Position numbers and translations under genes: made by a program | Source: Oscillospiraceae bacterium | Lineage (GTDB): Bacteria; Bacillota; Clostridia; Oscillospirales; CAG-272 | Length of the DNA: 64,000 bases | Reading direction: 5' to 3' | Assembly (NCBI GenBank): GCA_015063685.1 | Contig: SVTR01000003.1 | Coordinates: 24,372 to 88,371, forward strand | Notes under the pieces: model-generated | What the model was told of the DNA's origin: nothing | Databases searched by the model: none | What the model saw: the letters and a program-made list of their open reading frames with translations, nothing else | Part shown: positions 1 through 64,000 of the stretch, in pieces | How positions within the stretch are numbered: position 1 is the first letter of the stretch | How the letters are laid out: the number at the start of each line of letters is the position of its first letter

Positions 1-1886
1 ACCACACCGGTACCGCCGGCGGTATCATCCATATCCTGACCGCTAATGCCGGACCAAGTGGTCTTGCCCGTTTTTTCATCTACCTGCCAGTTAGTACCCT
101 GAATCGTCCAACGAGCCCAGAGACCCACAGCCTCCTCGGGCACGTAGATCCACATACCTACGCGGGTAGCGTTCTCGAAGAGCATTTCGGTAGCAGGGCC
201 GACCAAAGAGGTCTTCATATAACCGGACTCCAAGGAATTGGAGTAGTTGACCCAAGCCTTCATAGCGTAGTTACCGCTGTGAACCTTGCCGTTCTCGGAG
301 GTAACTACCCACTGGTTGCTCTCAGGCCAGACATAGTTGTACTGAGTACCTTCAGGCTCGGAGAAGATCAGACCGCCGGTCGTGCCGTCTTCGAAGTCGA
401 AAATAACCTCAGAGCCCTTACCCAGGTTCAGCGTTGCGGTGGCGGTGATTTCGGGAGCAAAGGTGAAGGCTGCGGTTACATCGGAGGTAGAGGCTGCGAT
501 GCCCTCTTCGCCTGCGGTGAAGCTCAGGCCATCAAAGCTACCGATGGTCTTCTCGCTCAGCGTAAACGCAATATCGGAATCCTTCAAGGTTACCTCATTC
601 AGTCCGTAAGTAGCGGTCAGACCGATAACAACGGACTTGCCGTAAGGAACCGTAATGGAGGAGTTGTTGAATTTCAGAGCCTCGGGAACAACTACGTTGA
701 CTACGGTAGAACCAACCACCTTGTCCTCATAGGTCATTTGGATGGTGACTGCACCGGCAGTACCGTTGGAAACGAACACGCCGTCCTCAACAGTACCGTA
801 CTTGCTGTCAGCCAGCTTCCAGGACACATCCTCGGGAATGGTTGCGGCAGTGCCAGCGGGGCTGACGCCGGTAGCGGCAATATTCACGGTGGAACCGGGA
901 GTAACATACTCACTCTCTGCCTTCAAAGACGCACGCTCAAACTTATCAGAGGGAGAAGCCAGAGAAGCGATGATCAGACCGGAGGAAATGGAACGCTCGG
1001 AGCCGTCAGAGGGACGGTTCACGATAGAAACGTTATTCTGGCCTTCCTGACGTGCGGCAAAGGTGGTGGATCCACCGCCGTCCAGGTTGATAGCGGCTAC
1101 ACAGCCCTGCTCCAGCATGATCTGGGCAAGCTCGTGCATGGTACCGCCGCAGGAGAAGGGTTCCTGACGACCGTCCAGAGACATGAAAACAACCTTGCCG
1201 TCAGCCGTCACACCAACGCAGGTACGAGAGTGACGGTCGGTATTATAAGAGCCGGAAACAGTTGCGGTCACGTCCTTACCGCCGTAAACCAACATCTGGG
1301 AGCCTGCAGCGGCCTGCCAGATCTCATCATAATCAGCGTCTTTCAGATTTTTGGTGTACTCGATATAGGCAGTTCCGTCCTTCTTGATCGCGAAGATCTG
1401 GTTGTAGGAAGCGGACTCGCCGATACGGATACCGTCCAGATAAGTAACACCGGAGGGCTGACCGGTAGTCATATTGTAGAAGGAAGCATTGACACCGGCT
1501 ACTACCTTATAGTTTTCGCTGATAAAGCGATCACTGGTAGGATCGGTATACAGCTTGTCCGCATACGCGATCTGGTTGGTCAGCTTTTCCATACCGAACT
1601 TTTCGTTCACATACTGATCCAGATAGGAAGTCTGCACGATAACGTCATCGCGGGTAATATCAGCAGTGGCAACGTAATACACCATCTGCTTACCGTCCTT
1701 AGCGTACGCATAGTTGATGCTCTGCGTTACACCGGGCGCGATTGTCGAGGTGGTTGAAGAGAACAAATCGTGGGTCTCAGATACAAATTCTGTCCCTGCG
1801 GCAAAGGTGCCCATAGGAATCACGCCAAGCAGCATGATTGCGGAAAGCAGGATTGCCATTGCTTTGATGAATTTCGTATTCTTCAT
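1..1886 (-). CDS. Large secreted phosphodiester glycosidase (NAGPA/DUF2233-like) family protein, runs off window start; paralog of 28854-34262
   Basis: Not in the ORF track because there is no stop in the window. Manual translation from ATG 1886 gives MKNTKFIKAMAILLSAIMLLGVIPMGTFAAG (signal peptide) ... SRTCVGVTADGKVVFMSLDGRQ ... AINLDGGGSTT; RBS AAGGAG upstream. Confidence 0.85.
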   Translation of the reverse strand, partial: MKNTKFIKAMAILLSAIMLLGVIPMGTFAAGTEFVSETHDLFSSTTSTIAPGVTQSINYAYAKDGKQMVYYVATADITRDDVIVQTSYLDQYVNEKFGMEKLTNQIAYADKLYTDPTSDRFISENYKVVAGVNASFYNMTTGQPSGVTYLDGIRIGESASYNQIFAIKKDGTAYIEYTKNLKDADYDEIWQAAAGSQMLVYGGKDVTATVSGSYNTDRHSRTCVGVTADGKVVFMSLDGRQEPFSCGGTMHELAQIMLEQGCVAAINLDGGGSTTFAARQEGQNNVSIVNRPSDGSERSISSGLIIASLASPSDKFERASLKAESEYVTPGSTVNIAATGVSPAGTAATIPEDVSWKLADSKYGTVEDGVFVSNGTAGAVTIQMTYEDKVVGSTVVNVVVPEALKFNNSSITVPYGKSVVIGLTATYGLNEVTLKDSDIAFTLSEKTIGSFDGLSFTAGEEGIAASTSDVTAAFTFAPEITATATLNLGKGSEVIFDFEDGTTGGLIFSEPEGTQYNYVWPESNQWVVTSENGKVHSGNYAMKAWVNYSNSLESGYMKTSLVGPATEMLFENATRVGMWIYVPEEAVGLWARWTIQGTNWQVDEKTGKTTWSGISGQDMDDTAGGTGV

Positions 1887-1955
1887 GTGTTTTTCTCCTT
1901 TTTTTATTTGGGGGACGCGATCTATATAAACCGACTTCGTCGGATAGCTTTTTGC

Positions 1956-2786
1956 TTATTTTTTAGAACGGGGGATATACTGCGTATAAGGATTGTGAAG
2001 GTCCATTATCTTGTAATAATGGTGTCCCACTTGCTTTTCCACGGGTAAATCAGCCCGCCAATCGCCATACTTTTGTGTTAAGTATTCGTCATATTTTTCC
2101 GGCACCCGTACATCCAGACCTTCAAATTTGACCATAGTTCCCTTTCCGTACTGTTCACGGGGGGTATATTCCAACCTCCCCTGCCAGTTGCCATGATTGC
2201 ACCACAGGTGGGAGGATTCCGTCGAAAAAGCAGAAACATCCCGAGTATACGCATCCAGAATTTCAGCCGTATGCTTATGGTAGCCGAGGCATCGTCTGCC
2301 CCAGCATCCGATCTTAGATTTCAAATTTCTTGGCAAGCGAAATACGCATGAAAGCTTTTTTTGATATCCCAGCTTTTTGGCTTCCAACGTTTCCTGTTCT
2401 TCTATTGTCAAGGGATAACCGTCCAAGGGAAATACATCTATATACACACCATGATTCATCTTCAAATGAGCCACACTCTTTTCAACGTAGGTGGTTCGGG
2501 AATCACGTATTTTACTGAACAGCTGCGGAAATGCCGGATCCGTATAAAAATTTTGCAAGAACAGGTACTCGGGCAGGAGTTTTGGGGCTTCGAGAATAAA
2601 TATTTCGTATTCTTCTCTACCAAGGCCCAAATCCACATCGTCATCCCAAGGAATAAAACCGCCGTACTTCACGGCACCAAGGGCAGAACCGCATACAAGG
2701 TAGTATGTTAAATTTAAGCGATTACAGATGTCAATAAACACCTTAAGTATTTCAAGTTCTTTGGCTTGCAGATCAGTCATCATCAT
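1956..2786 (-). CDS. licD: LicD family phosphotransferase (phosphocholine/polyol-phosphate transfer to glycan)
   Basis: GSALGAVKYGGFIPWDDDVD and IDVFPLD motifs; start moved to 2786 on the GGAGG RBS. Confidence 0.9.
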   Translation of the reverse strand: MMMTDLQAKELEILKVFIDICNRLNLTYYLVCGSALGAVKYGGFIPWDDDVDLGLGREEYEIFILEAPKLLPEYLFLQNFYTDPAFPQLFSKIRDSRTTYVEKSVAHLKMNHGVYIDVFPLDGYPLTIEEQETLEAKKLGYQKKLSCVFRLPRNLKSKIGCWGRRCLGYHKHTAEILDAYTRDVSAFSTESSHLWCNHGNWQGRLEYTPREQYGKGTMVKFEGLDVRVPEKYDEYLTQKYGDWRADLPVEKQVGHHYYKIMDLHNPYTQYIPRSKK

Positions 2787-2902
2787 CTCTTTCCTCCGCT
2801 TACAAGCGGCAAAAATACACTTTATCATTTGGCCATAACACCAAAAACTTTATCAAGACATAATGTCCAGAGCGTCAACAAGAAGTTTTCAGATGCGGGC
2901 GG

Positions 2903-4204
2903 TTATTTGTCTACAAATTCTTTTACCATATCCACAAGATACCGTGGATTTAACGCCTTGAGCATAAGCGTATTGCAATACCTGATAGGCTTCATCACAA
3001 ACCCAACGATCACGTTTGTAAATATCTGCGTAATCAAAGATGCGATAGCTGCACCGTTGATCCCCCACAGAGGAATCATCAGCGCATTCAGAAAAACATT
3101 AGCAATGGCTCCGGACAGGTTAATGCTCCAAAGATATTTTTGCTTGTCTTCAGCCAGTAACCATATATTACGAACAGCTCCAAGATACGAAAAGGTCGTG
3201 TACCACACGATGATTCTCAGCGCATCTATAGCCAACTCATAGGCATTTCCGTAAATGATGCGGATCATAAATCCGGAAAGCAACGCGATAACTATGCATT
3301 GTAGCAGAGAAAGGTAAATGATCGCCGAATAAAGCCGCACCATATTCCGCTCGAATTTTTCCCTGCCCACTTTCTTGCTTTCAAATATGATGGGACGTGC
3401 CGAATCTAAAATCGCCGAAAAGACGAAGCTTGTCATACTGGCACAGGTAACAGCCGCGGCATAAAGGCCCGTAGCATCGGCTCCCAGCATGGGTTTGATC
3501 ATCAGTTTGTCAGTTTGGGCAAAAACCGTCATCATAAGATTCGAAAGAATATAATACTTCCCGGTAGATAGCAGATCCTTCACATAAAACTTTGAAAATG
3601 AAAGGTGCTGTCCTCCCTTTTTTTTATAAAGAAGCAACAAAATAAATGCGATAACGGCATAATCGATCGACTGTGACACGGAAAACCAATAGACATTTTT
3701 TTCTGTGATCAGCAAAAAAACACGGTAGGCTGATATGACCAAATATGCGATCAAACCTACGATAGCGGAATACTTTGCCCAAAGCTTGGCCTGATACCAA
3801 TAAATAATCAGCTCCAAGTTCTGAAAAAGCAATGAAATACTGTATAGTGCACAAACAATAACCGTTTGTCTTTCTCCGGGATTCATGAGCGCCGCAAAAG
3901 ATGTCATGCCGATCATACCGATCAAAGAGGAGCACACACCAATACCAATTGAAGTACCAATGATTTTCCCTTCATCATTGGGATTGGCAATCAGCTTTTG
4001 CACCATAATATTGTTCAGTCCCAAATTCACAAGTGGGGCGACAAACGCCATAAGGGATGCGGCATAATTGATGACGCCATAATCCGACGGGCCAAGATAT
4101 CTCGCAGTAAACATCGTAAGAACCAGCGACAGCAAGGCCTGTACGACCCTGCATATAACGATCCACGACGCATTACTAACCACTTTATTTTTTATCATTT
4201 TCAT
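2903..4204 (-). CDS. wzx: Wzx-type polysaccharide flippase (locus B)
   Basis: Multi-TM protein; ARYLGPSDYG, QTDKLMI, LMIPLWGINGAAIAS motifs. Confidence 0.9.
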   Translation of the reverse strand: MKMIKNKVVSNASWIVICRVVQALLSLVLTMFTARYLGPSDYGVINYAASLMAFVAPLVNLGLNNIMVQKLIANPNDEGKIIGTSIGIGVCSSLIGMIGMTSFAALMNPGERQTVIVCALYSISLLFQNLELIIYWYQAKLWAKYSAIVGLIAYLVISAYRVFLLITEKNVYWFSVSQSIDYAVIAFILLLLYKKKGGQHLSFSKFYVKDLLSTGKYYILSNLMMTVFAQTDKLMIKPMLGADATGLYAAAVTCASMTSFVFSAILDSARPIIFESKKVGREKFERNMVRLYSAIIYLSLLQCIVIALLSGFMIRIIYGNAYELAIDALRIIVWYTTFSYLGAVRNIWLLAEDKQKYLWSINLSGAIANVFLNALMIPLWGINGAAIASLITQIFTNVIVGFVMKPIRYCNTLMLKALNPRYLVDMVKEFVDK

Positions 4205-4371
4205 TCTTATATTTTACGGAGATACGGCACGAACAAAGGTCTCCCGTCGGTTTTGACTCAGGTACAGAAAACATCCCAACGCGGACCCACGATCGTTTTT
4301 TCGCCGGCCTCCACATCATATCTATAGAGTATCCCTTCTGAAAAATTGATTGTTTTCTTCAAAACGATTTT

Positions 4372-5571
4372 TTAGTATAATTTGACGTACTCTAAATTTT
4401 TTTCTTCCTTATCAAGGGATGTCGCCCTTCGCAAGCAATCCATCTTTGAATATGGCCGCGTTTCACAAATTCTCACGACCTCGCTCCACATTGCGCCGCT
4501 ATCATTTTTTTCGATGACAGAGCCGCAGGTCTCATCCAAAATTTCCGGACACCCTCCGGTACGAAAGGCGACAACCGGCGTGCCGCAGGCCAGGGCCTCC
4601 ATTTGCACCGTGGGGTAGTTCTCTTCCCTGGTAGGATTGACGAACACATCCGCGGCCGTATAGATTTCCGCCAGCTCCCGCTGGTTCTCGGTTCGATGGA
4701 TGGAAATAACGTTGTCCGGCAGCTGGCGGTCAATTTGCTCATTCGTCCCCACCAACACGATGCGGTAGCTGTCATCCAGCCGCTTAGCGAGCTCCAGGAA
4801 CACATCAAAGCCCTTTTTCTTGTCCCACCCGAAGGAAACACCCAGCACCAGCTTTTTGTCCTCGCAGTGATATTTCCGACGGAAATCGCTTTTGGTGGGC
4901 TTGAACACCGTGAGGTCAATGCCGTTGTTAATGACCTTTACGGGATAATCCTTCAGGAAAGATTTTCTCGTCAAATCGGCCAGCCATTGGGATGGGGTGA
5001 CCAGCGTCATATCCGCTACACCCTTGAACCAGGCTTGCTTCTGCTTGTACTGCCGCTTGGAATTATCCACTCGACATTGGGGGTATTCCCTGAGCTGAGG
5101 ACAATCATGGCAGCCTGTTTTCCACTTGTCACAGCCGATCATGTCAAAATGGGGACAATGACCGGTAAAGCTCCAGCAATCGTGGAGGGTCCAGATCACT
5201 TTGATCTTGTCTTTTTTGATGTAGTCAAACAGGGTTGGCAGGTGGACGCAATAGCCGTGCAGATTATGCAGATGCAAAAGCTCGATCTTTTGAGCACGCA
5301 GTTCTCTGACAAGCCTTTTCGTGCCCCGCTTCATGTAGCAACCGTCCAGGCCGAATACACGCCCCAAAAGGTTCCCCGCCCGACGTTCGGCCCAAGTGCC
5401 GAAATAGGCATGTCCGATCGGGGCATCAGGACACTTTTGATACTTTTTCGAAAAGGGGTACGGTGAATAGGTATAGACCTCATGGCCGTGCGATCGGGCC
5501 TGCTCCGCGATTTGGAGCATGATCCGACCGGTACTGCCGAAGGTCACTGCGTTGATCTGTGCGATACGCAT
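4372..5571 (-). CDS. GT4 glycosyltransferase (WcaC-like)
   Basis: GSTGRI, LHLHNLHG, WTLHDCWSFTGHC, EENYPTVQMEALACGTPV. Confidence 0.9.
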   Translation of the reverse strand: MRIAQINAVTFGSTGRIMLQIAEQARSHGHEVYTYSPYPFSKKYQKCPDAPIGHAYFGTWAERRAGNLLGRVFGLDGCYMKRGTKRLVRELRAQKIELLHLHNLHGYCVHLPTLFDYIKKDKIKVIWTLHDCWSFTGHCPHFDMIGCDKWKTGCHDCPQLREYPQCRVDNSKRQYKQKQAWFKGVADMTLVTPSQWLADLTRKSFLKDYPVKVINNGIDLTVFKPTKSDFRRKYHCEDKKLVLGVSFGWDKKKGFDVFLELAKRLDDSYRIVLVGTNEQIDRQLPDNVISIHRTENQRELAEIYTAADVFVNPTREENYPTVQMEALACGTPVVAFRTGGCPEILDETCGSVIEKNDSGAMWSEVVRICETRPYSKMDCLRRATSLDKEEKNLEYVKLY

Positions 5572-7177
5572 GGATTATCTCCTCCTTACGTACAATTTGG
5601 CCTCTTTCTTCACAGACGCACCGCTTTCTGCTTGCGTAAGCATCGGACGATAAACAGATAAGCCTCCCAGAATAAATAACACCATAATGACAGGAGATGC
5701 CCATATGGGGTTAAAGGTTGAGACAAACAGGAACACGATCAAAGAAGCTACCACCGCATTTTTTTCACTCTGAGAAACACTGTATTTCAAATGATACTTA
5801 ACGATATTCCAAATGAACTTCAAATAGAGGGCAAAGACGATCAGGCCGCAAGAGCTGATCAGATCCAGGTTGGTGGAATGGCCTGTGATCTTGGTATGAG
5901 GATTCCATGGGAAATTGCCTATGATCGGATGCTTCACGATCAATCCCCATGCCTCACGGTACAGGTCGAAGCGTCCCGTGGTCTGACCTTCCTCGCCGCT
6001 CTGCATATAGTAAACCGTTTCGTATATGCGGGTTGAAATATTATCGTTGGGAATCAGGTCTGCCAGCTCCAGAAGTGCCATTTCATACAAACCCGACTGA
6101 ATGAAAAAGACCAGGAACACGATGAAGGCGACCAAAAAGACGTTTCGCAATGTGGCATTTTTCAAATTCAAGAAAAGATAGCAACCGATACCCAGAACCA
6201 TGCCTACGATAGCAATGGTAAACGCGGCCATAAATACACAAACCATCATCAAGGCGATAATCAAACCTCTGAGCCAGCGATAGTGCTTGTTTTCTCCAAA
6301 AGAAGCAAAGAAATATGGGAGCAAGATGACCATACCATAAATTACGGCATAATCGGCCACCAAAGGATAGAAATCGCCTCTGTAGGCAGCACTTAGGCGG
6401 ATAGCCTCCGGGTTAACCACCAAAATACCAATGGACGCAATACTGACGACAGCGATCATGATCCACAGACAGCGTCGGATCCAAGTGATCATTTCCTCAT
6501 CAGATCTGGTGACAACCTGAACTGCGGAGATGATCATGGGCACCAAGGAAATCATGTGCCACACCTGAAGGGTAAAGGGCACGTTAAAGCTGGTGTAGAT
6601 CTCCCGCGATTGCCACACGAACTGATATTCAATTACGTAGATGAAAAGGAACAGGAACAGCGGCAACATAGCGATCTTCTTTCGGGTAATCTTTCCGTAC
6701 GCCAAAAGAAAATATACCATGAAAACATAATTCGCCACGATGACGCCGACGCCGCCCACAAATCTTGTGATATATTCCGTGACAATATTGAGAAGAAGGA
6801 ACGCGAGCCAGCAAAGGACCACCGCCTTATCCAACATGACACTACTTCGTTTTCTCATGAAATGCTCCAACTATTTTTGATAAACTGAATGATGCGCCCC
6901 GCCTGAGCCACGTGATTCTTCTCTGCCAGCACGAAGCTCCTGGCCTTCTGTCCAAAGGCCTCCAATTCTCGGCTGTCCCGATCCAGGGCTTGTCTCAAGG
7001 CTACAGCCAGGCCGTCCTCCCGGGTCTCATCAAAATAATATAAATATTCGTCATACTCATCGGGAAAGCCCGGTAGCTTGGCGCATAGCACGGGGGTTCC
7101 CGAGACCATGTATTCCATGGTTTTGGAGGGGAAAGAGTATTTCGTATATTCCCCTTCGCTCGTTCGGGGGTTGACCA
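4534..7177 (+). repeat. 2.64-kb direct repeat, copy 1 (other copy 23910-26553)
   Basis: Constant offset of 19376 bp; identical Wzy protein and identical shadow ORFs in both copies; scattered SNPs toward the edges. Confidence 0.95.
5575..6870 (-). CDS. Putative Wzy polymerase / O-antigen ligase family membrane protein
   Basis: About 11-12 TM segments; GRFDLYREAWGLIVKHPIIG...GHSTNLDLI resembles Wzy_C; lies between GT genes. Confidence 0.75.
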   Translation of the reverse strand: MEHFMRKRSSVMLDKAVVLCWLAFLLLNIVTEYITRFVGGVGVIVANYVFMVYFLLAYGKITRKKIAMLPLFLFLFIYVIEYQFVWQSREIYTSFNVPFTLQVWHMISLVPMIISAVQVVTRSDEEMITWIRRCLWIMIAVVSIASIGILVVNPEAIRLSAAYRGDFYPLVADYAVIYGMVILLPYFFASFGENKHYRWLRGLIIALMMVCVFMAAFTIAIVGMVLGIGCYLFLNLKNATLRNVFLVAFIVFLVFFIQSGLYEMALLELADLIPNDNISTRIYETVYYMQSGEEGQTTGRFDLYREAWGLIVKHPIIGNFPWNPHTKITGHSTNLDLISSCGLIVFALYLKFIWNIVKYHLKYSVSQSEKNAVVASLIVFLFVSTFNPIWASPVIMVLFILGGLSVYRPMLTQAESGASVKKEAKLYVRRR

Positions 7178-8024
7178 AAAGGGTGGCGTGAAGCTCGTCC
7201 TCCACAACCTCCGCGTTCGGACGAATGCCGAAGTAGCAGATCCTCGAATCCTCGGCGGCTATGGTTTGGATAGTATCGGCATAATCGCCGTCGCCGTAGA
7301 TATGCAGCTCCTCGTTATCCTTGCCAACAGCAATGAAAGCATCCACCAAGGCCGCGATCCCGTACTTCTTCTGCAGACCGCCCGCGTAGATGACGGTCTT
7401 TTTCTCATTTGAAAAATGTGCGTGATCGGCAGTGGCCATGTCCTTGTCTACGTGGCCTTCCAGCACGATATAGGGCTTGTGCTTTGGGTTGACCACAACA
7501 TCCATCTGTCGGGTCAGGAACACGTAGCCATCGGCCATGGCGAGCAGCTTTTGATTGATGGCCAGCTTGGTCTTTTTCTTGGTGCTACTGACAAATTCAG
7601 GCAGGTCGGTGACCAGGGCCACAGACTTACGTCCTCTCAGCCGAGCGCCCAGGGTTGCGCCCCAGGAGGAGGCCACGATCAGGGCGTCGTAGATCACCAC
7701 GGTGTCCTTTTTCGAAGTCAGCACCTTGAAGAAGGACTTGAAAAAGTTCATGCCATGCTTGACACCCTTGATATTCCACACCGAGATATACTGCTTTTTA
7801 AGGTGTTCGCTCTCAACCGTCGGCCATTTGGCATATTTTCTGGTGCTGTTGGCCTTGGAGATCGGCAGCGTGGTATAGGCGTGGACCCTTGCGCCGTTTT
7901 CTGCCAGTCCGCGGCACAAGAGCTGATGGTATTTATTTGAGGCAGGATGGGGCATTTTCCCCTTGTCAAACAGGGTATCCCGCATACCTTCCTCAAACAT
8001 AGCGGAAAAATATAAGATATTCAT
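6855..8024 (-). CDS. GT4 glycosyltransferase
   Basis: IYAGGLQKKYG, LLVNPR...YSFPSKTMEYMVSGTPV. Confidence 0.9.
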   Translation of the reverse strand: MNILYFSAMFEEGMRDTLFDKGKMPHPASNKYHQLLCRGLAENGARVHAYTTLPISKANSTRKYAKWPTVESEHLKKQYISVWNIKGVKHGMNFFKSFFKVLTSKKDTVVIYDALIVASSWGATLGARLRGRKSVALVTDLPEFVSSTKKKTKLAINQKLLAMADGYVFLTRQMDVVVNPKHKPYIVLEGHVDKDMATADHAHFSNEKKTVIYAGGLQKKYGIAALVDAFIAVGKDNEELHIYGDGDYADTIQTIAAEDSRICYFGIRPNAEVVEDELHATLLVNPRTSEGEYTKYSFPSKTMEYMVSGTPVLCAKLPGFPDEYDEYLYYFDETREDGLAVALRQALDRDSRELEAFGQKARSFVLAEKNHVAQAGRIIQFIKNSWSIS

Positions 8025-8025
8025 T

Positions 8026-8131
8026 CTGTCTCCGTGGGGTAAGAATCCCCCCTAAGATGCAAGTAGTTCACATGACTTTGCACCATGTTTTCGATGGTGT
8101 ATTCCCGGATCTTCTCCAGGCTTTGGGCGGC
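8026..8131 (+). repeat. Direct repeat of the 3' end of GT 10288-11433 (other copy about 10293-10398)
   Basis: 83 bp exact (8049-8131 = 10316-10398), extending with mismatches; encodes ...HLRGDSYPTETE* with an ATGA overlap on the 8024 start. Confidence 0.9.
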
Positions 8132-8222
8132 AATTTGTATATACTTTCTCAAAACGAATGAGGTATGGTCACCCCATTTAACGCCATGATCCATAGATCT
8201 TTCTTACAAAAACACCTTCGTC

Positions 8223-9209
8223 CTATTTGATCGCAGTCAACCAAGCGATGGGAGCCCGGAGAATTTTAATTTTGACAGCGATCAATTTCGCCAAAAGAAC
8301 CAGGAGATATACTATGATAAACGCTATGAACGGTCGGATTGCGGTCAGCCACGCCCAATCTACGCGGTTACAAAGATTTGCAACGATTCCGGCTATTGGC
8401 ATGTGGAGAAGATAGACCGGGAATGACAACCTTCCAATCTCAATCATAAAATTGCCTTTCGAGGTAGCTAAGGAACACACGCCGATAAAAAACAATATAC
8501 CTATGATAAAAATAAATTCATAAAGAAGCTTAGAGCTACGGTCCAAAACAAACAATCGAAGAATTGCCAAGGATATATATATACAGCCACAGGGGATCCA
8601 TATTTTTCCGGCAATACCTATGATTCTTTCCAATACACCATATTGAGCTATTAACAAACCGGCAGAAAAATACAGAAGAGCGTGCGGAATATCAAAAGAA
8701 GAAAACGCAAAACTAACAGAAAAGATATCTTCTAACACTTTCACAAGTAGCGAACCGCCCAGCGCAATCCATGTAACAACCTTGTTCTTGCGGAAAAAGA
8801 ACATTAAAAGATACAGAAGCAACAGTTCCGTCAAATAGTATAAATAGGTCTCAACCCCCAACAGCCATAACACATATGACAAGAGAGAGAGTCCACCTTT
8901 TCGAAGATATACATATAAATAGACAAGTGTTCCGCAAAAAAGCCAAGGAATACCTATGGTTTCCAGCTTTCTGAGCGTAAATTTCCCAAAGGTACGATGC
9001 TCATAAAACAAAAGGTACCCCGCAAATAAGAAGAAAATTGTTACACTAATGGCCATAAAGCCTCGCCACAACTGTGATACAGTCTGGTTTGCTACACCGG
9101 CATTTTCTCCTACAGCGGTAGAGTGAGCCGCGACTACCAGAAATATAGCGATTGCTTTCATTCTGTAAATCAGCTTTCCCGAGGCTTCATCAATTTTCAG
9201 TGGCATCAA
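8223..9209 (-). CDS. Acyltransferase_3 family membrane O-acyltransferase
   Basis: MKAIAIFLVVAAHS, FFLFAGY, IGRLSFPVYLLH motifs; multi-TM. Confidence 0.85.
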   Translation of the reverse strand: MMPLKIDEASGKLIYRMKAIAIFLVVAAHSTAVGENAGVANQTVSQLWRGFMAISVTIFFLFAGYLLFYEHRTFGKFTLRKLETIGIPWLFCGTLVYLYVYLRKGGLSLLSYVLWLLGVETYLYYLTELLLLYLLMFFFRKNKVVTWIALGGSLLVKVLEDIFSVSFAFSSFDIPHALLYFSAGLLIAQYGVLERIIGIAGKIWIPCGCIYISLAILRLFVLDRSSKLLYEFIFIIGILFFIGVCSLATSKGNFMIEIGRLSFPVYLLHMPIAGIVANLCNRVDWAWLTAIRPFIAFIIVYLLVLLAKLIAVKIKILRAPIAWLTAIK

Positions 9210-9634
9210 GGCCTCCCTCCTTTACATGCTTTTTTCACCTCATCAATCATTCTATAGATATTCTTCGGATCTCCATATTCGCCATATGTTCGGCAAGTAC
9301 ACAATCATCGTTTATGCCTGTGGCATCATATGCACATTGTCGCAAATGCATTTTTCTCTCGAAATTTTCTCTGCTTTCCCGATATGCGACAGGATACCAG
9401 CGTAAACATGGTGCTTGTACGCAATTTATGTTCTTTTACCGTTCAAAATCATGTTTATAGCAAAGTTGAAGAAAGGGAAAATGCTTTAAAGGTGGCCTCA
9501 GGGCCAGCTTCCTTTCTTGTTACCGTTTAATATGTTGTATACTTGCGGTAATTTATCGAAAAGTTTCAATTAATAAGTTGCATTAGGGGGCTAAAATACA
9601 TAATTTTTCGTTTTATTCGCCAAAAACAAACAAA

Positions 9635-9680
9635 AACCCATCATTCAACATATTATATCATAACAAACGAAAAATTGCAA
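9635..9680 (-). promoter_or_regulatory. sigmaA promoter, relic copy of the switch promoter
   Basis: Minus strand TTGCAA(9680-9675)-17bp-TATAAT(9657-9652); TATAATATGTTGAATGATGGGTT is identical to 43984-44006. Confidence 0.8.
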
Positions 9681-9871
9681 TAGCTTTTGTGATATTTCAT
9701 ACTTTTCTCATAAATTACCAGTAGATTTTTTCATTTCAAACAAGGGAATGAAGAACAAAGCAAATCCTCTTATAAAAGACTTTGTCATAGTTCTTTGCCG
9801 TAGGTTTCTCTTGCACAAAAATTTTCGGTTCCGCCTCTTCGCACAAACGATTGATCCCTCTATGATAGCCC

Positions 9872-9910
9872 AAAGGCCTTCCCAGCACCGAAAGCGAGGA
9901 AGGCCTTTTT
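9872..9910. terminator. Bidirectional terminator-like hairpin, homologous to 15903-15943
   Basis: AAAGGCCTTCC...GGAAGGCCTTTTT. Confidence 0.6.
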
Positions 9911-10008
9911 GACTTTGGTTATAGTTCATTTCATTCAAAAAATGAACATTATTTCTTCATACTTATACTATTTTATTACATCATCCGGATCAAAATGCAA
10001 AAACCGTT

Positions 10009-10179
10009 GGGCACCTCTAAATACTCAGCGTGCAGCGAGATGCGAGTTTTTTTCGTCAGACTAAAGGTCAGCTCTCTAAAAAAATCTTTCGCATAGTTGA
10101 CCCTATGCGAAAGATTTTTGTGACGTATGACGAAAAAAGCACCGTCATATCGGCGTACGATGAGTTTTTAGAGATGCCC
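10009..10179. mobile_element. MITE-like palindromic element
   Basis: Imperfect terminal inverted repeats GGGCACCTCTAAATACTCA / TGAGTTTTTAGAGATGCCC; internal 17-bp perfect stem AAAAATCTTTCGCATAG...CTATGCGAAAGATTTTT. Confidence 0.6.
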
Positions 10180-10287
10180 TTTAAGGTTATTCCATAATTC
10201 ATGCTATAACTGCCCCCGCAACACTCCAAAACCGTCTACCAAAGTGCCTTCAGGCCAGTCCAGAGCGCAACAGAAAATTGATGTTTT

Positions 10288-11433
10288 TCAGCCTGCCTCC
10301 GTCGGATATGAATCACCCCTAAGATGCAAGTAGTTCACATGACTTTGCACCATGTTTTCGATGGTGTATTCCCGGATCTTCTCCAGGCTTTGGGCGGCCA
10401 TTCGCTCCCGAAGATTGGTATCGGAGATCACAATGCTCAGCTTTTCCGCCAAAGCATCTGCGTCCTCTACAGGAACGACGTAGCCGTTCTTCCCTTCCTC
10501 GATCAGCTCCAGAGCCGCAATGCAACGGTTGGTAGAGATCACGGGCAGGCCATTGGCCATGGCTTCGTTGATCACCAGTCCCCAGATGTCCTCTCGGGTG
10601 GGCAGGACGAAAATATCGCAGGCGCGGTACCACTTTTTCAGCTCTTCCTTGGACATAAAGCCTATGAAATGGACGTTAGTAAGCCCCAGATCCTCCTTCA
10701 TGCGGAGGTACTCCTCGGTTGGCTCACCGCCGACGATGTAAATATCACAGGGCTCGCTCACCTTGGCAGCGGCTTGCAGGAGGATGTCGAAGCCTTTGCG
10801 TGGGATGAACTGACCTACGGTAAGGATAGCGCAGGCAGTATGGATACCCAGTTCCTTTTTTAGTTGTGCCTTGTACTCCAAAGTCGGTACTGTCAACGAA
10901 ATATCCGCTCTGTTCAAGGAGCTGAAGGGATATCGCAGTAGGCGCTCCTGAGGGATGCCCATTCGTGTCAGATAAGACTCCAGCTCTCGGCAGGTAATGA
11001 AATGGCCGCGAGCCGAGGTTAGCAAATATTTTTTATAGCATGCTTTGATAAAGGAATCCTTCTTGTCAAAGCCGCCGTCGTATTCGATGTAATAAGGAAT
11101 CTTTTTTCGTATACAATACGCAATTGCAGCACGAACTGACGGAGATGCATAGCCGGAAAAGATGACAAGGTCATAATCGGAAATTTTCAGAAGTTTGATC
11201 AATCCCCGGCCCTTGCTCCCTTCTTTTCTAAACGGTTTCAGGTCTGCGTATACTTCTTTGAAATGAATAGCGGCATGGCCAACCCACCTGTCATCACGAT
11301 CCTCGGCTTTTTTTCTTTCAAAAATTACCGTTAGATCGCACGATTGCCCAAGATAATTGAAAAAGTCCATTCGGTAGGGTGACGGCAAATTTGTAATAAA
11401 TAATATTTTTTTCATCCGGCTCTGTTTCCCCAT
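10288..11433 (-). CDS. GT4 glycosyltransferase
   Basis: VGQFIPRKG, DIFVLPTREDIWGLVINEAMANGLPV. Confidence 0.9.
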   Translation of the reverse strand: MGKQSRMKKILFITNLPSPYRMDFFNYLGQSCDLTVIFERKKAEDRDDRWVGHAAIHFKEVYADLKPFRKEGSKGRGLIKLLKISDYDLVIFSGYASPSVRAAIAYCIRKKIPYYIEYDGGFDKKDSFIKACYKKYLLTSARGHFITCRELESYLTRMGIPQERLLRYPFSSLNRADISLTVPTLEYKAQLKKELGIHTACAILTVGQFIPRKGFDILLQAAAKVSEPCDIYIVGGEPTEEYLRMKEDLGLTNVHFIGFMSKEELKKWYRACDIFVLPTREDIWGLVINEAMANGLPVISTNRCIAALELIEEGKNGYVVPVEDADALAEKLSIVISDTNLRERMAAQSLEKIREYTIENMVQSHVNYLHLRGDSYPTEAG

Positions 11434-11496
11434 TGAATAATGTTCTTTTTTGGCAAACTATAGGTAGCATTCATACGATAAATTTTTTTCAATACA

Positions 11497-12636
11497 TCAT
11501 CTGTTCTCTGCCTCGCCAAGACGCGCTTTTCCTTCGGCTTTTTTGTTTCGCGTCATAATCAGCTTATACATCCCTTCCAAATCTCCCACGTCCACCACGT
11601 TCTCCGGCGGCACGCTTTCCACGCTTCCACCGGTGCGGTAGGTCAGGCAAGGGGTTCCGCAGGCCTGAGCCTCAAGATTGACCGTAGGGTATGTATCCTC
11701 ATAAGTCAGATTAACAAACACATCTGACGCCGTGTAGATCTCGGCAAGCCGACGGGTACTGTCTGTACGGGTGATACTCAGGATAGCGGGAGGCAACTGT
11801 TTCTTCTGTGCCTCTGTCACACCCACCAAAACAATGCACTCGTCTTCGGAGAGTATGCCGGCCAGTTTTGCGAAATCACCCAAGCCTTTTTTGTCATTCC
11901 AGCCGCTGGCGACACCTAAAATGATCTTTTTTCCTTCAAGGTGATACTGTTGGCGGAAATTACTTTCAGTGGGCTTAAAGACAGATGTGTCAATGGTATT
12001 ATGACGAACCTCCACGGGGTATGCTCCCAAAAAGCTCTTTTGGGCAAGATCAGCCAGCCAATATGACGGAGTGATCAGCGTCATATTCGCAACACCTGTG
12101 AAGGCGGCCTTTTTCCGTTGATAATTTTGCTGACAGTTGTCTTTATAAGCAGCAGGATATTCTCTTGTTTCGGAGCATTTAACGCATCGGCTTTTCCATT
12201 GATCACACCCTGCGTAGGTAAAATGTGTGCAATGTCCCGTAAATGCCCAACAATCGTGAAGCGTCCATCTAACCTGCATCCGTGGGCGAGACTTGATCCA
12301 AGCAAAGAGCATTTCTACGTTGATATAGTAGCCGTGGAGGTTATGAAGCCAAAGAAGATCGGGGTCATAGGCTTCCGCCCAGGCAAGGAATTTTTTCGTT
12401 GCTCGCTTGTTGGCAAAGCCATGCTTATCTGTCAAGCGGGTATGGACAGCACTTATGCGGACATCCGCATCCGATCCGATCCGCACGGCATATCCTTGGT
12501 ACTTTTCGGGCACACCTTCTCTGCCGTAGGCGATCTTGACGGTATGTCCGTCCCTTTCAAATTCGGTAGCCAGATCTGTGCAGATCCGTCCCGTGCTGCG
12601 TATACCGCAGACCGAATTGATCATCAATATTTTCAT
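11497..12636 (-). CDS. GT4 glycosyltransferase (WcaC-like; paralog of 4372-5571)
   Basis: MKILMINSVCGIRSTGRI, WTLHDCWAFTGHC, EDTYPTVNLEAQACGTP; the start may be 12663. Confidence 0.88.
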   Translation of the reverse strand: MKILMINSVCGIRSTGRICTDLATEFERDGHTVKIAYGREGVPEKYQGYAVRIGSDADVRISAVHTRLTDKHGFANKRATKKFLAWAEAYDPDLLWLHNLHGYYINVEMLFAWIKSRPRMQVRWTLHDCWAFTGHCTHFTYAGCDQWKSRCVKCSETREYPAAYKDNCQQNYQRKKAAFTGVANMTLITPSYWLADLAQKSFLGAYPVEVRHNTIDTSVFKPTESNFRQQYHLEGKKIILGVASGWNDKKGLGDFAKLAGILSEDECIVLVGVTEAQKKQLPPAILSITRTDSTRRLAEIYTASDVFVNLTYEDTYPTVNLEAQACGTPCLTYRTGGSVESVPPENVVDVGDLEGMYKLIMTRNKKAEGKARLGEAENR

Positions 12637-12659
12637 TTGTGCTCCTGCGCCTTGATCAT

Positions 12660-13907
12660 TCAAGGCTCTTTTCTTTCCTGTGGCCGCAACAATTCATCCA
12701 CTAATTGTACGTATTTTTCAAGGCATCTTTCTTTTTCATATTTTTCAAGATATACTTCTCTGCAACGTTGTCCCATTTCACGGCAAATTTTAGGATTCTG
12801 TCGAAGGTGGATAAAGAACTCCGCAAGTCCGGATCCGTCTCCGCAAGCGAAGCATTTCCCAGCCCGACGATCCTCCAGATCCCTGGCAAGCTCGCTTTGA
12901 GGATCCATGATACACGCTACAGGGCGCCCCTGCATCATATATCCGTATGCCTTGGAAGGCGAACACAAGCCCAACAGCCCGTCGATCAAGCTGACGATAT
13001 AGCAATCACTAACACTCAGGGCAACCCGATAATCTTCGCCCTTCAAAAAGTCAAAACAAGCAACATTTGTCAAAGATTCTTGTTCTATAACGCGCTTCAG
13101 CTCTGCCATTTTATTTCCATGGCCGGCAAAAACAAACTTGATCTTGGGATCATCCTTCAATATCCGGATTGCCTCTAAAATCGTCGTTTCATCTTGGCAG
13201 GTACCCAAGTTCCCTAAATAGGAAACGACAAAATCATCTTTCTCAATATGTGAAAACAGCGGATGATACGCAATATCTCTCTTCGGGCTTTCTCCGTGAT
13301 CCTCAAACCAGTTGGGAATCTTGACAACACGGCACTCGGAGGAGATAGGGCGGTTATTCTCCAAATACTGTTTCATGTCATCGGATAGCGCAACAACACA
13401 ATCGGAAGCTTCAAATAATTGCCGGTTGATCCTTGTAAACATTTTAGTGATCATACTGCCTTCACCCAAAGCACCGCTCTGAAGGGCGATTTCAGGATAA
13501 ACATCGTACGAAACGAAGATCATTTTATTACCATATCTTTTTTTGGCAGTCACGGCCAGTTGAGGGAGGATCGGAGGGTTAGAATATACCATTACGGCCT
13601 TATATTTTCTTGCTTCCCGCAAGTTCAACCAAGTGGAGATGGTAAAGGAAAAATAATTGATCAATCTTCCCAAAAAGCCCTTTCGCCCCGTTTGAATATA
13701 CTTAATCCTTTTGATCTCGATACCCTCAAAAATTTCTCTTCTGGGTATCTTATGCTCTTCCGTATACTCCTTAGGATATCCACACAGGACACCTATCGAA
13801 TATCCTTTATCAGCCAGCGCCTTTGCCGTATCAAACGGCAAGGTTGCCGAAGAAACATACTCGGGATAAAAAAACTGACACATGATCAGTAAATCTTTTT
13901 TCTTCAT
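12660..13907 (-). CDS. GT4 glycosyltransferase (WbuB-like)
   Basis: QFFYPE, YDVYPE, YLGNLG, PSKAYGYMMQGRPV. Confidence 0.88.
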   Translation of the reverse strand: MKKKDLLIMCQFFYPEYVSSATLPFDTAKALADKGYSIGVLCGYPKEYTEEHKIPRREIFEGIEIKRIKYIQTGRKGFLGRLINYFSFTISTWLNLREARKYKAVMVYSNPPILPQLAVTAKKRYGNKMIFVSYDVYPEIALQSGALGEGSMITKMFTRINRQLFEASDCVVALSDDMKQYLENNRPISSECRVVKIPNWFEDHGESPKRDIAYHPLFSHIEKDDFVVSYLGNLGTCQDETTILEAIRILKDDPKIKFVFAGHGNKMAELKRVIEQESLTNVACFDFLKGEDYRVALSVSDCYIVSLIDGLLGLCSPSKAYGYMMQGRPVACIMDPQSELARDLEDRRAGKCFACGDGSGLAEFFIHLRQNPKICREMGQRCREVYLEKYEKERCLEKYVQLVDELLRPQERKEP

Positions 13908-13916
13908 GTCTGTCCC

Positions 13917-14765
13917 TTATTTGCGTTCGGTTCGTTCAACGGATTCCTCAAAAGATATCTCTCCGACAAGTGCGCGCACATCCTCTTGCGCATAGCAGTA
14001 ACTACCAAAACATTTAACCACGGCACCTATACGCAGACGTTTCCCCAAGCTGATCAAGGGATTGAAAATTTTGGGCGTCCATAACCTTATTCCATTTACT
14101 TTGGCAATTTGTCTGACCATATCTACAGTACTGACATATGCTTGATTTTGTGGCAACCAAATTCCGGGTAACAGCGTCATATCCGTAATTTGCTTAATAA
14201 AGCAGCACAGATGATCAATATAAATCATGCTTCGTTCGTTAGCATAATCAGGAAACACCTTGAATTTCTTGACAAATTTTGAAAGTGTCTGATAGTTGCC
14301 TTTACAATCCTTGCCATAAACCATCGGGGGACGAAGGATATAGACACCAAAATCTTCGCAGTCTAACTGCCGCAGTCCCTGTTCTGCCTGATATTTACTG
14401 ATACCGTAATGATTTTTAGGCGAAGGCTCCGATTCTTTGTTGATTATCCCTTCCTGCCTGCCGTATACACTCATGGTACTTATGTACACAAACTGCTTGA
14501 CACCGGCTCTTTTCGCTTTTTGCGCCATTCTGATGGGAAGATCTCGATTCACGCTGTAATAAAGCTCTGCGGGCGTCTTGCTTTTCCTGTGAACAATGCC
14601 TGCTACAAATAAAATACTGTCATAACCGGACAGATCTTTATTTTCCCACGCATTTTCTTCCATATCCACCGTATCCGTTTGATATTCAGCAGGAAACAAG
14701 CTCATGTACTCAGCGAATGCTGTACCTATATAACTTCTTGCGCCGGCAATCAATATTTTTTTCAT
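13917..14765 (-). CDS. NAD-dependent nucleotide-sugar epimerase/dehydratase
   Basis: GARSYIG Rossmann motif, STMSVYG, YGISK (YxxxK), RPPMVYG. Confidence 0.9.
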   Translation of the reverse strand: MKKILIAGARSYIGTAFAEYMSLFPAEYQTDTVDMEENAWENKDLSGYDSILFVAGIVHRKSKTPAELYYSVNRDLPIRMAQKAKRAGVKQFVYISTMSVYGRQEGIINKESEPSPKNHYGISKYQAEQGLRQLDCEDFGVYILRPPMVYGKDCKGNYQTLSKFVKKFKVFPDYANERSMIYIDHLCCFIKQITDMTLLPGIWLPQNQAYVSTVDMVRQIAKVNGIRLWTPKIFNPLISLGKRLRIGAVVKCFGSYCYAQEDVRALVGEISFEESVERTERK

Positions 14766-15400
14766 TTATTTACGGTCTCTTTCTCTTTTTCCTGCTTTTT
14801 CCGCTCGATCTCACCCGTGCCGCCTTCCACCACGCCATCGGATTTCAGAACGCTCTTGATGGTGCCGAAGAAGCACTTGCAGTCAAAGCCGAAGCTTAAT
14901 TTCTCCACGTACTCACCGTCCAGCTTGGCCTTGACGGGAATGGGCAGCTCATCGCGGCCGTTAATCTGTGCCCAGCCGGTAAGGCCAGGCTTGACGTCGT
15001 TGGCACCGTACTTGTCCCTCTCCTCGATGAGGTCGTATTGGTTCCACAGGGCAGGGCGGGGGCCGATGATACTCATAGTGCCGGCAAAAATGCAAAAAAG
15101 CTGAGGCAGCTCATCGATGGAGGATTTGCGCATAAACTTCTGCCACTTGCTAAGAAAAGCATCCGGATTTTTCAGCTCATGGGTGGGAGTGTCCTTGGGA
15201 GCGGTGACGGGCATACTTCTGAATTTCAAAATGGTGAAATGTTTTTTATGTATGCCGATCCTCTTTTGCTTGAATAAAACGGGGCCGGGAGAGTCAATCT
15301 TGATGATGATGGCAAAGATCAGCATAGGCAGTGCTAGAACCAAAATCCCCAAAAATGATAAGAGAATATCAATCAATCTTTTTACAAAATGCTTGTACAT
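14762..15400 (-). CDS. Initiating phosphoglycosyl (bacterial sugar) transferase, locus B
   Basis: KRLIDI, KFRSM, SIDELPQL, GPRP, KPGLTGWAQINGR. Confidence 0.93.
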   Translation of the reverse strand: MYKHFVKRLIDILLSFLGILVLALPMLIFAIIIKIDSPGPVLFKQKRIGIHKKHFTILKFRSMPVTAPKDTPTHELKNPDAFLSKWQKFMRKSSIDELPQLFCIFAGTMSIIGPRPALWNQYDLIEERDKYGANDVKPGLTGWAQINGRDELPIPVKAKLDGEYVEKLSFGFDCKCFFGTIKSVLKSDGVVEGGTGEIERKKQEKEKETVNK

Positions 15401-15509
15401 AACACCTCACATCCCGCAGTCAAAACTCCATGCGGAATCATCAGCTACAGAATATTTTTCTTTTTCCCGTGCGCTGTATGTAGGCTCGGATTTTCCGGGA
15501 AAGAACGCA

Positions 15510-15620
15510 TCAGGAGGAAGAGAGATAATGGGGGTAGATTCCTGCCGCTCTGCCGATTTCGGAGAGCATAGCGTCAGCGGTTTTATATGACGTTTGATTG
15601 TGCTCAAACAACACGATCAT
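15510..15620 (-). pseudogene. N-terminal stub of the SF2/HA helicase
   Basis: MIVLFEHNQTSYKTADAMLSEIGRAAGIYP matches MIALFEHNQTAYEAAVAMLSETGKAAVIHP (43713) at 21/30 residues, then diverges and stops before Walker A. Confidence 0.85.
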
Positions 15621-15653
15621 CACGTTCCTTCCCGAAAAAACGGTACGTCCACC

Positions 15654-15890
15654 GGGTACAGCACAACGGGGATTATGTCGCTCCATGTGAAAGAAAATAA
15701 TAACCCATCATCTAATATATTATAGCATATCCCATAAAGGATTGCAATAGTTTTCAAGAAATTTATAGGATTTTCTCATAAATACCCAAGCAAATTTGGG
15801 TGTTATTTTCTTCAAAAAGCACAACGAAAGAAGGCTACCGCATTTTTTTTGAGAAAGTTGGGCTCCGGATTCTCTTGTTACCCTTTTTTA
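15654..15890 (-). promoter_or_regulatory. Decayed invertible-promoter cassette fixed in ON orientation
   Basis: Degenerate site ACAGCACAA-CGGGGA-TTATGTCGC (15658-15681; 19/24 to IRL); promoter TTGCAA(15747-15742)-17bp-TATAAT(15724-15719); the rest is similar to the reverse complement of 43820-44026; no partner site seen. Confidence 0.85.
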
Positions 15891-15902
15891 CATTTTCTAT
15901 AG

Positions 15903-15943
15903 AAAAAGGCCTTCCTTGTACCGAAAGCAAGGGAGGCCTTTTT
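15903..15943. terminator. Bidirectional terminator-like hairpin
   Basis: AAAAAGGCCTTCCTTG...CAAGGGAGGCCTTTTT. Confidence 0.65.
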
Positions 15944-16064
15944 AACTTTGGTTGTAGTTCATTGCGCTCAAAAAATGAATATTCTGTTAACTTTCAAAAA
16001 TTTTCAATTTTACTGCAATTTTTTGGCGATTCAGTTGTTATAAAGGGTGAAAGGAGGTGAGAAA

Positions 16065-16481
16065 ATGAAAAAGCGTTTTAAGATCCTGTCTATGGTTATG
16101 GTTATTGTAACGGTGCTGATGTGTACGGCAATGCCTATTCAGGCGGCTGTTGTGCAACCGGACGTGGAGCCGATGTGGGATAATACGGCAACGATAACAC
16201 TGACATTGGGTTTCCCCGATTATGGTTATGCGGAAGCTTCAATTTTTGGTAAACCCGGGGTTACAAAAATTATCATTGATGTATTTGTTTACAGACAATC
16301 CGGTAGTTCTTGGATTTATGTTAACGAAAAACACACAACCATTAATAGTCAAGCAGGTTTGATCAGTTGTCAATTTACTCCCGTCGATGGTGCATATTAT
16401 CGTGCTGACTACACATTTACTGTTACGAAAGATGGAGTTGATGAGGTCATTAACAAATCACAATATCGTACATGTGAATAA
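16065..16481 (+). CDS. Secreted hypothetical protein
   Basis: Strong RBS AAGGAGGTGA before ATG 16065; signal peptide MKKRFKILSMVMVIVTVLMCTAMPIQA. Confidence 0.8.
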   Translation: MKKRFKILSMVMVIVTVLMCTAMPIQAAVVQPDVEPMWDNTATITLTLGFPDYGYAEASIFGKPGVTKIIIDVFVYRQSGSSWIYVNEKHTTINSQAGLISCQFTPVDGAYYRADYTFTVTKDGVDEVINKSQYRTCE

Positions 16482-16500
16482 TTATCTCTTCTTAATCAAA

Positions 16501-16531
16501 GGGGTGTTACTCTTAAACGAGTAACACCTCC
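16501..16531. terminator. Hairpin between convergent genes
   Basis: GGGGTGTTACTC-TTAAAC-GAGTAACACCTCC. Confidence 0.65.
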
Positions 16532-16536
16532 CATAA

Positions 16537-17253
16537 TCATTCAATTACACTAATCCCTTCGCCAATTTTCACAATCTCATTCATTGAGGAAAACACACCA
16601 TATACAGTAAACCGATAATGTTCATCTTGCCACGTCAATGAATATAACGACTCTCCTTCAAAGTACTCAACAAGAACAGCTTTAAATCCATTAACTTCTA
16701 TATAAGCAACTTGCCCTGACTCATCATCTACAAATGTATTTGACTCCGTTATTGTGCTTTGTGTAGCAAAAAACTTCCAGTCTCCACTATCAGTATAATA
16801 AAAAATCTGATGTTGCATAGATGTGGTAACATCGTCTCCTTTAACACACCCTTCCGGCACATACGTTAATGCCATCTTTTTCTCAATGGTCTCAGGGTAG
16901 TTCTCGGCAGGGGGCTCCGTGGGCGCCTCGGTTTCCACATCCGTATCAAATCCAATCTCAATATGATCTCCGTGGTTCTTAATCAGGACATTCCACACGG
17001 CGTGTCTAATCTCGGGAACCAGCATACAGGCGGTAAAAGCGACGGACATACACAGCAACGCCACTAATAGGATGAGCTTGACGGTCTTCCATCTGCTTTT
17101 GCGGGATCTGCCCAGAATCCTTCGCAGCACCCGAGGATCTCGCTCTATTCCGGAAACATCCTGCCCCGAAAAGGCAGACGCTTCTTCCTTCACACAGTCC
17201 GCAGCTGCCAAAGAAATCAGGGTATCAAATCTGTCAATATGTAATTCTTTCAT
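16537..17253 (-). CDS. Putative anti-sigma factor (DUF4367-like, single TM)
   Basis: Overlaps the 3' end of the ECF sigma gene; one TM helix; LTYVPEG...YIEVNGFKA...LTWQD...EIVKIGE pattern. Confidence 0.7.
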   Translation of the reverse strand: MKELHIDRFDTLISLAAADCVKEEASAFSGQDVSGIERDPRVLRRILGRSRKSRWKTVKLILLVALLCMSVAFTACMLVPEIRHAVWNVLIKNHGDHIEIGFDTDVETEAPTEPPAENYPETIEKKMALTYVPEGCVKGDDVTTSMQHQIFYYTDSGDWKFFATQSTITESNTFVDDESGQVAYIEVNGFKAVLVEYFEGESLYSLTWQDEHYRFTVYGVFSSMNEIVKIGEGISVIE

Positions 17254-17824
17254 ACCCTTCCTTTCCGATGATCTCTTTCAGTTTATTTTTGGCGCGGTAA
17301 ATGTGACTGTTTACCGTATTCTCTTCTATACTCAAAATACCGGCAATTTCCACATTTCTCATGTGATAATAATATTTTAAAACGATTACGTCCTTAAATC
17401 TGTCATTCAACTGGTCAATGGCGTTTTTCACAATATGAATCGTCTCGTCATTCACCACCAGCGTTTGGGGATTCTCTTGATAACAAGCTGAGCAATCGAC
17501 TGTATTTTCCTGATTAAAATCAAAATTTATATCGAACACTTCCCGTTGCTTCTTTTTATGCTTGTACATATTAAGAGCAACATTTCTTGTATAAATACTG
17601 ACCAGCGCCGCCAGATCCTCACGCTCAAAATTCATAAACGTCTTCACGTTTTCGGAGATGAGGCGAAAGGTCTCCATAACAGCGTCCTCGGCATCCTGTT
17701 GATGGTGGAGAATACTATTGGCTTTGACTATCATCTGCTTATAGTACAGATAATAAATCCGCTCCACCAGTTCCCTTTCCTCGTCGCTTTCGATCGCTTG
17801 GATGAGCTCCAAAATCATCAGCAT
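17234..17824 (-). CDS. ECF-type RNA polymerase sigma factor
   Basis: DAEDAVMETF (region 2); IVLKYYYHMRNVEIAGILSIEENTVNSHIYRAK (region 4). Confidence 0.92.
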   Translation of the reverse strand: MLMILELIQAIESDEERELVERIYYLYYKQMIVKANSILHHQQDAEDAVMETFRLISENVKTFMNFEREDLAALVSIYTRNVALNMYKHKKKQREVFDINFDFNQENTVDCSACYQENPQTLVVNDETIHIVKNAIDQLNDRFKDVIVLKYYYHMRNVEIAGILSIEENTVNSHIYRAKNKLKEIIGKEGYERITY

Positions 17825-18042
17825 TTTTTCGGTTCCTCCATTGTCTTTCGTTGGATTCAGATTTTTGTTAAAGCTATCTTAGTCAAAGCTTCATGGATTT
17901 GCTTGTCAATGGCACCATGCCCTAAAATTTCCGGCTGACTCAGAATTCCGGCGAAAACCGTCAAACCATAGGCACGCCCGATTCCAAACAGTTAACCAAA
18001 ATTGTAGAATTTTCTTTGTTTGTGTTGGAATAGGGTAAAACT

Positions 18043-18312
18043 ATGAGACATGAAAAAGAGATGCTGTTAAAGGAGGAACTTTGTGTACTTGCGATTCAGA
18101 CCCGCGAGCGCTTAAGCCTCACTCAAAAAGGAATGAGCCGATGCCTCGCCATGAGCGAAAGCTACTATTCCGATATTGCGACAGGACGAGCCATGTGTAG
18201 CACCCTGATCACAATATTGTTGCTTGAAATGCAAGAATATCCGCCCCGGTTTCCGCTTGTTGTCAAAGACAAATTCGAAAAGCAGTACGAAAAAGAAATA
18301 CAAACGGTATGA
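18043..18312 (+). CDS. XRE-like HTH protein
   Basis: RERLSLTQKGMSRCLAMSESYYSDIATG resembles an HTH_3 motif. Confidence 0.65.
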   Translation: MRHEKEMLLKEELCVLAIQTRERLSLTQKGMSRCLAMSESYYSDIATGRAMCSTLITILLLEMQEYPPRFPLVVKDKFEKQYEKEIQTV

Positions 18313-18551
18313 GCAACATCACTTACGGGCTCATTGAAGAGCATTATTCACTGGACAATCATGAGCGCATCGCATACGGAATTGCCGTATATGCGGATGC
18401 AGAAGAAGATCACACAGCGACCGTGGTCGCCGCTATTCACGACATTACGTCAGACAAGCCCCGGCTTGCAGAACTCGTTCGTCTCTGCAATCATCTCAAG
18501 CTATCGCCGATACATCTCGAGGATGTAGTCGATGACTTTCTGACTAATTAA
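18309..18551 (+). CDS. Small conserved Clostridial protein (DUF6514-like)
   Basis: YGIAV...IHDIT...LCNHLKLSPIHLEDVVDDFL; ATGA overlap with the upstream gene. Confidence 0.65.
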   Translation: MSNITYGLIEEHYSLDNHERIAYGIAVYADAEEDHTATVVAAIHDITSDKPRLAELVRLCNHLKLSPIHLEDVVDDFLTN

Positions 18552-18744
18552 CGGGTATAAATAAAAACAAGGGAAGAAAATTCAAATAATACGAAAGGTA
18601 TCCCAACACAAACATCCTTGTCTTCCTCCGAGGCAATATGCCTCGGGGGTTTTCTTTCCGGAAAGAAAATTTGGACATGTGTATATTACCACACGCAATC
18701 ACACCTTCATCATAAGCTCCAAGCGCCAGCCTCATTTCGCTGAG

Positions 18745-20043
18745 CTACTGTTTTTCTTCCCTTTCGGCAAATAGTTCCCTCAACACCCTCGGATTCAGTG
18801 CCTTGAGCATCAACAAGTTGTTTCTACGGATAGGCTTGAAAATGGCCCCCACGATCACGTTGGTGAATATCTGGGTGATGAGAGAGGCCAGAGCCGCGCC
18901 ATTGATGCCCCACTTAGGGATCATCAGGGTATTCAGCGCTACGTTGGCCAAAGCCCCCGCAAGATTGATGCTCCACAGATATTTCTGCTTGTTTTCGGCA
19001 AGCATCCAGATGTTTCGAACCGCGCCAAGATAGGAAAACGTGGTATACCACACGATGATCCTCAGGGCATTGACGGCAGGCGCGTAGGCGTCACCGTAGA
19101 TGATGTAAATGATCTCTTTGGAAAAGACGGTGATCAGGAGGCATTGAATCAAGGATAGCCATATGATGACCGAGTAAAGGCCGGTGACGTTCTTTTCAAA
19201 CTTCTCCGAGCTTGTTTTTTTGCTTTCATAGATCACGGGGCTGACGGAATCCAAAATTGCTGAAAAGACAAAGCTTGTCATGCTGGCGCACGTCACGGCG
19301 GCTGCGTAAAAGCCGGCGGCATCCGCACCCAGCATGGGCTTGATCATCAGCTTATCGGTTTGAGCGAAGATCGAGACCATGAGGCCTGACAAAATATAAT
19401 ATTTTCCGCTCTTCAGGAGCCTTTTGGCATAGTGTCCGGAAAAGGCGAAGGGTGCTCCGCCCTTTTTCTTATACAGGACGAATAATACGACCGCCGTCAC
19501 GGCATAGTCGATGGATTGTGCCAGAGCAAACCACCTGACATTCATGCCGCCAATCAGCAAAGCGACGCGATAGACAGAGATCACGACGTAAGCGATCAGT
19601 CCGATAACCGACGAGTACCTCGACATAAGCTTCGCCTGGTACCAGTACCGGATATTCTCCAGGGTACGGAAAATCAAGGAAATGCTATAAAGCAGACAAA
19701 CAACGACGGTTTCCTTTTCCCCCGGGTTCATGATTGCCGCAAAGGCGGTAATCCCCAGAATACCCAGTATGGAGGAGATCAGCCCAAGAGTTGTCGCTGT
19801 GCCCAAAATCTTACCCTCATCCTCGGGATGAGAGACCAGCTTTTGCACCATCACCTCGGTCAACCCAAGATTCACAAGAGGCGCGATAAAAGCGACAATG
19901 GACGCCGCGTAATTGATGATCCCGTAATTGGAGGGTCCAAGGTATCTTGCAGTAAACATCGTAATGACCAGGGAGAGCAGGGCTTGTACTACCCTGCAGC
20001 CCACGATCCATGAGATGTTACTGACCATTCTATTTTTTATCAT
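18745..20043 (-). CDS. wzx: Wzx-type flippase (locus A; close paralog of 2903-4204)
   Basis: Same motifs; long identical peptide stretches with 2903-4204. Confidence 0.9.
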   Translation of the reverse strand: MIKNRMVSNISWIVGCRVVQALLSLVITMFTARYLGPSNYGIINYAASIVAFIAPLVNLGLTEVMVQKLVSHPEDEGKILGTATTLGLISSILGILGITAFAAIMNPGEKETVVVCLLYSISLIFRTLENIRYWYQAKLMSRYSSVIGLIAYVVISVYRVALLIGGMNVRWFALAQSIDYAVTAVVLFVLYKKKGGAPFAFSGHYAKRLLKSGKYYILSGLMVSIFAQTDKLMIKPMLGADAAGFYAAAVTCASMTSFVFSAILDSVSPVIYESKKTSSEKFEKNVTGLYSVIIWLSLIQCLLITVFSKEIIYIIYGDAYAPAVNALRIIVWYTTFSYLGAVRNIWMLAENKQKYLWSINLAGALANVALNTLMIPKWGINGAALASLITQIFTNVIVGAIFKPIRRNNLLMLKALNPRVLRELFAEREEKQ

Positions 20044-20074
20044 TTTAAAATCATTTATGTCTTCACCATTATTA

Positions 20075-21250
20075 TTAATCTCTACCGTATATATCTCTGG
20101 TAAATAATTTTTCCTTTACACCATCTAGTATAGGGTCGTAACGATTGGCCACAATCACATCCGAGCGTTGAATAAACTCGTTCGGATCATGAATGACAGC
20201 ACAATCCATAAAATTATCCTCTTTTAGGGCAGGCTCATATAAAACCACAGTGATTTTTTGTTTAAGAAGTCGTTCCATTACCCCTTGAATAGAACTTTGC
20301 CGGAAATTATCACTTCCAGATTTCATTGTCAAACGCCAAATTCCAACGACCTTGGGCCTTCTGGCCATAATTTGTTCTGCTATAAAATCTTTGCGAGTGC
20401 TATTAGCTGCCACCACTGCCGACATGATATTTTGTGGTATATTTTGGTAATTAGCCAGTAGTTGTTTTGTATCCTTGGGAAGACAATAACCACCATAACC
20501 AAAAGACGGGTTATTATAATGATTTCCGATGCGAGGATCCAACCCAACCCCTTCAATGATAGATTTAGTGTCTAGGCCTTTGCTTCCCGCATATGTATCC
20601 AACTCGTTAAAAAAAGCAACTCGAAGAGCAAGATATGTGTTGGCAAACAACTTTACCGCCTCCGCCTCAGTAACATTCATATAGCGAATCTCTACCGTTT
20701 CTTTTAACACTCCCTCAGATAAAAGAGCTGCGAAACTTTCCGCTCTACTCAACAAATAGCCAGGAGTACCGACAATGATGCGGCTGGGATACAAATTATC
20801 GTATAGCGCGTACCCTTCCCTCAAAAATTCAGGGCTAAACAAAAGAGAAATAGCAGGATATTTCTTGTACATGGATTCCGTAAATCCAACAGGAATAGTA
20901 GATTTTATGACTATCGTTGCCTGCGAATTGACTTGTAAAACCTGCTCAATAACCTCCTCTACCGAAGAAGTATCAAAATAATTCAACTTCTCATCATAAT
21001 TGGTGGGCGTAGCAATAATAATAAAATCCGCATCTCGATACGCCTTGATACCATCCAAAGTAGCATACAGATTCAATTTTTTTTCAAGGAAATAGGTCTC
21101 AATCATCCTATCAGCAAAAGGAGTCTCTCGCCGATTAATCATATCTACCTTTTCTGAAACAATATCAACGGCTGTCACATTATGTTTTTGTGCCAAAAGC
21201 ACAGCGAGAGACAACCCTACATATCCCATACCAACAACGGCGATATTCAT
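20075..21250 (-). CDS. ugd: UDP-glucose 6-dehydrogenase
   Basis: GMGYVGL, IKSTIPVG, PEFLREG, GYGGYCLPKD. Confidence 0.95.
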   Translation of the reverse strand: MNIAVVGMGYVGLSLAVLLAQKHNVTAVDIVSEKVDMINRRETPFADRMIETYFLEKKLNLYATLDGIKAYRDADFIIIATPTNYDEKLNYFDTSSVEEVIEQVLQVNSQATIVIKSTIPVGFTESMYKKYPAISLLFSPEFLREGYALYDNLYPSRIIVGTPGYLLSRAESFAALLSEGVLKETVEIRYMNVTEAEAVKLFANTYLALRVAFFNELDTYAGSKGLDTKSIIEGVGLDPRIGNHYNNPSFGYGGYCLPKDTKQLLANYQNIPQNIMSAVVAANSTRKDFIAEQIMARRPKVVGIWRLTMKSGSDNFRQSSIQGVMERLLKQKITVVLYEPALKEDNFMDCAVIHDPNEFIQRSDVIVANRYDPILDGVKEKLFTRDIYGRD

Positions 21251-21268
21251 ATATTTTTCTCCTTAGTT

Positions 21269-22549
21269 TTACTTGATTTTTCTGAAGGTGATAGCCTCCA
21301 GCATGAGTATGGCATTGGGGCGTAATGCTTTTATAAAAAGTGGAAATATGATACTGGTCATTATTTGGGTGATCAAAGAAGCTAAAGCCGCGCCCGAAAT
21401 GCCCCACAGAGGAATCATGATGAAATTCAAAATCACATTGATAACCGCTGCGCTCAAGTACAGATATTTCAAATATTTCTGATGGTTCTTACAAACAATC
21501 CAAGCATTTCGCGCCACTCCGAGATAGGAAAAAGCCGTGTACCAAGTTATAATTTTTAACGGATTAGAGGCTATCATATAATCCTTTCCGTAGAGCACCA
21601 TTATTACTATATCACCAAAGATTAAAAACACAAACGATACTAAAAAGGATAAATAAAATATAATGGAATATAATTGCCGATTTTTCTTTTCAAACAATTT
21701 TTGATCTTCTTTATACAGTCTTATGATTGTAGGATACATTGAATCAATAATCGCCTGCAAAACAAACACCCACATGCCGCAAATAGCCGTTGCAACCGAA
21801 TAATAACCAACTGAGGTTTCGCCCACCATTTGCTTCAACATCAGTTTGTCAGTTTGACCATAAATAGCCACCATCATGCCTGATAAAATATAGTGACAAC
21901 TCCTGCTTAGTAATTCTTTTCCCTTCGATATAGAAAACTGTAGTTTGGGGCCGTTGTGTTTTCGATAAGCTAATAACAACAAGCCACCCAAAACAATATA
22001 ATCCACCGAATATGACAAGGCAAACCACATTACATTTTTTTTTAGGATCAATAAGATAATTTTGTAAATAGATGTGGCCAAATAGGCCATAAAAGTAATA
22101 ATGGCAGTCACCTTGGACTTATACTGATACTGGAACCAATAATTTATAGTATCCATGGCATGAAACACTAATGAAAGACTACATAAGGTAACCACCAGAA
22201 TAGTCTCCGTTTCACCATAATCCAATACCATAGCAACGCCAACAATCATGAAGGCTGAAGCTAAACTGGATATACTTCGCAACAAGATTGAAGTGCCCAA
22301 TGCCATTCCACATTCATTAGGCCGATTAACAAAATCGCTAATAATAACCGAATTGATACCCAAAGTGCAGAAAGCCATGAAAAAGCTCATATAAGTTGCA
22401 CCATAATTAATCAACCCGTAATTGGAAGGTCCAAGATAACGGGCGGTTAAAACACCGACCACCAAAGAAAGGAGCATCTGGCACACTTTCCCGCCAATCA
22501 GCCACCCTGCATTTTTAGCTTCTTTATTTTCGAGAATGGATAGCTTCAT
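21269..22549 (-). CDS. wzx: Wzx-type flippase (second in locus A)
   Basis: ARYLGPSNYG, QTDKLML, multi-TM. Confidence 0.88.
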   Translation of the reverse strand: MKLSILENKEAKNAGWLIGGKVCQMLLSLVVGVLTARYLGPSNYGLINYGATYMSFFMAFCTLGINSVIISDFVNRPNECGMALGTSILLRSISSLASAFMIVGVAMVLDYGETETILVVTLCSLSLVFHAMDTINYWFQYQYKSKVTAIITFMAYLATSIYKIILLILKKNVMWFALSYSVDYIVLGGLLLLAYRKHNGPKLQFSISKGKELLSRSCHYILSGMMVAIYGQTDKLMLKQMVGETSVGYYSVATAICGMWVFVLQAIIDSMYPTIIRLYKEDQKLFEKKNRQLYSIIFYLSFLVSFVFLIFGDIVIMVLYGKDYMIASNPLKIITWYTAFSYLGVARNAWIVCKNHQKYLKYLYLSAAVINVILNFIMIPLWGISGAALASLITQIMTSIIFPLFIKALRPNAILMLEAITFRKIK

Positions 22550-23717
22550 TTTTTTTCATATTCTCCCAGCACTCTAACGATTTCTCCGCAATCTTGCTGT
22601 ATAAATATATATCTGTCTTTTCGGAAGCAGCGATCTTTTTCATATTTTGATACTTTTCCGTATAAAGCACTTCTAATAGTTTACTTCGAATTGATTCTAC
22701 AGAAACAGTAGCCAAAAAGTCACTATTTCCGCCGTTGTCAATATGTTCCATGCCTTCCCAACGCTGAAACACGCACGGAACCTTGGTAGCACAGGCTTGC
22801 TCCCATAGAACCGAATGCTGCCCAGGAAAAAAAACAAGATCTGAAGCAAAGAAATAATCGTAGACCTGTCTTGATGGTATCCAACCAACATATATAATAC
22901 TTGAATTCTGCTCTAATAAACGCTCAAACTCTTCATGGATATCTTCCATCACCTGTCCAAATATCAGAAGTTTCACTCGCTCCAAACCACAAATGGCCTG
23001 CATGAGAAAATGTATTTTCTTTTTTTCGTCTATCTTACCCCCCGTAGCCACCAAAAAATCATTAGGTGTAATACCATATGATGTGCGGATATGAGCCCTT
23101 ACAGCTTCGCGTTGCTCAAAGTTAATCTCTTCATCATCCGCCCCCATAATCAATACCGATGTCTTATCTTTAGGGACTTGGAAATATTCTTCCGCATATT
23201 GCTTTCGCCAAGGTGTTACGCCATAAACATGATCCACATATTCTATAGTTTTTCTAACCACATGGCGATAATACATGCGAAGCATATTATCCTTGATTCC
23301 GTTCCCTCTTCTCCCGATATTGTAGTCCAAATGATTGTCTTGAACGATTACACAATTGCGGTTATGCTTTTTTTTATATGCAACCACATCATAAATCGTG
23401 GCACTCATAAGCCCATGAAAAAAAATAAAGTCTGGTTTCAATTTTTTTAACAGGTCAAAGACAGGTAAATATGACCGAATATTTGTTACTGTATGATGAA
23501 AATATTTTTTGCGAGCCAAACGAATCACTCTCACTCCGTCGTCAAGAACATAATCTCCACATTCGGTTGGGACGATTTTGCCATCCTTGTGCATATAATT
23601 TGTAGTGATCATTGTCACCTGGTGTCCTAACTTTTTATGATATTTGGGCAGCAAATTATCCTGATATCCCCAATAATCATTATAGGGTGCAGACGGTGTT
23701 ATGTGAACAATATTCAT
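22524..23717 (-). CDS. GT4 glycosyltransferase
   Basis: WGYQDNLL, TGGKIDEKK, FPGQHSVLWEQA. Confidence 0.85.
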   Translation of the reverse strand: MNIVHITPSAPYNDYWGYQDNLLPKYHKKLGHQVTMITTNYMHKDGKIVPTECGDYVLDDGVRVIRLARKKYFHHTVTNIRSYLPVFDLLKKLKPDFIFFHGLMSATIYDVVAYKKKHNRNCVIVQDNHLDYNIGRRGNGIKDNMLRMYYRHVVRKTIEYVDHVYGVTPWRKQYAEEYFQVPKDKTSVLIMGADDEEINFEQREAVRAHIRTSYGITPNDFLVATGGKIDEKKKIHFLMQAICGLERVKLLIFGQVMEDIHEEFERLLEQNSSIIYVGWIPSRQVYDYFFASDLVFFPGQHSVLWEQACATKVPCVFQRWEGMEHIDNGGNSDFLATVSVESIRSKLLEVLYTEKYQNMKKIAASEKTDIYLYSKIAEKSLECWENMKKNEAIHSRK

Positions 23718-23738
23718 GTTATTATCCTTTCATCTTTC

Positions 23739-24947
23739 CTACAATCCATTATATAAATTCACATATTTTTTAAAGCAATTACACTTATCAAAATCATATA
23801 TACACCAATTTTGAGACCTCACAGAATATGTTTTTTTCTCCAAAATACAGATAATTCCTTTTTCCATCGCAACTACATCACCCTTCTCTACAACAATGCC
23901 ACTATCGCGATCCAAAATTTCCGGACACCCTCCGGTACGGAAGGCGACAACCGGCGTGCCGCAGGCCAGGGCCTCCATTTGCACCGTGGGGTAGTTCTCT
24001 TCCCTGGTAGGATTGACGAACACATCCGCGGCCGTATAGATCTCCGCCAGCTCCCGTTGGTTCTCGGTTCGATGGATGGAAATAACGTTGTTCGGCAGTT
24101 GGCGGTCAATTTGCTCATTCGTCCCCACCAACACGATGCGGTAGCTGTCATCCAGCCGCTTAGCGAGCTCCAGGAACACGTCAAAGCCCTTTTTCTTGTC
24201 CCACCCGAAGGAAACACCCAACACCAGCTTTTTGCCCTCGCAGTGATATTTCCGACGGAAATCGCTTTCGGTGGGCTTGAAAACCGTGAGGTCAATGCCG
24301 TTGTTGATGACCTTTACGGGATAATCCTTCAGGAAGGATATTCGCGTCAAATCGGCCAGCCATTGGGATGGGGTGACCAACGTCATATCCGCTACACCCT
24401 TGAACCAGGCTTGCTTCTGACCATACTGCCGCTTGGAATTATCCACCCGGCACTGGGGGTATTCCCTGAGCTGAGGACAATCATGGCAGCCTGTTTTCCA
24501 CTTGTCACAGCCGATCATGTCGAAATGGGGGCAATGGCCGGTAAAGCTCCAGCAATCGTGGAGGGTCCAGATCACTTTGATCTTGTCTTTTTTGATGTAG
24601 TCAAACAAGGTTGGCAGGTGGATACAGTAGCCGTGCAGGTTGTGCAGATGCAAAAGCTCGATCTTTTGAGCACGTAATTCTTTGACAAGCTTTTTTGTGC
24701 CCCGCTTCATGTAGCAACCGTCCAAGCCGAATACACGCCCCAGAAGGTTCCCCGCCCGACGTTCGGCCCAAGTGCCGAAATAGGCATGTCCGACCGGGGC
24801 ATCGGGACACTTTTGATACTTTTTCGAAAAGGGGTACGGTGAATAGGTATAGACCTCATGGCCGTGAGATCGGGCCTGCTCCGCGATTTGGAGCATGATC
24901 CGACCGGTACTGCCGAAGGTCACTGCGTTGATCTGTGCGATACGCAT
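23739..24947 (-). CDS. GT4 glycosyltransferase; near-identical to 4372-5571 except the C-terminal ~55 aa
   Basis: Direct protein comparison; diverges after GGCPEILD. Confidence 0.9.
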   Translation of the reverse strand: MRIAQINAVTFGSTGRIMLQIAEQARSHGHEVYTYSPYPFSKKYQKCPDAPVGHAYFGTWAERRAGNLLGRVFGLDGCYMKRGTKKLVKELRAQKIELLHLHNLHGYCIHLPTLFDYIKKDKIKVIWTLHDCWSFTGHCPHFDMIGCDKWKTGCHDCPQLREYPQCRVDNSKRQYGQKQAWFKGVADMTLVTPSQWLADLTRISFLKDYPVKVINNGIDLTVFKPTESDFRRKYHCEGKKLVLGVSFGWDKKKGFDVFLELAKRLDDSYRIVLVGTNEQIDRQLPNNVISIHRTENQRELAEIYTAADVFVNPTREENYPTVQMEALACGTPVVAFRTGGCPEILDRDSGIVVEKGDVVAMEKGIICILEKKTYSVRSQNWCIYDFDKCNCFKKYVNLYNGL

Positions 24948-26553
24948 GGATTATCTCCTCCTTACGTACAATTTGGCCTCTTTCTTCACAGACGCACCGC
25001 TTTCTGCTTGCGTAAGCATCGGACGATAAACAGATAAGCCTCCCAGAATAAATAACACCATAATGACAGGAGATGCCCATATGGGGTTAAAGGTTGAGAC
25101 AAACAGGAACACGATCAAAGAAGCTACCACCGCATTTTTTTCACTCTGAGAAACACTGTATTTCAAATGATACTTAACGATATTCCAAATGAACTTCAAA
25201 TAGAGGGCAAAGACGATCAGGCCGCAAGAGCTGATCAGATCCAGGTTGGTGGAATGGCCTGTGATCTTGGTATGAGGATTCCATGGGAAATTGCCTATGA
25301 TCGGATGCTTCACGATCAATCCCCATGCCTCACGGTACAGGTCGAAGCGTCCCGTGGTCTGACCTTCCTCGCCGCTCTGCATATAGTAAACCGTTTCGTA
25401 TATGCGGGTTGAAATATTATCGTTGGGAATCAGGTCTGCCAGCTCCAGAAGTGCCATTTCATACAAACCCGACTGAATGAAAAAGACCAGGAACACGATG
25501 AAGGCGACCAAAAAGACGTTTCGCAATGTGGCATTTTTCAAATTCAAGAAAAGATAGCAACCGATACCCAGAACCATGCCTACGATAGCAATGGTAAACG
25601 CGGCCATAAATACACAAACCATCATCAAGGCGATAATCAAACCTCTGAGCCAGCGATAGTGCTTGTTTTCTCCAAAAGAAGCAAAGAAATATGGGAGCAA
25701 GATGACCATACCATAAATTACGGCATAATCGGCCACCAAAGGATAGAAATCGCCTCTGTAGGCAGCACTTAGGCGGATAGCCTCCGGGTTAACCACCAAA
25801 ATACCAATGGACGCAATACTGACGACAGCGATCATGATCCACAGACAGCGTCGGATCCAAGTGATCATTTCCTCATCAGATCTGGTGACAACCTGAACTG
25901 CGGAGATGATCATGGGCACCAAGGAAATCATGTGCCACACCTGAAGGGTAAAGGGCACGTTAAAGCTGGTGTAGATCTCCCGCGATTGCCACACGAACTG
26001 ATATTCAATTACGTAGATGAAAAGGAACAGGAACAGCGGCAACATAGCGATCTTCTTTCGGGTAATCTTTCCGTACGCCAAAAGAAAATATACCATGAAA
26101 ACATAATTCGCCACGATGACGCCGACGCCGCCCACAAATCTTGTGATATATTCCGTGACAATATTGAGAAGAAGGAACGCGAGCCAGCAAAGGACCACCG
26201 CCTTATCCAACATGACACTACTTCGTTTTCTCATGAAATGCTCCAACTATTTTTGATAAACTGAATGATGCGCCCCGCCTGAGCCACGTGATTCTTCTCT
26301 GCCAGCACGAAGCTCCTGGCCTTCTGTCCAAAGGCCTCCAGCTCTCGGCTGTCCCGATCCAGGGCTTGTCTCAGGGCCACGGCCAGGCCGTCTTCTTGGG
26401 CATCATCAAAATAATATAAATATTCGTCATACTCATCGGGAAAGCCCGGCAGCTTAGCGCAAAGCACGGGGGTTCCCGAGACCATGTATTCCATGGTTTT
26501 GGAGGGAAAAGAATATTTCGTGTATTCCCCTTCGCTCGTTCGGGGGTTGACCA
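23910..26553 (+). repeat. 2.64-kb direct repeat, copy 2
   Basis: Matches 4534-7177. Confidence 0.95.
24951..26246 (-). CDS. Putative Wzy polymerase, identical to 5575-6870
   Basis: 431 aa, identical translation. Confidence 0.75.
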   Translation of the reverse strand: MEHFMRKRSSVMLDKAVVLCWLAFLLLNIVTEYITRFVGGVGVIVANYVFMVYFLLAYGKITRKKIAMLPLFLFLFIYVIEYQFVWQSREIYTSFNVPFTLQVWHMISLVPMIISAVQVVTRSDEEMITWIRRCLWIMIAVVSIASIGILVVNPEAIRLSAAYRGDFYPLVADYAVIYGMVILLPYFFASFGENKHYRWLRGLIIALMMVCVFMAAFTIAIVGMVLGIGCYLFLNLKNATLRNVFLVAFIVFLVFFIQSGLYEMALLELADLIPNDNISTRIYETVYYMQSGEEGQTTGRFDLYREAWGLIVKHPIIGNFPWNPHTKITGHSTNLDLISSCGLIVFALYLKFIWNIVKYHLKYSVSQSEKNAVVASLIVFLFVSTFNPIWASPVIMVLFILGGLSVYRPMLTQAESGASVKKEAKLYVRRR

Positions 26554-27394
26554 GCAACGTTGCCGTTAACTCAGCCTGCACAACCTGCTGGTTAGGAAAA
26601 CAACCATGATAGATCACTTGGGGATGAAGCTTGGTAATCTCCCGAAGCTCGGCAGCATAACCACCGTTACCATAGAGATGCAACTCCTCGTTCTCCTTGG
26701 CAATCTTCAAAAAAGATTCCACCAGATTGGCGACACCATATTTACGATAAAGGGCACCTGCGTACATGACGACCCTCTTCCCTGCTTTGGGGCGGGGACG
26801 CGTCACATCCGACATACGGACATCGGCGTGTCCTTCCAAAACTACATAAGGCTTTCCTTGAGGGTTGATCACTTCATTCATTTGCTTCGTCAGAAAAACG
26901 TATCCATCTGCCATACTGATCAGCCGATGATTTATGCGGTTGCATTTTGGGCTACTGTTAACGTACATTGGCAGATCCGTTACAATGCCCACACTTTTCA
27001 TGCCTCTAAGTTTAGAAGCCAGCAAAGCACCGAAGGATGATGAGATCACCAGCACATCATAAATCACGACAGTGTTCTTGGCAGAAAAGAGGGTCTTAAA
27101 AAAAGCTTTACTCGCCAACATAAAATGCTTGACCCCTGGGAAATTTATACATGAGATATACTGCTTTGTCAGTTTGCCGTCTGTTGTTTTTCTCCACCTT
27201 ACGATCTTCTTGGAGCTATTTGCTCGGGAAATTGGCAATGTGGCATAAGCATTTACAGAGATTCCATTTTCAGCCAAACCCAAGCTTAACAGTTGGTGAT
27301 ATTTATTGGCCGCATAATTCGGTGTCTTTCCTTTGTCATAATAGACATCAAGGATCTCGTCATCAAACATGGCAGACAAATATAAAATGTTCAT
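26231..27394 (-). CDS. GT4 glycosyltransferase; C-terminal ~107 aa nearly identical to 6855-8024
   Basis: Direct comparison; shared from LVNPRTSEGE onward. Confidence 0.9.
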   Translation of the reverse strand: MNILYLSAMFDDEILDVYYDKGKTPNYAANKYHQLLSLGLAENGISVNAYATLPISRANSSKKIVRWRKTTDGKLTKQYISCINFPGVKHFMLASKAFFKTLFSAKNTVVIYDVLVISSSFGALLASKLRGMKSVGIVTDLPMYVNSSPKCNRINHRLISMADGYVFLTKQMNEVINPQGKPYVVLEGHADVRMSDVTRPRPKAGKRVVMYAGALYRKYGVANLVESFLKIAKENEELHLYGNGGYAAELREITKLHPQVIYHGCFPNQQVVQAELTATLLVNPRTSEGEYTKYSFPSKTMEYMVSGTPVLCAKLPGFPDEYDEYLYYFDDAQEDGLAVALRQALDRDSRELEAFGQKARSFVLAEKNHVAQAGRIIQFIKNSWSIS

Positions 27395-28503
27395 TTGTTT
27401 TCCTTTTCAATACGCTTTGTAGCTTCCCGGATTACCTGACACCCCCGATGGTATTCCTCCAGCACACGTTCAAGCTCATTATCGCACGCCTCTTCAAATG
27501 CCTTGTGATCCAAAGACATATAATAGTCATATACCGCGTCGGCATAGTTTTCATTTTGAGGGTCACAAGAGAATCCGATGCCTGCATTTTCAACACGATT
27601 ACCCATAATCGCGTTTTTCATACAAAGCTGGGGAATCCTAAAAATTGCACCGTCATAAAAGCGGTTGCTCATGGCAATCATCATATTCCGATTCCCAAAC
27701 ACATTGTGGATGAGATCGGTTGTACATATAAACCGATAGCGATCTTCCGGCACATACTCTCCATGAAACCAAATGTTTTCTGCTTTTTTTTCATTTGCAT
27801 AAGCCTTTAATCGATCGGTCAACCGATCCTCTCTGCCGTAATAATGCAGTTCAAAGCGAGGATCATTTGCTAACCGATCCATCATCAGGCAGTTGGTTTT
27901 TTCATCGCGGATAAATCCCCAATAGGAAATGCGAATTGCGTCGGCGGATGTCCCATATCTTTTTTTATCTTCTCGATGGTCAAGGGACTCCTTTATAAAA
28001 TTATGGGACGTATATATTTTTTCCTTTGCTTCCTGCGGTAGCAGTTGCCGAAAACCGTCACTACTGACGAAGGTAGCATAAGAGCAATTGACCAATTTAT
28101 GAATAATTTTTTTGAAAAATCCGTACTTTTCATATGTTGAATCCCGATAATCGTAGATATATCTTCCGCGATACTTTCGGGTCAGTACATTTGACAATAA
28201 AACCCCCGGAAAGGAGTGAAGGAAAATAATAAAATCATAGTTCCCTCTGCGGATCAGCTTTTTAGCATATTGACGATACCTGATAAAATTCGGAATTTTG
28301 GAAGAAATACGAACGTTATCTTCTTGGCATTTTGAAAATTCATGAAGTGTCACGTTTTCGTAGTCCGCAAGATTTTCCGGCTTTTTATCGCGGTTCCAAT
28401 ACAAGACGTGGATGTCATGTTCTTGATCATCTATGTTGTCCAGGTAAAACCGCAAATAGGGAATATATTTGAGTTTTGAAAAGCCCATGAGTAATATTTT
28501 CAT
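27391..28503 (-). CDS. Probable glycosyltransferase / capsular biosynthesis protein
   Basis: GT-B-like motifs (YDYRD, ISYWGFIR, NRFYDGAIFRIPQL); operon context. Confidence 0.7.
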   Translation of the reverse strand: MKILLMGFSKLKYIPYLRFYLDNIDDQEHDIHVLYWNRDKKPENLADYENVTLHEFSKCQEDNVRISSKIPNFIRYRQYAKKLIRRGNYDFIIFLHSFPGVLLSNVLTRKYRGRYIYDYRDSTYEKYGFFKKIIHKLVNCSYATFVSSDGFRQLLPQEAKEKIYTSHNFIKESLDHREDKKRYGTSADAIRISYWGFIRDEKTNCLMMDRLANDPRFELHYYGREDRLTDRLKAYANEKKAENIWFHGEYVPEDRYRFICTTDLIHNVFGNRNMMIAMSNRFYDGAIFRIPQLCMKNAIMGNRVENAGIGFSCDPQNENYADAVYDYYMSLDHKAFEEACDNELERVLEEYHRGCQVIREATKRIEKENK

Positions 28504-28567
28504 ATGATATAACTCTTTCTTCTGTGACTACTACGAAAATTTCAATAAACAAGTTTGAATCATTTTG

Positions 28568-28599
28568 CAGTGCAGTACAGCCGAAGCTGTACCGCACTG
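28568..28599. terminator. 14-bp stem with cUUCGg loop on the minus strand; U-tract only on the plus strand
   Basis: CAGTGCAGTACAGC-CGAA-GCTGTACCGCACTG. Confidence 0.55.
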
Positions 28600-28711
28600 A
28601 CTTTTTTAGAGTTTAGGTTTTATTAACCCATGAGGAGATTAAATTTTTCTGTGAAATATGGCGAAAAAATCACTACGGTTTCGCCATCAAAAGAGTTTTT
28701 CGAGGTGACCT

Positions 28712-28834
28712 TTAGTTAAAACCAAAATCATCCTCCGGAAGGACTGCGTTGCCACTCCCTTCACTAGACGTAACGACATCCTGAATGCTAATATGAATAA
28801 TCTCCACAGTGGGCATTTCATATTTATTTTTCAT
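28712..28834 (-). CDS. 40-aa small peptide MKNKYEMPTVEIIHISIQDVVTSSEGSGNAVLPEDDFGFN
   Basis: Manual translation; RBS AAAGGAG; starts 19 bp after the stop of the large protein. Confidence 0.7.
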   Translation of the reverse strand: MKNKYEMPTVEIIHISIQDVVTSSEGSGNAVLPEDDFGFN

Positions 28835-28853
28835 AATTTTGCTCCTTTTTTAA

Positions 28854-31800
28854 TCATTGTTTATAGATTAGGGCAGACTCACCATAATTATAAATGGCTT
28901 TCAAAAGCTCGCGTAACTCTTCATTTTCGGTATTTTGATGCTTTTGAATGTATGTATATACCGAGTAATTGACTGTTTGGCCTATCTGTTCGCCATCCTT
29001 CTTGATAACCGCACTGACCACATCATTAAACTCAGTAGCCTTAATACCGCAGAAAGAAAGATAATACTTACCATTTTTGTATGTCAGGTCCTCAAAGGTG
29101 TAGATTGTGGTACGTCCGTTAATGGCTACCTCAAAGGTATAAAGCGAGATATCCTTCGTTGCAGTGATGCCTAACAGTAATGTCATTTCACTGGAAAGCT
29201 CCAAGGTCGCACTGGCATATCTGATGTCGGGATCGACAGCTCCGATCAACTCTTGTTTGTTATAAGTTTCGTCTAATCTGTTAAAGTTACTGGGTGTAAG
29301 TTCTATGCCATCTGTAACGAGTGCATCAACCTTATAATTTTGATAAACCTGGGTTTTGGAACCATATACCAACAGATCGCTGACCATACGCTTCAAATTT
29401 TCATCATCCGGTTTTTGCTCTAAAAGATTGATACAATACTGACGAATACTGTAATCCAGGATACTGACACTTACCTCTTCTCCGTTAACCATTGCATAGA
29501 GAGTCGCGTCAATACGATCGCCCATTTTTTGGGGATTCACGTTAGAAAATGCGTAGCAGTATCTCCCCTGTTCATCCACTGTGTATGTGGTCACAACAGT
29601 CTCATTACCATTAAAGCTGAAGACCATGCGGGGATTGACAAAACCGTCAGGGACAGTTACGGCATAGATCACATTGATATTCTCCGAAAGAACAAGAGAC
29701 GCACCGTTGATCGCAAATTTTTTATACCCGCTCCCAAGTGCAAGCCTCACATCTTGCGTATTGATTCCCTTGGAAACTGTCACAGACTCGCTAAAGATTA
29801 CATGATTAGCTTTTATTACCGTCATATCGTAAGTGCCTACAGGAACATTTTCGAGGCAATACTCGGCATTTAATCCCTCTACGGTCACCGCATATGCCAC
29901 CTCTGTTTCACCATCATGCGTCAAGCGTACTACAATTTCCTCTTCTTCACCGATGACACTTGTGATAGTTCCGCTAAGTGTTCCGCTAATATAAGTATAG
30001 GGAACTCCCTCATTTTGGGCAAACTGTTCAGCATAGGTTCCACGAACGACATTCAAAACCGCCTTAGTGGAACCAATGAAAGCGTTGTGATAGATCTCGG
30101 AAATATTTTTGGGCATATACACATTAACCAAATCTGAACAATATCCCAAAGCCGCATATCCCATATGCGTTACGTTATCCGGAATTTGAACCTCACTCAA
30201 ATACCAAGGACCGCAAATCGCAGAAGTACCGATTCTAGCCAATTTGCTTCCCTCTTCAAATGTCATGCGTCTAATGTTATAACACTGATAGAAAGTACGA
30301 TCACCAAGCGCCGTGATATCCTTACCAACAACAACATCCTTAATTTTCATGGACAAAGTATCATCGCCCTTCAACCAAGGTCTGTTCTTGTAAGCAAGAT
30401 CAGGATTTCCAGTCGTGTCTACCTGCTCATAATCATAAGTATCACCTTCGCCGGAAAGAACAAAGGTGCCGTCAGCATACAGGATAAAGTATGCCTCAGG
30501 GCCCGCCAAGCCGGCAAGCAACACATCGGCTGTGGTAGATTCAGCAAATATGCCTTTGTCAAAGACACAAATTTCACCGCTGATGACGATCTCGCCATCA
30601 AAGGCAATACTGTTTGCATCAAAGAACGCAGGTCCAACATTGGCGATATGGTTGTAGCCGCTCACAGGCACGCCATTATCCAGATAACGAGTATCACCGT
30701 TTTCATCGGTCCACCATTCCGCAGACATAGGATACTTGTGTGCGCAAATACCGTTGGTACCGAAGTTGTAGTACTTACCTTCGATGAGCTGCACACCGGT
30801 ATACATGACACCGTCCTTATAGTAGGACTCCCCGTTCCAACCGTCGGCCATCACGACACCGTCAACGTAAGTCTTGCCGTCGGTATGAACACCGCTGAAC
30901 AGCTCGCCGCCACTGGTGCAAGCCAGCTTGCCGTCAACGAAATCATAGGTGTGAACGCCGGTTGCGGGAACGGTGGTACCCCAGTCAAGCACGGCGCCGC
31001 AACCTCCGGCGGTATCACAATCATGACCGTTTTCTGTCTTGGTTACGCAAGAACAACCTGTGCAGAATACGCGGCCAATATAGCCTTCTTCGGTACAAGT
31101 AGCAGCCTTATTCTGTGCTTCTCCCGCAGAATGGAGATGCCAACTGCTCTTATCATACTTAAGGAAGTATTCCTGCTTCTGATCAACAGTTAGTTTGCCC
31201 CACCAACAACCAATCTGGCGCTCAGTATCAACTTGGATCTTGTCACCGGAGAACATCTCGGTAGTGCCATCGGTAAATTCAACAAGACCTGCCAAGGGAT
31301 TAATAATGATATCGTAATTGTGACCTACGAATTCATTCCAGCATTCGTAAGGGTCGTACATGCCGTTTCCGTTCAAGTCACTGTCACCGCCGACAGAAGG
31401 AACGTATCCGGGATATATCTCCTCCTTGAACTCCCATGTCTGAACGGGGATGGAAACAAGTGCCTTTTCACCGGTTACTTCTACGTCACCGGTACGTTCA
31501 ATTGTAATATACGCAATGTTTTCTTTCGCAAGATCGGTGGTATAGGTTGCGGTGAAGCCATACAAAGTAACCATGTGGTCTAAGATCCAATAGTTAACGT
31601 TGTTCAAATCGAGAGTAAGGGATACCTTTTCAACTTTCTCTACGTTCTTTGCCACCACGTCCACCCAATACTGGGATCCGGTAGGAACCAAGGTTGCATC
31701 GGTTTGAGGTGCAAGCCAAATATCAGCATCGTTGTTTTCAGCCTGTACGCTGATCTTTCTGATTACGGAAGCATAGTTGCCTGCCATGTCGCAAGCGGTA

Positions 31801-34262
31801 AACTTAACGGTATGGACACCGTTCTTCAACTCGGTAGCAGGAACAGAGATAACCTTTCCGTTAAACGTATATTCAACTTCGTTTCCGTCAATATATACCT
31901 TGATGGAATTACTATCCAAACCGGTAGCATTTACATATTGGGTATTTTCAGCAACGTTTACCGCAAACCCAATGCTGTTATAGTTGGTAACAGTAGCGCT
32001 GTTGCGCTGGTTATTAAGATACTTGTCTTCGGCAGAAATAGGCTCAACATACTGAACCTCACCAAAGATAGGAGCATCTCTATCGTCACAAGCTTCAGAA
32101 TAATCTACGGTAAGATTATCCACAAAGAAGGTATTCATACCGGCAACACCGGGGGTCGTCTGCCAGTTGTATTCGCCGGAGGTACCGCCGTTAAGCTGAC
32201 AGCTGATTTCTATTCTGGCGCCTCCGCCTGCCGTCGGGTTTGCAGGATTCCACGCCTCGTTCTTCTTAAGCGTAATACTGTCATAACCACTAACGTCTAC
32301 CGCACAGTATCTCCATCCGGATTCCTCAAAATACAGAGAATCACCGTAGGTGATGGGGTAAGCATCGATACCGATTTCTTCTCCATTCTTGGTACCGGTA
32401 AAGCAGAATCTTATAGCCACGCTTACGGCATCCTTGGGGAAATATACCCAAACGCCGATAGATTTTGCATTTTCATAAGTTACGGTCTCGCCTGCCCAAC
32501 GCAAAGAAGTGCCAAGCCAGTTCAAAGTACCGTAGGTCGTATCGGAATAAACAGCACCGGCACCGTTGCCGTCGTGAACCATACCGGTAGCGGATGTTAC
32601 GGGATAGCTTTCAAGAATGTTGTTATACGCGTTAAGACCGGGTTTAGCATGGCTGCTATTCTTTCTCTGCTGAAGATGCTCTACATACCAACCCTCACCA
32701 AAGCCGTTTTCAAAATTCCAAACTACTTCAGATGCCTTACCGAATACTACTTGCATAGTTGCGGTAACATCGGGATCATGTGTCAAGGTAGCCGTGATAG
32801 AACCGCCGGTAACCGTAGGATCCTCTGTTGCGGTAATCACGTATCCGTTCAAGGTACCCATATTGTCGTTATCAAGCTTAACTTTAAAGTCAGAAGTCTT
32901 GCTTATAACTTCATAAATACCGTATGTAGCAGAAAGGGTAAAGCTGGCCTGCTGGCCTGTAGGAACGGTCAAAACAGACTGGCTGAAATGAATGGCATCG
33001 GGAATTACGATATTGATCTCGCAAGCACCGTATACTTTTCCTTCATACTCGATCTGTGCACTTACTGCACCGGTTTTGCCGGTAGAAACAAACAGACCGT
33101 CTTGATCAATGGTACCGAAGGAATCATCAGACAGTGTCCACTGAGCACCTTCGGGGATCTCTGCCGCACCACCCGTAAGATCAGCACCAATAGCCGAGAA
33201 CTGAACAGAGCTTCCGGGGGTAAAATACTCGCCTTCAGCACTTACATTTGCGCGAACAAATTCTCCGTCCGAGGGAGCTGTTGTGATAAAACAGATACCG
33301 GAGGTGGAGGGACGGAGACCACCGTCGGAAGGAGAGTTGTTGACCTTCAGCTCCTCACCGGGACGCTGAGATACGAAAGTGGAGGATCCACCACCGTCAC
33401 AGTTAGCCGCCCAAACGCAGCCTGCAGCGATCATAACCTCTGCGCACTCGTACATATTCATACCGGCGGAGAAGGGAGACTGACGACCGTCGTTAAGCAT
33501 CATAACGACCTGACCGTCCGCGGTAATACCCACAACGGAACGGGGAGCGGGGTTGTCTTTATGAGAAGCCTTGCTCTGGTTTACACCATCTTTTACAATG
33601 TATCCGCTGGATACCGGAATAACAGTGTCTTCCCAGCCGTCAAGGTCAACCGAAGTACGGATCTGTACCATTTCGAGCTCGGGGATATCGGCGGGTCTGG
33701 GGTTGCCGTTTTCATCAATGTCCTTGTTGATGACCACGCAGGTGGGGAAACCAACGTTGCCGTAAGCATAACCGCAGTTACCTGGGTCAAACATGATCTC
33801 GCCGTTCATCATCATGAAGCCGAGAGGTTCGCCTACACGGTCTGCAGGATAGCCGGTGTACCAAGACAAGCAGCAGTTCATCACACCGATGACTTCGCCG
33901 TCCATGTTCTCGTCGATCCAGTTCGCCTGATCGAGCATGGTGTCTGTTTGGTACTTAGATGTATCCATCTCGGAATACGTAGGAATGACACTTACATAGG
34001 AATGGTTCACATCAGCCTTCATAATATGAATAACCTGACGATAATTACCCGCATCGTTATTCAGAACGATCTCGGATTCGGAAATGCCGGGCGCATTATC
34101 CCAGTCCTTTTTGGAGATGAGGTTATAGTACTCATCCGTGCTTGTGGATGCATTGTGATTGTAATCAACACCTGCCGCAAACGGAATCACGGGCATCATG
34201 CCAATCATCATCACAGATGCAATTAAAAAAGCCAAAACGCGAATAAATCTCGTGTTTTTCAT
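28854..34262 (-). CDS. 1802-aa secreted multidomain phosphodiester glycosidase (NAGPA/DUF2233-like) with Ig-like, cohesin-like and BspA-like LRR regions
   Basis: Signal peptide; PRSVVGITADG...DGRQ...NCDGGGSS; LRR-like ITALGDRTFYQC / IPDNVTHMGYAALGYCSDL. Confidence 0.85.
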   Translation of the reverse strand: MKNTRFIRVLAFLIASVMMIGMMPVIPFAAGVDYNHNASTSTDEYYNLISKKDWDNAPGISESEIVLNNDAGNYRQVIHIMKADVNHSYVSVIPTYSEMDTSKYQTDTMLDQANWIDENMDGEVIGVMNCCLSWYTGYPADRVGEPLGFMMMNGEIMFDPGNCGYAYGNVGFPTCVVINKDIDENGNPRPADIPELEMVQIRTSVDLDGWEDTVIPVSSGYIVKDGVNQSKASHKDNPAPRSVVGITADGQVVMMLNDGRQSPFSAGMNMYECAEVMIAAGCVWAANCDGGGSSTFVSQRPGEELKVNNSPSDGGLRPSTSGICFITTAPSDGEFVRANVSAEGEYFTPGSSVQFSAIGADLTGGAAEIPEGAQWTLSDDSFGTIDQDGLFVSTGKTGAVSAQIEYEGKVYGACEINIVIPDAIHFSQSVLTVPTGQQASFTLSATYGIYEVISKTSDFKVKLDNDNMGTLNGYVITATEDPTVTGGSITATLTHDPDVTATMQVVFGKASEVVWNFENGFGEGWYVEHLQQRKNSSHAKPGLNAYNNILESYPVTSATGMVHDGNGAGAVYSDTTYGTLNWLGTSLRWAGETVTYENAKSIGVWVYFPKDAVSVAIRFCFTGTKNGEEIGIDAYPITYGDSLYFEESGWRYCAVDVSGYDSITLKKNEAWNPANPTAGGGARIEISCQLNGGTSGEYNWQTTPGVAGMNTFFVDNLTVDYSEACDDRDAPIFGEVQYVEPISAEDKYLNNQRNSATVTNYNSIGFAVNVAENTQYVNATGLDSNSIKVYIDGNEVEYTFNGKVISVPATELKNGVHTVKFTACDMAGNYASVIRKISVQAENNDADIWLAPQTDATLVPTGSQYWVDVVAKNVEKVEKVSLTLDLNNVNYWILDHMVTLYGFTATYTTDLAKENIAYITIERTGDVEVTGEKALVSIPVQTWEFKEEIYPGYVPSVGGDSDLNGNGMYDPYECWNEFVGHNYDIIINPLAGLVEFTDGTTEMFSGDKIQVDTERQIGCWWGKLTVDQKQEYFLKYDKSSWHLHSAGEAQNKAATCTEEGYIGRVFCTGCSCVTKTENGHDCDTAGGCGAVLDWGTTVPATGVHTYDFVDGKLACTSGGELFSGVHTDGKTYVDGVVMADGWNGESYYKDGVMYTGVQLIEGKYYNFGTNGICAHKYPMSAEWWTDENGDTRYLDNGVPVSGYNHIANVGPAFFDANSIAFDGEIVISGEICVFDKGIFAESTTADVLLAGLAGPEAYFILYADGTFVLSGEGDTYDYEQVDTTGNPDLAYKNRPWLKGDDTLSMKIKDVVVGKDITALGDRTFYQCYNIRRMTFEEGSKLARIGTSAICGPWYLSEVQIPDNVTHMGYAALGYCSDLVNVYMPKNISEIYHNAFIGSTKAVLNVVRGTYAEQFAQNEGVPYTYISGTLSGTITSVIGEEEEIVVRLTHDGETEVAYAVTVEGLNAEYCLENVPVGTYDMTVIKANHVIFSESVTVSKGINTQDVRLALGSGYKKFAINGASLVLSENINVIYAVTVPDGFVNPRMVFSFNGNETVVTTYTVDEQGRYCYAFSNVNPQKMGDRIDATLYAMVNGEEVSVSILDYSIRQYCINLLEQKPDDENLKRMVSDLLVYGSKTQVYQNYKVDALVTDGIELTPSNFNRLDETYNKQELIGAVDPDIRYASATLELSSEMTLLLGITATKDISLYTFEVAINGRTTIYTFEDLTYKNGKYYLSFCGIKATEFNDVVSAVIKKDGEQIGQTVNYSVYTYIQKHQNTENEELRELLKAIYNYGESALIYKQ

Positions 34263-34353
34263 GTTTTTTCTCCTTTTTGGTTTTAATGGGACAACGATAT
34301 ATATAAACCGACACAGTCGGAAAGTTTTCGGCTATCTATTTTGTTTTATGAAA

Positions 34354-35565
34354 TCATTCAATCCTCAACGCGGTGACTATGCTTTGATACGCCTTAGCTA
34401 CATGATAATGTTCCCAAAGATAATTTTTAGCACGTGCGGACATGCCTGTCGTATCTTGCAATACTATGGTTTGAATCAGCGAGGAAAATCTTTCAACATC
34501 GTTACTTTCACACCACCAACCGAAGCCGCCGTCCGTGATAACCTTCCCCACGTCGGTATTAGGATCGGTACAAGCCAAAACAGGTAACCCCGCTTGTATA
34601 TAGGGCAAAAGACGCGAGGGAAAATTGGGGATGGTGAAACGGTGATCCAAGAAAATCATACCCACGTCGCAGGCCGCCACCATACGATCGTAATCATCTT
34701 TTGGTATATGTTTAAGAAGTTTGACATTTCCCTGCGGCTCGCTTTTTATAAAAGTTTCCACTTTATGATATTCCGTACCACCGCCTATGAGTAAGAAAAA
34801 AGCTTTAGATTTTTTTTGATTTCGCAAACATTCGATCAAAAACGAGATTCCTTGAGGTTTTCCAAAATTCCCACCATACAAAAACACTTTTCTATCTTGA
34901 GGAATTCCATATCTATCCCGCATCTCCCTTTTAGCGGTGGGAGACAAGGACATATCCCTTGGTTCGATACAGTTTGGACACACGCTGATGGTATCCGGAC
35001 TTATCTTAGGGTTATGCTCTAGCACATAATTTACATTGGCCGAAGACATGCACCCAATATGATCCGAAACAGCATACAAATGCTCTTCTTTTCTGCGGAA
35101 ATAGCGATACAAGAGACCTTTCAAACCATTTTGAGCCATCATACCGAGATCTACTGCATTTTGAGGGAAGATATCCTTCAACAACAAGTAGGTTTGGGCT
35201 TGATCCCTTTTTTTGATATATTCAACCACACCAACCAACGTAATAGGCGGGGTGGAATACAGGACAAGATCAAAGTGAACCCCCGGGAAATACTTTTTAA
35301 TAGCTTTTTTGTACTGGCCTTCGATCTGAAGAGTGGTGACACCTTTTTCAATGCGGCCGCAGCCTGTGAGATTTCCAATCCGAACGTACAGCATATGCGC
35401 GCCGTGGTCATCCTTCAATTCTGTAGGAAGCCCCGTGTTTTTTTCCCTTTGGGATACCACATACACGGTGTGTCCGTGCGCTCGAAACTGTCGGAGCAGA
35501 TCTGGGTAAAGACTATACGCCTCTATGCTCTTCATTCGCCCGGTCGTCAAAAACAAAACATTCAT
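34354..35565 (-). CDS. GT4 glycosyltransferase (WbuB-like)
   Basis: KDIFPQNAVDLG, YGGNFGKPQG, NFPSRLLPY. Confidence 0.9.
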   Translation of the reverse strand: MNVLFLTTGRMKSIEAYSLYPDLLRQFRAHGHTVYVVSQREKNTGLPTELKDDHGAHMLYVRIGNLTGCGRIEKGVTTLQIEGQYKKAIKKYFPGVHFDLVLYSTPPITLVGVVEYIKKRDQAQTYLLLKDIFPQNAVDLGMMAQNGLKGLLYRYFRRKEEHLYAVSDHIGCMSSANVNYVLEHNPKISPDTISVCPNCIEPRDMSLSPTAKREMRDRYGIPQDRKVFLYGGNFGKPQGISFLIECLRNQKKSKAFFLLIGGGTEYHKVETFIKSEPQGNVKLLKHIPKDDYDRMVAACDVGMIFLDHRFTIPNFPSRLLPYIQAGLPVLACTDPNTDVGKVITDGGFGWWCESNDVERFSSLIQTIVLQDTTGMSARAKNYLWEHYHVAKAYQSIVTALRIE

Positions 35566-35596
35566 ATCAATTCATTCCTCAGCGCCAAAACGTGCA

Positions 35597-36892
35597 TCAA
35601 ATTTCAGAGATCGTTACCTTGAACTTTCCGTTTTTCCCGCACTCGATATGCGCGGTGTGTTCAATCGTTACACGGGCATCGGTGCCAAAAATATCTTTCA
35701 TGACAGCAACACATCTTTCGTCAATATCTGTCGCGACACCTTCCAGTCGGATGGTATAATCTTTGGGAGCGGTTTGAACAATCTGATAGCGATGTATTTC
35801 TACAAATTCTTTGAAACGGCCCATAATATTGGTTTCGCTCAATAGTGTTCCGTCTGTCTTATGCAACGCAGATATTTCACGGCCCTGCAGAGAAGCAATC
35901 TCGACACATTGGCCGTTGACAATTTTTTTAGCCACCGCCAAATCTCCGTTGGAATATCTGATAAAGGGTAGCGCTCTGTTGTTGAAGTCGGTAATGACAA
36001 CTCTTCCCATTTCGCCTTCTTCAACAGAAACATCGCTGTCCATCTTTAAAATTTCCACGAAAAACTGGGTTGTATCGACATAGAATATGCGATCATTGGG
36101 TTTTGTGATGGCAATGATAGCATTTTCAATCGAGGCATATCTGTTCAAAACGGGACACTTGAATAATTTTTCCAAGAGATCCCAAGTTTGGCTTTTCAAA
36201 TTATCACTATCCGCAATGATCAATTTGATGCCAAAATCGTAATTCTCATATCCCTTGCGAACGATATAGTCAGCCAATCTTTCAAGTCCCGAAGAATATG
36301 CCAGAATGATACTTAGTTTCTTATCCTTAACGATGGTCTGCACAATGTTCTCGAGCTTCTCATCGTTCAAATCCAGAATGCTGAGGGGCACCAAATTTTT
36401 TTTGAAGCATTCCCTCTTGGAGGCAGTGTGACCGAATCCCCAATTGCGAAGGTGAGCCCAACGGTCACCCACCCTCCAACCGATCTCTCTGTTTTTTAGG
36501 ATCAGCGCGGCTTTATGACAATGATCTTTCTCCTTATTCTGATAAGCCTTGAAGGGCGTACCGGAGGACCCGCTGGTATAGCAGGTCAGCAATACCGACT
36601 CGTTCTGATATTCACGGGATCTGAATGCTTCATAGTCTTTCTTCATAAGTTCTTTGTTCACAACAGGAAAGTCAGAAAGCTTCTCTGCCGTCACATTCTC
36701 ATACCACGGAACATTCGCCTTTACATATGTCAGGATCTCTGACACTTCGTCCTGATTATCGTAGCCTTTTTTCTTTTTTTCTTTGATGAGCTTGACTTTC
36801 TTTTTAACCGGACTTCCATGGAGCGCGTCTAACGCCCAGTAGGCCAATTCTCTGATGTTGCTCATATAATATTGCTCCCAATCTTTTATCAA
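35597..36892 (-). CDS. CapK-like / phenylacetate-CoA ligase family adenylating enzyme
   Basis: TSGSSGTP, NRYASIE, GRVVITDFNNRALPFIRYSNGD. Confidence 0.85.
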   Translation of the reverse strand: MIKDWEQYYMSNIRELAYWALDALHGSPVKKKVKLIKEKKKKGYDNQDEVSEILTYVKANVPWYENVTAEKLSDFPVVNKELMKKDYEAFRSREYQNESVLLTCYTSGSSGTPFKAYQNKEKDHCHKAALILKNREIGWRVGDRWAHLRNWGFGHTASKRECFKKNLVPLSILDLNDEKLENIVQTIVKDKKLSIILAYSSGLERLADYIVRKGYENYDFGIKLIIADSDNLKSQTWDLLEKLFKCPVLNRYASIENAIIAITKPNDRIFYVDTTQFFVEILKMDSDVSVEEGEMGRVVITDFNNRALPFIRYSNGDLAVAKKIVNGQCVEIASLQGREISALHKTDGTLLSETNIMGRFKEFVEIHRYQIVQTAPKDYTIRLEGVATDIDERCVAVMKDIFGTDARVTIEHTAHIECGKNGKFKVTISEI

Positions 36893-36935
36893 TTTCTTTC
36901 ATAAGCACCTTGTATCACAATCCAGTGCTCACAAA

Positions 36936-37580
36936 TTATTTGTACTGTTTTTCGCTTCTGATCTGCGCTAAATTGCCTTCTTTGTTTCCTGCCACACTGC
37001 TTTGAATACCCGTGCGCTTGAAAACAACGATCACCGTATTGAAAAGGATCTTCAAATCAAAAGCAAGTGAGATGTTACGCACATATTCCACATCATATTG
37101 GAATCGCGTTTCCCACTCAACATTATTTCTTCCTTTGATTTGCGCAAGTCCCGTAAGACCGGGGCGCACATCATGTCTGTGACGCTCTTCCTCAGTATAA
37201 TAAGGCAGATATTCGGGGAGCAGGGGGCGGGGGCCGACAAAGGACATATCCCCTTTTAGGATGTTCAAAAGTTCAGGGAGTTCATCCAGCGAGGTGGATC
37301 GCAACAGCTTACCGTATTTGTTCAATCGCTTGGCATCGGGTAAGAGCTTACCGTCCTTGTCCTTTGCGTTGCTCATGGAACGGAATTTTACAAGGCGAAA
37401 TATTTTTTCCTCCCCTGTCTTTTTGCTGATCTTACCAGGGCGGAGTTGGGTGAAAAAGGGGTTACCCTTCATCATGATCGCGCCCACGATGCTCAGAATC
37501 ACGAAGAGGGGGGAAAGCACGCACAGTGCTATAAATGAAAACAGTATATCAATCACGCGCTTGAAAAAATTCGCATACAT
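36936..37580 (-). CDS. Initiating phosphoglycosyl transferase (PglC-like), locus A
   Basis: KFRSM, SLDELPEL, GPRPLL, RPGLTGLAQ. Confidence 0.93.
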   Translation of the reverse strand: MYANFFKRVIDILFSFIALCVLSPLFVILSIVGAIMMKGNPFFTQLRPGKISKKTGEEKIFRLVKFRSMSNAKDKDGKLLPDAKRLNKYGKLLRSTSLDELPELLNILKGDMSFVGPRPLLPEYLPYYTEEERHRHDVRPGLTGLAQIKGRNNVEWETRFQYDVEYVRNISLAFDLKILFNTVIVVFKRTGIQSSVAGNKEGNLAQIRSEKQYK

Positions 37581-37675
37581 ATATGTACCCTCGAAAAAAT
37601 ATTGAAATAACGGTTAAAGCAAGATAAATATGACTCTACGTCGAATACAATGGTGGTTCTTATAAATATACTCTC

Positions 37676-38746
37676 TTACTTTACTACGTCGAAGATCTGT
37701 TCACTTTCCAGAACAATGGGCTCTACGTCCACGTCGCGGAGGAACACGTATGGCTTATCGTAATGGTAGAACGGAGCACGCGCCACGTTATCGCAATGTC
37801 CATCTTCCATGATCTTGATGGTATCCTCGATCAAATCAAATCCAACTTGGGCCATCACACCCGTATATGCCATATGGCGGATGTTCACCTCTGTAACCTT
37901 CATATTACCATTCCGATCCTCTTTCAAATCGAAGGAAAGAATGCCATGGGCAGTCACACCGAGTTTTTTCTCAAGATATTTGACACATCTATCGCAAAAA
38001 TCATTGATCCTGTCTTCATTCAAGAAGCGTCCGAAGTGGGTATTTCCCGTTACACGAGAAGGTGCGACCTTTGCCATAACGTATTCAACGCATTCGAGAG
38101 CTGCGCCCTTAACGTATTCGCCATTGTAATATAGCATTTGATTGGCTAAGTGACGACCGGTTAGAAACTCGCTGACCGTAAATTCAGGAATCTGAGCATT
38201 GATGAACAGCCAGCTCTTATAACTGTCGATATCGTCCAGCCTCAAAGAGCCCAATCCGCCGGTTCCTTCCGTGGCGCGGATCCAGCAAGGAAAGCCGATC
38301 AAATTTTCCACGTCCTCATATCGGGGATCGTCTTTTGTCACCTTGATGGTCTTAGGGATAAATTCGGTACCCTCAAGCAATTCGGCCATAATGGACTTAT
38401 CCTTCAAGGAAGCCGACAGCAGTCTACTTCCCATGAATACACGACAAGGATATTTTCCGTTTTGCTCGAAATACTCTCCCCACGCGACAATTTCGCTTTC
38501 CGGCTGAACAAAGGCATAATCAATGTGCTCATCCATAACCAGCTTTTTCATCCATGGGAAATATTCGGGAGATGTGCAACGGGGGCATATGAAATATTCA
38601 TCCAGCAATCCATCCATAAAAAAGCCAAGCGCTTTTTTTTCAATATCGCATCCGATGAGTCTATAACTCGGGTGATTTTTTTTGATAGTTTTAGCGATGG
38701 ATCGGGGGGTTAATCCGCCTATTCCCGTAATCAATATTGTTTTCAT
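37676..38746 (-). CDS. ATP-grasp domain protein (carbamoyl-phosphate synthase-like)
   Basis: ILITGIGG, GFPCWIRATEGTGGLG, SEFLTG, VTEVNIR. Confidence 0.75.
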   Translation of the reverse strand: MKTILITGIGGLTPRSIAKTIKKNHPSYRLIGCDIEKKALGFFMDGLLDEYFICPRCTSPEYFPWMKKLVMDEHIDYAFVQPESEIVAWGEYFEQNGKYPCRVFMGSRLLSASLKDKSIMAELLEGTEFIPKTIKVTKDDPRYEDVENLIGFPCWIRATEGTGGLGSLRLDDIDSYKSWLFINAQIPEFTVSEFLTGRHLANQMLYYNGEYVKGAALECVEYVMAKVAPSRVTGNTHFGRFLNEDRINDFCDRCVKYLEKKLGVTAHGILSFDLKEDRNGNMKVTEVNIRHMAYTGVMAQVGFDLIEDTIKIMEDGHCDNVARAPFYHYDKPYVFLRDVDVEPIVLESEQIFDVVK

Positions 38747-38755
38747 TTTTCCTCC

Positions 38756-39811
38756 TTACATCTCCACCCGAGTGGACAGCTCTAACGCGCGGGATAGCGC
38801 AGATATCTGCATACGCATTTCATCCGTGCCATATCTTTGATCGCACACCAACGATATTTCACTTCTGCTATACCGCGTTTCCCTGTTGAGATAATTGCGA
38901 TTCACAGGCCAATGACAAGGACAATAAACATTGCTCTTGACTAGTTCCAAATGAATGAAATGTCTTTTGTTTTCATTCACGATAATCGGTACAAATAAAG
39001 GGCAATCCTCTTCCTCGATATCATGATAGAGCAATTGAATATCATATGTCTCCGATAGGGCTTTCACTTCATCCATGAGCAGTTGCGCGTTGGCTCGGCG
39101 TGTTGCCCTTAATGAAGCCGAATCGGCGGTCAGCATGATTTCGATCTCGGAATCTCGGGTTTTAAATCCCTCATATTCATTATGTAAAAGCTTGTTTGCC
39201 AATGCGTACAGGTCTAAAAAATTCTGTTTTTCTCCCTCGGAAAATTTAATATATTTTTCTTTTAGTATCGCGGCCTGTCTCCAGGCATCTAGATACACGC
39301 TGTATTCTGTTGTGCTTTCGGGTACGGTAAAACCGTTTTTATTATACACAACAGCACAAAGAGAATCAAACCATTTTCTGTAACTCACAATGATATAGTC
39401 GGCTAATTCGTATGTTTTGGCATACGAAAACGCCGTTTGCGTGGCATCCACCACCAAAAGTTTTCCTTGCTCCTTGCACTTTTGGGAAAACGCCAATGTG
39501 TCTTTGCTGATAAAGCCAAAATAATCTATGGCCAATACTGCATCGACATCATCAGCGATTTCGACATGGTTCAAATTAAACGCGTCATAAAAAGATACTT
39601 CCAATCCCTGCTCCATAAAGGGACGTATCATGGAGCTACAGCAGTAGTCCGGAACAAGGATACTTCTTGAGGTATTCTTCAGTTCATTAGCTATCAAACC
39701 CAATCCCGTGATTCCGGATACAAGATATCTGTGAGGATAAACGCTGAGTTTCTGATACTCGTTCTTCCCTTTAGTCACGGAATTATGATAAAATTCACTA
39801 CCAACTTCCAC
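38756..39811 (-). CDS. Divergent PLP-dependent (DegT-like) protein
   Basis: MEVGSEF, PDYCCSSM, DYFGF, DATQ, SYRKW, CDQRY. Confidence 0.7.
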   Translation of the reverse strand: MEVGSEFYHNSVTKGKNEYQKLSVYPHRYLVSGITGLGLIANELKNTSRSILVPDYCCSSMIRPFMEQGLEVSFYDAFNLNHVEIADDVDAVLAIDYFGFISKDTLAFSQKCKEQGKLLVVDATQTAFSYAKTYELADYIIVSYRKWFDSLCAVVYNKNGFTVPESTTEYSVYLDAWRQAAILKEKYIKFSEGEKQNFLDLYALANKLLHNEYEGFKTRDSEIEIMLTADSASLRATRRANAQLLMDEVKALSETYDIQLLYHDIEEEDCPLFVPIIVNENKRHFIHLELVKSNVYCPCHWPVNRNYLNRETRYSRSEISLVCDQRYGTDEMRMQISALSRALELSTRVEM

Positions 39812-40392
39812 TACATACCTCCAAATAACCGCAAGCCAAAGCTTGAATCAACCAATTTTGTTTCGCATGATGAAAAAGCTGACCAAATCACACCGTTCGC
39901 CATTTTGACGCACCGGCTTCGCAGCGTTTCTTCATTTGTGAAGCCACAGCTTTTGAACAATGCTATCAATGCGCGGTTATACGAAAGCACGTGTACTGTC
40001 ACGCACATTAATTCAAGGGTATCGAAGCAGTATGACAACGCCAACATAATGCTGGCTTTTCCTATACCCTTGCCATACGCGGATTTGTGTAGCTTGATGT
40101 TTATGCCTGCAGATAGAGTCAAACTGTCAATACTTGAAACGATCACCGTTCCCTCCGACAGGCCGTCATGCTCCACCATGAATCGTTTCACATTCTTCTC
40201 AAGCTTGAGCTTCTCCGGCCATTGCATTTGTTCCCGAAGCATTACGATTTGGGGTGTCTCTACCACACATTTGGCAATATCTAAATCAGTATTCAGCTCC
40301 ATCAAAAACTCCGCATCCTCAGCTTCAATGCTACAAAAAAGTATGCACTTTTCGTCATTTTTCAAAAGTGCTGAAAGATTTTCCATTTTCAC
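39811..40392 (-). CDS. RimJ/RimL-type GNAT N-acetyltransferase, probably frameshifted near the C-terminus
   Basis: YGKGIG, VLSYNRALIALFKSCGF; the expected tail NGERCDLVSFFI lies in an alternative frame at about 39903. Confidence 0.7.
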   Translation of the reverse strand: MKMENLSALLKNDEKCILFCSIEAEDAEFLMELNTDLDIAKCVVETPQIVMLREQMQWPEKLKLEKNVKRFMVEHDGLSEGTVIVSSIDSLTLSAGINIKLHKSAYGKGIGKASIMLALSYCFDTLELMCVTVHVLSYNRALIALFKSCGFTNEETLRSRCVKMANGVIWSAFSSCETKLVDSSFGLRLFGGM

Positions 40393-40393
40393 C

Positions 40394-41533
40394 TTAAAAG
40401 GAAGATCGAATCACGTCCATAACGTAGTTCTGCTCTCCCTCGGTCATTTTGATATCCGAGGGGAGACACAGGCCGCGGGCAAAGATATCCTCGTTGACAG
40501 GCTTGTCCTCGACGGATACAAAATCGTAGCCTTCAAAGACAGGCTGCATATGCATGGGCTTCCAGATGGGACGAGCCTCCACGTTGTAATCGTTCAGGGT
40601 ACGGATGATGTCCATGGGATTCACGTTCACCCCTTCGTTGACCGTCATGCAGGACAGCCAGAAGTTGGGCTTGCTGTCGGGTAGATAAGGGTTCATGGTC
40701 ACGGGCAGATTGGCAAGACCCTGCTTGTAGCGGCGGTAGATGGTTTCCTTTTTGTCGCGGTGCTCCTCCAGATGCCTGAGCTGACCGCGGCCAATGCCCG
40801 CCACCACGTTGGACATACGATAGTTATAGCCGATCTCATTATGCTGGTACCACAGGGCGGGCTCGCGGGCCTGGGTAGCCCAGAACAGAGCCTTCTTGCG
40901 ATCGGCCTCGTTGTCGCAAAGCAGCATACCGCCACCCGAAGTGGTGATGATCTTATTGCCGTTGAAGGAGAGCACGTTATACTTTCCAAAGGTGCCGCAC
41001 TTCCCTCCCCTGTATTCGGAGACCAGAGCCTCGGCAGCATCCTCGATGAGGATGGCGTTATGACGCTTGCAGATCTCTGTGATCTCCTCCATCTTGGAGG
41101 GGGTACCGTACAGATGTGCCAGCATGACCACCTTGGCGTCGGGATATTTTTCAAAGGCTAATTCCAACGCGCGAGGATCCATGTTCCAGGTCTCCCGCTC
41201 GGAATCAATGAACACCTGCACGCCCCCCTCATAGGACACGGGGTTGACGGTGGCGGCAAAGGTCATGTCGCTGCAAAGCACGATATCACCCCGCTTGACG
41301 CCTGCCAGCTTGACCGCCAGGTGGAGCGCTGCCGTGCCTGCGTTGAGGCACAGGGCGTGGAAGTCCGACTGATTTTCGCCGTTCAGGTATGCATTCATCT
41401 CGGCTTCAAAACCGTCGCAGTTAAAGCCCAACGGGGCGATCCAGTTGCGGTCAAAGACCTCCTGTATGTAGGCCATCTCGTCTCCGTGCATGGTTGGTGT
41501 GGCCAGGGGAATTCTATGTTCATAGGTTTTCAT
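40394..41533 (-). CDS. DegT/DnrJ/EryC1/StrS sugar aminotransferase (PglE-like)
   Basis: GTAALHLA, EDAAEA, SFNGNKIITTSGGG, GYNYRMSN. Confidence 0.95.
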   Translation of the reverse strand: MKTYEHRIPLATPTMHGDEMAYIQEVFDRNWIAPLGFNCDGFEAEMNAYLNGENQSDFHALCLNAGTAALHLAVKLAGVKRGDIVLCSDMTFAATVNPVSYEGGVQVFIDSERETWNMDPRALELAFEKYPDAKVVMLAHLYGTPSKMEEITEICKRHNAILIEDAAEALVSEYRGGKCGTFGKYNVLSFNGNKIITTSGGGMLLCDNEADRKKALFWATQAREPALWYQHNEIGYNYRMSNVVAGIGRGQLRHLEEHRDKKETIYRRYKQGLANLPVTMNPYLPDSKPNFWLSCMTVNEGVNVNPMDIIRTLNDYNVEARPIWKPMHMQPVFEGYDFVSVEDKPVNEDIFARGLCLPSDIKMTEGEQNYVMDVIRSSF

Positions 41534-43713
41534 ACGGTGATTGCTCCTGTTTCTTTACGCGCGTTGATAGGGCTTGCTGTCATAGATGCCTGCAAAAGCA
41601 CTGAGCGGCTACCCGCCATGCGATTTCCGGTCTCCCAAAGCATCCCGATAGCATTCAGCTTGGAACGCCGTTCGTTGGACATATCCTTTTGGCCATTCTC
41701 TCGTTGCCGCCGGATCCACCGACCGAGACGGCACCCGTCGGGTGTGGTATAAGCAACCGGCACATCCAAGTGTCCATGCTTTTTTTGATATTCACATGCC
41801 GCAGCATATGCTTTTTCCCAGGCAATATCATGCTTATTGCCCCACAGCATGCCGATCTTATTCAAACGATTTATCTGCTCCTCGGACATCTTTGCTCTTT
41901 TGTTGTTGTTTTTTTGGGAAGCACGCAATCCAAATATCCACGCCCCCAGTCTGATCCCGTCCTCATCCACGTAGTTTGCGGGAACATCCAAGTGTCCATG
42001 AGCCTTATGAAATTTAACCGCGGCGTAATAATTGCGCTCCCAAAGGTAGTCCACCGCGCTCCAGACCATGCCGATAGCCTCCAGCGCCTCGATACGCTCA
42101 GGAGTCAGGTAGGCGGCCTGTATACCGTTCTTGTAGTAAGTACGAAGATTGGCAATCCAAGCTCCGAGATTGACACCGTGGTAGTTCTTCTCGGAAATGC
42201 TCACCATCAGGTCTCCGTGCTCGTCAAAATAAGCCTTGGCGGCGGTGTAGTATTTTTCCCAGGCTACGTCACGGGCGCTTTCCCAGCGCATACCGATGGA
42301 TTCCAACTTGGCGATCTGCTCATCGGTCAGAAGTCCCTTTACCTTCCCCCCACGGACAAGGCGCTGAGTGGTCAGCCAGGTGCCCAGGGTATAACCCTCT
42401 GGGGTGACATAGCGCTTGGGGACGTCCAAATGGCCGTTTTCCTTATAATATTTTTCTGCCGCCTCGAACATCAGCTCCCAGGAGGCGGTGAGGGTATCGT
42501 TCAGCTTGTCAAAAAGCACCATACAATCCCTGACCTCATCCACCACCTTGAAATGCTCATTGATAATGGCGTCATCCATACCCAGGGAGCGGTAGTAAGC
42601 GGTAGCGATCTGCATCTCCTCCTCCACGGCGTCAATGCTGTAGAGATTTTCAATGTTGAGAACGATATCAAAGATCACGGCGCTGGTCTTTTTGCCCGCA
42701 GCCAAAGCTCGGCCGATTTGCTGTTTATAGATGATGGGGGAAACCGTGGGACGAAGCAGGATCACGCCGCTCACGTCGTCCACGTGAATACCCTCGTTGA
42801 GCATATCAATGCAGAACAACAGCTTCAGGTGCTCGCTGTTATCCGCCTTGAAATCCGCGAAGGCACGGCTGGTATCGGGATCGTCGGAGTAGGCTTTATA
42901 GATATGGGGATGACGGTCAACGCCCGAGAACCACAGAGATGCCATGTCGGCCATCTCACAGAGATGATCGTAGTTGGCGCAGAAGACCAGGTACTTCCCC
43001 GCTTTGTCCGTCATGTGCTTTTCAAAGATCTTATCCAGACCGTCAGCCTTGTCCAAGGCGCGGCGCAAGGCTTCCAGATAGGCCTCGCCCTCATCCCGCA
43101 CGGCCTTACTCTTGGCGGCACGGACACGGCGCTCGTACTTTTCCAGATCCTTTTGGTAGGAAAAGACGGACAGCACATATTTGGGTGGGCTGAGGATACC
43201 CCTCACGATGGACTCGCCCAAGGTCATTTCGGAAGCTACACAGCCGTCAAACAGCTCGTCGGCCATGTTGCGTTGGTTATCCAGATAGCGAATAGCGGTG
43301 GCAGACAGGCCCAGGATGGGTACTTCGGGGTGGCTTGTCAATAGCGCCTTGACTCCCTGTCCCCACATTTCGGCACCGCAACGGTGAAATTCGTCCAGGA
43401 TAATATAGTCCGCACAAATACCGGCGAGCTCGTCCTCGGTGAGATTCATGAGCTTGGCGTAGGTGTAGAATTGGATATTTTCGGGAACGTATCCGCCGGT
43501 AGCAGCCTTGAGATTCTCCAGCTGAGTCTTGAAGATATACTCGGAGGGAGACAACCAGCAAACCGTAGCCTGGGGGTGCTCCTCGCAGAGCTTGAAACCG
43601 ATAAAGGATTTGCCCGTTCCCGTGGGATGGATCACTGCCGCTTTGCCGGTTTCGGAGAGCATAGCGACAGCGGCTTCATATGCGGTTTGGTTGTGCTCAA
43701 ATAACGCAATCAC
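41530..43713 (-). CDS. SF2 (DExH) helicase with four C-terminal helicase-associated (HA) repeats
   Basis: PTGTGKS, LDEFHR, LSAT, MLNEGIH, QQIGR; four W-E-x-Y...HG-L-VP...LG-W repeats; RBS AAAGGAGG; ATGA overlap with the aminotransferase. Confidence 0.92.
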   Translation of the reverse strand: MIALFEHNQTAYEAAVAMLSETGKAAVIHPTGTGKSFIGFKLCEEHPQATVCWLSPSEYIFKTQLENLKAATGGYVPENIQFYTYAKLMNLTEDELAGICADYIILDEFHRCGAEMWGQGVKALLTSHPEVPILGLSATAIRYLDNQRNMADELFDGCVASEMTLGESIVRGILSPPKYVLSVFSYQKDLEKYERRVRAAKSKAVRDEGEAYLEALRRALDKADGLDKIFEKHMTDKAGKYLVFCANYDHLCEMADMASLWFSGVDRHPHIYKAYSDDPDTSRAFADFKADNSEHLKLLFCIDMLNEGIHVDDVSGVILLRPTVSPIIYKQQIGRALAAGKKTSAVIFDIVLNIENLYSIDAVEEEMQIATAYYRSLGMDDAIINEHFKVVDEVRDCMVLFDKLNDTLTASWELMFEAAEKYYKENGHLDVPKRYVTPEGYTLGTWLTTQRLVRGGKVKGLLTDEQIAKLESIGMRWESARDVAWEKYYTAAKAYFDEHGDLMVSISEKNYHGVNLGAWIANLRTYYKNGIQAAYLTPERIEALEAIGMVWSAVDYLWERNYYAAVKFHKAHGHLDVPANYVDEDGIRLGAWIFGLRASQKNNNKRAKMSEEQINRLNKIGMLWGNKHDIAWEKAYAAACEYQKKHGHLDVPVAYTTPDGCRLGRWIRRQRENGQKDMSNERRSKLNAIGMLWETGNRMAGSRSVLLQASMTASPINARKETGAITV

Positions 43714-43752
43714 TACGTTCCCTCCTTTCGGAAAATTTGAAGCATGCAGGGT

Positions 43753-43777
43753 ACAACATAACGGCGATTATGTTGTT
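43753..43777 (+). repeat. Left inverted repeat (IRL), tyrosine-recombinase crossover site
   Basis: ACAACATAA-CGGCGA-TTATGTTGT(T); exact reverse complement of 44026-44050. Confidence 0.95.
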
Positions 43778-43960
43778 GAGCAAATCAAAGATTGGGAAAT
43801 TATCCCAAACGGGGGATACAAAAAAGGCATAACAATAAGACCTGGCACCAAATTTTTCCAAAAAAATGGTACAGGCTTCTTTTGCTATGCCTTAGGAAAA
43901 AGGAGTATGAAAATCTGTTTGGGAATTTATGACAAAATCTTATAAAATTCTCAAAAACTA

Positions 43961-43989
43961 TTGCAATCTTTTATGGGATATGCTATAAT
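43961..43989 (+). promoter_or_regulatory. sigmaA promoter with extended -10 inside the switch
   Basis: TTGCAA-17bp-(TGc)TATAAT. Confidence 0.88.
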
Positions 43990-44025
43990 ATGTTGAATGA
44001 TGGGTTATTATGTCTTTTTATATAA

Positions 44026-44050
44026 AACAACATAATCGCCGTTATGTTGT
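44026..44050 (+). repeat. Right inverted repeat (IRR)
   Basis: (A)ACAACATAA-TCGCCG-TTATGTTGT. Confidence 0.95.
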
Positions 44051-44058
44051 TGATATTG

Positions 44059-44083
44059 AGTCGGGGGAAATCCCGGCTTTTTT
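44059..44083 (+). terminator. Intrinsic terminator just outside IRR
   Basis: AGTCGGG-GGAAAT-CCCGGCT followed by a T-tract. Confidence 0.65.
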
Positions 44084-44085
44084 GT

Positions 44086-44925
44086 TTATATGATCAGCTT
44101 CATGAGCTTCATTTTACGCTTATGGGTCTCCCCCGTGGTGACGGTATAGATACGGGTGGTGTTGATACTGGCATGTCCCAACAGATCCGCGAGCGTGACG
44201 ATATCCTTCTGCATGGCGTAAAAAACGCGAGCAAACAGGTGTCGTAAATTATGGGGAAAAACCTTGGTCGCCCTCACCTTTGCGGCGGTGCATAGAGATT
44301 TCATGGCGCGCCAGATGGCTGTCCGATCCAGGGGACGGCCGTGCTTCGTGCGAAACACCGCGCCTTCATCAATATTGAATTTATCTATATATGACAAAAG
44401 CTTTTTCCGAAGCTCCGGCACAAAAAAGATCCGCCTCGTTTTTCCTTTGCAGTTGACCCTCGCTTCTCCCCGTTTCACTGCCTCTACCGTAACGTATGCA
44501 AGCTCGCTGACGCGTATGCCTGTTCCGCAAATGGTTTGCAGGATCAACGATAATCGTCGGTTTCCTCGTTGCTCGGCTGTTGTCACCAAACGCATATATT
44601 CCTGTCGGGTCAGCTCTCTGCTCTCCGAGCAGAAGGCATCCCGTTGCACACGGAATTGCTTGACCACCAGTTCATGCCATCCGCAAAAGCGAAAGAAGCT
44701 GTTGAGTGCCGCCAGCATGGAATTGGCGCTGGTGGCGGTGTACTGCTCCGTGAGCGAATTTTTGTAGGCGAGCACCAAGGCCTTGTCCACGGGAGCGCCG
44801 TTGACGTAAGCCGCAAAAGCCCGCACGTCACGGGTGTATTTTTCTATGGTGGCGGGGCTTTTTTCTTCAAGGCGAAGATGATTTTCAAACAATTGTTGTA
44901 ATTTCATGCTGATGTGATAGATCAT
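44086..44925 (-). CDS. Tyrosine recombinase (XerC/D-like; putative invertase)
   Basis: All catalytic motifs present: GIRVSEL, KGK, HNLRH, LGH, TRIY; 279 aa; RBS AAGGAGG. Confidence 0.95.
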   Translation of the reverse strand: MIYHISMKLQQLFENHLRLEEKSPATIEKYTRDVRAFAAYVNGAPVDKALVLAYKNSLTEQYTATSANSMLAALNSFFRFCGWHELVVKQFRVQRDAFCSESRELTRQEYMRLVTTAEQRGNRRLSLILQTICGTGIRVSELAYVTVEAVKRGEARVNCKGKTRRIFFVPELRKKLLSYIDKFNIDEGAVFRTKHGRPLDRTAIWRAMKSLCTAAKVRATKVFPHNLRHLFARVFYAMQKDIVTLADLLGHASINTTRIYTVTTGETHKRKMKLMKLII

Positions 44926-45197
44926 AGCATCCTCCTTGCTTCTTTATACTTATACTATTTTACATCATGCGGCTCAAAATGCAAAAGCCATTGCTTTTTT
45001 TACTGTGACAAATTCCCATTTATATTTTTCATCAAACGGCTCACAATAGTAGCAGAGAACGCAAGACGGTGAAAAAGTCGGGTTGAAAAGACAGTTGCCG
45101 CCCTGTGGGCTCGATGATATAGATAGTCCCAAGTGGACAAAACGCCTTCCCACATCAACGGGGCGGCGCTTGAATGAATGAAATAGGAGTCAAAATT

Positions 45198-45410
45198 ATG
45201 GCAAGCAATAAGACCCTTGTTCCCCAGGCCAAGCAGGCTATGGAGCAGTTCAAGATGGAAGCAGCAAACGAAGTCGGCGTAACCCTGAATCAGAAGGGCT
45301 ACAACGGTGAGCTCACCTCCCGTCAGGCCGGTTCTATCGGCGGTCAGATGGTTAAGAAGATGATCCAGTCCTACGAGAACGGTCTGGCAGGTCAGAATCA
45401 GAACCAGTAA
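45198..45410 (+). CDS. ssp: Alpha/beta-type small acid-soluble spore protein
   Basis: KMEAANEVGV...LTSRQAGSIGGQMVKKMI; RBS AGGAG. Confidence 0.95.
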   Translation: MASNKTLVPQAKQAMEQFKMEAANEVGVTLNQKGYNGELTSRQAGSIGGQMVKKMIQSYENGLAGQNQNQ

Positions 45411-45425
45411 TCTTCCATGAGAAAA

Positions 45426-45459
45426 GCTCCCCTTCCCGAAATATCGGGAGGGGGAGCTC
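45426..45459. terminator. Terminator hairpin between ssp and the convergent gene
   Basis: GCTCCCCTTCCCGA-AATA-TCGGGAGGGGGAGC. Confidence 0.75.
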
Positions 45460-45489
45460 TCTTAATTTATGTAGAGGGCACCGTTCAAA

Positions 45490-46683
45490 TCAACCATCCA
45501 ACTTCATATCACCGTATTTTATCCACCCGATTTTCCGCATGATTTCAGAAAACAGGAGGGACAGAACAGCGGGGAGGACGAGACAGCACAGTCCGAGGCC
45601 TACCCACATCATAGGCGTATGATCCATGGTGGACACCACGCCGATAGGACCTACCATGCCGCAGGTACCCATACCCGCAGAGACACCCGTACACTCCAGC
45701 TTGAAGATCATGGTGGAGAGGGGACCTATGATAGCGGCAGCCAAAGTCGGAGGGATCCAAATTTGGGGCCGGCGGCAGATATTACCCATCTGGAGCATGG
45801 AGGTGCCAAGCCCTTGAGAAACGAGGCCGCCCCATTTGTTTTCACGGAAGCTGGACACGGCAAATCCCACCATCTGAGCGCAACATCCCACCACGGCGGC
45901 ACCGCCTGCCAGGAGGAAGCCTTCCTCGGTACCGTTGAGGCAAGCCACCTCATAGGCAGAAGCCGAGAAGATCATGGCACATATGGCCGCACTGGAAATG
46001 GGCAGAGTCAGAATGATACCCACCACGACAGACACCACGATACCCATGAGGAGGGGCTGGAAGGTGGTAGCGGTAGCGATGAAGATACCGAGATAATACA
46101 TGATATAAGAAACGGCGGGACAGAAGACCCAAGTAGCGCCGAAGCCCACCAACAGGGTGACCACAGGGGTTACGAGGATGTCCACGGGGGTCTTTTTGGA
46201 TACCAGCATACCGACCTCGGCGGCAATGATGACGGCAAAAAAGGCACCGGCAGGGCCTGCGCTATAGAAAACGCCTTCGCCCGTTCCGGAGGCTACCGCC
46301 CAGGCAAGGATCTTACCTCCGTCAATAACAGCGCCCATGGCGTTGGACATAGCTCCCACGGCGGCGGCAGAGAACATGACCAGGGGATGTGCCCCCAGCT
46401 TATGGGCGATGGCCACGCCAATGGCCATACCCGTGGCTGCCTTGGCGTAGGACGCAATGATCTTGAGTCCGTCCCAGGGAATATAGTTGCCCAGGGTATC
46501 AAAAATGGTTCCGATGAGCAGAGAGGCAAAAAGTCCCAGAGCCATAGCACCCATGGCGTCAATAAAATAACGCTTGGGCAAGCTCTTCAATTTTTGTCGC
46601 AGGGACATCTTTTTTTGCTTTGCCAGCTGTGCTTGTTCTTCTTTGCGTTTTTGGCGGTACTTACCTTTTGCCACGAAAATCAC
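45490..46683 (-). CDS. PTS EIIC-like membrane protein (PfoR/PfoS-like)
   Basis: MALGLFASLLIG, TLPISSAAI, QGLGTSMLQ, GMGTCG; start uncertain. Confidence 0.8.
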   Translation of the reverse strand: MIFVAKGKYRQKRKEEQAQLAKQKKMSLRQKLKSLPKRYFIDAMGAMALGLFASLLIGTIFDTLGNYIPWDGLKIIASYAKAATGMAIGVAIAHKLGAHPLVMFSAAAVGAMSNAMGAVIDGGKILAWAVASGTGEGVFYSAGPAGAFFAVIIAAEVGMLVSKKTPVDILVTPVVTLLVGFGATWVFCPAVSYIMYYLGIFIATATTFQPLLMGIVVSVVVGIILTLPISSAAICAMIFSASAYEVACLNGTEEGFLLAGGAAVVGCCAQMVGFAVSSFRENKWGGLVSQGLGTSMLQMGNICRRPQIWIPPTLAAAIIGPLSTMIFKLECTGVSAGMGTCGMVGPIGVVSTMDHTPMMWVGLGLCCLVLPAVLSLLFSEIMRKIGWIKYGDMKLDG

Positions 46684-46801
46684 TTCCTTAGTGTGAATTT
46701 TTTATTCAAAAAGCTCTGAAAATACCGCTGTCAGCGACCCGCAAGGAAAATCCACTACAGACTCGGTGTCAAGAGGATTTTCAGAGGTTTTCTGAAGTCT
46801 G

Positions 46802-47692
46802 TCATTCTTTGGCGATCATCTTGGTCACCAGCATTACGATACCGTAATACATCACCGGCACGGCAAACGCCGGGAAGAAATTCGCCGCCTTGGGTTGCTT
46901 CTTATCAAAGGCCATCTGAACACCCAAAAATACGAGAATCACCGCGCCGATTACCGACAGCTGCGCGGTCATATTCGGTGCAAAAAATTCTGCCATGCGG
47001 TCGGGAAGGAGCATAAAGAGCAGATAAAGCACCGCGTCGATCACGCCCATGGGAATGACGGCATACAGAGGGCCTGAGCCGCAGATCAGGGACAGAAAGA
47101 AGCAGATCACAAAATCAATCAAGGACTTGATGAGGAGGATTTTCGTCTCCCCCGAAAGCGCATCGGCCACGACGCCATTGAAAAGCATGGAATTGGCGCA
47201 AAGCAACACCAGCGCCAGAACGAAACCGTCAGCATAAAGGTTATCCGACTGCGGCGCAGACATTTCGTAGGTAGGCAAGCGGTCAAGCATAGGCACCTTG
47301 GGCGGTGTCATACCCTTTTCCAGCGATACGTCAACAGCTCGGGACAAACGATCCAGCCGCGCTTTTTCCTTTTCCTTTTCGGCCAAATCCTTCTTGGAGA
47401 GAGATTTTCCTATGGCCAAAAGCCCTCCGTGAAGATTAAAAGCATAGCCAAGGAATACACCCACCACCAAGGCGATAATCACCAAAATAGAGCCCGTCAG
47501 CTCTACCTCTCCGCCTGCGACCACAAAATACGCCTGTATAAATTCATAAGCGCCTACAGCCATGATAGCCAAGCCCAGCACGCGGTAAATCAATTGCTGA
47601 TACTGCACCTTGAGCTTGCCGCGGAACATAATACCAAAGCCGCCGCCGACCATCACCGACAAAATATTAACCAGGATTCCGATTCCTTTCAT
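46802..47692 (-). CDS. DUF554 family membrane protein
   Basis: MKGIGILVNILSVMVGG, ADGFV..LLC, KSLID, ANFFPA; start reassigned to ATG 47692. Confidence 0.75.
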   Translation of the reverse strand: MKGIGILVNILSVMVGGGFGIMFRGKLKVQYQQLIYRVLGLAIMAVGAYEFIQAYFVVAGGEVELTGSILVIIALVVGVFLGYAFNLHGGLLAIGKSLSKKDLAEKEKEKARLDRLSRAVDVSLEKGMTPPKVPMLDRLPTYEMSAPQSDNLYADGFVLALVLLCANSMLFNGVVADALSGETKILLIKSLIDFVICFFLSLICGSGPLYAVIPMGVIDAVLYLLFMLLPDRMAEFFAPNMTAQLSVIGAVILVFLGVQMAFDKKQPKAANFFPAFAVPVMYYGIVMLVTKMIAKE

Positions 47693-47883
47693 TGAATCTT
47701 CGTTCTCCTTTCTGCCAATGGCAGCGATTATTTCACAAACAATTATGTTTATTATATCACACTTTTTCCCCGAATGCAAGAGGTGAGGACATTTTTGTAC
47801 AAGGTTGTTTCTTTTTTTGATCATCACGCCCCTGTGCAATCGTTTTTTTATCAATCACTCCCACCGAATTTTCCCCATTTCCC

Positions 47884-47912
47884 TTGACATCCTCGACACA
47901 AAGGGGTATAAT
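47884..47912 (+). promoter_or_regulatory. Consensus sigmaA promoter of pncB
   Basis: TTGACA-17bp-TATAAT. Confidence 0.85.
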
Positions 47913-47970
47913 AGTAGGGATATAATGTAATGTTTTACACACCTCATGGTGTCGTAAGAAAGGAAAAAAT

Positions 47971-49422
47971 ATGAAAGACATTTCCCGAAATCTGACCATG
48001 CTCTGTGATTTTTACGAGCTTACCATGTCCAACGGCTATTTCAAAACGGGGCTGAAGGATCGCATCGTCTATTTTGACGTATTTTACCGCAAGAATCCCG
48101 ACCAGGGCGGCTTTGCCGTGGTGGCAGGCCTTGAGCAAATCGTGGAGTATATTCAAAGCCTCCATTTTGATGAGGACGATATCAACTATCTCCGCTCCAA
48201 AAATCTGTTCGACGAGGATTTTCTCGCTTACCTTGCGGATTTCTCCTTTACGGGCGACATTTGGGCTGTGCCCGAGGGCACCTACGTGTTCCCCGGTGAG
48301 CCTCTCATGATCGTCCGTGCACCTGCCATTCAGGCGCAGTTCATTGAGACGTACGTGCTCATGGTCATCAACCACGAATCCCTCATCGCCACCAAGGCCT
48401 CCCGTCTGACGAGAGCCGCCAAGGGCCGTGCTATCAGTGAGTTCGGTTCTCGCCGCGCTCAGGGTGCGGACGCGGCCATCCTGGGTGCCCGCGCCGCCTA
48501 CATCGGCGGCGTGAACGCCACCGCCTGCACCATCTCCGACGAGGTCTACGGCGTCCCCGCTTCCGGCACCATGGCCCACGCCTGGGTGCAGATGTTTGAC
48601 GACGAATACACCGCCTTCAAGACCTACTGCGAGATCTATCCCACCAACGCTACCCTGCTCATCGACACCTACAACGTACTGGAATCGGGTGTGCCCAACG
48701 CCATCCGCGCCTTTAACGAGGTGCTGAAGCCCCTGGGCATTACCAAGTGCGGCGTGCGTCTGGACTCTGGTGATATTGCCTATCTTTCCAAGAAGGTGCG
48801 CAAGGCTTTGGACGAGGCAGGCTGGTTCGACTGCAAGATCATTGTTTCCAACTCTTTGGATGAGTATATCATTCGTGAGCTGATCCGCCAGGGGGCGGCT
48901 GTGGATGCCTTCGGTGTGGGTGAGCGTCTCATCACCGCCAAGAGCGATCCCGTGTTCGGCGGCGTTTACAAGCTCTGCGCCGTGGAGGATCCCGACGGCA
49001 CCATCGTTCCCCGTATCAAGATCAGCGAAAACGTGGGCAAGATCACCACGCCTCACTTCAAGAAGGTGTACCGTCTCCGCGGACGTGACACAGGCAAGGC
49101 TGAGGCTGACCTCATCTGCCTCCACGACGAGGTGGTGGACGACACCCAGCCCATCGAGATCTTTGATCCCATCAACACCTGGAAGCGCAAGACCCTCACC
49201 AATTTCACCGCCACCGAGCTGCTGGTTCCCATCTTCAAGGACGGCAAGCTGGTATACGATCTGCCCACCCTTGAGGAAATCCGCCGCCATTGCCAGGAGG
49301 AGCGCGAGGGTATGTGGGAGGAGGTCCGCCGCTTTACCAATCCTCACGATTATTACGTGGATCTTTCCCAGAAGCTATGGGATATCAAGCATAGCTTGCT
49401 GAACAAGAGAAATAAGGGATAA
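47971..49422 (+). CDS. pncB: Nicotinate phosphoribosyltransferase
   Basis: DFYELTM, EFGSRRAQ, GTMAHAW, LIDTY, VRLDSGD, GGVYKL. Confidence 0.95.
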   Translation: MKDISRNLTMLCDFYELTMSNGYFKTGLKDRIVYFDVFYRKNPDQGGFAVVAGLEQIVEYIQSLHFDEDDINYLRSKNLFDEDFLAYLADFSFTGDIWAVPEGTYVFPGEPLMIVRAPAIQAQFIETYVLMVINHESLIATKASRLTRAAKGRAISEFGSRRAQGADAAILGARAAYIGGVNATACTISDEVYGVPASGTMAHAWVQMFDDEYTAFKTYCEIYPTNATLLIDTYNVLESGVPNAIRAFNEVLKPLGITKCGVRLDSGDIAYLSKKVRKALDEAGWFDCKIIVSNSLDEYIIRELIRQGAAVDAFGVGERLITAKSDPVFGGVYKLCAVEDPDGTIVPRIKISENVGKITTPHFKKVYRLRGRDTGKAEADLICLHDEVVDDTQPIEIFDPINTWKRKTLTNFTATELLVPIFKDGKLVYDLPTLEEIRRHCQEEREGMWEEVRRFTNPHDYYVDLSQKLWDIKHSLLNKRNKG

Positions 49423-49427
49423 TCAAA

Positions 49428-49680
49428 TAAATTGTTGTTTATGGGCGTTTACTGACCAACATGGTCGTAGGGGCGAACTGTGTTCGCCCGTAATAAAAAG
49501 TATATTGATAAGCAAAGGCTTTTGGGGAACGGCGGGCGAACGCAGTTCGCCCCTACGGGTTCATAGTAAGCCCACGCCAACAACAATTTATTTAACCAAC
49601 TGCCCATCGCGGTATGCGGTAAGCACAGGATGCACTACCCCGAGCGTTGGCAGGCGGCACGGCCGCCAAACAACAATTTA
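49428..49680. repeat. Mosaic intergenic repeat: inverted GTAG-type REP pair within TAAATTGTTGTT termini, plus one 90-bp unit
   Basis: GTAGGGGCGAAC..GTTCGCCC / GGGCGAAC..GTTCGCCCCTAC; motif at 49428, reverse-complement motif ending 49590 and 49680. Confidence 0.8.
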
Positions 49681-49711
49681 ACGTTTCATTCTTAATTTTA
49701 AGGAGGCCATC

Positions 49712-50287
49712 ATGTCTTACGATTCCCTTGAATCCCTCGCCGCGGCTTGTGCCTCCTGTCAGGCTTGTCCTTTAGGCAAGACCCGCACGAATCTTGTCTT
49801 CGGCGTAGGCTCTCCCACCGCTGACCTCATGTTCGTGGGGGAAGCCCCCGGACAGCAGGAGGATGAGCAAGGCATCCCCTTCGTGGGAGCGGCGGGTCAG
49901 CTCCTTGACCGCTATCTTTACGCCGTGGGCATTCCCCGCGAGTCGGTGTATATCGCCAACATTTTGAAATGCCGTCCGCCCCGCAACCGTGATCCCCTGC
50001 CCGAGGAGGAGGACGCCTGCATCGGGCATCTCCGTGAGCAGATCAAGCTGATCCGCCCCAAGATGATCGTGTGTCTCGGGCGCATCTCGGCCATGCGGCT
50101 CATCAAGCCCGACTACCGCATCACCCGTGAGCATGGTACCTTTGTCAAGAAGGGGGCGTTTCTCATGACCGCCGTATATCATCCCTCCGCCCTCCTGCGA
50201 GACCCCTCCAAAAAAGAGGCCATGCTCATCGACATGGAAAATATCAAAACGCAGTTAGATATTCTTACTTCTGAGAAAGGCTCATGA
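49712..50287 (+). CDS. Uracil-DNA glycosylase family 4
   Basis: CxxC, GEAPG, PFVGAAG, KCRPP, YHPS. Confidence 0.93.
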
Positions 50288-50288
50288 C

Positions 50289-51251
50289 ATGACACTTAAT
50301 TACACGTCTTTGCTCACCATCATCGCCACCTTGTTTTTGCTCATGGCCTGTGGCTTTATTGCCCGAAAGATGAACATCATTGACGACGTGGCCTCCAAGC
50401 GGCTGTCCTCCCTCATCATCAAGATCGGTCAGCCCATGATGATCATCGCCGCCCTCATCAAAGCCGAATTTTCCTACGACAACCTGAAGGACGGTCTGCT
50501 GATCGTGGTCATCGGCTTGGGACTCCACACTGTTATGGCTGCCCTGGCTTTCGGCTTTTGCGCAGGCTTCAAGGATCTTGACGAGCGCAAGATCACGGAG
50601 TTTTCCTTGGTCTTTACCAACGCGGGCTTCATCGGTTTCCCCATCATGGAGGCCTTGTTTGGCCCCAAGGGACTGTTTCTGGCGTCCTTTTACGTCATCA
50701 GCTTCCACCTGTTCATCTGGTCCTGGGGCATTGCCATTCTGGCACGCAAGCGGACGGATATCAAGCTGACGGTTCGCAAGATTTTTGTCAACCTCGGCTC
50801 CATCCCCTGCCTCATCGGCATCCTGCTCTATTTGCTGGTGATCCCCTTCCCCGATTTCGTCATGCCCGCCTTCATTGTGAAGTTCACAAGCTATCTGGGT
50901 GATCTTTGCACCCCCATTTCGGTGCTGATCACGGGCGCGCTTCTGGCTACCAGAACCCCAAAGCAGATCTTCGGATCGGGCAAGATCTATTATTTCTCGG
51001 CCCTGAAGCTGCTGGTCATCCCCGCCATCGTGTGCGTGCTTGCCAAGCTCATCGGCCTGCCCAATGACACAGTGCTGTTTTGCACCGTGGAGGCCGCGCT
51101 TCCTGCCGCCGCCACCATCACCATGTTCTCCGAATTATACGGACTCAACGCGGGATACGCTTCCCAGACCGTGGGAACATCCTCTCTTTTGTCCGTAGGA
51201 ACGCTACCGCTGATCATTATGGCGGCGGAATGGTTCGTAAACCTTTGGTAA
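50289..51251 (+). CDS. AEC family transporter
   Basis: FTNAGFIGFPI, ALPAA, about 10 TM segments. Confidence 0.9.
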   Translation: MTLNYTSLLTIIATLFLLMACGFIARKMNIIDDVASKRLSSLIIKIGQPMMIIAALIKAEFSYDNLKDGLLIVVIGLGLHTVMAALAFGFCAGFKDLDERKITEFSLVFTNAGFIGFPIMEALFGPKGLFLASFYVISFHLFIWSWGIAILARKRTDIKLTVRKIFVNLGSIPCLIGILLYLLVIPFPDFVMPAFIVKFTSYLGDLCTPISVLITGALLATRTPKQIFGSGKIYYFSALKLLVIPAIVCVLAKLIGLPNDTVLFCTVEAALPAAATITMFSELYGLNAGYASQTVGTSSLLSVGTLPLIIMAAEWFVNLW

Positions 51252-51275
51252 AAAATAAAAAGTAAGGATATACAT

Positions 51276-51578
51276 ATGAACAACAGAATTGACGACGAAC
51301 GCCTGGAATACCTTTACAGAGGCATTTTGACTCTGGAAACCGTAGAAGACTGCCGCCGCTTTTTTGAAGATCTCTGCACCCCCTCCGAGCTTGTGGAAAT
51401 GTCCCGTCGGATGCAGGCGGCTAAGATGTTAAAAAACAACATGGTCTACACCGAGATCGCCGCCGAAACGGGACTGAGCACCGCTACCATCAGCCGTGTG
51501 AACCGTTGTCTCAAGTTCAACGACGGTGGGTATGTGAAGGTGCTGGACGATCTGGACAGAGTGTACAGAAAGAAGTAA
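51276..51578 (+). CDS. YerC/YecD TrpR-like protein
   Basis: FFEDLCT, STATISRVNRCL. Confidence 0.9.
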   Translation: MNNRIDDERLEYLYRGILTLETVEDCRRFFEDLCTPSELVEMSRRMQAAKMLKNNMVYTEIAAETGLSTATISRVNRCLKFNDGGYVKVLDDLDRVYRKK

Positions 51579-51595
51579 AAGAAAAGGAACACGCC

Positions 51596-52465
51596 ATGTA
51601 CGACGGATATCACGCCCTGGCCGCCGCCTACGACAGGCTCAACGCCGAGGTAGACTACGAAAAATGGAGCAGGTTCATTGATGCCTGTTTCAAAAAATAC
51701 TTGCCCGCCAAGCCCGAGATCGTCCTTGACCTGGCCTGCGGCACGGGACGCATGACCTTCCCCCTTTTGGAGATGGGCTACGACATGATCGGCATCGACG
51801 GCAGCGAGGATATGCTGGCAGAGGCCTACTTCCGCTCCGACGAGCGGGCCGAAAGGTTTTTGGACGAAAACGGAGACCTGCCCACCGACGGCAGCTATCA
51901 GTCCCCCCTGTTTCTCCAGCAGGATATGCGGGATTTCGAGCTATACGGCACGGTGGACGCCGCCGTGTGCTGTTTGGACAGTCTCAACTATCTGACGGGT
52001 GAGGGTGACCTTGACAAGTGCCTCGCCTGCGTTTATCTGTATCTTGCTCCCGGTGGGCTTTTGGTTTTTGACGTGAATTCCCCCTACAAGTTTGAGCACA
52101 TTTACGGCAATAACGCCTACGTGCTGGAGGACGGTGCCACCGAGGATCGAGGTTCGGTCTTCTGCGGCTGGCAGAACGAATATGACCCCGAAAGTCGGCT
52201 GTGCAAATTTTACCTGTCCGTCTTTGAAGAGCAGGAAAACGGTACTTACCGCCGGGCTGACGAGGAGCAGACCGAGCGGTGCTACACCCAAAAAGAAATC
52301 CTTGCCGCTCTTGACAAGGCCGGCTTTGACCTTTGCGGCATCTTCTCTGACTTTGCCTTTTCCCCCATCACCGAAACCACTGAGCGGTGGTACGTGGTGG
52401 CAAGAACGCGCAAGCGAGGGGACTGGTATCTGTGTGAAGATCCGGGCACCCGGGCTTTCGAATAA
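51596..52465 (+). CDS. Class I SAM-dependent methyltransferase
   Basis: LDLACGTG, QDMR, DSLNYL, PGGLLVFD; start reassigned to 51596. Confidence 0.9.
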   Translation: MYDGYHALAAAYDRLNAEVDYEKWSRFIDACFKKYLPAKPEIVLDLACGTGRMTFPLLEMGYDMIGIDGSEDMLAEAYFRSDERAERFLDENGDLPTDGSYQSPLFLQQDMRDFELYGTVDAAVCCLDSLNYLTGEGDLDKCLACVYLYLAPGGLLVFDVNSPYKFEHIYGNNAYVLEDGATEDRGSVFCGWQNEYDPESRLCKFYLSVFEEQENGTYRRADEEQTERCYTQKEILAALDKAGFDLCGIFSDFAFSPITETTERWYVVARTRKRGDWYLCEDPGTRAFE

Positions 52466-52566
52466 CTGTAGGACGGTTCCAAATACTCAGCATATGACAA
52501 TTGGCGAAAATTTCTTGTTTGACCCAAAAAGGGCGACTCCCTTGCGGAATCGCCCAATATTTGATA

Positions 52567-54672
52567 TTAATAGGCCTGAAGGCTTCCCATTTCGCTGTAA
52601 CCCGTGTAGGTGGTCACATCTACCACACCGTCCACCGCCTCGCCGGCTTCACCGCCATACACAAAGGTGTAGGTGTCTCCCGCCGTCAAGTCAGGAGAGC
52701 TGTATACGACAGACGCGATAGCCTTGGGTAGCTCAAAGGCGGCGATAACGTTGCCGCCGGCATCCTTGATACCAATGAGGGTACCTGCCTGGATGGTGTT
52801 CATATAAGCCGCAAACACCGCTTGACCGTTGTTTTGCGCCGTGTCTGCCATGCCGCTGCTGCCCACCGCCAAGAAGGTGCCGCCCGAGATGGTCATATTG
52901 CAGTTGCCGTCACCAAAGTCGATGGGGCCGTTACCGTTGTTGGTGGGGCCGTAGACGTACAGAGTGCCCCCTGTCATGACAATGTTGCCGTTGGAATCGA
53001 TGCCGTCACCTGCGGCGTTGACCACGGTGTAGCCTCCCGAAATGGTAAGCAGGGGTGAGGGGGTATTGGTATCCTCGGTAGTCGAAGAGCTGCTGTCGCT
53101 ACCCCACCAGCCGCCGGGTCTGCCACCCATCCCCATAGAGGTACCGCCGTTGGCGTTTGTGCCATCATCAGAGGCAGTGATACGGTTGGTACCGCCCGAA
53201 ATGGTGATCTGATTGGCCTCAATGCCCTCGTAGCTCTTGGCGATCTCGGTGACACCGCCGCTGACCGTCAAAGTGTTGTCAGCGTGAATGCCGTCATCAT
53301 TGGCGGAGAGATAAATACTGCCGTCCTTGATCCACACCGCATCGTCGGCATGAATACCGTCGTCGGCAGAATCAATCGTGATCTTGCCCCCCGACACCAC
53401 AAGCGTTCCTGTGGCCTTGAGTCCCTTGGCGCTGATGGTGGATTTATTGCTGTTACCCTCACCGGGCATACCGCCACCACCGCCGAAGCCTCCGGGAGGC
53501 ATACTGCCACCGCCGGGGCCCCGCAGAGAATCGTAAACAGGGGTTGTTTTGGTTGCCGATACGGTGTCGACATCGGCGTCCTTGGTGGTGATAACCACAA
53601 CACCACCCGTAACCGTCAGATCCGTGGCGGCGGCAATGCCGTCACCCGTGGCGGTGATATACAGCGCACCGTTTTCAATGAGGACTTGTCCCTTGCCCTC
53701 TGTCTCCACGTTGGCGCTCTTGATGCCGTCGCCACCTGCCGTGACGGTGATCTCACCGCCGCTGACCGTGACCGAATCGTTGCCGCGCATACCTATCCCC
53801 ACCGAGTTGACCACCCAAGTACCGCTTCGGATATCCAGGTCGTCCTTGGTGTTGACACCCTTGTCGGCGTTTCCGTTGATATACAGCGTGCCTTCGCCCT
53901 CAAAGCGAAGATCCTCACAAGCATAGATGCAAGCGTTGGGGTAGATCTCCCCCTCCACCTGATCCTCATCGGCCACAACGTAACCCGTGCCGTCGGACAG
54001 AATATTGACCGACTCTGCGGCCGTATAAATCTCCACTCGCTTGGGCGCGGATTTGACAAACACCGCTGGGCCGTCGGAATTGGTGAGAGATACTCCATTG
54101 AGCACCAGAACCACCTTGGATTCGTCGGTGGTGTCTACCACGAGCTGGCCGTCAGCCATGGAGCCGCTGACAAGATACGTCCCGGCGGCGATAATGGTCA
54201 CAACCTTTCCCTCCACCGTCGCACCCGACCCGGTCACGGCCACAGTTTCACCCAAAGTAATAGTGGATTCCGATGTTTGCGCATAATCTCCCGTGGATGG
54301 TGTCTCCGCAGTTTCAGGCTCAGGAGCTATGTCCGGGATCACCACCTGGGTAGCCGCTCCCGTGGAAGCCTCGACATCTGATCCCGAGGGAACCTTGTCG
54401 GAGGGAGGCGTAGTTGTTCCTGAGTCCACCGTATTTTGATCATCCGCGGCGGTACTATTCTCTATGGAAGGGGCATTGGTATTTGCGGTTGAAGAACCCT
54501 CCTCCGGAGAGGAGCCTCCCTGGCTTGATTCGACAGAATTACCGTCGGAAGCAACACCGCTCTCCGTGTAATCCACTCCCTTATCCGCCCCTTGGCAAGA
54601 GGTCAGAAGCACGCTGAAGGAAAGAAGCACGGCTGCCATAGCGGCTGCACATTTGATATGCTGTTTGCCCAT
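52567..54672 (-). CDS. DUF4353 (Cthe_2159-like) carbohydrate-binding beta-helix lipoprotein
   Basis: Lipobox LTSC; repeated DDGIHA/GDGI motifs; SYEGIE; GDGIDSNG. Confidence 0.85.
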   Translation of the reverse strand: MGKQHIKCAAAMAAVLLSFSVLLTSCQGADKGVDYTESGVASDGNSVESSQGGSSPEEGSSTANTNAPSIENSTAADDQNTVDSGTTTPPSDKVPSGSDVEASTGAATQVVIPDIAPEPETAETPSTGDYAQTSESTITLGETVAVTGSGATVEGKVVTIIAAGTYLVSGSMADGQLVVDTTDESKVVLVLNGVSLTNSDGPAVFVKSAPKRVEIYTAAESVNILSDGTGYVVADEDQVEGEIYPNACIYACEDLRFEGEGTLYINGNADKGVNTKDDLDIRSGTWVVNSVGIGMRGNDSVTVSGGEITVTAGGDGIKSANVETEGKGQVLIENGALYITATGDGIAAATDLTVTGGVVVITTKDADVDTVSATKTTPVYDSLRGPGGGSMPPGGFGGGGGMPGEGNSNKSTISAKGLKATGTLVVSGGKITIDSADDGIHADDAVWIKDGSIYLSANDDGIHADNTLTVSGGVTEIAKSYEGIEANQITISGGTNRITASDDGTNANGGTSMGMGGRPGGWWGSDSSSSTTEDTNTPSPLLTISGGYTVVNAAGDGIDSNGNIVMTGGTLYVYGPTNNGNGPIDFGDGNCNMTISGGTFLAVGSSGMADTAQNNGQAVFAAYMNTIQAGTLIGIKDAGGNVIAAFELPKAIASVVYSSPDLTAGDTYTFVYGGEAGEAVDGVVDVTTYTGYSEMGSLQAY

Positions 54673-54793
54673 AATGATGCACTCCTTTGCTATTTGATGG
54701 CTATATTATACACTTATTTTGTGTTAATTTTCAGTTATTGTTTTTGAATTTTCATGAAAATAGTGTGAAGAATTTTTGAAAAGGAAGAATTGT

Positions 54794-56077
54794 ATGAAGC
54801 TCACATTGGTTGCCACCTGTATGTTTGGCCTTGAAAAGCTCCTGGGTGAGGAGATCGACGCTCTCGGTCTCAAGCGTCTGGACACCATGGACGGCCGCGT
54901 TACCTTTGAGGGAGAGGAAGCCGATATTCCCCGCGCCAATATCCACCTGCGCTGTGCCGAGCGTGTGTTCGTTCGCCTTGGATGCTTTGAGGCCAAGTCC
55001 TTTTCCGACTTGTTCGACGGCACCAAAGCTCTCCCTTGGGAGGAATGGGTAGGAAGAAACGACGCCTTCCCCGTAAAAGGTCACTCCATCCGCTCGGGAC
55101 TGACCTCCATCCCCGATTGCCAGAGCATCGTCAAAAAGGCAGTGGTAGACAGACTTCACGACAAATACGGCATCTCCTGGTTTGAGGAAACGGGCGTCAA
55201 GTACCAGATTGAGTTTTTCATCTTCAAGGATATAGCCCATCTGATGATCGACACCTCGGGCGTCGCCCTTCATAAGCGAGGATACCGCACCGAAGCAGGC
55301 GCCGCTCCCCTGAGGGAGACCCTGGCCGCCGCCGTAGCCCTGACCGCCCGTCCCCGCGAGGATATCCTCTTCTGGGATCCCTTCTGCGGCGCGGGTACCA
55401 TCGCCATCGAGGCCGCCCAGATCGTCACAAACCGCGCCCCCGGTCTCGGACGCGCCTTCGTCTCAGAGCAGTTTCACCGTGTACCCACGGCTCTCTGGAG
55501 GGATGCCCGTGAAACCGCCGAAGCCGCCATCAGAACCGACTGTCATTTCGAGGTCTATGCATCGGACATTGATGAGGACATTCTGGATATCACTTATGAA
55601 AACGCCCTGCGGGGTGGTGTGGAGGAATATATCAATATTTTCCATGCCGACGCAAGAGCCATCCAAAAGCTTGATCGCAAGGGAACGATCGTGTGCAATC
55701 CCCCTTACGGCGAGCGCATGGGCGAGATACGGGAGGTAGAGCAGCTATATAGGGAGCTGGGACGAAATTGGAAAAATCTCGCGCCCTGGCAAATCTACGT
55801 TCTGACCTCTCACGACAAGTTTGACCGTCTCTACGGCCGCCCTGCCGACAAAACCAAAAAGCTTTATAACGGCATGATCCCTTGCTATCTCTACGAGTTT
55901 TTCAAGCCCGTCGATGAGGGGGCCAAGAAAACTTTCCCTCGCTTTGAAAAGGCCCATGACGATCAATTCCGTGGGGGAGACCGCCGTCCTTATCGCCAGG
56001 ATCATTCTCAGAGGGAATATCCAAGGCATGATCAGCCAAAGGGCTATCCCCAACACGATCAGAAGAAGAAAAAGTAA
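54794..56077 (+). CDS. THUMP-domain rRNA methyltransferase (RlmL/YpsC-like)
   Basis: LHKRGYR, APLRETLAA, DPFCGAGT, NPPYG. Confidence 0.9.
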   Translation: MKLTLVATCMFGLEKLLGEEIDALGLKRLDTMDGRVTFEGEEADIPRANIHLRCAERVFVRLGCFEAKSFSDLFDGTKALPWEEWVGRNDAFPVKGHSIRSGLTSIPDCQSIVKKAVVDRLHDKYGISWFEETGVKYQIEFFIFKDIAHLMIDTSGVALHKRGYRTEAGAAPLRETLAAAVALTARPREDILFWDPFCGAGTIAIEAAQIVTNRAPGLGRAFVSEQFHRVPTALWRDARETAEAAIRTDCHFEVYASDIDEDILDITYENALRGGVEEYINIFHADARAIQKLDRKGTIVCNPPYGERMGEIREVEQLYRELGRNWKNLAPWQIYVLTSHDKFDRLYGRPADKTKKLYNGMIPCYLYEFFKPVDEGAKKTFPRFEKAHDDQFRGGDRRPYRQDHSQREYPRHDQPKGYPQHDQKKKK

Positions 56078-56104
56078 GGCCATCACTAAGTTGAAGACTG
56101 CCTG

Positions 56105-56133
56105 TTGACAAAATTCCCAATTGATGTTATAAT
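56105..56133 (+). promoter_or_regulatory. Consensus sigmaA promoter
   Basis: TTGACA-17bp-TATAAT with extended TG. Confidence 0.85.
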
Positions 56134-56160
56134 AACACCATTATTTTCAAAGGAGGCACC

Positions 56161-56541
56161 ATGAAAATAAAGCGTATCCTTCTCATATGCTCTGCCCTGT
56201 GCCTCCTGGGCTTGTCTTTGTCCGCCTGCCGGAGTCATGGATTTTTATCAGACGATTTTGACGCCGGTGATACCGTTACCCCTGAGGAGCTGAGGGAGAT
56301 CTCCCGTGAGCTTTTCACCGAGGCCGAGACACCCGCACCGGAATCCGAGACCGAGAGTCAAGTCCCTGAAACCCTGGCCCCCGACGCAACCGTTTATTGG
56401 CTGGAGGGCGGCTCGGTCTATCACGCAAGCAGAGACTGCCATCATATCTCCCACGCCGCGCCCGAGGACATTGCCGAAGGTCAGATACCCGAGGCTGTTG
56501 CCCAAGGTAAAAAACGCCTTTGCGCCTCCTGCGCTCCGTGA
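56161..56541 (+). CDS. Lipoprotein with C-terminal Cys/His metal-binding motif
   Basis: Lipobox LSAC; VYH...C...CASC. Confidence 0.75.
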   Translation: MKIKRILLICSALCLLGLSLSACRSHGFLSDDFDAGDTVTPEELREISRELFTEAETPAPESETESQVPETLAPDATVYWLEGGSVYHASRDCHHISHAAPEDIAEGQIPEAVAQGKKRLCASCAP

Positions 56542-56557
56542 GAAAGGTTATCTTTAT

Positions 56558-57100
56558 ATGAACAAAAACCAAGCATCAAACACCCCGAAGCCCTTTCCTC
56601 TCAGGCTGATCCTTTGCGTGATCCTGGGCGTAGCTATCATAGCCAACATGATCATGATCTTCAGCTTTTCCTCCGAGGACGGCGAGGCATCCGGCGATCG
56701 GAGCCACGGCGTGACCGAAAACATCGTGCAGGTGGTCGTCCCCGATTACGACCAATTACCCCCCGAAAAGCAGGAGGAAAAGGTGGAGGAATTTCATCTG
56801 CCTATCCGCAAGCTGGCTCATTTTTGCGAGTTCGGACTTTTAGGTCTGCTCACCGCCGCCTTCATGAACGTCCTCGGGAAAGGAAAGCGTTGGCTGTGGT
56901 GGGTCATTCCCGCGGCCTTTTGCCTTCTGTATGCCATCAGTGACGAGCTGCATCAGATGTTTACCGAACGAGGCCCCGCCGTCACCGACGTGCTCATTGA
57001 TTTCAGCGGCAGTCTTTTAGGCGTCGCGGTCATGAATCTGATTTTGATTTTTGTTGGCCATTGCCTTCGTCGGCGAAAGGAGAGACGCTCATGCGAGTGA
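56558..57100 (+). CDS. VanZ family membrane protein
   Basis: IRKLAHFCEF, YAISDELHQ, DVLID. Confidence 0.88.
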   Translation: MNKNQASNTPKPFPLRLILCVILGVAIIANMIMIFSFSSEDGEASGDRSHGVTENIVQVVVPDYDQLPPEKQEEKVEEFHLPIRKLAHFCEFGLLGLLTAAFMNVLGKGKRWLWWVIPAAFCLLYAISDELHQMFTERGPAVTDVLIDFSGSLLGVAVMNLILIFVGHCLRRRKERRSCE

Positions 57101-57861
57101 CGCGGTATCATCTCTCCACCTCCAAAGCCGGCGTATCCTTTACCTGCGCTATCGTGGCAGATCTCCACGATCATCCTTACACCCCCATCTTTAAGATCCT
57201 GGAAACCGAGCAACCGGATATGATCCTCATTCCCGGTGATCTCACCGAATCTCTGGAGGAAGATTTTCAATCAAAGGACTTCCACCGCCCCGGTCTTGGA
57301 CTGCTCAACGAAGCTGTAAAAATCGCGCCCACCTTCTACGCCTTTGGCAATCACGAAAGCGGCGCCTGTCATAAAAATCTCCGCAACGCCGCCCATCTCG
57401 CCCCCGGGAAAGGACGTGTACATCCCTCCTGGAAGGAGGTCATCCGTGAAAGCGGTGCCATCCTTGTGGATGAAAACTGGGTCACCTGGCGCGGTCTGAC
57501 CATCGGCGGTCTGGGATCGGGACTGTTGAACCCCGGCAGAGTGCCCGTTTATGATTGGATCGAAAATTATGCCAAACAGCCCGGCTACAAGCTGCTTCTC
57601 TGCCATCACCCCGAATATTTTGACCGTTACCTACGGGATTATGACATTGACCTCTTTGTTTCGGGTCACGCCCACGGCGGTCAATGGCGGATCTTCGGTC
57701 GGGGTGTCTACGCCCCCGATCAACCCCTGTTCCCCAAGTACACCTCGGGTATTCACGAGGGTCGGCTGGTCATTTCCCGCGGTGTGGTCAACACCGTAAA
57801 GCCTATACCGCGATTTTTCAACCCCTGCGAGGTGGTTATTTTAACGGTCACCTCGGAATGA
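57091..57861 (+). CDS. Metallophosphoesterase
   Basis: DLH, GD, GNHE, HHP, GHAHGGQ. Confidence 0.92.
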   Translation: MRVTRYHLSTSKAGVSFTCAIVADLHDHPYTPIFKILETEQPDMILIPGDLTESLEEDFQSKDFHRPGLGLLNEAVKIAPTFYAFGNHESGACHKNLRNAAHLAPGKGRVHPSWKEVIRESGAILVDENWVTWRGLTIGGLGSGLLNPGRVPVYDWIENYAKQPGYKLLLCHHPEYFDRYLRDYDIDLFVSGHAHGGQWRIFGRGVYAPDQPLFPKYTSGIHEGRLVISRGVVNTVKPIPRFFNPCEVVILTVTSE

Positions 57862-57916
57862 CTCCATCACGCTACCGTTTCCATGCGAAGCAAATCATAA
57901 ATTAAGGAACAAAGCC

Positions 57917-58822
57917 ATGAACAATCAACCCAAAAACATCATTCTCCGCGGCATGACCCAGGACGGCAGTGCCCGTATCCACGTCATCCGCTCCACCGAA
58001 ATGGTCAATCAAGCCATTGAATATCACAAGCCCTCCCCCACCGCCACCGCCGCGCTGGGACGCGCTCTGACCGTCACCTCTATGATGGGCTGTATGCTGG
58101 GCGAAGAAACCGATTCCATCACTGTTTCCTTTGAGGGAGACGGCCCTGCGGGGCGTGTGCTGGCCGTCAGCGATTGGCTGGGTAACGTGCGGGGCTATAT
58201 CCAGCACCCCGAGGCTGACCTGCCTCTGAAGTCCAACGGCAAGCTGGACGTGGGCGGTCTCATTGGCGCGGGTGTGCTCAACGTCATCAAGGACTTGGGC
58301 GGTGACATCCCCGAAAGCGGTGCCGTAGCCCTGGTCAGCGGGGAGATCGCCGAAGATGTAACCACCTACTACGCCGAGAGCGAGCAGGTGCCTACCCTTT
58401 GCGCTTTGGGTGTTCTGATCAACGAGGACCATACCTGCCGCGCGGCAGGTGGTATTCTGGTGCAGCTTCTGCCCTTTGCCGATGACGAAACCGTCAGTCT
58501 CATTGAGCGCAACGCCGCCGACCTTGCCCACATCAGCGCCATGATCGACGCGGGCATGGACAACAAGGCCATTGCCGACGTGGCGCTGCGTGACATTCCC
58601 TACGATATCTTTGACGAGCTGGAGGTGGGCTACAAGTGCACCTGCTCCAAGGAGAAAATGGATGCGGTCATGCGCTCCATCGGCCGCCGCGAGGTGAACC
58701 GACTGCTTTCTGAGCAGGTAGCTGACGGCAAGCCCGAGGAGCTGGAGATCTCTTGTCGCTTCTGCAATACCCACTACGTCTACAGCAAGGACGAGTTGGA
58801 AAAGCTGGATTTCGCAAAATAA
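57917..58822 (+). CDS. hslO: Hsp33 chaperone
   Basis: SGEIAED, AAGG, CTC...CRFC zinc motif. Confidence 0.95.
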   Translation: MNNQPKNIILRGMTQDGSARIHVIRSTEMVNQAIEYHKPSPTATAALGRALTVTSMMGCMLGEETDSITVSFEGDGPAGRVLAVSDWLGNVRGYIQHPEADLPLKSNGKLDVGGLIGAGVLNVIKDLGGDIPESGAVALVSGEIAEDVTTYYAESEQVPTLCALGVLINEDHTCRAAGGILVQLLPFADDETVSLIERNAADLAHISAMIDAGMDNKAIADVALRDIPYDIFDELEVGYKCTCSKEKMDAVMRSIGRREVNRLLSEQVADGKPEELEISCRFCNTHYVYSKDELEKLDFAK

Positions 58823-58828
58823 TTTTAC

Positions 58829-58852
58829 AAGGGTGTCCGCAAGACACCCTTA
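58829..58852 (+). terminator. Hairpin after hslO
   Basis: AAGGGTGTC-CGCAA-GACACCCTT. Confidence 0.6.
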
Positions 58853-58858
58853 CACGTA

Positions 58859-59486
58859 TAAATTGTTGTTTACCACCTGCGGTGGGGCTCTGGCTCGAGG
58901 TTATTCACCCCATGTAAGCCGTATACCGCGATGGGTAGTTGGTCAGGTAAATTGTTGTTTACCACCTGCGGTGGGGCTCTGGCTCGGGGTAGTGCATCCT
59001 ATGCCATGGACATCACACGATGAGGAGTTAGGCAGATAAATTGTTGTTTAGCGGAGGTTTAATGAAAACCCGTAGGGGCGGATTCCATATCCGCCCGATA
59101 TAAAAAAGCATTGATATTCATAGACCTTTAGGGAGGACGGGCGGATATGGAATCCGCCCCTACAGGTTCGTGATAATCCATGAAAATGTTGTTTACAGGT
59201 ATATGAGGGCGTTCCCTGCAACTGTCATTCAGAGGGAGGCCCGCGTAAGCGCTCGCCGACCGAAGAATCTTTTCCCGAAGGGAAACCCTTACCCATCAAC
59301 GTTTTTTGGTTGCCCTATGGGCAAAGATCCTTCGTCGGGCATCGGCCCTCCTCTGGATGACAGCGCACGATATTCGCTCCGTTAAACAACATTTTACAGT
59401 CCCAACCACCCATCGTGTGATGCAGCTTGCACGGGATGCACATCCCCGGCATTGGCAGCCGGCACTGCCGGCAAACAACAATTTAC
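58859..59486. repeat. Composite intergenic repeat array (89-bp units, REP pair, GTCATTC...GATGAC palindrome)
   Basis: TAAATTGTTGTTTA at 58859, 58948, 59037; REP pair 59072-59163; inverted motif near 59383-59396 and 59473-59485. Confidence 0.8.
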
Positions 59487-59512
59487 ATTACTATAACGAA
59501 AGGAACTATACT

Positions 59513-60442
59513 ATGCCCGCTTACACCTCTATTGATCAAGCCATCGGCCGCACACCACTCGTGGAGTTGCGTAATATTGAAAAGCTATATCATCTCAAGG
59601 GCCGCCTTTTTGCCAAGGTCGAAGGGATAAATCCCGGTGGATCTGTCAAGGACAGAGTCGGTCTTGCCATGATCAACGAGGCCGAGGCAACGGGTATTTT
59701 GACCCATGACTCCGTCATCATCGAGCCTACTTCGGGCAACACGGGCATTGGACTTGCCATGGTTTGTGCCGCGCGGGGCTACCGTTGTATCATCGTCATG
59801 CCCGACACCATGTCGGTGGAGCGTCGGATGATCCTCTCTGCCCTGGGCGCTGAGCTGGTGCTGACCCCCGGATGCGAAGGCATGAATGGCGCCATCGCCA
59901 AGGCCGAGGAGATGGCTGGAGAAATTCCCCACGCCATGGTAGCGGGGCAGTTTGTCAATCCCGCGAACCCCAATGCACACGAGCTGACCACGGGTCCCGA
60001 GATCTGGGCCGACACGGAGGGGCATATAGATGCTTTCGTGGCCGGTGTGGGTACGGGCGGCACCATCACAGGAACGGGGCGCTATCTTAAGTCCCAAGAC
60101 CCGTCGGTGAAGATCATCGGTGTGGAGCCTGCGGATTCGCCCGTTTTATCGGGTGGTAAAGCCGGCAGTCACGGGCTTCAGGGTATTGGTGCGGGATTTA
60201 TCCCCGAGGTGCTGGACGTTTCTCTGATGGACGAGGTCATCACGGTGACCACCGACGAGGCCTATGCCGCCGGGCGTACCTTGGGACGCAAGGAGGGCAT
60301 CCTTGCGGGTATTTCTTCAGGCGCGGCCCTTCACGCGGCCATTTTGGTGGCGCAGAGAGACGAGTACGCCAACAAATCTGTGGTTGTTCTGCTCCCCGAC
60401 ACGGGAGATCGGTATCTTTCCACAGCATTATTTAAAAATTGA
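59513..60442 (+). CDS. cysK: Cysteine synthase A
   Basis: IGRTPLV, NPGGSVKDR, EPTSGNTG, GVGTGGT, QGIGAGF, PDTGDRYLS. Confidence 0.95.
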   Translation: MPAYTSIDQAIGRTPLVELRNIEKLYHLKGRLFAKVEGINPGGSVKDRVGLAMINEAEATGILTHDSVIIEPTSGNTGIGLAMVCAARGYRCIIVMPDTMSVERRMILSALGAELVLTPGCEGMNGAIAKAEEMAGEIPHAMVAGQFVNPANPNAHELTTGPEIWADTEGHIDAFVAGVGTGGTITGTGRYLKSQDPSVKIIGVEPADSPVLSGGKAGSHGLQGIGAGFIPEVLDVSLMDEVITVTTDEAYAAGRTLGRKEGILAGISSGAALHAAILVAQRDEYANKSVVVLLPDTGDRYLSTALFKN

Positions 60443-60457
60443 TGATTTGAGGATTTA

Positions 60458-60484
60458 CCCCTTCGACAATGTCGGAGGGGTTTT
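60458..60484 (+). terminator. cysK terminator
   Basis: CCCCTTCGAC-AAT-GTCGGAGGGG-TTTT. Confidence 0.8.
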
Positions 60485-60525
60485 ATTATTTTTATGGGCT
60501 GGAGCCGTGGGGAAAGGCAGACAGC

Positions 60526-60783
60526 TAAATTGTTGTTTAGCGGAGCTAAACAACGTGATGTATGCCTGCGGCAAGTGATGTTCGTCCTGCGGACGAGTTG
60601 AGGTTCAAATCCTGCGGATTTGTCCATTCGACTTTTAAATTGAAACACAAAGTGTTTCTTCCTTCACTTGCCGCAGGCAAGCATCACGTGACCGAAGGTC
60701 ACTCATCACTCGCCGCAGGCGAACATAACGCTTGCTCTGCAAGCTCATCACTTTGTTGTTTAGCGAAGCTAAACAACAATTTA
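60526..60783. mobile_element. 258-bp MITE-like element with ~29-bp terminal inverted repeats and an internal mini-hairpin array
   Basis: TAAATTGTTGTTTAGC..GCTAAACAAC at both ends in inverted orientation; repeated N-CCTGCGG-N' hairpins. Confidence 0.7.
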
Positions 60784-60806
60784 TCTTCCTTTTCTACCAT
60801 CGGTTG

Positions 60807-60862
60807 AGTGATTAGAAATTTATCAAAACACTCTTGACAAAAAGTGATTAGATGTGTATAAT
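60807..60862 (+). promoter_or_regulatory. sigmaA promoter with a duplicated AGTGATTAGA candidate operator
   Basis: TTGACA(60834)-17bp-TATAAT(60857); AGTGATTAGA at 60807 and 60843. Confidence 0.75.
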
Positions 60863-60939
60863 ATCAGTGTAAGCCCGAGAACGCCACGGATCCACCCTGA
60901 CGGGCGGCGTTCCCCATAAACAAATGAAAGGAAACATAT

Positions 60940-61440
60940 ATGAATTATCTTGACATTGACAAAGCCCTTGTGGAGATCACCCGCGCCAAGTGCGCCGAGT
61001 GTAAGGCGCGGCTGGACGCCATCCCTAAGGACAGAGCAGGCGAGCGCAAGGCTCTGCTGATCGAAAACGGCATGTATACCCTCTGCGGCAACGCGGGGTT
61101 GCTGTTCAACGCTGGGTGGGAAAGACAGCGCACATATCAAATCCGAAACAATTTTTTCAATATGATTCTCCCCAAATTTCCCAAGCACCAAGAGGTATAT
61201 AATACCTTGAACGACGACGAAAAGCTCTCCTTCATGGCCGCTTGGCAGGCTGACCTGTTCATGCGGGATCAGCTTTTGGCGGGCTACTTGAACGAGCTTG
61301 CCCAAGCCGAGGCGGCGGGAGATGCCAAGAACACCTTTGAGCTGCGCATCAAGGTGGGTGCCGTCCGTGAAATGCTCTCCCTATGGGCAACGTGGCGTAA
61401 AGAAAATAATATCTATCCCATAGAGATCAAGGAGGAATAA
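60940..61440 (+). CDS. Hypothetical protein
   Basis: RBS AAAGGA; host-like codon usage; first gene after the promoter. Confidence 0.75.
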   Translation: MNYLDIDKALVEITRAKCAECKARLDAIPKDRAGERKALLIENGMYTLCGNAGLLFNAGWERQRTYQIRNNFFNMILPKFPKHQEVYNTLNDDEKLSFMAAWQADLFMRDQLLAGYLNELAQAEAAGDAKNTFELRIKVGAVREMLSLWATWRKENNIYPIEIKEE

Positions 61441-61910
61441 TGATGGAAAACACGAAGTTTTATATGATAGCCTACGAAGCTCTCTATGCAGAAAGCCAGC
61501 GCTTGGAGACGGAAATTCAGCATTTCGATCAAAACACCGCCAAGAAAAAGGCAAGCATGGCTGACTACAAATGTCTCCGATTTCGCAGTGCGTCCGTGGA
61601 CAGCATTTGCATGATGCTGTACCATGGAAACAGAGTCTATCGGCTTCCCGGTGTTCACCTGATTATCGAAGATGCTCTCAATGCAAGACCCGATTATCTG
61701 TCCATCTGCGAGAGCGCTCCTGCTGAGGAGCTGATTGATTACAAGCTGTATTACGGAATATCTGCCCACATCGAAAGCAAGTTGGCTGAATACGAGGCTA
61801 AACTCCCCTCGGCCACCGACTGGGAGGCCGTCGAGCTGGAAGAACGCTTAGGTGGCTTGCAATTTGCCAAGGCCTGCCTTGACGAAGCTTGGCAAAATCG
61901 AAAGGAGTGA
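61440..61910 (+). CDS. Hypothetical protein
   Basis: RBS AAGGAGG; coupled to the upstream gene. Confidence 0.75.
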   Translation: MMENTKFYMIAYEALYAESQRLETEIQHFDQNTAKKKASMADYKCLRFRSASVDSICMMLYHGNRVYRLPGVHLIIEDALNARPDYLSICESAPAEELIDYKLYYGISAHIESKLAEYEAKLPSATDWEAVELEERLGGLQFAKACLDEAWQNRKE

Positions 61911-61914
61911 TTCC

Positions 61915-62454
61915 ATGAAGGAAAAACTGGCACTGCTCAAGCTTTTGGCAGACGAGACCCGTCTCTCCATCCTCAACATCCTCCTGCGGGAGGACTCCTA
62001 CGTGGAGAAGATCGCCTGCGAGCTGGGGCTGACCCCCGCCACCATCTGCTACCACCTCAAAAAGCTGGAGGCGGCAGGGGTGGTCAACTGCGCCCGCTCC
62101 CAATTCTATATCATTTACTCCCTCAACCGCGACATCTTCGACAGACCCCTCTACGAGCTGATCAAAAAAGACGAGCCCGTTTGCCCGCCCGAGGAGAAGT
62201 ATAAAAAGGAGGTACTGGCCGCCTTTTTCAAGTACGGACGGCTGACCCAGATCCCCACCCAGCGCAAGAAAAGAGAGATCGTCCTCGCCGAGATCGCCAA
62301 GGACTTTGAGATAGGGCGCACCTACGACGAAGGGGAGGTCAACGAGATCATTCACAAGTACCACGAGGATCATTGTACCATCCGCCGGGAGATGATCGCC
62401 TGTGGGCTCATGCAACGTGAGCATGAAACGTATTGGAAGGTTGGTGACACATGA
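61915..62454 (+). CDS. ArsR-family HTH regulator fused to a DUF2087-like domain
   Basis: LADETRLSIL...TICYHLKKL; RLTQIPTQRKKR...YDEGEVN...DHCTIRR. Confidence 0.88.
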   Translation: MKEKLALLKLLADETRLSILNILLREDSYVEKIACELGLTPATICYHLKKLEAAGVVNCARSQFYIIYSLNRDIFDRPLYELIKKDEPVCPPEEKYKKEVLAAFFKYGRLTQIPTQRKKREIVLAEIAKDFEIGRTYDEGEVNEIIHKYHEDHCTIRREMIACGLMQREHETYWKVGDT

Positions 62455-62657
62455 CGGTTATCATCATTGATCAGAAGATCAGAGACTATCGCAAGTCCCA
62501 CAAGCTGACCCAGGAGGCCTTCGGGGCACTTTTGGGCATCTCCCCCCAAGCCGTTTCCAAATGGGAGCGGCTGGAGTGCTACCCCGATATCACCTTTTTG
62601 CCTGTGCTGGCGAAAATGTTTGGGTGTAGCGTGGATGATTTTTTTGTTGGGAGATAG
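62451..62657 (+). CDS. XRE-family HTH regulator
   Basis: LTQEAFGALLGISPQAVSKWE...PDI. Confidence 0.9.
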   Translation: MTVIIIDQKIRDYRKSHKLTQEAFGALLGISPQAVSKWERLECYPDITFLPVLAKMFGCSVDDFFVGR

Positions 62658-62862
62658 CCCCCACACGGCGACTTTCGAAGTGCGATTTATAATGCGAATA
62701 TTCCTTGACGGGGCAAGAGCTTTGTAATCTCTATCGGCTATCCAATCTCTTGGCAAATTCTATTTTTCTAAAGATTTTTGAAAGGGTTTTCTCTGACCCT
62801 ACTCCAATAAACCAGAATTTATATCTAAAGCCCGCAAACGATACCGTTGCGGGCTCTCTCGT

Positions 62863-64000
62863 TTATTGTGTATCAGCATATACTAAGCCTTGGTGCGCTT
62901 CCCTTTGGCTTTCAAAGTATTCTTCGTATCCACTGACCTCCACGGCGGGGACGTTGGTCTTGGCATAAATCAAATTCCCGTTTCGGGAGGTTCCGATTTT
63001 TTTGTAGAACTCATAGAATGGGATACCACATACATAGGTGAGCCCCACGAAGGCATAACCCTCAAAATTCACCTTGTCTTGCATGGACATACAGAGGGGA
63101 CAGGAATGGCCGCCAAACACATAGCCATTATACAGTAGTCGCTCGGCTTCCTCCACCGAGATTTTTCGAACCTGCTTGGTAGGGGTATAAACATCGTCGG
63201 TGCGGCACTGATGGTAACGAATACTGACGTTGTACAATATCTTGTCGCTGACAATATCCCCGCTGAAATTTTCGAAATTATCAAAACTCAAACAGATATA
63301 ATCGGACAGAGGTGTACCACTATAAGCGTTTAATGGATCGTCAGCCGCATTATAGAAATAGACGTACATAAATTCCACACCGTGTTCGCTATAGTCACCG
63401 TAGTCTCGGATAATTTTCACGCTTTCAAATTCAGCGCCGAACATCCCAAACAAAATGTGTTTGATCTCTTCCAACGAGGCAATGATCTCAGCATCCGTTT
63501 TCGTTTGGTCGATTTCTACCGGAACATCTCGAAGTATGATCCGTCCCGAGGATTTTGAACTGCTAAAAAAGCTGAACGTATTACTTTGCCCATACTGCCA
63601 CGATGAAAAAAAATAACCGCTTTCCCTTTCCGCGTCGGCATTGAAAACCGCGCGCAAGGAGGCTTCACTGAAGGAGGTAGCTTTCTCTTGCTCCACTTGA
63701 TAACCAAGCCGTACAATACCTAAAGCGGCAGAAACGCTTTCCAGCATTTGATCTGTGAACGCAGTAAATTCCTTTGTGCTTAATGCTTCTCCGTCAATTT
63801 TGCGCTCGTACGTCGTAATATACTCGTCATCGGGGATCTTGGCAATCCTCAGATAATCCTCATGGGGAACGTATATCTTGGTATAGGATGACGTGGCGAA
63901 GCTATCCAGCTTGTTGTAGCCCGAAAGCAGATTTCCAATGTCCTCAGCAGTATAGAGGGCATGATCATATTTAGGTATGTCCGGGAGGTTGACGGCGGGA
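62863..64000 (-). CDS. Hypothetical protein, N-terminus beyond window end
   Basis: The frame of ORF 62863-63747 stays open to the window edge. Confidence 0.75.
   Translation of the reverse strand, partial: PAVNLPDIPKYDHALYTAEDIGNLLSGYNKLDSFATSSYTKIYVPHEDYLRIAKIPDDEYITTYERKIDGEALSTKEFTAFTDQMLESVSAALGIVRLGYQVEQEKATSFSEASLRAVFNADAERESGYFFSSWQYGQSNTFSFFSSSKSSGRIILRDVPVEIDQTKTDAEIIASLEEIKHILFGMFGAEFESVKIIRDYGDYSEHGVEFMYVYFYNAADDPLNAYSGTPLSDYICLSFDNFENFSGDIVSDKILYNVSIRYHQCRTDDVYTPTKQVRKISVEEAERLLYNGYVFGGHSCPLCMSMQDKVNFEGYAFVGLTYVCGIPFYEFYKKIGTSRNGNLIYAKTNVPAVEVSGYEEYFESQREAHQGLVYADTQ

Follow-up and report, generated by a model that had tools for sequence, protein, structure and literature searches.

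Organization of the polysaccharide region

The window analysed here is a 64-kb stretch of contig C43 in a 2.72-Mb assembly (57 contigs, 93% complete) from a lineage of spore-forming gut Clostridia. From position 43713 down to 3 its minus strand contains mainly polysaccharide biosynthesis genes, arranged in two regions, locus A and locus B. The gene order in locus A is helicase, aminotransferase, acetyltransferase, Bac_transf, glycosyltransferases, Wzy and flippases. Locus B is composed of two blocks separated by a 1.08-kb gap (9210-10287), the first running from 15400 and encoding a Bac_transf protein, an epimerase and three glycosyltransferases, and the second encoding an acyltransferase, a glycosyltransferase, Wzy, a further glycosyltransferase, a flippase and LicD. 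The first intact gene of locus B codes for the initiating sugar transferase (Bac_transf; 14762-15400, minus strand; Pfam PF02397, E 8e-56), and this protein is only 40% identical to the Bac_transf protein of locus A. All of the operon genes that follow have intact reading frames and normal Pfam matches. According to Pfam there is no polymerase or flippase gene in the first half of locus B and no initiating transferase gene in the second, so that the two halves are complementary in gene content and probably specify one polysaccharide from the two fossil promoters described below.

Parts of this neighborhood are repeated. A 2.7-kb segment encoding a glycosyltransferase, Wzy and a glycosyltransferase is common to both polysaccharide regions (4534-7210 and 23910-26586) with 97.5% identity, which indicates that module shuffling is recent and frequent and that the neighborhood is a mosaic. 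The flippases at 3002-4201 and 18847-20046 are 70% identical.

The live switch at the head of locus A

Upstream of locus A is a live switch (switch A, 43753-44050) in which perfect 25-nt inverted repeats (43753-43777 and 44026-44050) enclose 248 nt. Each repeat is itself a small palindrome, with 9-nt arms flanking an asymmetric 6-nt spacer, as is typical of the core sites of tyrosine recombinases. The segment contains a single strong promoter, TTGCAA-17-TATAAT with a TG, on the plus strand; as this points away from the minus-strand operon, switch A is OFF in the assembly. The adjoining gene (44086-44925, minus strand) encodes a 279-aa tyrosine recombinase (Pfam PF00589, E 6.6e-24) that is intact and, from its translation, has the catalytic motifs R, H-x-x-R, H and Y. 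It is the sole copy of its type in its own genome (one match at E<=1e-40), and its closest named relatives are in metagenome-assembled genomes of uncultured Clostridia and Oscillospiraceae from animal guts. Two terminator-like hairpins accompany the switch. The first, at 44058-44079 on the plus strand, lies where a transcript from the OFF-state promoter runs into it, and would end such transcripts ahead of an antisense run into the recombinase gene; the second, at 43808-43792 on the minus strand, would keep recombinase transcripts from continuing into the operon.

The first gene of locus A (41530-43713, minus strand) codes for a full-length helicase of 727 aa with ResIII/DEAD, Helicase_C and four HA domains (Pfam). 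It is present in a single copy in the genome, and the end of the gene is overlapped by the aminotransferase gene. An SF2 helicase with four HA domains heads the switch operon in three genomes (41530-43713 in the window, 7177-9258 in L023 and about 150-2300 in G006:C40), its gene end overlapping the biosynthesis gene that follows, and polysaccharide operons do not usually begin in this way. That it has a regulatory role like that of UpxY is only a guess by analogy, and a search of the open-access literature for 'helicase associated domain' gave nothing, among the matches listed, on a helicase-HA first gene in front of a polysaccharide operon.

A diverged copy of the switch at the head of locus B

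BLAST comparison of 15300-16100 with 43300-44300 reveals that the sequence at 15531-15889, just upstream of locus B, is a diverged paralogue of switch A (76-78% identity). We refer to it as relic B. There are two alignments. In the first, 15531-15678 matches 43624-43773 on the same strand (118/152 positions, 78%, E 4e-29) and takes in the leader and left repeat along with the start of the helicase gene. In the second, 15658-15889 matches 44050-43820 on the opposite strand (177/233 positions, E 5e-45) and comprises the repeat plus 208 nt from the inner segment, in reverse. The two meet inside the repeat, which is exactly the junction expected once switch A inverts, and the same junction recurs in the self-comparison of the window. 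An earlier note, made from the letters of the window, had recognized this ON-state junction at the head of locus B and proposed an alignment with an inverted switch A as its test; both alignments bear it out, the similarity continuing well beyond the promoter (232 nt in the opposite-strand alignment). Recognizable inverted sequence amounts to 232 of 298 nt, slightly more than the 'about 200 bp' originally given.

Reading toward locus B, the components of relic B are a promoter-bearing segment in the ON arrangement (15682-15889, minus strand, homologous to 44026-43820 in reverse), an orphan core site (15658-15681), a leader with the ribosome-binding site GGAAGGAAC (15621-15657, minus strand, homologous to 43714-43752) and a helicase stub (15510-15620, minus strand). 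The spacing between site and promoter segment is preserved: AACCCATCA lies at 15702-15710, at exactly the 20-nt distance that had been noted, and 15658-15797 aligns with 44050-43911 without gaps.

The promoter of relic B, TTGCAA-17-TATAAT with an extended -10 TG (TTGCAA-17-TGnTATAAT; 15719-15747, minus strand), faces the stub and the operon. Its -35 element is at 15747 and its -10 element ends at 15719, placing the predicted transcription start near 15712. The core of this promoter is identical to that of switch A at 28 of 29 positions, as against 65-84% in the adjoining stretches, and the hexamers, the spacer length and the TG are the same in A, in B and in a second relic, C (see below). The excess of identity in the core and its recurrence in C argue for selection on promoter function, and it seems that selection has maintained the promoter as the parts needed for switching drifted. 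The leader also contains a weak terminator-like hairpin (15654-15641), which could lower output. Rfam gave no match at E<=0.1 across 9000-16600.

The helicase stub is a 36-codon open reading frame, and its first 30 codons are homologous with the beginning of the locus A helicase. The cut after 30 codons had been recognized from the letters and is confirmed by tblastn, residues 1-30 matching at 20 of 30 positions (E 2.4e-9); the last 6 codons are unrelated, and the stop precedes the P-loop or GTGKS motif seen in A. The 16 nucleotide differences are distributed over the three codon positions as 5, 5 and 6, and this even spread, small as the numbers are, suggests that the stub is without visible coding constraint and pseudogene-like. 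It ends 110 nt from the first real gene. The junction piece at 15401-15535 has no significant similarity within the window (best E 0.38), and the comparison did not locate the far end of the deletion by which the helicase was lost.

An orphan core site without a partner

The sequence GGGT-ACAGCACAA-CGGGGA-TTATGTCGC at 15654-15681 had been picked out earlier as a decayed crossover site, and the comparison is upheld at the same figure: its 24-nt core, in which a 6-nt spacer separates two 9-nt arms, agrees with the left repeat of switch A (43753-43776) at 19 of 24 positions, and the GGGT flank is common to both. The matches are divided as 7/9 and 7/9 in the arms and 5/6 in the spacer. Arm-to-arm dyad symmetry is 9/9 in A and 5/9 in B, with two independent changes in each arm of B, as would be expected of a site that has lost its function. 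Nonetheless, the site fits the family consensus at 12 of 14 specified positions and its right-arm hexamer is intact, so the recombinase of switch A may still bind it.

No second site accompanies it. First, a search with the 24-nt pattern allowing up to three mismatches finds only the two sites of switch A, with 0 expected, and there is no partner for the B site within three mismatches on either strand of the 2.72-Mb assembly. Second, the family consensus with up to two mismatches occurs at four places in the 64 kb where 0.82 are expected, and these are the two sites of A, the B site and one place within a gene at 23350. A chance origin of the B site is excluded on these counts. Third, there is no inverted partner or distal site in the region near B, and the tail of relic B has no likeness to the distal end of A in the ON state (score 7.5, reached by 638 of 1000 shuffles); its resemblance to the flank upstream of the recombinase is weak (55 of 1000 shuffles reach the score). 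Fourth, tblastn of 15380-16080 and 9150-10320 finds no recombinase remnant, all recombinase rows having E >= 0.8. In the whole genome the sequence of switch A is matched only at A, B and C.

Relic B thus has one site, no recombinase and a truncated first gene, and cannot invert by itself. Paired sites and an adjacent recombinase were both sought and neither was found, which places it outside the live inverton family; what it has of an inverton is the outward promoter inside the segment, together with homology to a complete member. It is a putative locked derivative, homologous to a switch and carrying a lesion that removes the parts needed for inversion.

The flank beyond relic B

Next to relic B is a G+C-rich hairpin, terminator-like on both strands (15903-15943), followed by the conserved upstream region (15944-16064, plus strand) of a gene for a small secreted protein with its ATG at 16065. 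Contigs from two other samples, runs X7 and X10, agree at about 99% with 15904-16100 (1 difference) and 15904-16121 (2 differences), respectively; in both the match ends exactly at 15904, and the records run on for 15 and 135 letters. The hairpin is therefore where a conserved flank gives way to a polysaccharide region that varies between strains. The earlier note had the distal site and recombinase replaced by a terminator hairpin: the absence of both stands, and the replacement is doubtful, the hairpin being the left edge of the strain-conserved flank.

Within this flank 15996-16040 is kept, at 85%, upstream of the orthologous small gene in G006, a genome of the same genus. Here a half-site-like sequence, GGCGATTCAGTTGT at 16025-16038, lies in direct orientation to the relic site and matches the right half of the repeat at 12 of 14 positions; such matches number four in the 64 kb against 0.61 expected. 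Moreover, the tail of relic B at 15961-16039, which includes it, resembles in direct orientation the helicase start, leader and left repeat of A (score 15.0; shuffled sequences average 8.4 with SD 1.4, and 1 of 1000 reaches the score). The resemblance may be fortuitous, or it may mark a relic of still greater age or a pseudo-site, and the direct orientation is not accounted for by simple decay. A similar sequence lies upstream of the small-gene orthologue in G006, which has no locus B.

A second relic within locus B

The gap between the two blocks of locus B contains a second relic (relic C, 9622-10009). Its promoter segment in the ON arrangement (9622-9729, minus strand) is 79% identical to 44019-43910 on the opposite strand (E 1e-13) and has the same TTGCAA-17-TATAAT promoter with TG, on the minus strand at 9680-9652. 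This is followed by a copy of the B hairpin module (9872-9950; 86% over 79 nt against 15905-15983) and by a copy of the sequence upstream of the recombinase in A (44940-44993; copied at 9953-10009, 86% over 57 nt). The recombinase open reading frame itself is absent in spite of this kept upstream sequence, and the proximal site is no longer recognizable. Locus B is, on its layout, a pair of predicted promoter-headed units with two fossil promoters, of which the one at C had escaped the earlier note.

Relics B and C are colinear from the promoter through the hairpin module. As the module is common to both, freezing probably occurred once and before duplication, and the simplest history is probably one loss of the recombinase and then duplication of the frozen head.

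Relic C is adjoined by a palindromic dispersed repeat of about 170 nt (10009-10180). In its own genome 40 of 144 candidate copies were scored, all with 83-100% identity on one strand, and its summed contig depth is very high in runs X5, X6, X7 and X10.

Arrangement in independent samples

The 15400-16100 interval is mostly present in six runs, four of them possibly the source. Four runs were compared over 9000-17600, X5 and X6 (non-source) and X7 and X10 (small share), all as contig sets; contigs drop rare variants, and the uncovered parts of 9000-17600 in X7 and X10 are uninformative. A 775-nt contig from X5 covers 15440-16214 with 0 differences, and contigs from X6 cover 14869-15514 and 15658-16316 with no difference. 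B-specific letters in X5 and X6 occur in the arrangement of the window only, minor forms being beyond what contigs can show.

The only strand-switch joint near B (15632 | 15797) is present in one contig each of X5 and X6. At all 10 of the 10 variant places listed these contigs have the letters of A, which identifies them as locus A in the OFF state aligned onto its paralogue; locus A is OFF in the assembly, in X5 and in X6. A fossil paralogue is thus a source of false 'inversion' joints when sequence from a live switch maps onto the relic.

Related switches in other genomes

Homologous recombinases (51-64% identical) adjoin pairs of inverted repeats with the core ACATAA..TTATGT around roughly 200-300 bp. 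This layout is seen at all 7 loci within the genus and at 10 of 13 loci in other genomes, the three misses being L033, L035 and L026, in which only 120 nt are available beyond the recombinase gene. The presence of core-type repeat pairs beside homologous recombinases at 17 of 20 loci indicates that the site belongs to the recombinase. Tandem copies of the repeat arm, two or three at roughly 31-nt spacing, occur at L017 (2360, 2391, 2422) and L027 (5725, 5756, 5787), and further tandem repeat-arm switches at L034 (3256, 3291, 3323) and L030-L032. These suggest that multi-site inversions with alternative end points may take place.

The ON orientation, for which relic B had been offered as internal evidence, exists elsewhere. 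An intact homologue at L023 (genome G045) combines a recombinase and two repeats with a helicase that is 71% identical; the inner segment is inverted relative to that of A (score 33.5 as against 21.0 in the other sense; 0 of 300 shuffles reach 33.5) and the best promoter-like site faces the helicase. In G006 the start of contig C40 falls within a homologous segment, in the ON sense and beside the helicase (79% nucleotide identity, with the repeat identical over 21 nt). The contig runs out 120 nt beyond this, and a cognate recombinase is missing from the assembly; G006:C40 may be either a live switch in its ON state or a further relic.

The earlier note had also proposed to look for relatives with an intact switch at the position of B. 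None was found, and a DNA search of 41 relatives' genomes returned only short pieces in G006, G011 and G032. The match in G011 (TTGCAA-17-TATAAT, 84% over 37 nt) was considered as a relic and rejected, as it is the ordinary promoter of an unrelated small gene. With the L023 switch as query for further fossils, G045 and G006 yielded nothing beyond the switch itself and one promoter-like match of 35 nt. Among 28 other genomes of the genus only G006 has an orthologue of the small flanking protein. This protein has no relative in the genome contig search, and its one metagenome match is a 2.6-kb contig, too distant and too short to be informative, with no switch-like sequence in the 450 nt upstream. 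At the position corresponding to B, G006 has a different hairpin, tRNA-Gln, MarR and ABC genes and no polysaccharide locus; the ABC orthologue in the genome studied here is on a different contig.

A proposed history and its alternatives

The structural reading of the earlier note is supported by the sequence comparisons on three counts: the alignments, the absence of a partner site or recombinase remnant, and the layout of the intact relatives. We read 15510-15889 as a switch copy that has become fixed in the ON state, with an orphan site and a 30-codon stub, and give this structural and evolutionary reading a probability of about 0.8. A switch of the family of A would have been captured with its promoter facing the operon, and would have lost its mobility when the distal site and the recombinase gene disappeared and the helicase was cut short after codon 30. 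This would leave an ordinary fixed sigma-70-type promoter driving the sugar transferase and the glycosyltransferases: RNA polymerase would start near 15712 and cross a leader of roughly 90 nt containing the orphan site, and the transcript would then span the 36-codon stub with its ribosome-binding site, the 110-nt spacer and the operon from 15400. The promoter of relic C would restart transcription near 9645 and drive the half of the locus with the acyltransferase, Wzy polymerase and flippase. With nothing able to flip the B or C promoters, expression should be constant, and locus B is rather probably transcribed actively and constitutively. Locus A would toggle with its recombinase while locus B stays fixed. 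As to the order of events, we infer one freezing followed by duplication, in place or imported. The divergence of B from A (22-24%) is as large as that between species (A and the G006 switch, 79% identity), and a head that was frozen before module shuffling brought it in would fit this as well as decay in place does.

Four other accounts were weighed. The ON-state head could be a portable promoter module, copied at least twice in front of new polysaccharide blocks, possibly by the recombinase acting at pseudo-sites and not by plain homologous recombination. This fits in that B is bounded by the core-site relic on one side and the direct half-site-like sequence at 16025-16038 on the other, and in that the half-site-like sequence pre-exists upstream of the small gene in G006 where there is no locus B. 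On this account the recombinase of A could also still bind the orphan site in the transcribed leader, which would couple the output of locus B to the switch machinery; we regard the account as unlikely.

The relic may alternatively be silent, with its promoter or leader dead or its transcripts terminated at the leader hairpin (15654-15641), so that locus B would be silent or driven from elsewhere. The terminator-like character of that hairpin is in keeping with this, and the stub frame could uncouple translation from the first real gene 110 nt downstream. However, a dead promoter would hardly be expected to keep a core at 28/29 between flanks at 65-84%, or to have its hexamers, spacing and TG retained in C as well, and the operon genes all have intact frames and normal Pfam matches. 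Silence is, on this evidence, quite unlikely.

Highly improbable, in our judgment, is the opposite polarity of events, in which B and C are ancestral heads that were never invertible and switch A arose by gaining an inverted copy of the leader and a recombinase. Similar fixed promoter cores are found elsewhere in the genus (e.g. in G011), and no intact switch was found in relatives at the position of B, as such a history would have it. Yet B contains a two-armed core site of the type that lies beside recombinases at 17 of 20 loci, for which a never-invertible leader has no need, and the dyad symmetry of this site is degraded (5/9 against 9/9 in A). Furthermore, C retains the recombinase-upstream sequence without the gene, and B retains a truncated helicase start without coding constraint.

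In strand exchange by tyrosine recombinases identity of the spacer is normally required. The notion that B is still switchable, through an unrecognised partner or through the right repeat of A (44026-44050, inverted relative to the B site and 28 kb away) with large inversions or promoter exchange as the outcome, can draw on the 12/14 fit and intact right-arm hexamer of the B site, on the intact recombinase of A and on the three tandem arms in some relatives, which imply that multi-site reactions exist in the family, but it is the least credible of all given that there is no partner within three mismatches in the assembly, that the A sites differ from it at 5 of 24 positions with one of these in the 6-nt spacer, and that B-specific sequence has no other joining in the contigs of four runs (a weak test).

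Relation to known switches

The recombinase of the capsule promoters of B. fragilis is the serine recombinase Mpi. The present system differs from that one in organism and in recombinase family, which are unrelated, and in its first genes, which are UpxY/UpxZ there and a helicase here. Invertible and fixed promoters are nevertheless mixed in both: PMC11685472 describes the PSC promoter as non-invertible and constitutively ON among the invertible capsule promoters, an arrangement of 'seven invertible plus one constitutive', and the phase-variable and fixed polysaccharide promoters of the window are similarly combined, with locus B a candidate 'default' polysaccharide. The fixed promoter of B still shows its origin from a switch; for PSC there is no such statement in the portion of PMC11685472 available.

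Promoter invertons with an adjacent Xer-like tyrosine recombinase occur in gut Clostridia, an example being 'inverton group 139', which is linked to 'invertase group 35' (PMC11892184). Compared by layout, switch A and its relatives are like these, with inverted repeats of roughly 13-25 nt, a promoter segment of 200-250 bp and an adjoining tyrosine recombinase; relic B is unlike them in having one site, no recombinase and a truncated first gene. A closer precedent for the lesion is fimS of E. coli O157:H7, which is locked OFF by a 16-bp deletion (PMC6765310). In both cases one orientation of a tyrosine-recombinase promoter switch has been fixed by a lesion of natural origin, for fimS throughout a lineage. 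Relic B differs in being locked ON, in having lost a whole site and the recombinase gene, and in the duplication of its head for a second unit. Of the papers listed in searches of the open-access literature, none has a title or abstract that indicates a decayed or ON-frozen, duplicated inverton relic, and none is described in the accessible parts of PMC11892184, PMC11685472 and PMC11294581.

By homology and layout, relic B is a putative naturally locked-ON derivative of a known switch family, and mechanistically ordinary. Inverton finders based on inverted repeats will overlook such derivatives. The relic constitutes internal sequence evidence for how phase-variable surface polysaccharides evolve, in that a switch frozen ON appears to have been reused as a promoter, twice. 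The outcome is a genome with one switchable and one probably constant polysaccharide locus, a parallel to the capsule set of B. fragilis in an uncultured gut lineage of Oscillospiraceae type with an unrelated recombinase.

What the first reader, a model, noticed from the sequence alone, without database searches (positions are those of the whole stretch)
41530..43752. SF2 helicase with four HA repeats is the first gene of the switched glycan operon, in the slot where UpxY/LoaP antiterminators usually sit
Seen: the helicase starts 40 bp from IRL and its stop overlaps the DegT aminotransferase start (ATGA). No NusG paralog is visible in the window. A helicase stub occupies the same position in locus B, so the recombinase-switch-helicase-glycan arrangement occurred twice. 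Known: long polysaccharide operons often begin with a processive antiterminator; HA-repeat helicases have no established role in glycan synthesis that I know of. Inference: a dedicated module in which the helicase aids transcription processivity, cross-regulates other loci, influences the switch, or acts in phage defence co-switched with the surface receptor.
Basis: partly seen in the sequence, partly recalled or inferred. Interest (0 to 1): 0.85.

Follow-up and report, generated by a model that had tools for sequence, protein, structure and literature searches.

The report
Helicase leads phase-variable glycan operons
A DNA-motor protein with four DNA-binding repeats is the first gene behind an invertible promoter of a 25-kb surface-sugar operon, and the same layout recurs in many gut Clostridia, sometimes with the motor fused to a known transcription antiterminator.

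Summary
Window 41530-43713 (-) encodes a 727-aa SF2 helicase with four HA repeats. Its start lies 39 nt from a perfect 25-nt inverted repeat, and its stop overlaps the DegT start (ATGA). A tyrosine recombinase flanks the 248-bp invertible segment. The promoter inside points away from the helicase, so this assembly is OFF. One metatranscriptome contig shows the flipped form.

The layout is conserved. In the 80 closest of 582 related loci:
- 48 of 66 scannable loci have an inverted-repeat pair ending within 200 nt of the helicase start (controls 0 of 93), in at least three repeat classes.
- 39 of 43 loci with 6 kb downstream carry glycan genes on the same strand.
- 21 of 80 have a LoaP antiterminator right after the helicase, or fused to it. 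Fusions fall in 5 protein clusters.

So the helicase accompanies LoaP rather than replacing it. This genome has only the housekeeping NusG. Locus B keeps a locked-ON promoter copy and a 30-codon helicase stub, but no recombinase.

My best reading, inferred and not shown, is a DNA-binding translocase that helps RNA polymerase transcribe the long operon. Rival readings are switch or cross-locus control, defence, and mobile-module baggage. My searches found no description in print.

The parts
41530..43713 (-). HA-helicase CDS, 727 aa, GTG start; first gene of the switched operon
   Evidence: Motifs I (GTGKS 32-36), II (DEFH 107-110), III (SAT 137-139) and VI (QQxGR 331-335) are invariant in 40 homologues.
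42499..43713 (-). SF2 motor core (aa 1-405), two RecA-like lobes
   Evidence: Model pLDDT 85.7, pTM 0.81. Foldseek top matches are RadD, the LlaBIII Type ISP motor, XPB, RIG-I, SauUSI and CSB.
41638..42486 (-). Array of four HA (PF03457) three-helix repeats (aa ~410-692), followed by a 35-aa low-confidence tail
   Evidence: Pfam finds 4 stretches. In the full-length model each repeat has pLDDT 80-90 but the arrangement between domains is uncertain, pTM 0.36. PDB 2kta is a solved HA domain.
43714..43752 (-). 39-nt leader with the ribosome-binding site, between IRL and the start codon
43753..43777 (.). IRL, itself a palindrome (ACATAA-N6-TTATGT core)
43778..44025 (.). Invertible 248-bp segment
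   Evidence: Flipped junction 43753<->44051 seen in one contig of run X10.
43961..43989 (+). Sigma-70-type promoter TTGCAA-17-TATAAT with TG extension. It points away from the helicase, so the assembly is in the OFF orientation.
   Evidence: The same promoter is conserved in the two locked copies.
44026..44050 (.). IRR
44058..44079 (+). Terminator-like hairpin plus T-run just outside IRR. It would stop OFF-state transcripts before they run antisense into the recombinase gene (inferred).
   Evidence: This is a consensus match only: the region holds 15 such sites against 9.3 +/- 3.5 in shuffles.
43792..43808 (-). Terminator-like hairpin inside the segment. In the OFF state it faces read-through from the recombinase gene (inferred).
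   Evidence: consensus match only
44086..44925 (-). Tyrosine recombinase, 279 aa (Phage_integrase plus SAM-like N-domain), the presumed invertase
   Evidence: It is the only copy of this type in the genome. Homologues of 46-55% identity sit next to the same repeat class in 9 related loci.
18745..41533 (-). Rest of the glycan operon: DegT, GNAT, ATP-grasp, Bac_transf (36936-37580), AMP-binding, GT4s, a 1802-aa NAGPA/LRR protein, Wzy-like, two flippases, UDP-glucose dehydrogenase
   Evidence: The first genes overlap or are separated by a few nt.
15510..15620 (-). Helicase stub of locus B. Codons 1 to about 30 are conserved, and the frame is broken before the Walker A motif.
15658..15861 (-). Locked copy of the switch segment, 77% identical and inverted relative to locus A. 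Promoter 15719-15747 faces the stub and Bac_transf. There is one degenerate repeat arm, no distal arm and no recombinase.
9622..10009 (-). Third relic: a promoter segment (79% identical, facing the acyltransferase gene at 8223-9209) plus 57 nt matching the region upstream of the recombinase gene

Best explanation
SHOWN. The gene encodes an ATPase-competent SF2 motor with a C-terminal array of four HA three-helix repeats. It is the first cistron of a ~25-kb glycan operon whose promoter sits on a 248-bp segment. That segment is flanked by perfect 25-nt inverted repeats next to a tyrosine recombinase. This assembly is OFF, and the flipped form exists in nature. The order recombinase - inverton - HA-helicase - (LoaP) - Bac_transf/DegT glycan genes is a conserved, horizontally spread module of gut and rumen Clostridia.

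INFERRED mechanism. When the promoter flips ON, the helicase is made first and acts on the transcription of its own long, lower-GC operon. The HA repeats hold duplex DNA. The XPB/RadD/CSB-like motor translocates on DNA at or behind RNA polymerase. This helps the polymerase through pauses, terminators or bound proteins. Where the specialised NusG paralogue LoaP exists, the helicase works with it. In this genome, which has no LoaP, it works alone.
For: Position and coupling:
- The start is 39 nt from IRL and the stop overlaps the DegT start.

Conservation of the layout in the 80 best of 582 related loci:
- 39 of 43 loci with at least 6 kb downstream have same-strand homologues of the window's glycan genes within 6 kb; 35 of 43 have Bac_transf.
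- Pfam tallies of the first and second downstream ORFs in 50 loci: NusG 13 and 1, DegT 12 and 12, Bac_transf 7 and 16.
- 48 of 66 loci with at least 400 nt upstream have an inverted-repeat pair ending within 200 nt of the start codon; controls 0 of 93. A stricter scan gave 37 of 66 against 0 of 163.

Link to RNA polymerase:
- A LoaP-like gene lies within 550 nt downstream (one at 1820 nt) or is fused in 21 of 80 loci.
- Four tested neighbours pass the NCBIfam LoaP cut-off of 125 bits, scoring 150-157 bits.
- The Dorea sp. 5-2 helicase (L080, 953 aa) carries a full-length LoaP at its C-terminus: NusG Pfam E 7e-9, LoaP model 136 bits covering 1-166 of 166.
- Such fusions occur in 5 clusters that are 50-99% identical in the LoaP part.
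- A 35%-identical sister group replaces the HA repeats with three RNA-polymerase alpha-CTD and two sigma-70 region-4 domains.

Enzyme and specificity:
- The core folds like dsDNA translocases that act on or near polymerases (XPB, CSB) and like RadD. Catalytic motifs are invariant.
- Across the same 13 loci the helicase is 62-78% identical while LoaP is 23-33% identical. This fits a generic motor paired with a locus-specific adaptor.

This genome:
- It has only one NusG.
- Both of its Bac_transf loci sit behind the helicase or its stub.
Against: - No experiment or expression data bear on function. The fusion and the neighbourhood are guilt by association.
- Locus B lost the helicase yet keeps intact-looking genes behind a locked promoter. 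The helicase is therefore not needed in cis for maintenance of such an operon.
- Six LoaP-led glycan loci in three Lachnospiraceae genomes have no helicase.
- In 4 of 43 loci no glycan gene follows.
- In Ruminococcus albus 7 pRUMAL01, two tandem helicases lie after glycan genes and before a RelB antitoxin, an InlB-repeat protein and a recombinase.
- The tie to invertons (73%) is about as strong as the tie to glycan genes, so a role at the switch fits the neighbourhood data equally well.
- Distant HA-helicases (33% identity) carry an Mrr nuclease.
- The closest motor profiles in PADLOC are restriction-type.
- Alpha-CTD-like and sigma-r4-like domains are generic helix-hairpin-helix and helix-turn-helix DNA binders.
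Confidence: 0.42

Rival explanations
1. Switch or cross-locus controller. The helicase, made only from an ON locus, acts on DNA at invertons or leaders, its own or those of other glycan loci. It would bias inversion or shut other loci down. In outcome this resembles UpxZ in Bacteroides or orientation control in fim.
For: 48 of 66 homologues lie directly behind an inverted-repeat pair, in at least three repeat classes. 23 of 56 nearest upstream ORFs are tyrosine recombinases and 2 are resolvases. In some loci the recombinase gene lies inside the invertible segment, 40-160 nt from the helicase. Genomes can hold 2-5 helicase-led loci. HA repeats are reported as DNA-binding; I saw only the title of Mills 2013, as cited in PMC12191111.
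Against: 18 of 66 loci show no repeat pair. The helicase accompanies unrelated repeat classes and recombinase subfamilies, so it cannot be a dedicated partner of one recombinase. Paralogues within one genome are 79-86% identical in the core and 72-85% in the HA part, which leaves little room for locus discrimination. The window's genome has a single switch, so there is nothing to cross-regulate except the locked locus B. The LoaP fusion points to the polymerase and not to the synapse.
Confidence: 0.2
2. Mobile-module baggage or recombination anchor. The helicase belongs to a horizontally moving recombinase-plus-helicase unit. Its conserved sequence at the head of variable glycan loci mainly serves DNA transactions such as locus exchange, replication or repair of the island. 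It would not serve glycan expression.
For: Distribution is patchy: 5 of 151 sampled genomes of the order and 2 of 401 of the phylum, both counts including the window's genome. Yet identity is 59-88% across Oscillospiraceae, Lachnospiraceae, Christensenellales and Selenomonadales records. The helicase, DegT and recombinase are ~51% GC, flanks are 53-57% and glycan genes 38-49%. Stubs and promoter relics in the window show past recombination at exactly this 5' end. Copies occur on R. albus megaplasmids next to a recombinase. The nearest solved relative is the repair helicase RadD.
Against: A pure anchor needs no intact ATPase, yet all motifs are invariant. Translational coupling to DegT and the position behind the promoter argue for co-expression with the glycan genes. 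The LoaP fusions are hard to explain this way.
Confidence: 0.15
3. Phage or foreign-DNA defence motor that is phase-varied together with the surface glycan.
For: PADLOC motor-domain matches to Type IV methyl-directed restriction enzymes (E 8.7e-19) and PbeA (E 1.8e-18). PDB sequence match to SauUSI. Relatives of 33% identity carry an Mrr_cat nuclease plus 11 HA repeats. Phase-variable defence genes are common in gut bacteria (general knowledge).
Against: The matches cover only the generic motor, residues ~94-360. There is no nuclease, methylase or sensor domain in the protein or in the neighbouring genes. No PADLOC system is completed. Neighbours are glycan enzymes or LoaP in nearly all loci.
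Confidence: 0.08

Closest known systems
Bacteroides capsular polysaccharide loci: invertible promoter, then UpxY (NusG paralogue), UpxZ and biosynthesis genes
   Same: Both are phase-variable promoters flanked by inverted repeats, with one or two regulatory genes leading a long glycan operon and several such loci per genome. I saw passages of PMC11685472. The layout here is shown.
   Different: The leader gene here is an SF2 helicase with HA repeats and has no NGN or KOW domain. Paralogues are ~80% identical and not strongly diverged. This genome has no UpxZ-like gene and no NusG paralogue. The hosts are Clostridia.
LoaP, the NusG paralogue of Firmicutes that antiterminates polyketide and polysaccharide operons
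   Same: LoaP genes sit directly after the helicase in 20 related loci and one helicase carries a full LoaP as its C-terminal domain. Both occupy the head of long operons.
   Different: The window's protein is not a LoaP, and the genome has none. A helicase partner of LoaP did not turn up in my searches. Goodson 2017 was not held, so I could not check it.
RadD / XPB / CSB-type SF2 dsDNA translocases
   Same: Same two-lobe motor fold. Foldseek E 1e-14 to 1e-12, 21-22% identity to RadD. Sequence match to RadD in the PDB at E 3.7e-6.
   Different: NCBIfam RadD scores 41 bits against a cut-off of 720. The RadD zinc-finger and C-terminal domains are replaced by HA repeats. The genomic context is different.
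SauUSI-type Type IV restriction enzymes and Mrr-fused HA-helicases
   Same: Related motor; distant relatives also share HA repeats.
   Different: No PLD or Mrr nuclease and no target-recognition domain. The neighbours are glycan genes.
Clostridial and enterobacterial promoter invertons (fimS with FimB/FimE; C. difficile switches with RecV; Salmonella hin)
   Same: Tyrosine-recombinase inversion of a short promoter segment. In some relatives the recombinase gene lies inside the segment, as with hin (the comparison itself is recalled knowledge).
   Different: The first regulated gene is a helicase, and at least three unrelated repeat classes serve the same helicase-led operon type.

Membership tests
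SF2 helicase/translocase | Walker A (motif I), DExH (motif II), SAT (motif III) and arginine-finger motif VI on two RecA-like lobes | tested here: met
   Pfam ResIII, DEAD and Helicase_C. T31 G32 G34 K35 S36, D107 E108 F109 H110, A138 T139, Q331 Q332 G334 R335 are invariant in 40 sequences. Two-lobe model, pLDDT 85.7.
HA-domain (PF03457) proteins | One or more ~64-residue three-helix HA repeats | tested here: met
   4 stretches, E 8.1e-81, 266.7 bits against a cut-off of 28.4. Helical triplets in the model.
NusG specialised paralogues (UpxY, LoaP, RfaH) | NGN domain that binds RNA polymerase, plus a KOW domain | tested here: not met
   No PF02357 hit in the window's helicase and no LoaP, UpxY or RfaH NCBIfam hit. 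Only some relatives have a fused LoaP.
RadD (YejH) DNA repair helicase | Full-length match to the equivalog model, including the zinc-finger and C-terminal SSB-binding region | tested here: not met
   NF053632 scores 41 bits against a cut-off of 720, over the motor only.
Type IV (SauUSI-like) or Type I/ISP restriction enzymes; PbeA | Motor plus a nuclease domain (PLD or Mrr) and a target-recognition or methylase part | tested here: not met
   PADLOC and NCBIfam matches cover residues ~94-360 only. There is no nuclease Pfam in the protein or its neighbours.
Promoter inverton (site-specific phase-variation switch) | Inverted repeats flanking a short segment | tested here: met
   25-nt perfect arms, 248 nt apart; the motif has 2 matches against 0 expected.
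Promoter inverton (site-specific phase-variation switch) | Adjacent site-specific recombinase | tested here: met
   279-aa Phage_integrase protein 36 nt from IRR.
Promoter inverton (site-specific phase-variation switch) | Outward-reading promoter inside the segment | tested here: met
   TTGCAA-17-TATAAT with TG at 43961-43989, conserved in two relic copies. This is a consensus match; no transcription start was mapped.
Promoter inverton (site-specific phase-variation switch) | Both orientations present in populations | tested here: met
   One X10 contig (269 nt, depth 3.4) joins 43753 to 44051 on opposite strands. Contigs of X2 and X6 span the switch in the reference orientation. This is thin: one contig, from a 95-99% identical relative. 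Related assemblies show the same promoter in either orientation.

The most novel reading that the evidence does not exclude
HA-helicases of this subfamily are a new class of operon-dedicated transcription elongation factor. In this reading an ATP-driven DNA translocase is delivered to RNA polymerase, through a fused or separate LoaP or on its own. It makes very long, phase-variable glycan operons transcribable. This would be the first motor-driven processive antitermination system in bacteria, spread by horizontal transfer among gut Clostridia.
Probability: 0.3. Interest if true: 0.9.

Novelty: new variant of a known kind. Interest (0 to 1): 0.74.

Why it matters
Phase-variable surface glycans shape how gut bacteria meet phages and host immunity. 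In Bacteroides their control by invertons plus UpxY/UpxZ is a textbook case. For gut Clostridia, which are abundant in humans and livestock, little comparable is known.

This analysis shows a recurrent module: recombinase, inverton, HA-helicase, optional LoaP, then the glycan operon. The helicase in it is conserved and ATPase-competent, and it has no assigned role. The natural helicase-LoaP fusions give a concrete, testable lead that a DNA motor takes part in operon-specific elongation control.

The result also gives a function-linked context to the HA domain, which has been an orphan 'helicase-associated' repeat. Practically, the conserved helicase 5' end and the repeat classes are markers for finding phase-variable glycan loci in Clostridial metagenome bins. 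Such loci often break assemblies: 14 of 80 loci end within 400 nt upstream of the helicase.

Tried and rejected
- Complex prediction of the Dorea sp. 5-2 helicase (L064, 794 aa) with its neighbouring LoaP (186 aa), both as 13-row alignments. The verdict was 'no answer', score 0.00. It counts neither for nor against binding.
- The full-length structure gave low inter-domain confidence, pTM 0.36, so I draw nothing from the relative placement of the HA repeats and the motor.
- The idea that the helicase replaces a NusG paralogue was rejected as a general rule because LoaP follows it in many loci.
- A dedicated partnership with the window's recombinase type was rejected. Only 9 of the 66 loci with scannable upstream sequence have that repeat class and recombinase.
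- Membership in RadD, SauUSI or PbeA was rejected on cut-offs and missing domains.
- Phage records held only distant helicases, at most 29% identity, so a prophage origin is not supported.
- Sampling the order and phylum for independent loci gave few new ones. Three of the four order hits were loci already in hand, and the phylum hit was weak at E 7e-33.
- Run X5 has contigs that stop exactly at IRR. This is suggestive of a mixed population, but a contig end is not evidence.
- RNA-library contigs of X10 cover the helicase 5' part at 95-97% identity. DNA can be present in such libraries, so I do not count this as proof of expression.
- Terminator-like sites in 36000-45500 number 15 against 9.3 +/- 3.5 in shuffles. 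The two that I place in the model are consensus matches only.

Literature searches:
- 'helicase associated domain' + polysaccharide: 0 papers.
- PF03457: 3 papers, none relevant.
- invertible promoter + helicase + capsular polysaccharide + Firmicutes: 3 papers hold all four terms, 2 listed, from listings only.
- LoaP + helicase: 19 papers, none relevant by title or abstract; I read passages of PMC7819879.
- inverton + helicase + Lachnospiraceae: 0 papers.
- LoaP + invertible: the Bacteroides UpxY papers only; I read passages of PMC11685472.
- A five-term search returned nothing relevant.
- Supplements were not consulted. The library lacks most subscription journals, so 'not in print' means not found in these searches.


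Full report
**1. What is in the window**

The minus-strand ORF 41530..43713 encodes 727 aa from a GTG start behind AAAGGAGGG. Pfam finds ResIII/DEAD at 3-143, Helicase_C at 226-337 and four HA repeats, E 8e-81. Its TGA overlaps the ATG of a DegT aminotransferase as ATGA.

Thirty-nine nt upstream of the start lies one arm (43753-43777) of a perfect 25-nt inverted repeat. The other arm is at 44026-44050, with 248 nt between them. Each arm is itself a palindrome, ACATAA-N6-TTATGT. That pattern occurs twice in the window against 0.00 expected, and nowhere else in the 2.72-Mb assembly.

A 279-aa tyrosine recombinase (44086..44925, -) sits 36 nt beyond the distal arm. It is the only one of its type in the genome.

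Inside the segment is a near-consensus promoter, TTGCAA-17-TATAAT with a TG extension, at 43961-43989 on the + strand. It points away from the helicase, so the assembly shows the OFF state. A + strand terminator-like hairpin at 44058-44079 lies just outside the distal arm. A - strand one at 43808-43792 lies inside the segment. These could insulate the OFF state, but that is inference from consensus matches.

Downstream of the helicase, tightly packed on the same strand, are DegT, a GNAT, an ATP-grasp protein, the initiating transferase Bac_transf, glycosyltransferases, a Wzy-like polymerase, two flippases, a UDP-glucose dehydrogenase and a 1802-aa NAGPA/LRR protein. Together they run about 25 kb, to 18745.

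**2. Does the switch flip?**

I laid contigs of three DNA runs and one metatranscriptome on 42900-45100.
- Two DNA runs have contigs that span the switch in the reference orientation (X2 43539-45100; X6 43653-44695).
- One contig of the RNA library X10 (269 nt, depth 3.4, 95-99% identical strain) joins 43753 to 44051 on opposite strands, with the 25-nt repeat shared. This is the junction expected for the flipped form.

This is thin but direct. Related assemblies add support. The best promoter-like site in the short invertible segments points toward the helicase in 10 loci, away in 25, and is tied in 2, of 37. Close relatives carry the same hexamers in opposite orientations: L004 against L005, and L009 and L011 against L012.

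**3. Locus B and a third relic**

At 15510-15620 (-) the first ~30 codons of a helicase survive, 66% identical and broken before the Walker A motif. They lie directly upstream of a second Bac_transf-led locus.

Next to the stub is a 77%-identical copy of the switch segment in the opposite orientation to locus A. Its promoter (15719-15747) faces the genes. Only one degenerate repeat arm remains, and there is no recombinase.

A third promoter copy (9622-9729) faces an acyltransferase gene. Beside it are 57 nt that match the region upstream of the recombinase gene.

Both Bac_transf genes of the genome lie behind the helicase or its stub.

**4. The family and its neighbourhoods**

The protein has more than 7000 database relatives among 8000 scored candidates. 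They are 700-1270 aa long, with more HA repeats in the longer ones, and are named at most 'Helicase associated domain protein'.

A scan of one genome per species confirmed 582 encoding stretches. I studied the best 80, at 59-82% identity. They come from Oscillospiraceae, Faecousia, Lachnospiraceae, Dorea, Ruminococcus, Christensenellales, Selenomonadales and Pumilibacter. This sample is biased toward close relatives.

*Downstream*
- Of 43 loci with at least 6 kb of downstream DNA, 39 have same-strand homologues of the window's glycan genes within 6 kb, and 35 have Bac_transf.
- The 4 exceptions are L015, L023, L031 and L077.
- Pfam tallies of the first downstream + strand ORF in 50 loci: NusG 13, DegT 12, Bac_transf 7. 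For the second ORF: Bac_transf 16, DegT 12.

*Upstream*
- 14 loci have fewer than 400 nt upstream because the contig ends there.
- Of the other 66, 37 have a perfect inverted repeat of at least 16 nt (spacer 80-900 nt) ending within 200 nt of the start codon. Control windows gave 0 of 163.
- With spacers up to 2.5 kb and one mismatch per side, the count is 48 of 66 against 0 of 93.
- The longer elements (1.4-1.6 kb) contain the recombinase gene itself.
- Three repeat classes appear in the strict scan. The window's ACATAAT/ATTATGT class has 9 loci, all with a recombinase homologue of 46-55% identity alongside. AATGAAGT/ACTTCATT has 21. CCTAATA/TATTAGG has 6, one of them (L022) with a different sequence. 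One further locus (L066) fits none.
- The nearest upstream ORF is a tyrosine recombinase in 23 of 56 loci and a resolvase in 2.

**5. The LoaP connection**

The NusG-family neighbours are LoaP. Four of five tested pass the NCBIfam cut-off of 125 bits, scoring 150-157. A LoaP-like gene lies within 550 nt downstream (one at 1820 nt) or is fused in 21 of 80 loci, mostly Lachnospiraceae. Sixty-nine loci have at least 700 nt downstream.

In Dorea sp. 5-2 two helicases share their reading frame with an NGN domain. For L080 (953 aa), Pfam gives helicase, five HA repeats and NusG at 774-883, E 7e-9. Its last 208 residues score 136 bits on the LoaP model over its full length. A search restricted to that part found 5 clusters of such fusions, 953-1005 aa and 50-99% identical, all carrying helicase, HA and NusG Pfams. 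P0122 was confirmed.

In five genomes examined whole, helicase copies number 3, 5, 2, 1 and 1, plus one fragment in the last genome. Bac_transf copies number 6, 9, 5, 2 and 4. Six small-type Bac_transf loci there are led by LoaP without a helicase, and 2 of those 6 have the same AATGAAGT repeat class.

The helicase is therefore an optional element placed between the inverton and LoaP, and not LoaP's substitute. Across 13 loci the helicase is 62-78% identical while the adjacent LoaP is 23-33% identical. Paralogous helicases in one genome are 79-86% identical in the core and 72-85% in the HA part. This looks like a generic motor next to a locus-specific adaptor.

The window's genome has a single NusG-family gene (assembly 93% complete).

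**6. What kind of helicase?**

The core model (pLDDT 85.7) matches RadD best (E 1.6e-14, 21-22% identity). Next come the LlaBIII Type ISP motor, XPB in TFIIH, RIG-I, SauUSI and CSB on Pol II.
- PDB sequence matches: SauUSI, RadD, an HA-domain NMR structure (2kta) and HsdR.
- All curated family scores are far below their cut-offs, for example RadD at 41 against 720.
- PADLOC matches cover only the motor, to Type IV restriction enzymes and PbeA.
- Catalytic motifs are invariant in 40 homologues.

Longer relatives show what the core can be joined to. Forms of 33% identity carry an Mrr nuclease and 11 HA repeats, which looks like restriction. Forms of 35% identity have the core followed by three RNA-polymerase alpha-CTD domains (E 6e-46), two sigma-70 region-4 domains and helix-hairpin-helix motifs. 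The C-terminal arrays are thus interchangeable DNA-binding modules.

**7. Distribution**

The helicase is rare and patchy. It occurs in 5 of 151 sampled genomes of the order and 2 of 401 of the phylum, both counts including the window's genome. Yet it is 59-88% identical across families. The helicase, DegT and recombinase are ~51% GC, the flanks 53-57% and the glycan genes 38-49%. This argues for horizontal spread of the module.

Copies occur on both megaplasmids of Ruminococcus albus 7. On pRUMAL01, two tandem helicases lie after a glycan cluster and before a RelB antitoxin, an InlB-repeat protein and a recombinase. That locus is a counter-example to 'always first'.

**8. Reading**

What is shown is a conserved, phase-variable module with an active-looking motor as its first product. 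How the motor works is inferred. The fusion to LoaP, the conserved position ahead of LoaP, the translocase fold and the DNA-binding repeats favour action on the transcribing polymerase of the long operon. I put this at 0.42.

The equally tight link to invertons and recombinases keeps a role at the switch or between loci alive, at 0.20. Patchy distribution, stubs and plasmid copies keep a DNA-transaction or mobile-module role alive, at 0.15. Defence is the weakest at 0.08, because no nuclease or partner gene is present. The remainder is for something not considered.

Against the main reading, locus B and six LoaP-led loci do without a helicase in cis, and no expression or binding data exist.

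**9. Novelty**

My searches and the passages I read in a NusG review and the 2024 UpxY paper mention no helicase in this role. The original LoaP paper and the HA-domain structure paper were not held, and supplements were closed.

I classify this as a new variant of a known kind: a phase-variable glycan operon with a leader regulator. It has a fair chance of hiding a new mechanism.

Noticed in passing
window 45199-45410 (+): A small ORF that reads like a small acid-soluble spore protein by eye (no family search was run), followed by a strong terminator at 45425-45458. It suggests the host is a spore-forming Clostridium-type organism.
   Followed up: no
window 49425-49593, 58859-59491, 60523-60786: Several copies, in both orientations, of a TAAATTGTTGTTTA-like word flank GC-rich hairpins (e.g. 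CGTAGGGGCGAAC...GTTCGCCCCTACG). They look like a repeated intergenic palindromic element or a small mobile repeat.
   Followed up: no
window 8021-8194 (-) and 10288-11433 (-): The 57-aa ORF at 8021-8194 repeats the C-terminal ~35 residues of the glycosyltransferase at 10288-11433. Together with the promoter relic at 9622-10009, this marks a duplication or insertion scar inside locus B.
   Followed up: partly
window 28854-34262 (-): A 1802-aa protein with a NAGPA phosphodiester-glycosidase domain and BspA-type leucine-rich repeats lies in the middle of the glycan operon. It is followed by a 350-nt gap that could hold an internal promoter.
   Followed up: no
window 16537-17824 (-) and 16047-16481 (+): A 196-aa ORF and an overlapping 238-aa ORF, which I took by eye for a sigma factor and a membrane anti-sigma-like protein (no family search was run), plus a divergent small secreted protein, sit between loci A and B.
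   Followed up: no
L065:211-1385: A Lachnospiraceae locus has a 362-nt perfect inverted duplication (572 nt with one mismatch allowed per side) upstream of its helicase, ending in the AATGAAGT-class repeat. It may be a duplicated or nested inverton.
   Followed up: no
L023, L053, L057, L062, L082; L095 (R. albus 7 pRUMAL01): Two HA-helicase genes in tandem on one strand. In R. albus they are 1197 and 990 aa and are annotated only as 'Helicase associated domain protein'.
   Followed up: partly
G001:C1:359861-360902, G002:C15:95920-96921, G002:C1:216287-217665: Helicase-less glycan loci carry two LoaP-like genes in tandem. The first is weaker-scoring and occupies the place that the helicase-LoaP fusion holds elsewhere.
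   Followed up: partly
P0149-P0156 (no locus): A sister group of the helicase core is joined to three RNA-polymerase alpha-CTD domains and two sigma-70 region-4 domains. Its genomic context could not be fetched.
   Followed up: partly

Follow-up and report, generated by a model that had tools for sequence, protein, structure and literature searches.

A putative promoter-inversion switch with an adjacent Xer-like tyrosine recombinase ahead of a polysaccharide locus in an uncultured gut Clostridia bacterium

Described inversion systems and the present locus

Phase-variable capsules are central to the way in which Bacteroides copes with phages and host immunity, and the promoter inversions of its capsular polysaccharide loci use the recombinases Mpi and Tsr. 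The fim switch of E. coli (FimB/FimE) comprises an invertible promoter of ca. 300 bp with adjacent tyrosine recombinase gene(s), and it controls a surface structure. On phase-variable capsules in the abundant, mostly uncultured Clostridia of the animal and human gut, much less is known to our knowledge. The stretch of DNA analysed here (64 000 nucleotides, "the window") derives from such a bacterium and contains a 298-bp element, which is read from its sequence, with high confidence, as a promoter-inversion (ON/OFF) switch for a polysaccharide locus; the segment can very probably be flipped, i.e. a 25-kb surface-polysaccharide cluster turned on or off. The switch type is already known, and with the window a large family that has received little study gains a new and well-supported example.

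Element size, adjacency of the recombinase gene and surface target are similar in the fim switch. However, the repeats differ, and the recombinase of the window scored far below the cut-offs of the FimB/FimE-type DNA invertase models NF007370 (24.7 versus 221) and NF007371 (27.8 versus 222), which places it outside these families.

Inverton group 139 / invertase group 35 of the hCom2 community study probably represents the same family as the switch of the window (PMC11892184). In the available text of that study, the group comprises 33 invertons, 32 of them from the class Clostridia, nearly all with a nearby tyrosine-type recombinase/integrase beyond the inverton's own regulation. Examples of ca. 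255 nt with 14–26-nt repeats are given for Clostridium sp. D5 and Intestinimonas butyriciproducens, and orientation shifted in the reads over culture passages (PMC11892184). Size, class, adjacency and recombinase type thus agree with the family of the window when the two are compared by description; unlike the window, the group is described in the same text without a polysaccharide target, dif-like sites or Xer likeness (PMC11892184). An earlier note on this DNA called capsule promoter inversion best characterised in Bacteroides; rarity of such switches outside Bacteroides would be overstated, a Clostridia inverton group with adjacent tyrosine recombinase being already published (PMC11892184). 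A literature search outside the supplements of PMC11892184 yielded no account of dif-like sites in invertons of Clostridia and no relevant paper on invertons in Oscillospiraceae; PMC12823448 was likewise of no relevance.

The capsule switches of Bacteroides, as presented in the parts of the sources available, are alike in having an invertible promoter before a multi-gene polysaccharide locus, ON/OFF heterogeneity, a gut commensal host and several loci per genome (PMC5903667, PMC11602134). Phylum and repeats differ, and in the accounts available for B. fragilis a single serine recombinase located at a distance (Mpi) serves many promoters, whereas the window has a dedicated tyrosine recombinase beside its own sites. 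The first gene also differs, being the UpxY/UpxZ pair in the available description of Bacteroides (PMC11685472) and a helicase with helicase associated (HA) domains in the window. Within the Clostridia, the RecV switches of Clostridioides difficile (cwpV, flgB and others) are similarly described as short invertible segments before surface or motility genes, served by a tyrosine recombinase (PMC5903667, PMC7446863, PMC2784873). One RecV serves several dispersed sites according to the text available (PMC5903667), whereas in the family of the window every switch is equipped with a recombinase and a core of its own.

Surface variation by an Xer-type recombinase through site-specific inversion is described, in the text available, for Xer1 of Mycoplasma (M. 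agalactiae vpma; PMC2268961, PMC5634654). There, lipoprotein genes are shuffled behind a single promoter, whereas a promoter cassette would be flipped before a fixed operon in the window. The XerA, XerH/difH and XerS/difSL modules share with the window palindromic arms, a 6-bp central region and a recombinase gene beside the site, as far as the available text describes them; they differ in having one site per chromosome for dimer resolution, in contrast to two inverted sites 274 nt apart, an arrangement that would lead to inversion (PMC5357621).

Sites, recombinase, promoter and controlled genes

The features of the locus are collected in Table 1. A short intergenic segment is surrounded by inverted repeats, with a site-specific recombinase gene adjoining, and the predicted internal promoter could drive the flanking gene in one orientation only, homologous promoters being located directly upstream of genes.

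Table 1. Positions of the switch, its neighbouring genes and related elements in the window.
Feature	Position	Strand	Description
Decayed copy 2 (fossil 2), locked ON	9622–10009	−	Promoter copy 9622–9729; relic of recombinase-upstream region 9953–10009
Decayed copy 1 (fossil 1), locked ON	15531–15861	−	Promoter copy, decayed site, then remnant of helicase 5′ end
Co-directional polysaccharide genes	18745–41533	−	DegT aminotransferase, GNAT, ATP-grasp, Bac_transf initiating transferase, acyl-CoA-ligase-like, GT1/GT4 transferases
Same gene run, further members	18745–41533	−	1802-aa NAGPA+LRR_5 protein, Wzy, two Wzx, UDP-glucose dehydrogenase
ResIII/Helicase_C helicase, 727 aa, first gene under predicted control	41530–43713	−	Four HA (PF03457) domains; GTG start, AGGAGG ahead
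Predicted invertible segment	43753–44050	.	298 bp with both sites counted; 274 nt from site to site, inside family range 205–378
IRL, recombinase-distal site	43753–43777	.	Two 9-bp arms around core CGGCGA, and 1 further nt of repeat
Predicted promoter TTGCAA-17-TATAAT with TG extension	43961–43989	+	Consensus match; points to recombinase 3′ end (OFF for operon)
IRR, recombinase-proximal site	44026–44050	.	Core TCGCCG on + strand reading
Predicted intrinsic terminator	44058–44079	+	9-pair stem and T run; between IRR and recombinase stop
Xer-like tyrosine recombinase, 279 aa	44086–44925	−	Intact ORF; R138, K162, H225, R228, H251, Y260 conserved
Promoter-like site TTTGCA-17-TAAAAT	44957–44985	−	Upstream of recombinase gene; consensus match only

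The earlier note had described two perfect 25-bp inverted repeats with palindromic arms and an asymmetric 6-bp core, and this was borne out by repeat and pattern searches. The arms of the 25-nt repeat are 100% complementary with 248 nt between them, each site has the layout of 9-bp arm, 6-bp core and 9-bp arm, and the two cores are reverse complements of each other. The pattern ACAACATAA-N6-TTATGTTGT with at most three mismatches was matched exactly twice in the window (0.01 expected), and two or more matches were obtained in 0/100 shuffles. In the whole 2.72-Mb genome, IRL and IRR were the sole perfect copies of the site; one unrelated match with two mismatches was located on another contig. 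The adjacency of the sites to the flanking genes also held, with distances slightly shorter than the 40 and 36 bp given previously: IRL lies 39 nt (43714–43752) from the helicase start codon, and IRR 35 nt (44051–44085) from the end of the recombinase ORF. The right site would indeed gain 12-bp perfect arms by inversion, the arithmetic being correct on the sequence. The idea that these arms bias the two states is without support, since the bases altered by inversion lie at positions less than 50% conserved in the family, outside the family-conserved part of the arms.

Presence of an adjacent tyrosine recombinase was confirmed by the intact gene and by a match to PF00589 (Phage_integrase; 6.6e-24, 85 bits versus a cut-off of 27.1), accompanied by the N-terminal SAM-like domain PF02899 (36.7 bits versus 22.3). 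The six conserved residues listed in Table 1 occupied invariant columns in 17/17 aligned sequences, and we take these columns to be the catalytic R-K-H-R-H/W-Y set. The protein is Xer-like and falls outside the XerC, XerD and XerA equivalogs: its best NCBIfam matches were XerA (147 versus a cut-off of 220), XerD (121.3 versus 329.6) and XerC (119.6 versus 335.15), i.e. below every Xer equivalog cut-off. The closest solved relatives were XerA (4a8e, 2.9e-21; 5hxy), XerD and XerH. These family and structure matches, together with the site layout, agree with the dif likeness pointed out previously, dif consisting of 11-bp arms and a 6-bp central region in the text available (PMC5357621).

Because the adjacency of gene and sites is fixed in 85/104 loci of the family, the recombinase presumably acts on IRL and IRR and flips the segment. 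In the mechanism proposed, the recombinase would bind the palindromic arms of both dif-like sites as dimers, synapse the sites and exchange strands within the identical asymmetric cores, and the segment would flip owing to the opposite orientation of the two cores. In the assembled (OFF) state, the strong sigma-A-type promoter would fire toward the recombinase gene and be stopped by the terminator; in the flipped (ON) state, it would read through the left site into the helicase gene and the ca. 25 kb of Wzx/Wzy genes.

The promoter inside the repeats was the best of four promoter-like matches in 43400–45400, and its consensus match confirmed that it points away from the minus-strand operon, as stated in the earlier note. 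Flipping would place the operon under the predicted promoter, the 5′ UTR then being ca. 94 nt long. Its core is the consensus found upstream of the tRNA-Ala gene in a congeneric genome (G003). A special sigma factor or regulator, considered in view of the conserved promoter spacer, was rejected: as the same −35, spacer and −10 consensus precedes the tRNA-Ala gene, the switch promoter appears to be the ordinary strong promoter of the lineage. The region of the terminator (44020–44095) folded with −23.8 kcal/mol (z −3.26), and the predicted terminator would end OFF-state transcripts before antisense entry into the recombinase gene. A minus-strand hairpin within the switch (43808–43792), considered as a means of halting transcripts that run on from the recombinase gene, was dropped due to weak folding (−8.3 kcal/mol, z −1.35). 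The sole match to a known RNA family, BsrG (14.3 bits versus a gathering score of 55, E 0.52), was taken as chance.

Downstream of the switch, the operon was confirmed as the polysaccharide locus claimed in the earlier note on the basis of its Wzx/Wzy gene content, with Bac_transf (3.1e-58), Polysacc_synt twice, Wzy_C and GT1/GT4 genes in one cluster. Chain-length or export components were absent from the Pfam matches of the genes scanned, two of which had no match. A search within the gene run found no convincing internal terminator, and promoter-like matches in 26000–43800 numbered 31 against 30.0 expected. The whole ca. 25 kb would be read as a single transcription unit, which may also contain internal promoters. 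No paper tying the helicase associated domain to polysaccharide was found in the literature search.

Orientation in relatives, decayed copies and sequencing runs

Orthologous loci of the family differed in orientation only, and not in presence or absence. Colinear flanks with an inverted interior were found in the pairs L021/L023 (93.5%), L008/L056 (91.8%), L085/L091 (96.4%) and L056/L060 (84%). The earlier note had asked for the opposite orientation in a related genome as a check, and this was found in the orthologue of genome G006, which belongs to the same genus and has an 82% identical helicase. On its contig C40, the promoter is followed by a site with the same core TCGCCG, a ribosome-binding site and the helicase gene, representing the ON state, and alignment of the contig was better with the window flipped in silico (score 309) than with the window as assembled (244). 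The contig starts inside the switch, so that the distal site and the recombinase fall outside of it, and the best recombinase match of G006 (51% identical) is located elsewhere in the genome; the G006 copy could be locked ON. As a general observation, contigs often break at switches of this kind.

The window itself contains two decayed, ON-oriented copies of the switch, which are predicted to drive the neighbouring polysaccharide genes. Their paralogous promoters, at 15719–15747 and ca. 9650–9700, are each located before minus-strand polysaccharide genes, and fossil 1 precedes a second polysaccharide gene set (Bac_transf at 14762–15400). Between the live switch and fossil 1, the interior has opposite directions when the helicase flank is taken as reference; the same holds for fossil 2 with respect to the flank upstream of the recombinase gene, and fossil 2 has lost the recombinase and the sites.

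The orientation seen in the assembly did not arise by misassembly, since single contigs from the metagenome runs X1, X2 and X4, of which X1 may be the source, bridge both sites in the OFF state with 0 differences. Among the contigs of four runs (X1–X4; Logan contigs, which drop minority variants), no flipped form or strand-changing joint was found. One joint in X2 (43392 to 43583, side 32) lies inside the helicase gene on a contig with three other letters over 44 bases, and was rejected as probably belonging to another organism. Among the pieces listed for X3, none extends across the switch: a 308-nt contig covers 43753–44055 and has five further letters at odds with the left flank, the next contig begins exactly at 44026, and 43739–43752 is without listed cover. 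The left-flank contig ends at 43738, and not at 43777 as predicted by a pure inversion graph. The Logan graph presumably uses 31-letter words, and the limits would then be as if a second junction were present. As two of the three limits fit inversion and the five extra letters are unread, this was counted only as a weak hint of a second junction. A scan of metagenome contigs returned six loci of 46–64% identity, none of the same species.

Both orientations were accordingly seen in the family, the G006 orthologue and the paralogous fossils, and the contigs of this organism were OFF only. From the earlier proposal that the locus is phase-variable and was assembled OFF, the OFF assembly was upheld by the bridging contigs and inversion by comparison, but the flipped form did not appear in the contigs of this organism, and for that reason we infer phase variation in its living population from the relatives and the architecture. 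The same contigs, all in one orientation and without a reported joint, would also suit a frozen switch, in which the inverton architecture persists with no meaningful flipping in this strain, and the locus is silent or run from another promoter. Freezing does occur in the lineage, as the two sister copies in the window have decayed into fixed promoters. For the live copy we nevertheless regard it as unlikely: the 25-nt repeats have remained free of mismatches, the recombinase gene retains an undamaged ORF and every catalytic residue, the congeneric orthologue has the same core in the other orientation, and, as a weak point, the contig limits in X3 fit a second junction. Consensus sequences of metagenome-assembled genomes give the majority orientation only, and should be read with this caution.

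A survey of related switch loci

Homologues of the recombinase were present in 24/61 related genomes, with up to seven copies in one genome, and in at least 598 homologous stretches of species-representative genomes. The set surveyed comprised 104 loci, i.e. 23 of 30 related-genome loci, 80 among the species-representative matches listed, and the window; left out of the 30 were five loci truncated at contig ends (L020, L026, L027, L033 and L034), L028, which had 29% identity, and the window's own locus L004, for which the window itself was used. In 85 of the 104, two sites with reverse-complementary cores were located 205–378 nt apart, starting 13–93 nt 3′ of the recombinase gene, and a palindromic core was found in 0/85.

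According to a simple and crude consensus score, applied to genomes that are related to one another, the predicted promoter pointed to the target in 17 of the 85 loci and to the recombinase in 52, being ambiguous in 16. This count, along with the convergence of the promoter on the recombinase 3′ end, favours a two-way arrangement in which the OFF orientation itself is functional, e.g. in antisense control of the recombinase gene or in switching feedback. Such a function appears rather improbable, as a strong plus-strand terminator intervenes before the recombinase stop and a majority of OFF is also expected for costly or antigenic surface structures. It would be compatible with an ON/OFF role for the operon.

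That the locus is no regulatory switch, but a chromosomal dif or a mobile dif-module/IMEX-type element with a housekeeping Xer or element integrase, is hardly credible in spite of the dif layout of the sites, the Xer-like protein and the modules bounded by inverted dif-like sites reported, in the accounts available, on Acinetobacter plasmids, when another tyrosine recombinase in the genome scores higher on the XerC/XerD models (218 and 208 versus 120 and 121 bits), the gene has the patchy and multicopy occurrence given above, the sites are always paired in inverted orientation, with a stretch of promoter size between them, by the gene, and orthologues differ by orientation instead of presence.

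The promoter-inversion switch preferred here offers a concrete and testable case, with a defined recombinase, two sites, one promoter and a 25-kb polysaccharide operon. Beyond this locus, we tentatively propose that gut Clostridia may harbour a very large family of self-contained cassettes for switching, undescribed as to mechanism, the cassettes being shuffled before unrelated surface or secreted gene sets. Each cassette would consist of an Xer-derived recombinase gene followed within ca. 35 nt by two dif-like sites (ACATAAT-nnnn-ATTATGT) around a promoter segment of ca. 245 bp. As the arms are common to the family and the central bases cassette-specific, several switches could coexist in one genome without cross-recombination. 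Within the same tentative proposal, the one live and two decayed ON-locked copies of the window would record a phase-variable polysaccharide promoter turning constitutive. Shared arms with private cores would make such switches findable by sequence alone and scorable in metagenomes, and a possible use lies in compact orthogonal inversion tools.

The cores of the two readable switches in one genome differed in 4/4 genomes (G054, G033, bin116 and G030). With 55 different cores among the 85 loci, this is expected by chance, and private cores were therefore rejected as proof of orthogonality. Cassettes were found in hundreds of species, and in addition to polysaccharide loci they preceded genes for surface proteins of the collagen-like and Listeria-Bacteroides-repeat kinds as well as lipase, VWA, peptidase and transporter genes.

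The probable switch and the adjacent recombinase

An inverted-repeat search of the window returned two 25-nt arms, 100% complementary over a gap of 248 nt, at the exact coordinates of the perfect repeats that an earlier note on this DNA had claimed. Either site is near-palindromic, with a 6-bp core flanked by 9-bp arms, and since the cores, CGGCGA and TCGCCG, are reverse complements, the two sites lie in inverted orientation, in agreement with the arm-core-arm structure proposed for them. The pattern ACAACATAA-N6-TTATGTTGT has two matches in the window against 0.01 expected (two or more matches in 0 of 100 shuffles), and the switch sites are its sole perfect copies genome-wide (2.72 Mb, 57 contigs, 93% complete). 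The promoter, which had likewise been described as facing away from the operon, is on the plus strand and therefore aimed away from the minus-strand genes starting at 43713. This assembled state, with the promoter aimed at the recombinase gene, is termed OFF, and the reverse ON.

Features of the switch region and the neighbouring loci
Feature	Position	Strand	Remarks
Left site	43753-43777		25 nt
Right site	44026-44050		25 nt
Promoter TTGCAA-17-TATAAT with TG extension	43961-43989	+	top promoter-like match of the region
Upstream element and its inverted copy	43910-43934; 45004-45028		25 nt; 76% identical
Post--10 leader, ATGTTGAATGATGGGTT and variants	43990-44010; 15690-15718; 9630-9660		also at L036 and L044 (G006)
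Hairpin with T run (terminator)	44058-44079	+	between right site and recombinase stop
Tyrosine recombinase, 279 aa	44086-44925	-	Pfam: PF00589, 85 bits; PF02899, 36.7 bits
ResIII/Helicase_C helicase with four HA domains	41530-43713	-	PF03457, 266.7 bits; first gene of switched operon
1802-aa protein, phosphodiester glycosidase (NAGPA) domain and BspA-type leucine-rich repeats	28854-34262	-	inside polysaccharide operon
Strong hairpin	18625-18649		parts locus from convergent small ORFs
Sigma-70 region-4 protein (196 aa) and DUF4367 protein (238 aa)	16537-17824	-	between switched locus and fossil 1

The adjacent gene had been correctly read as a tyrosine recombinase: besides the PF00589 match, alignment to 16 homologues shows residues R138, K162, H225, R228, H251 and Y260 to be invariant. 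Its top NCBIfam matches are XerA, XerD and XerC, every score being under its cut-off, FimB/FimE-type invertase models give it just 25-28 bits, and its nearest solved relatives are XerA (4a8e, 5hxy), XerD and XerH. Two PF00589 genes were found in the window's own genome (93% complete), this one and an XerC/XerD-like gene on contig C37, which outscores it on the XerC/XerD models (218 and 208 bits) and by sequence is the likelier housekeeping Xer.

Identical inverted sites with asymmetric cores, an intact Xer-like recombinase and a strong predicted promoter within the segment are thereby established at the level of sequence, and the predicted terminator (region 44020-44095, -23.8 kcal/mol, z -3.26) guards the recombinase gene while the switch is OFF. 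At dif, two half-sites of ~11 bp surround a 6-bp central region, the place of strand exchange (available part of PMC5357621); modelled on Xer at dif, recombinase dimers would bind the arms and exchange strands in the core.

The upstream element, 5' of the switch promoter -35, contains TTGGGAATTTATGA, and its inverted copy lies upstream of the recombinase promoter; similar copies precede both promoters of the decayed switch copies described below, and one possibility is a regulator site common to these promoters. The first ~20 transcribed bases past the -10 box are conserved in all three window promoters and in two copies of the congeneric genome G006, and are absent from other promoters of the same -35/-10 consensus. 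This leader had no Rfam match, and may be an element specific to these polysaccharide loci.

The recombinase family and known systems

Homologues (E ≤ 1e-30) occur in 24 of 61 related genomes, own genome counted, with at most 7 matches per genome, and a scan of species-representative genomes gave at least 598 stretches encoding a relative (598 of 600 listed). The best 80 of these are all from Clostridia MAGs of animal and human guts, labelled Oscillospiraceae, Acutalibacteraceae, Ruminococcus, Lachnospiraceae, Christensenellales-like and others. Sites were surveyed in 104 loci (23 from the related genomes, these 80 and the window), and 85 held paired sites with reverse-complementary cores, the first site beginning 13-93 nt (median 34) past the recombinase gene and the second 205-378 nt (median 262) beyond. 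The consensus is ACATAAT-nnnn-ATTATGT, with interior-facing arms extended to TACAACATAAT; the 85 loci have 55 distinct cores, none palindromic, and a core starting with C, as in the window, is in the minority (8/85). Core identity within a pair and core difference between cassettes would restrict each recombinase, with its sites, to its own switch. Target genes are varied (Listeria-Bacteroides-repeat and collagen-repeat proteins, lipase, VWA, ABC transporter, M23 peptidase, S26 peptidase, PqqD, TetR) and nearly always transcribed away from the switch.

Most of the 19 loci lacking a pair are truncated by a contig end. Among the best 80, contigs ended within 600 nt of the gene downstream in 16 cases versus upstream in 7, which fits assembly breakage at a heterogeneous switch. 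At L061 (JAZSNT010000060.1), the contig end is a 93-nt inverted repeat folding from the switch back into the recombinase 3' end, the kind of chimeric assembler path expected with both orientations present. Some members (L006, L008, L015, L024, L030, L048, L050, L053, L056, L059, L060, L063, L066) have two or three tandem copies of one site at ~30 or 63 nt spacing, and inversion against alternative partners could give more than two states or varied leader lengths.

The family resembles dif in its layout of half-sites around a 6-bp centre, and single-recombinase Xer modules in having the gene beside the site (both in the available part of PMC5357621). Promoter inversion ahead of surface-structure genes is a well-known kind of switch, with Bacteroides capsule loci, the E. 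coli fim switch and C. difficile RecV switches as examples, and a high frequency of small inversions has been reported for Clostridia (available part of PMC5903667). Work from 2025 on a defined gut community describes inverton group 139, which comprises 33 invertons, 32 of them in Clostridia, with a tyrosine recombinase near almost all, a span of ~255 nt and orientation shifts in culture (main-text portion of PMC11892184). Likened by that description, not by repeat motif, group 139 is probably the same family, and the switch is not a near-unique case. Our literature search found no description of the dif-like site grammar together with an Xer-related recombinase (the motif of PMC11892184 sits in its supplements), the size of the family, a helicase-HA-led polysaccharide locus as switch target, or a live-plus-fossil switch series within one genome.

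Orientation of the segment

The unit is conserved family-wide, and comparison of orthologues shows both orientations. Flanks of L021 and L023 are 94.6% and 88.2% identical around an inverted 248-nt interior (93.5%), and colinear flanks with inverted interiors were likewise found in the orthologues L008 and L056 (91.8%), L085 and L091 (96.4%), and L056 and L060 (84%), as well as in looser pairs. As sequence evidence for inversion these pairs are more telling than promoter counts: by a simple home-made consensus score, the top interior promoter, always close to one segment end, pointed toward the target in 17, toward the recombinase in 52 and ambiguously in 16 of 85 loci. The OFF majority among consensus assemblies fits a costly or antigenic product made by a minority of cells.

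A related genome in the opposite orientation, sought as a check on the switch, is provided by G006, whose contig C40 starts inside the switch; promoter and conserved leader come first, then a site sharing the core TCGCCG, then RBS and helicase. By its layout this is the ON arrangement, and C40 scores 309 against the window flipped in silico versus 244 against the assembled window. In genome G030 the helicase-HA gene likewise follows a switch; the core differs and the recombinase is only 54% identical.

Two further promoter copies lie on the minus strand of the window. In fossil 1 (~15.7 kb), the switch interior 43848-44050 matches 15861-15658 reversed, and the helicase 5' end with the left site (43624-43773) matches 15531-15678 in direct sense; the flipped window is colinear with it over ~360 nt (score 290, assembled window 131), which marks it by sequence as an ON configuration. 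Its site has decayed, only the 5' end of the helicase is left, and it now precedes a second polysaccharide gene set. Right after the decayed site, a small hairpin with a T run (15641-15654, minus strand) is a possible attenuator, although weak (5-pair stem). Fossil 2 (~9.7 kb) pairs the promoter 43910-44019 with 9729-9622 reversed, and the recombinase-upstream region 44940-44993 with 9953-10009 in direct sense (86%); it is an ON copy minus the recombinase and both sites. Both fossils show that this lineage once had the ON arrangement.

Parts of the window DNA are contained in 24 metagenome runs, all as contigs, and four runs (X1-X4) were compared with the switch region. Three of them, X1 (from which the genome may derive), X2 and X4, each have a single contig that crosses both sites as assembled, with 0 differences, so the OFF state is genuine and predominates in these three samples. 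The contigs of X1-X4 held no strand-changing joint, and no same-species locus was found in the metagenome-contig scan. None of the pieces listed for X3 crosses the whole switch; a 308-nt contig covers 43753-44055 and leaves 5 letters unplaced on its left, and the contig after it begins exactly at 44026. These limits match a 31-letter-word graph with a second junction beside the 25-nt repeat, but the left-flank contig stops at 43738, at odds with that reading, and they are a weak hint of a flipped junction.

The polysaccharide locus under probable switch control

After inversion, the promoter would read through the left site, with a 5' UTR of ~94 nt, into the helicase gene and then the locus. 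Downstream of the left site, minus-strand genes with small gaps encode the helicase-HA protein (727 aa), DegT aminotransferase, GNAT and ATP-grasp proteins, a Bac_transf initiating transferase, an acyl-CoA-ligase-like protein, glycosyltransferases, the 1802-aa NAGPA/LRR_5 protein, Wzy polymerase, two Wzx flippases and UDP-glucose dehydrogenase, a Wzx/Wzy-type polysaccharide locus ending near 18745. In pattern scans of the locus, neither internal terminators (22 matches versus 16.4) nor internal promoters (31 versus 30.0) stood out from shuffled sequence, and a single 25-kb transcription unit is therefore plausible. The 1802-aa protein is possibly a surface-anchored enzyme switched along with the polysaccharide.

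The helicase-HA gene is an odd leader for a polysaccharide locus. It was found in just 3 of 61 related genomes, the own genome, G006 (82% identity) and G030 (70%), and in all three it heads such a locus, beside a switch or promoter. No paper linking the HA domain with polysaccharide loci was found; the protein may influence how the long operon is transcribed.

The sigma-70 region-4 and DUF4367 proteins are possibly an ECF sigma/anti-sigma pair; nothing was found to tie them to the window's promoters, which look sigma-A type. A 2.68-kb block of the switched locus (23910-26586; glycosyltransferase, Wzy, glycosyltransferase) is 97.5% identical to 4534-7210 in the downstream locus, and this similarity indicates recent duplication or gene conversion between the polysaccharide loci.
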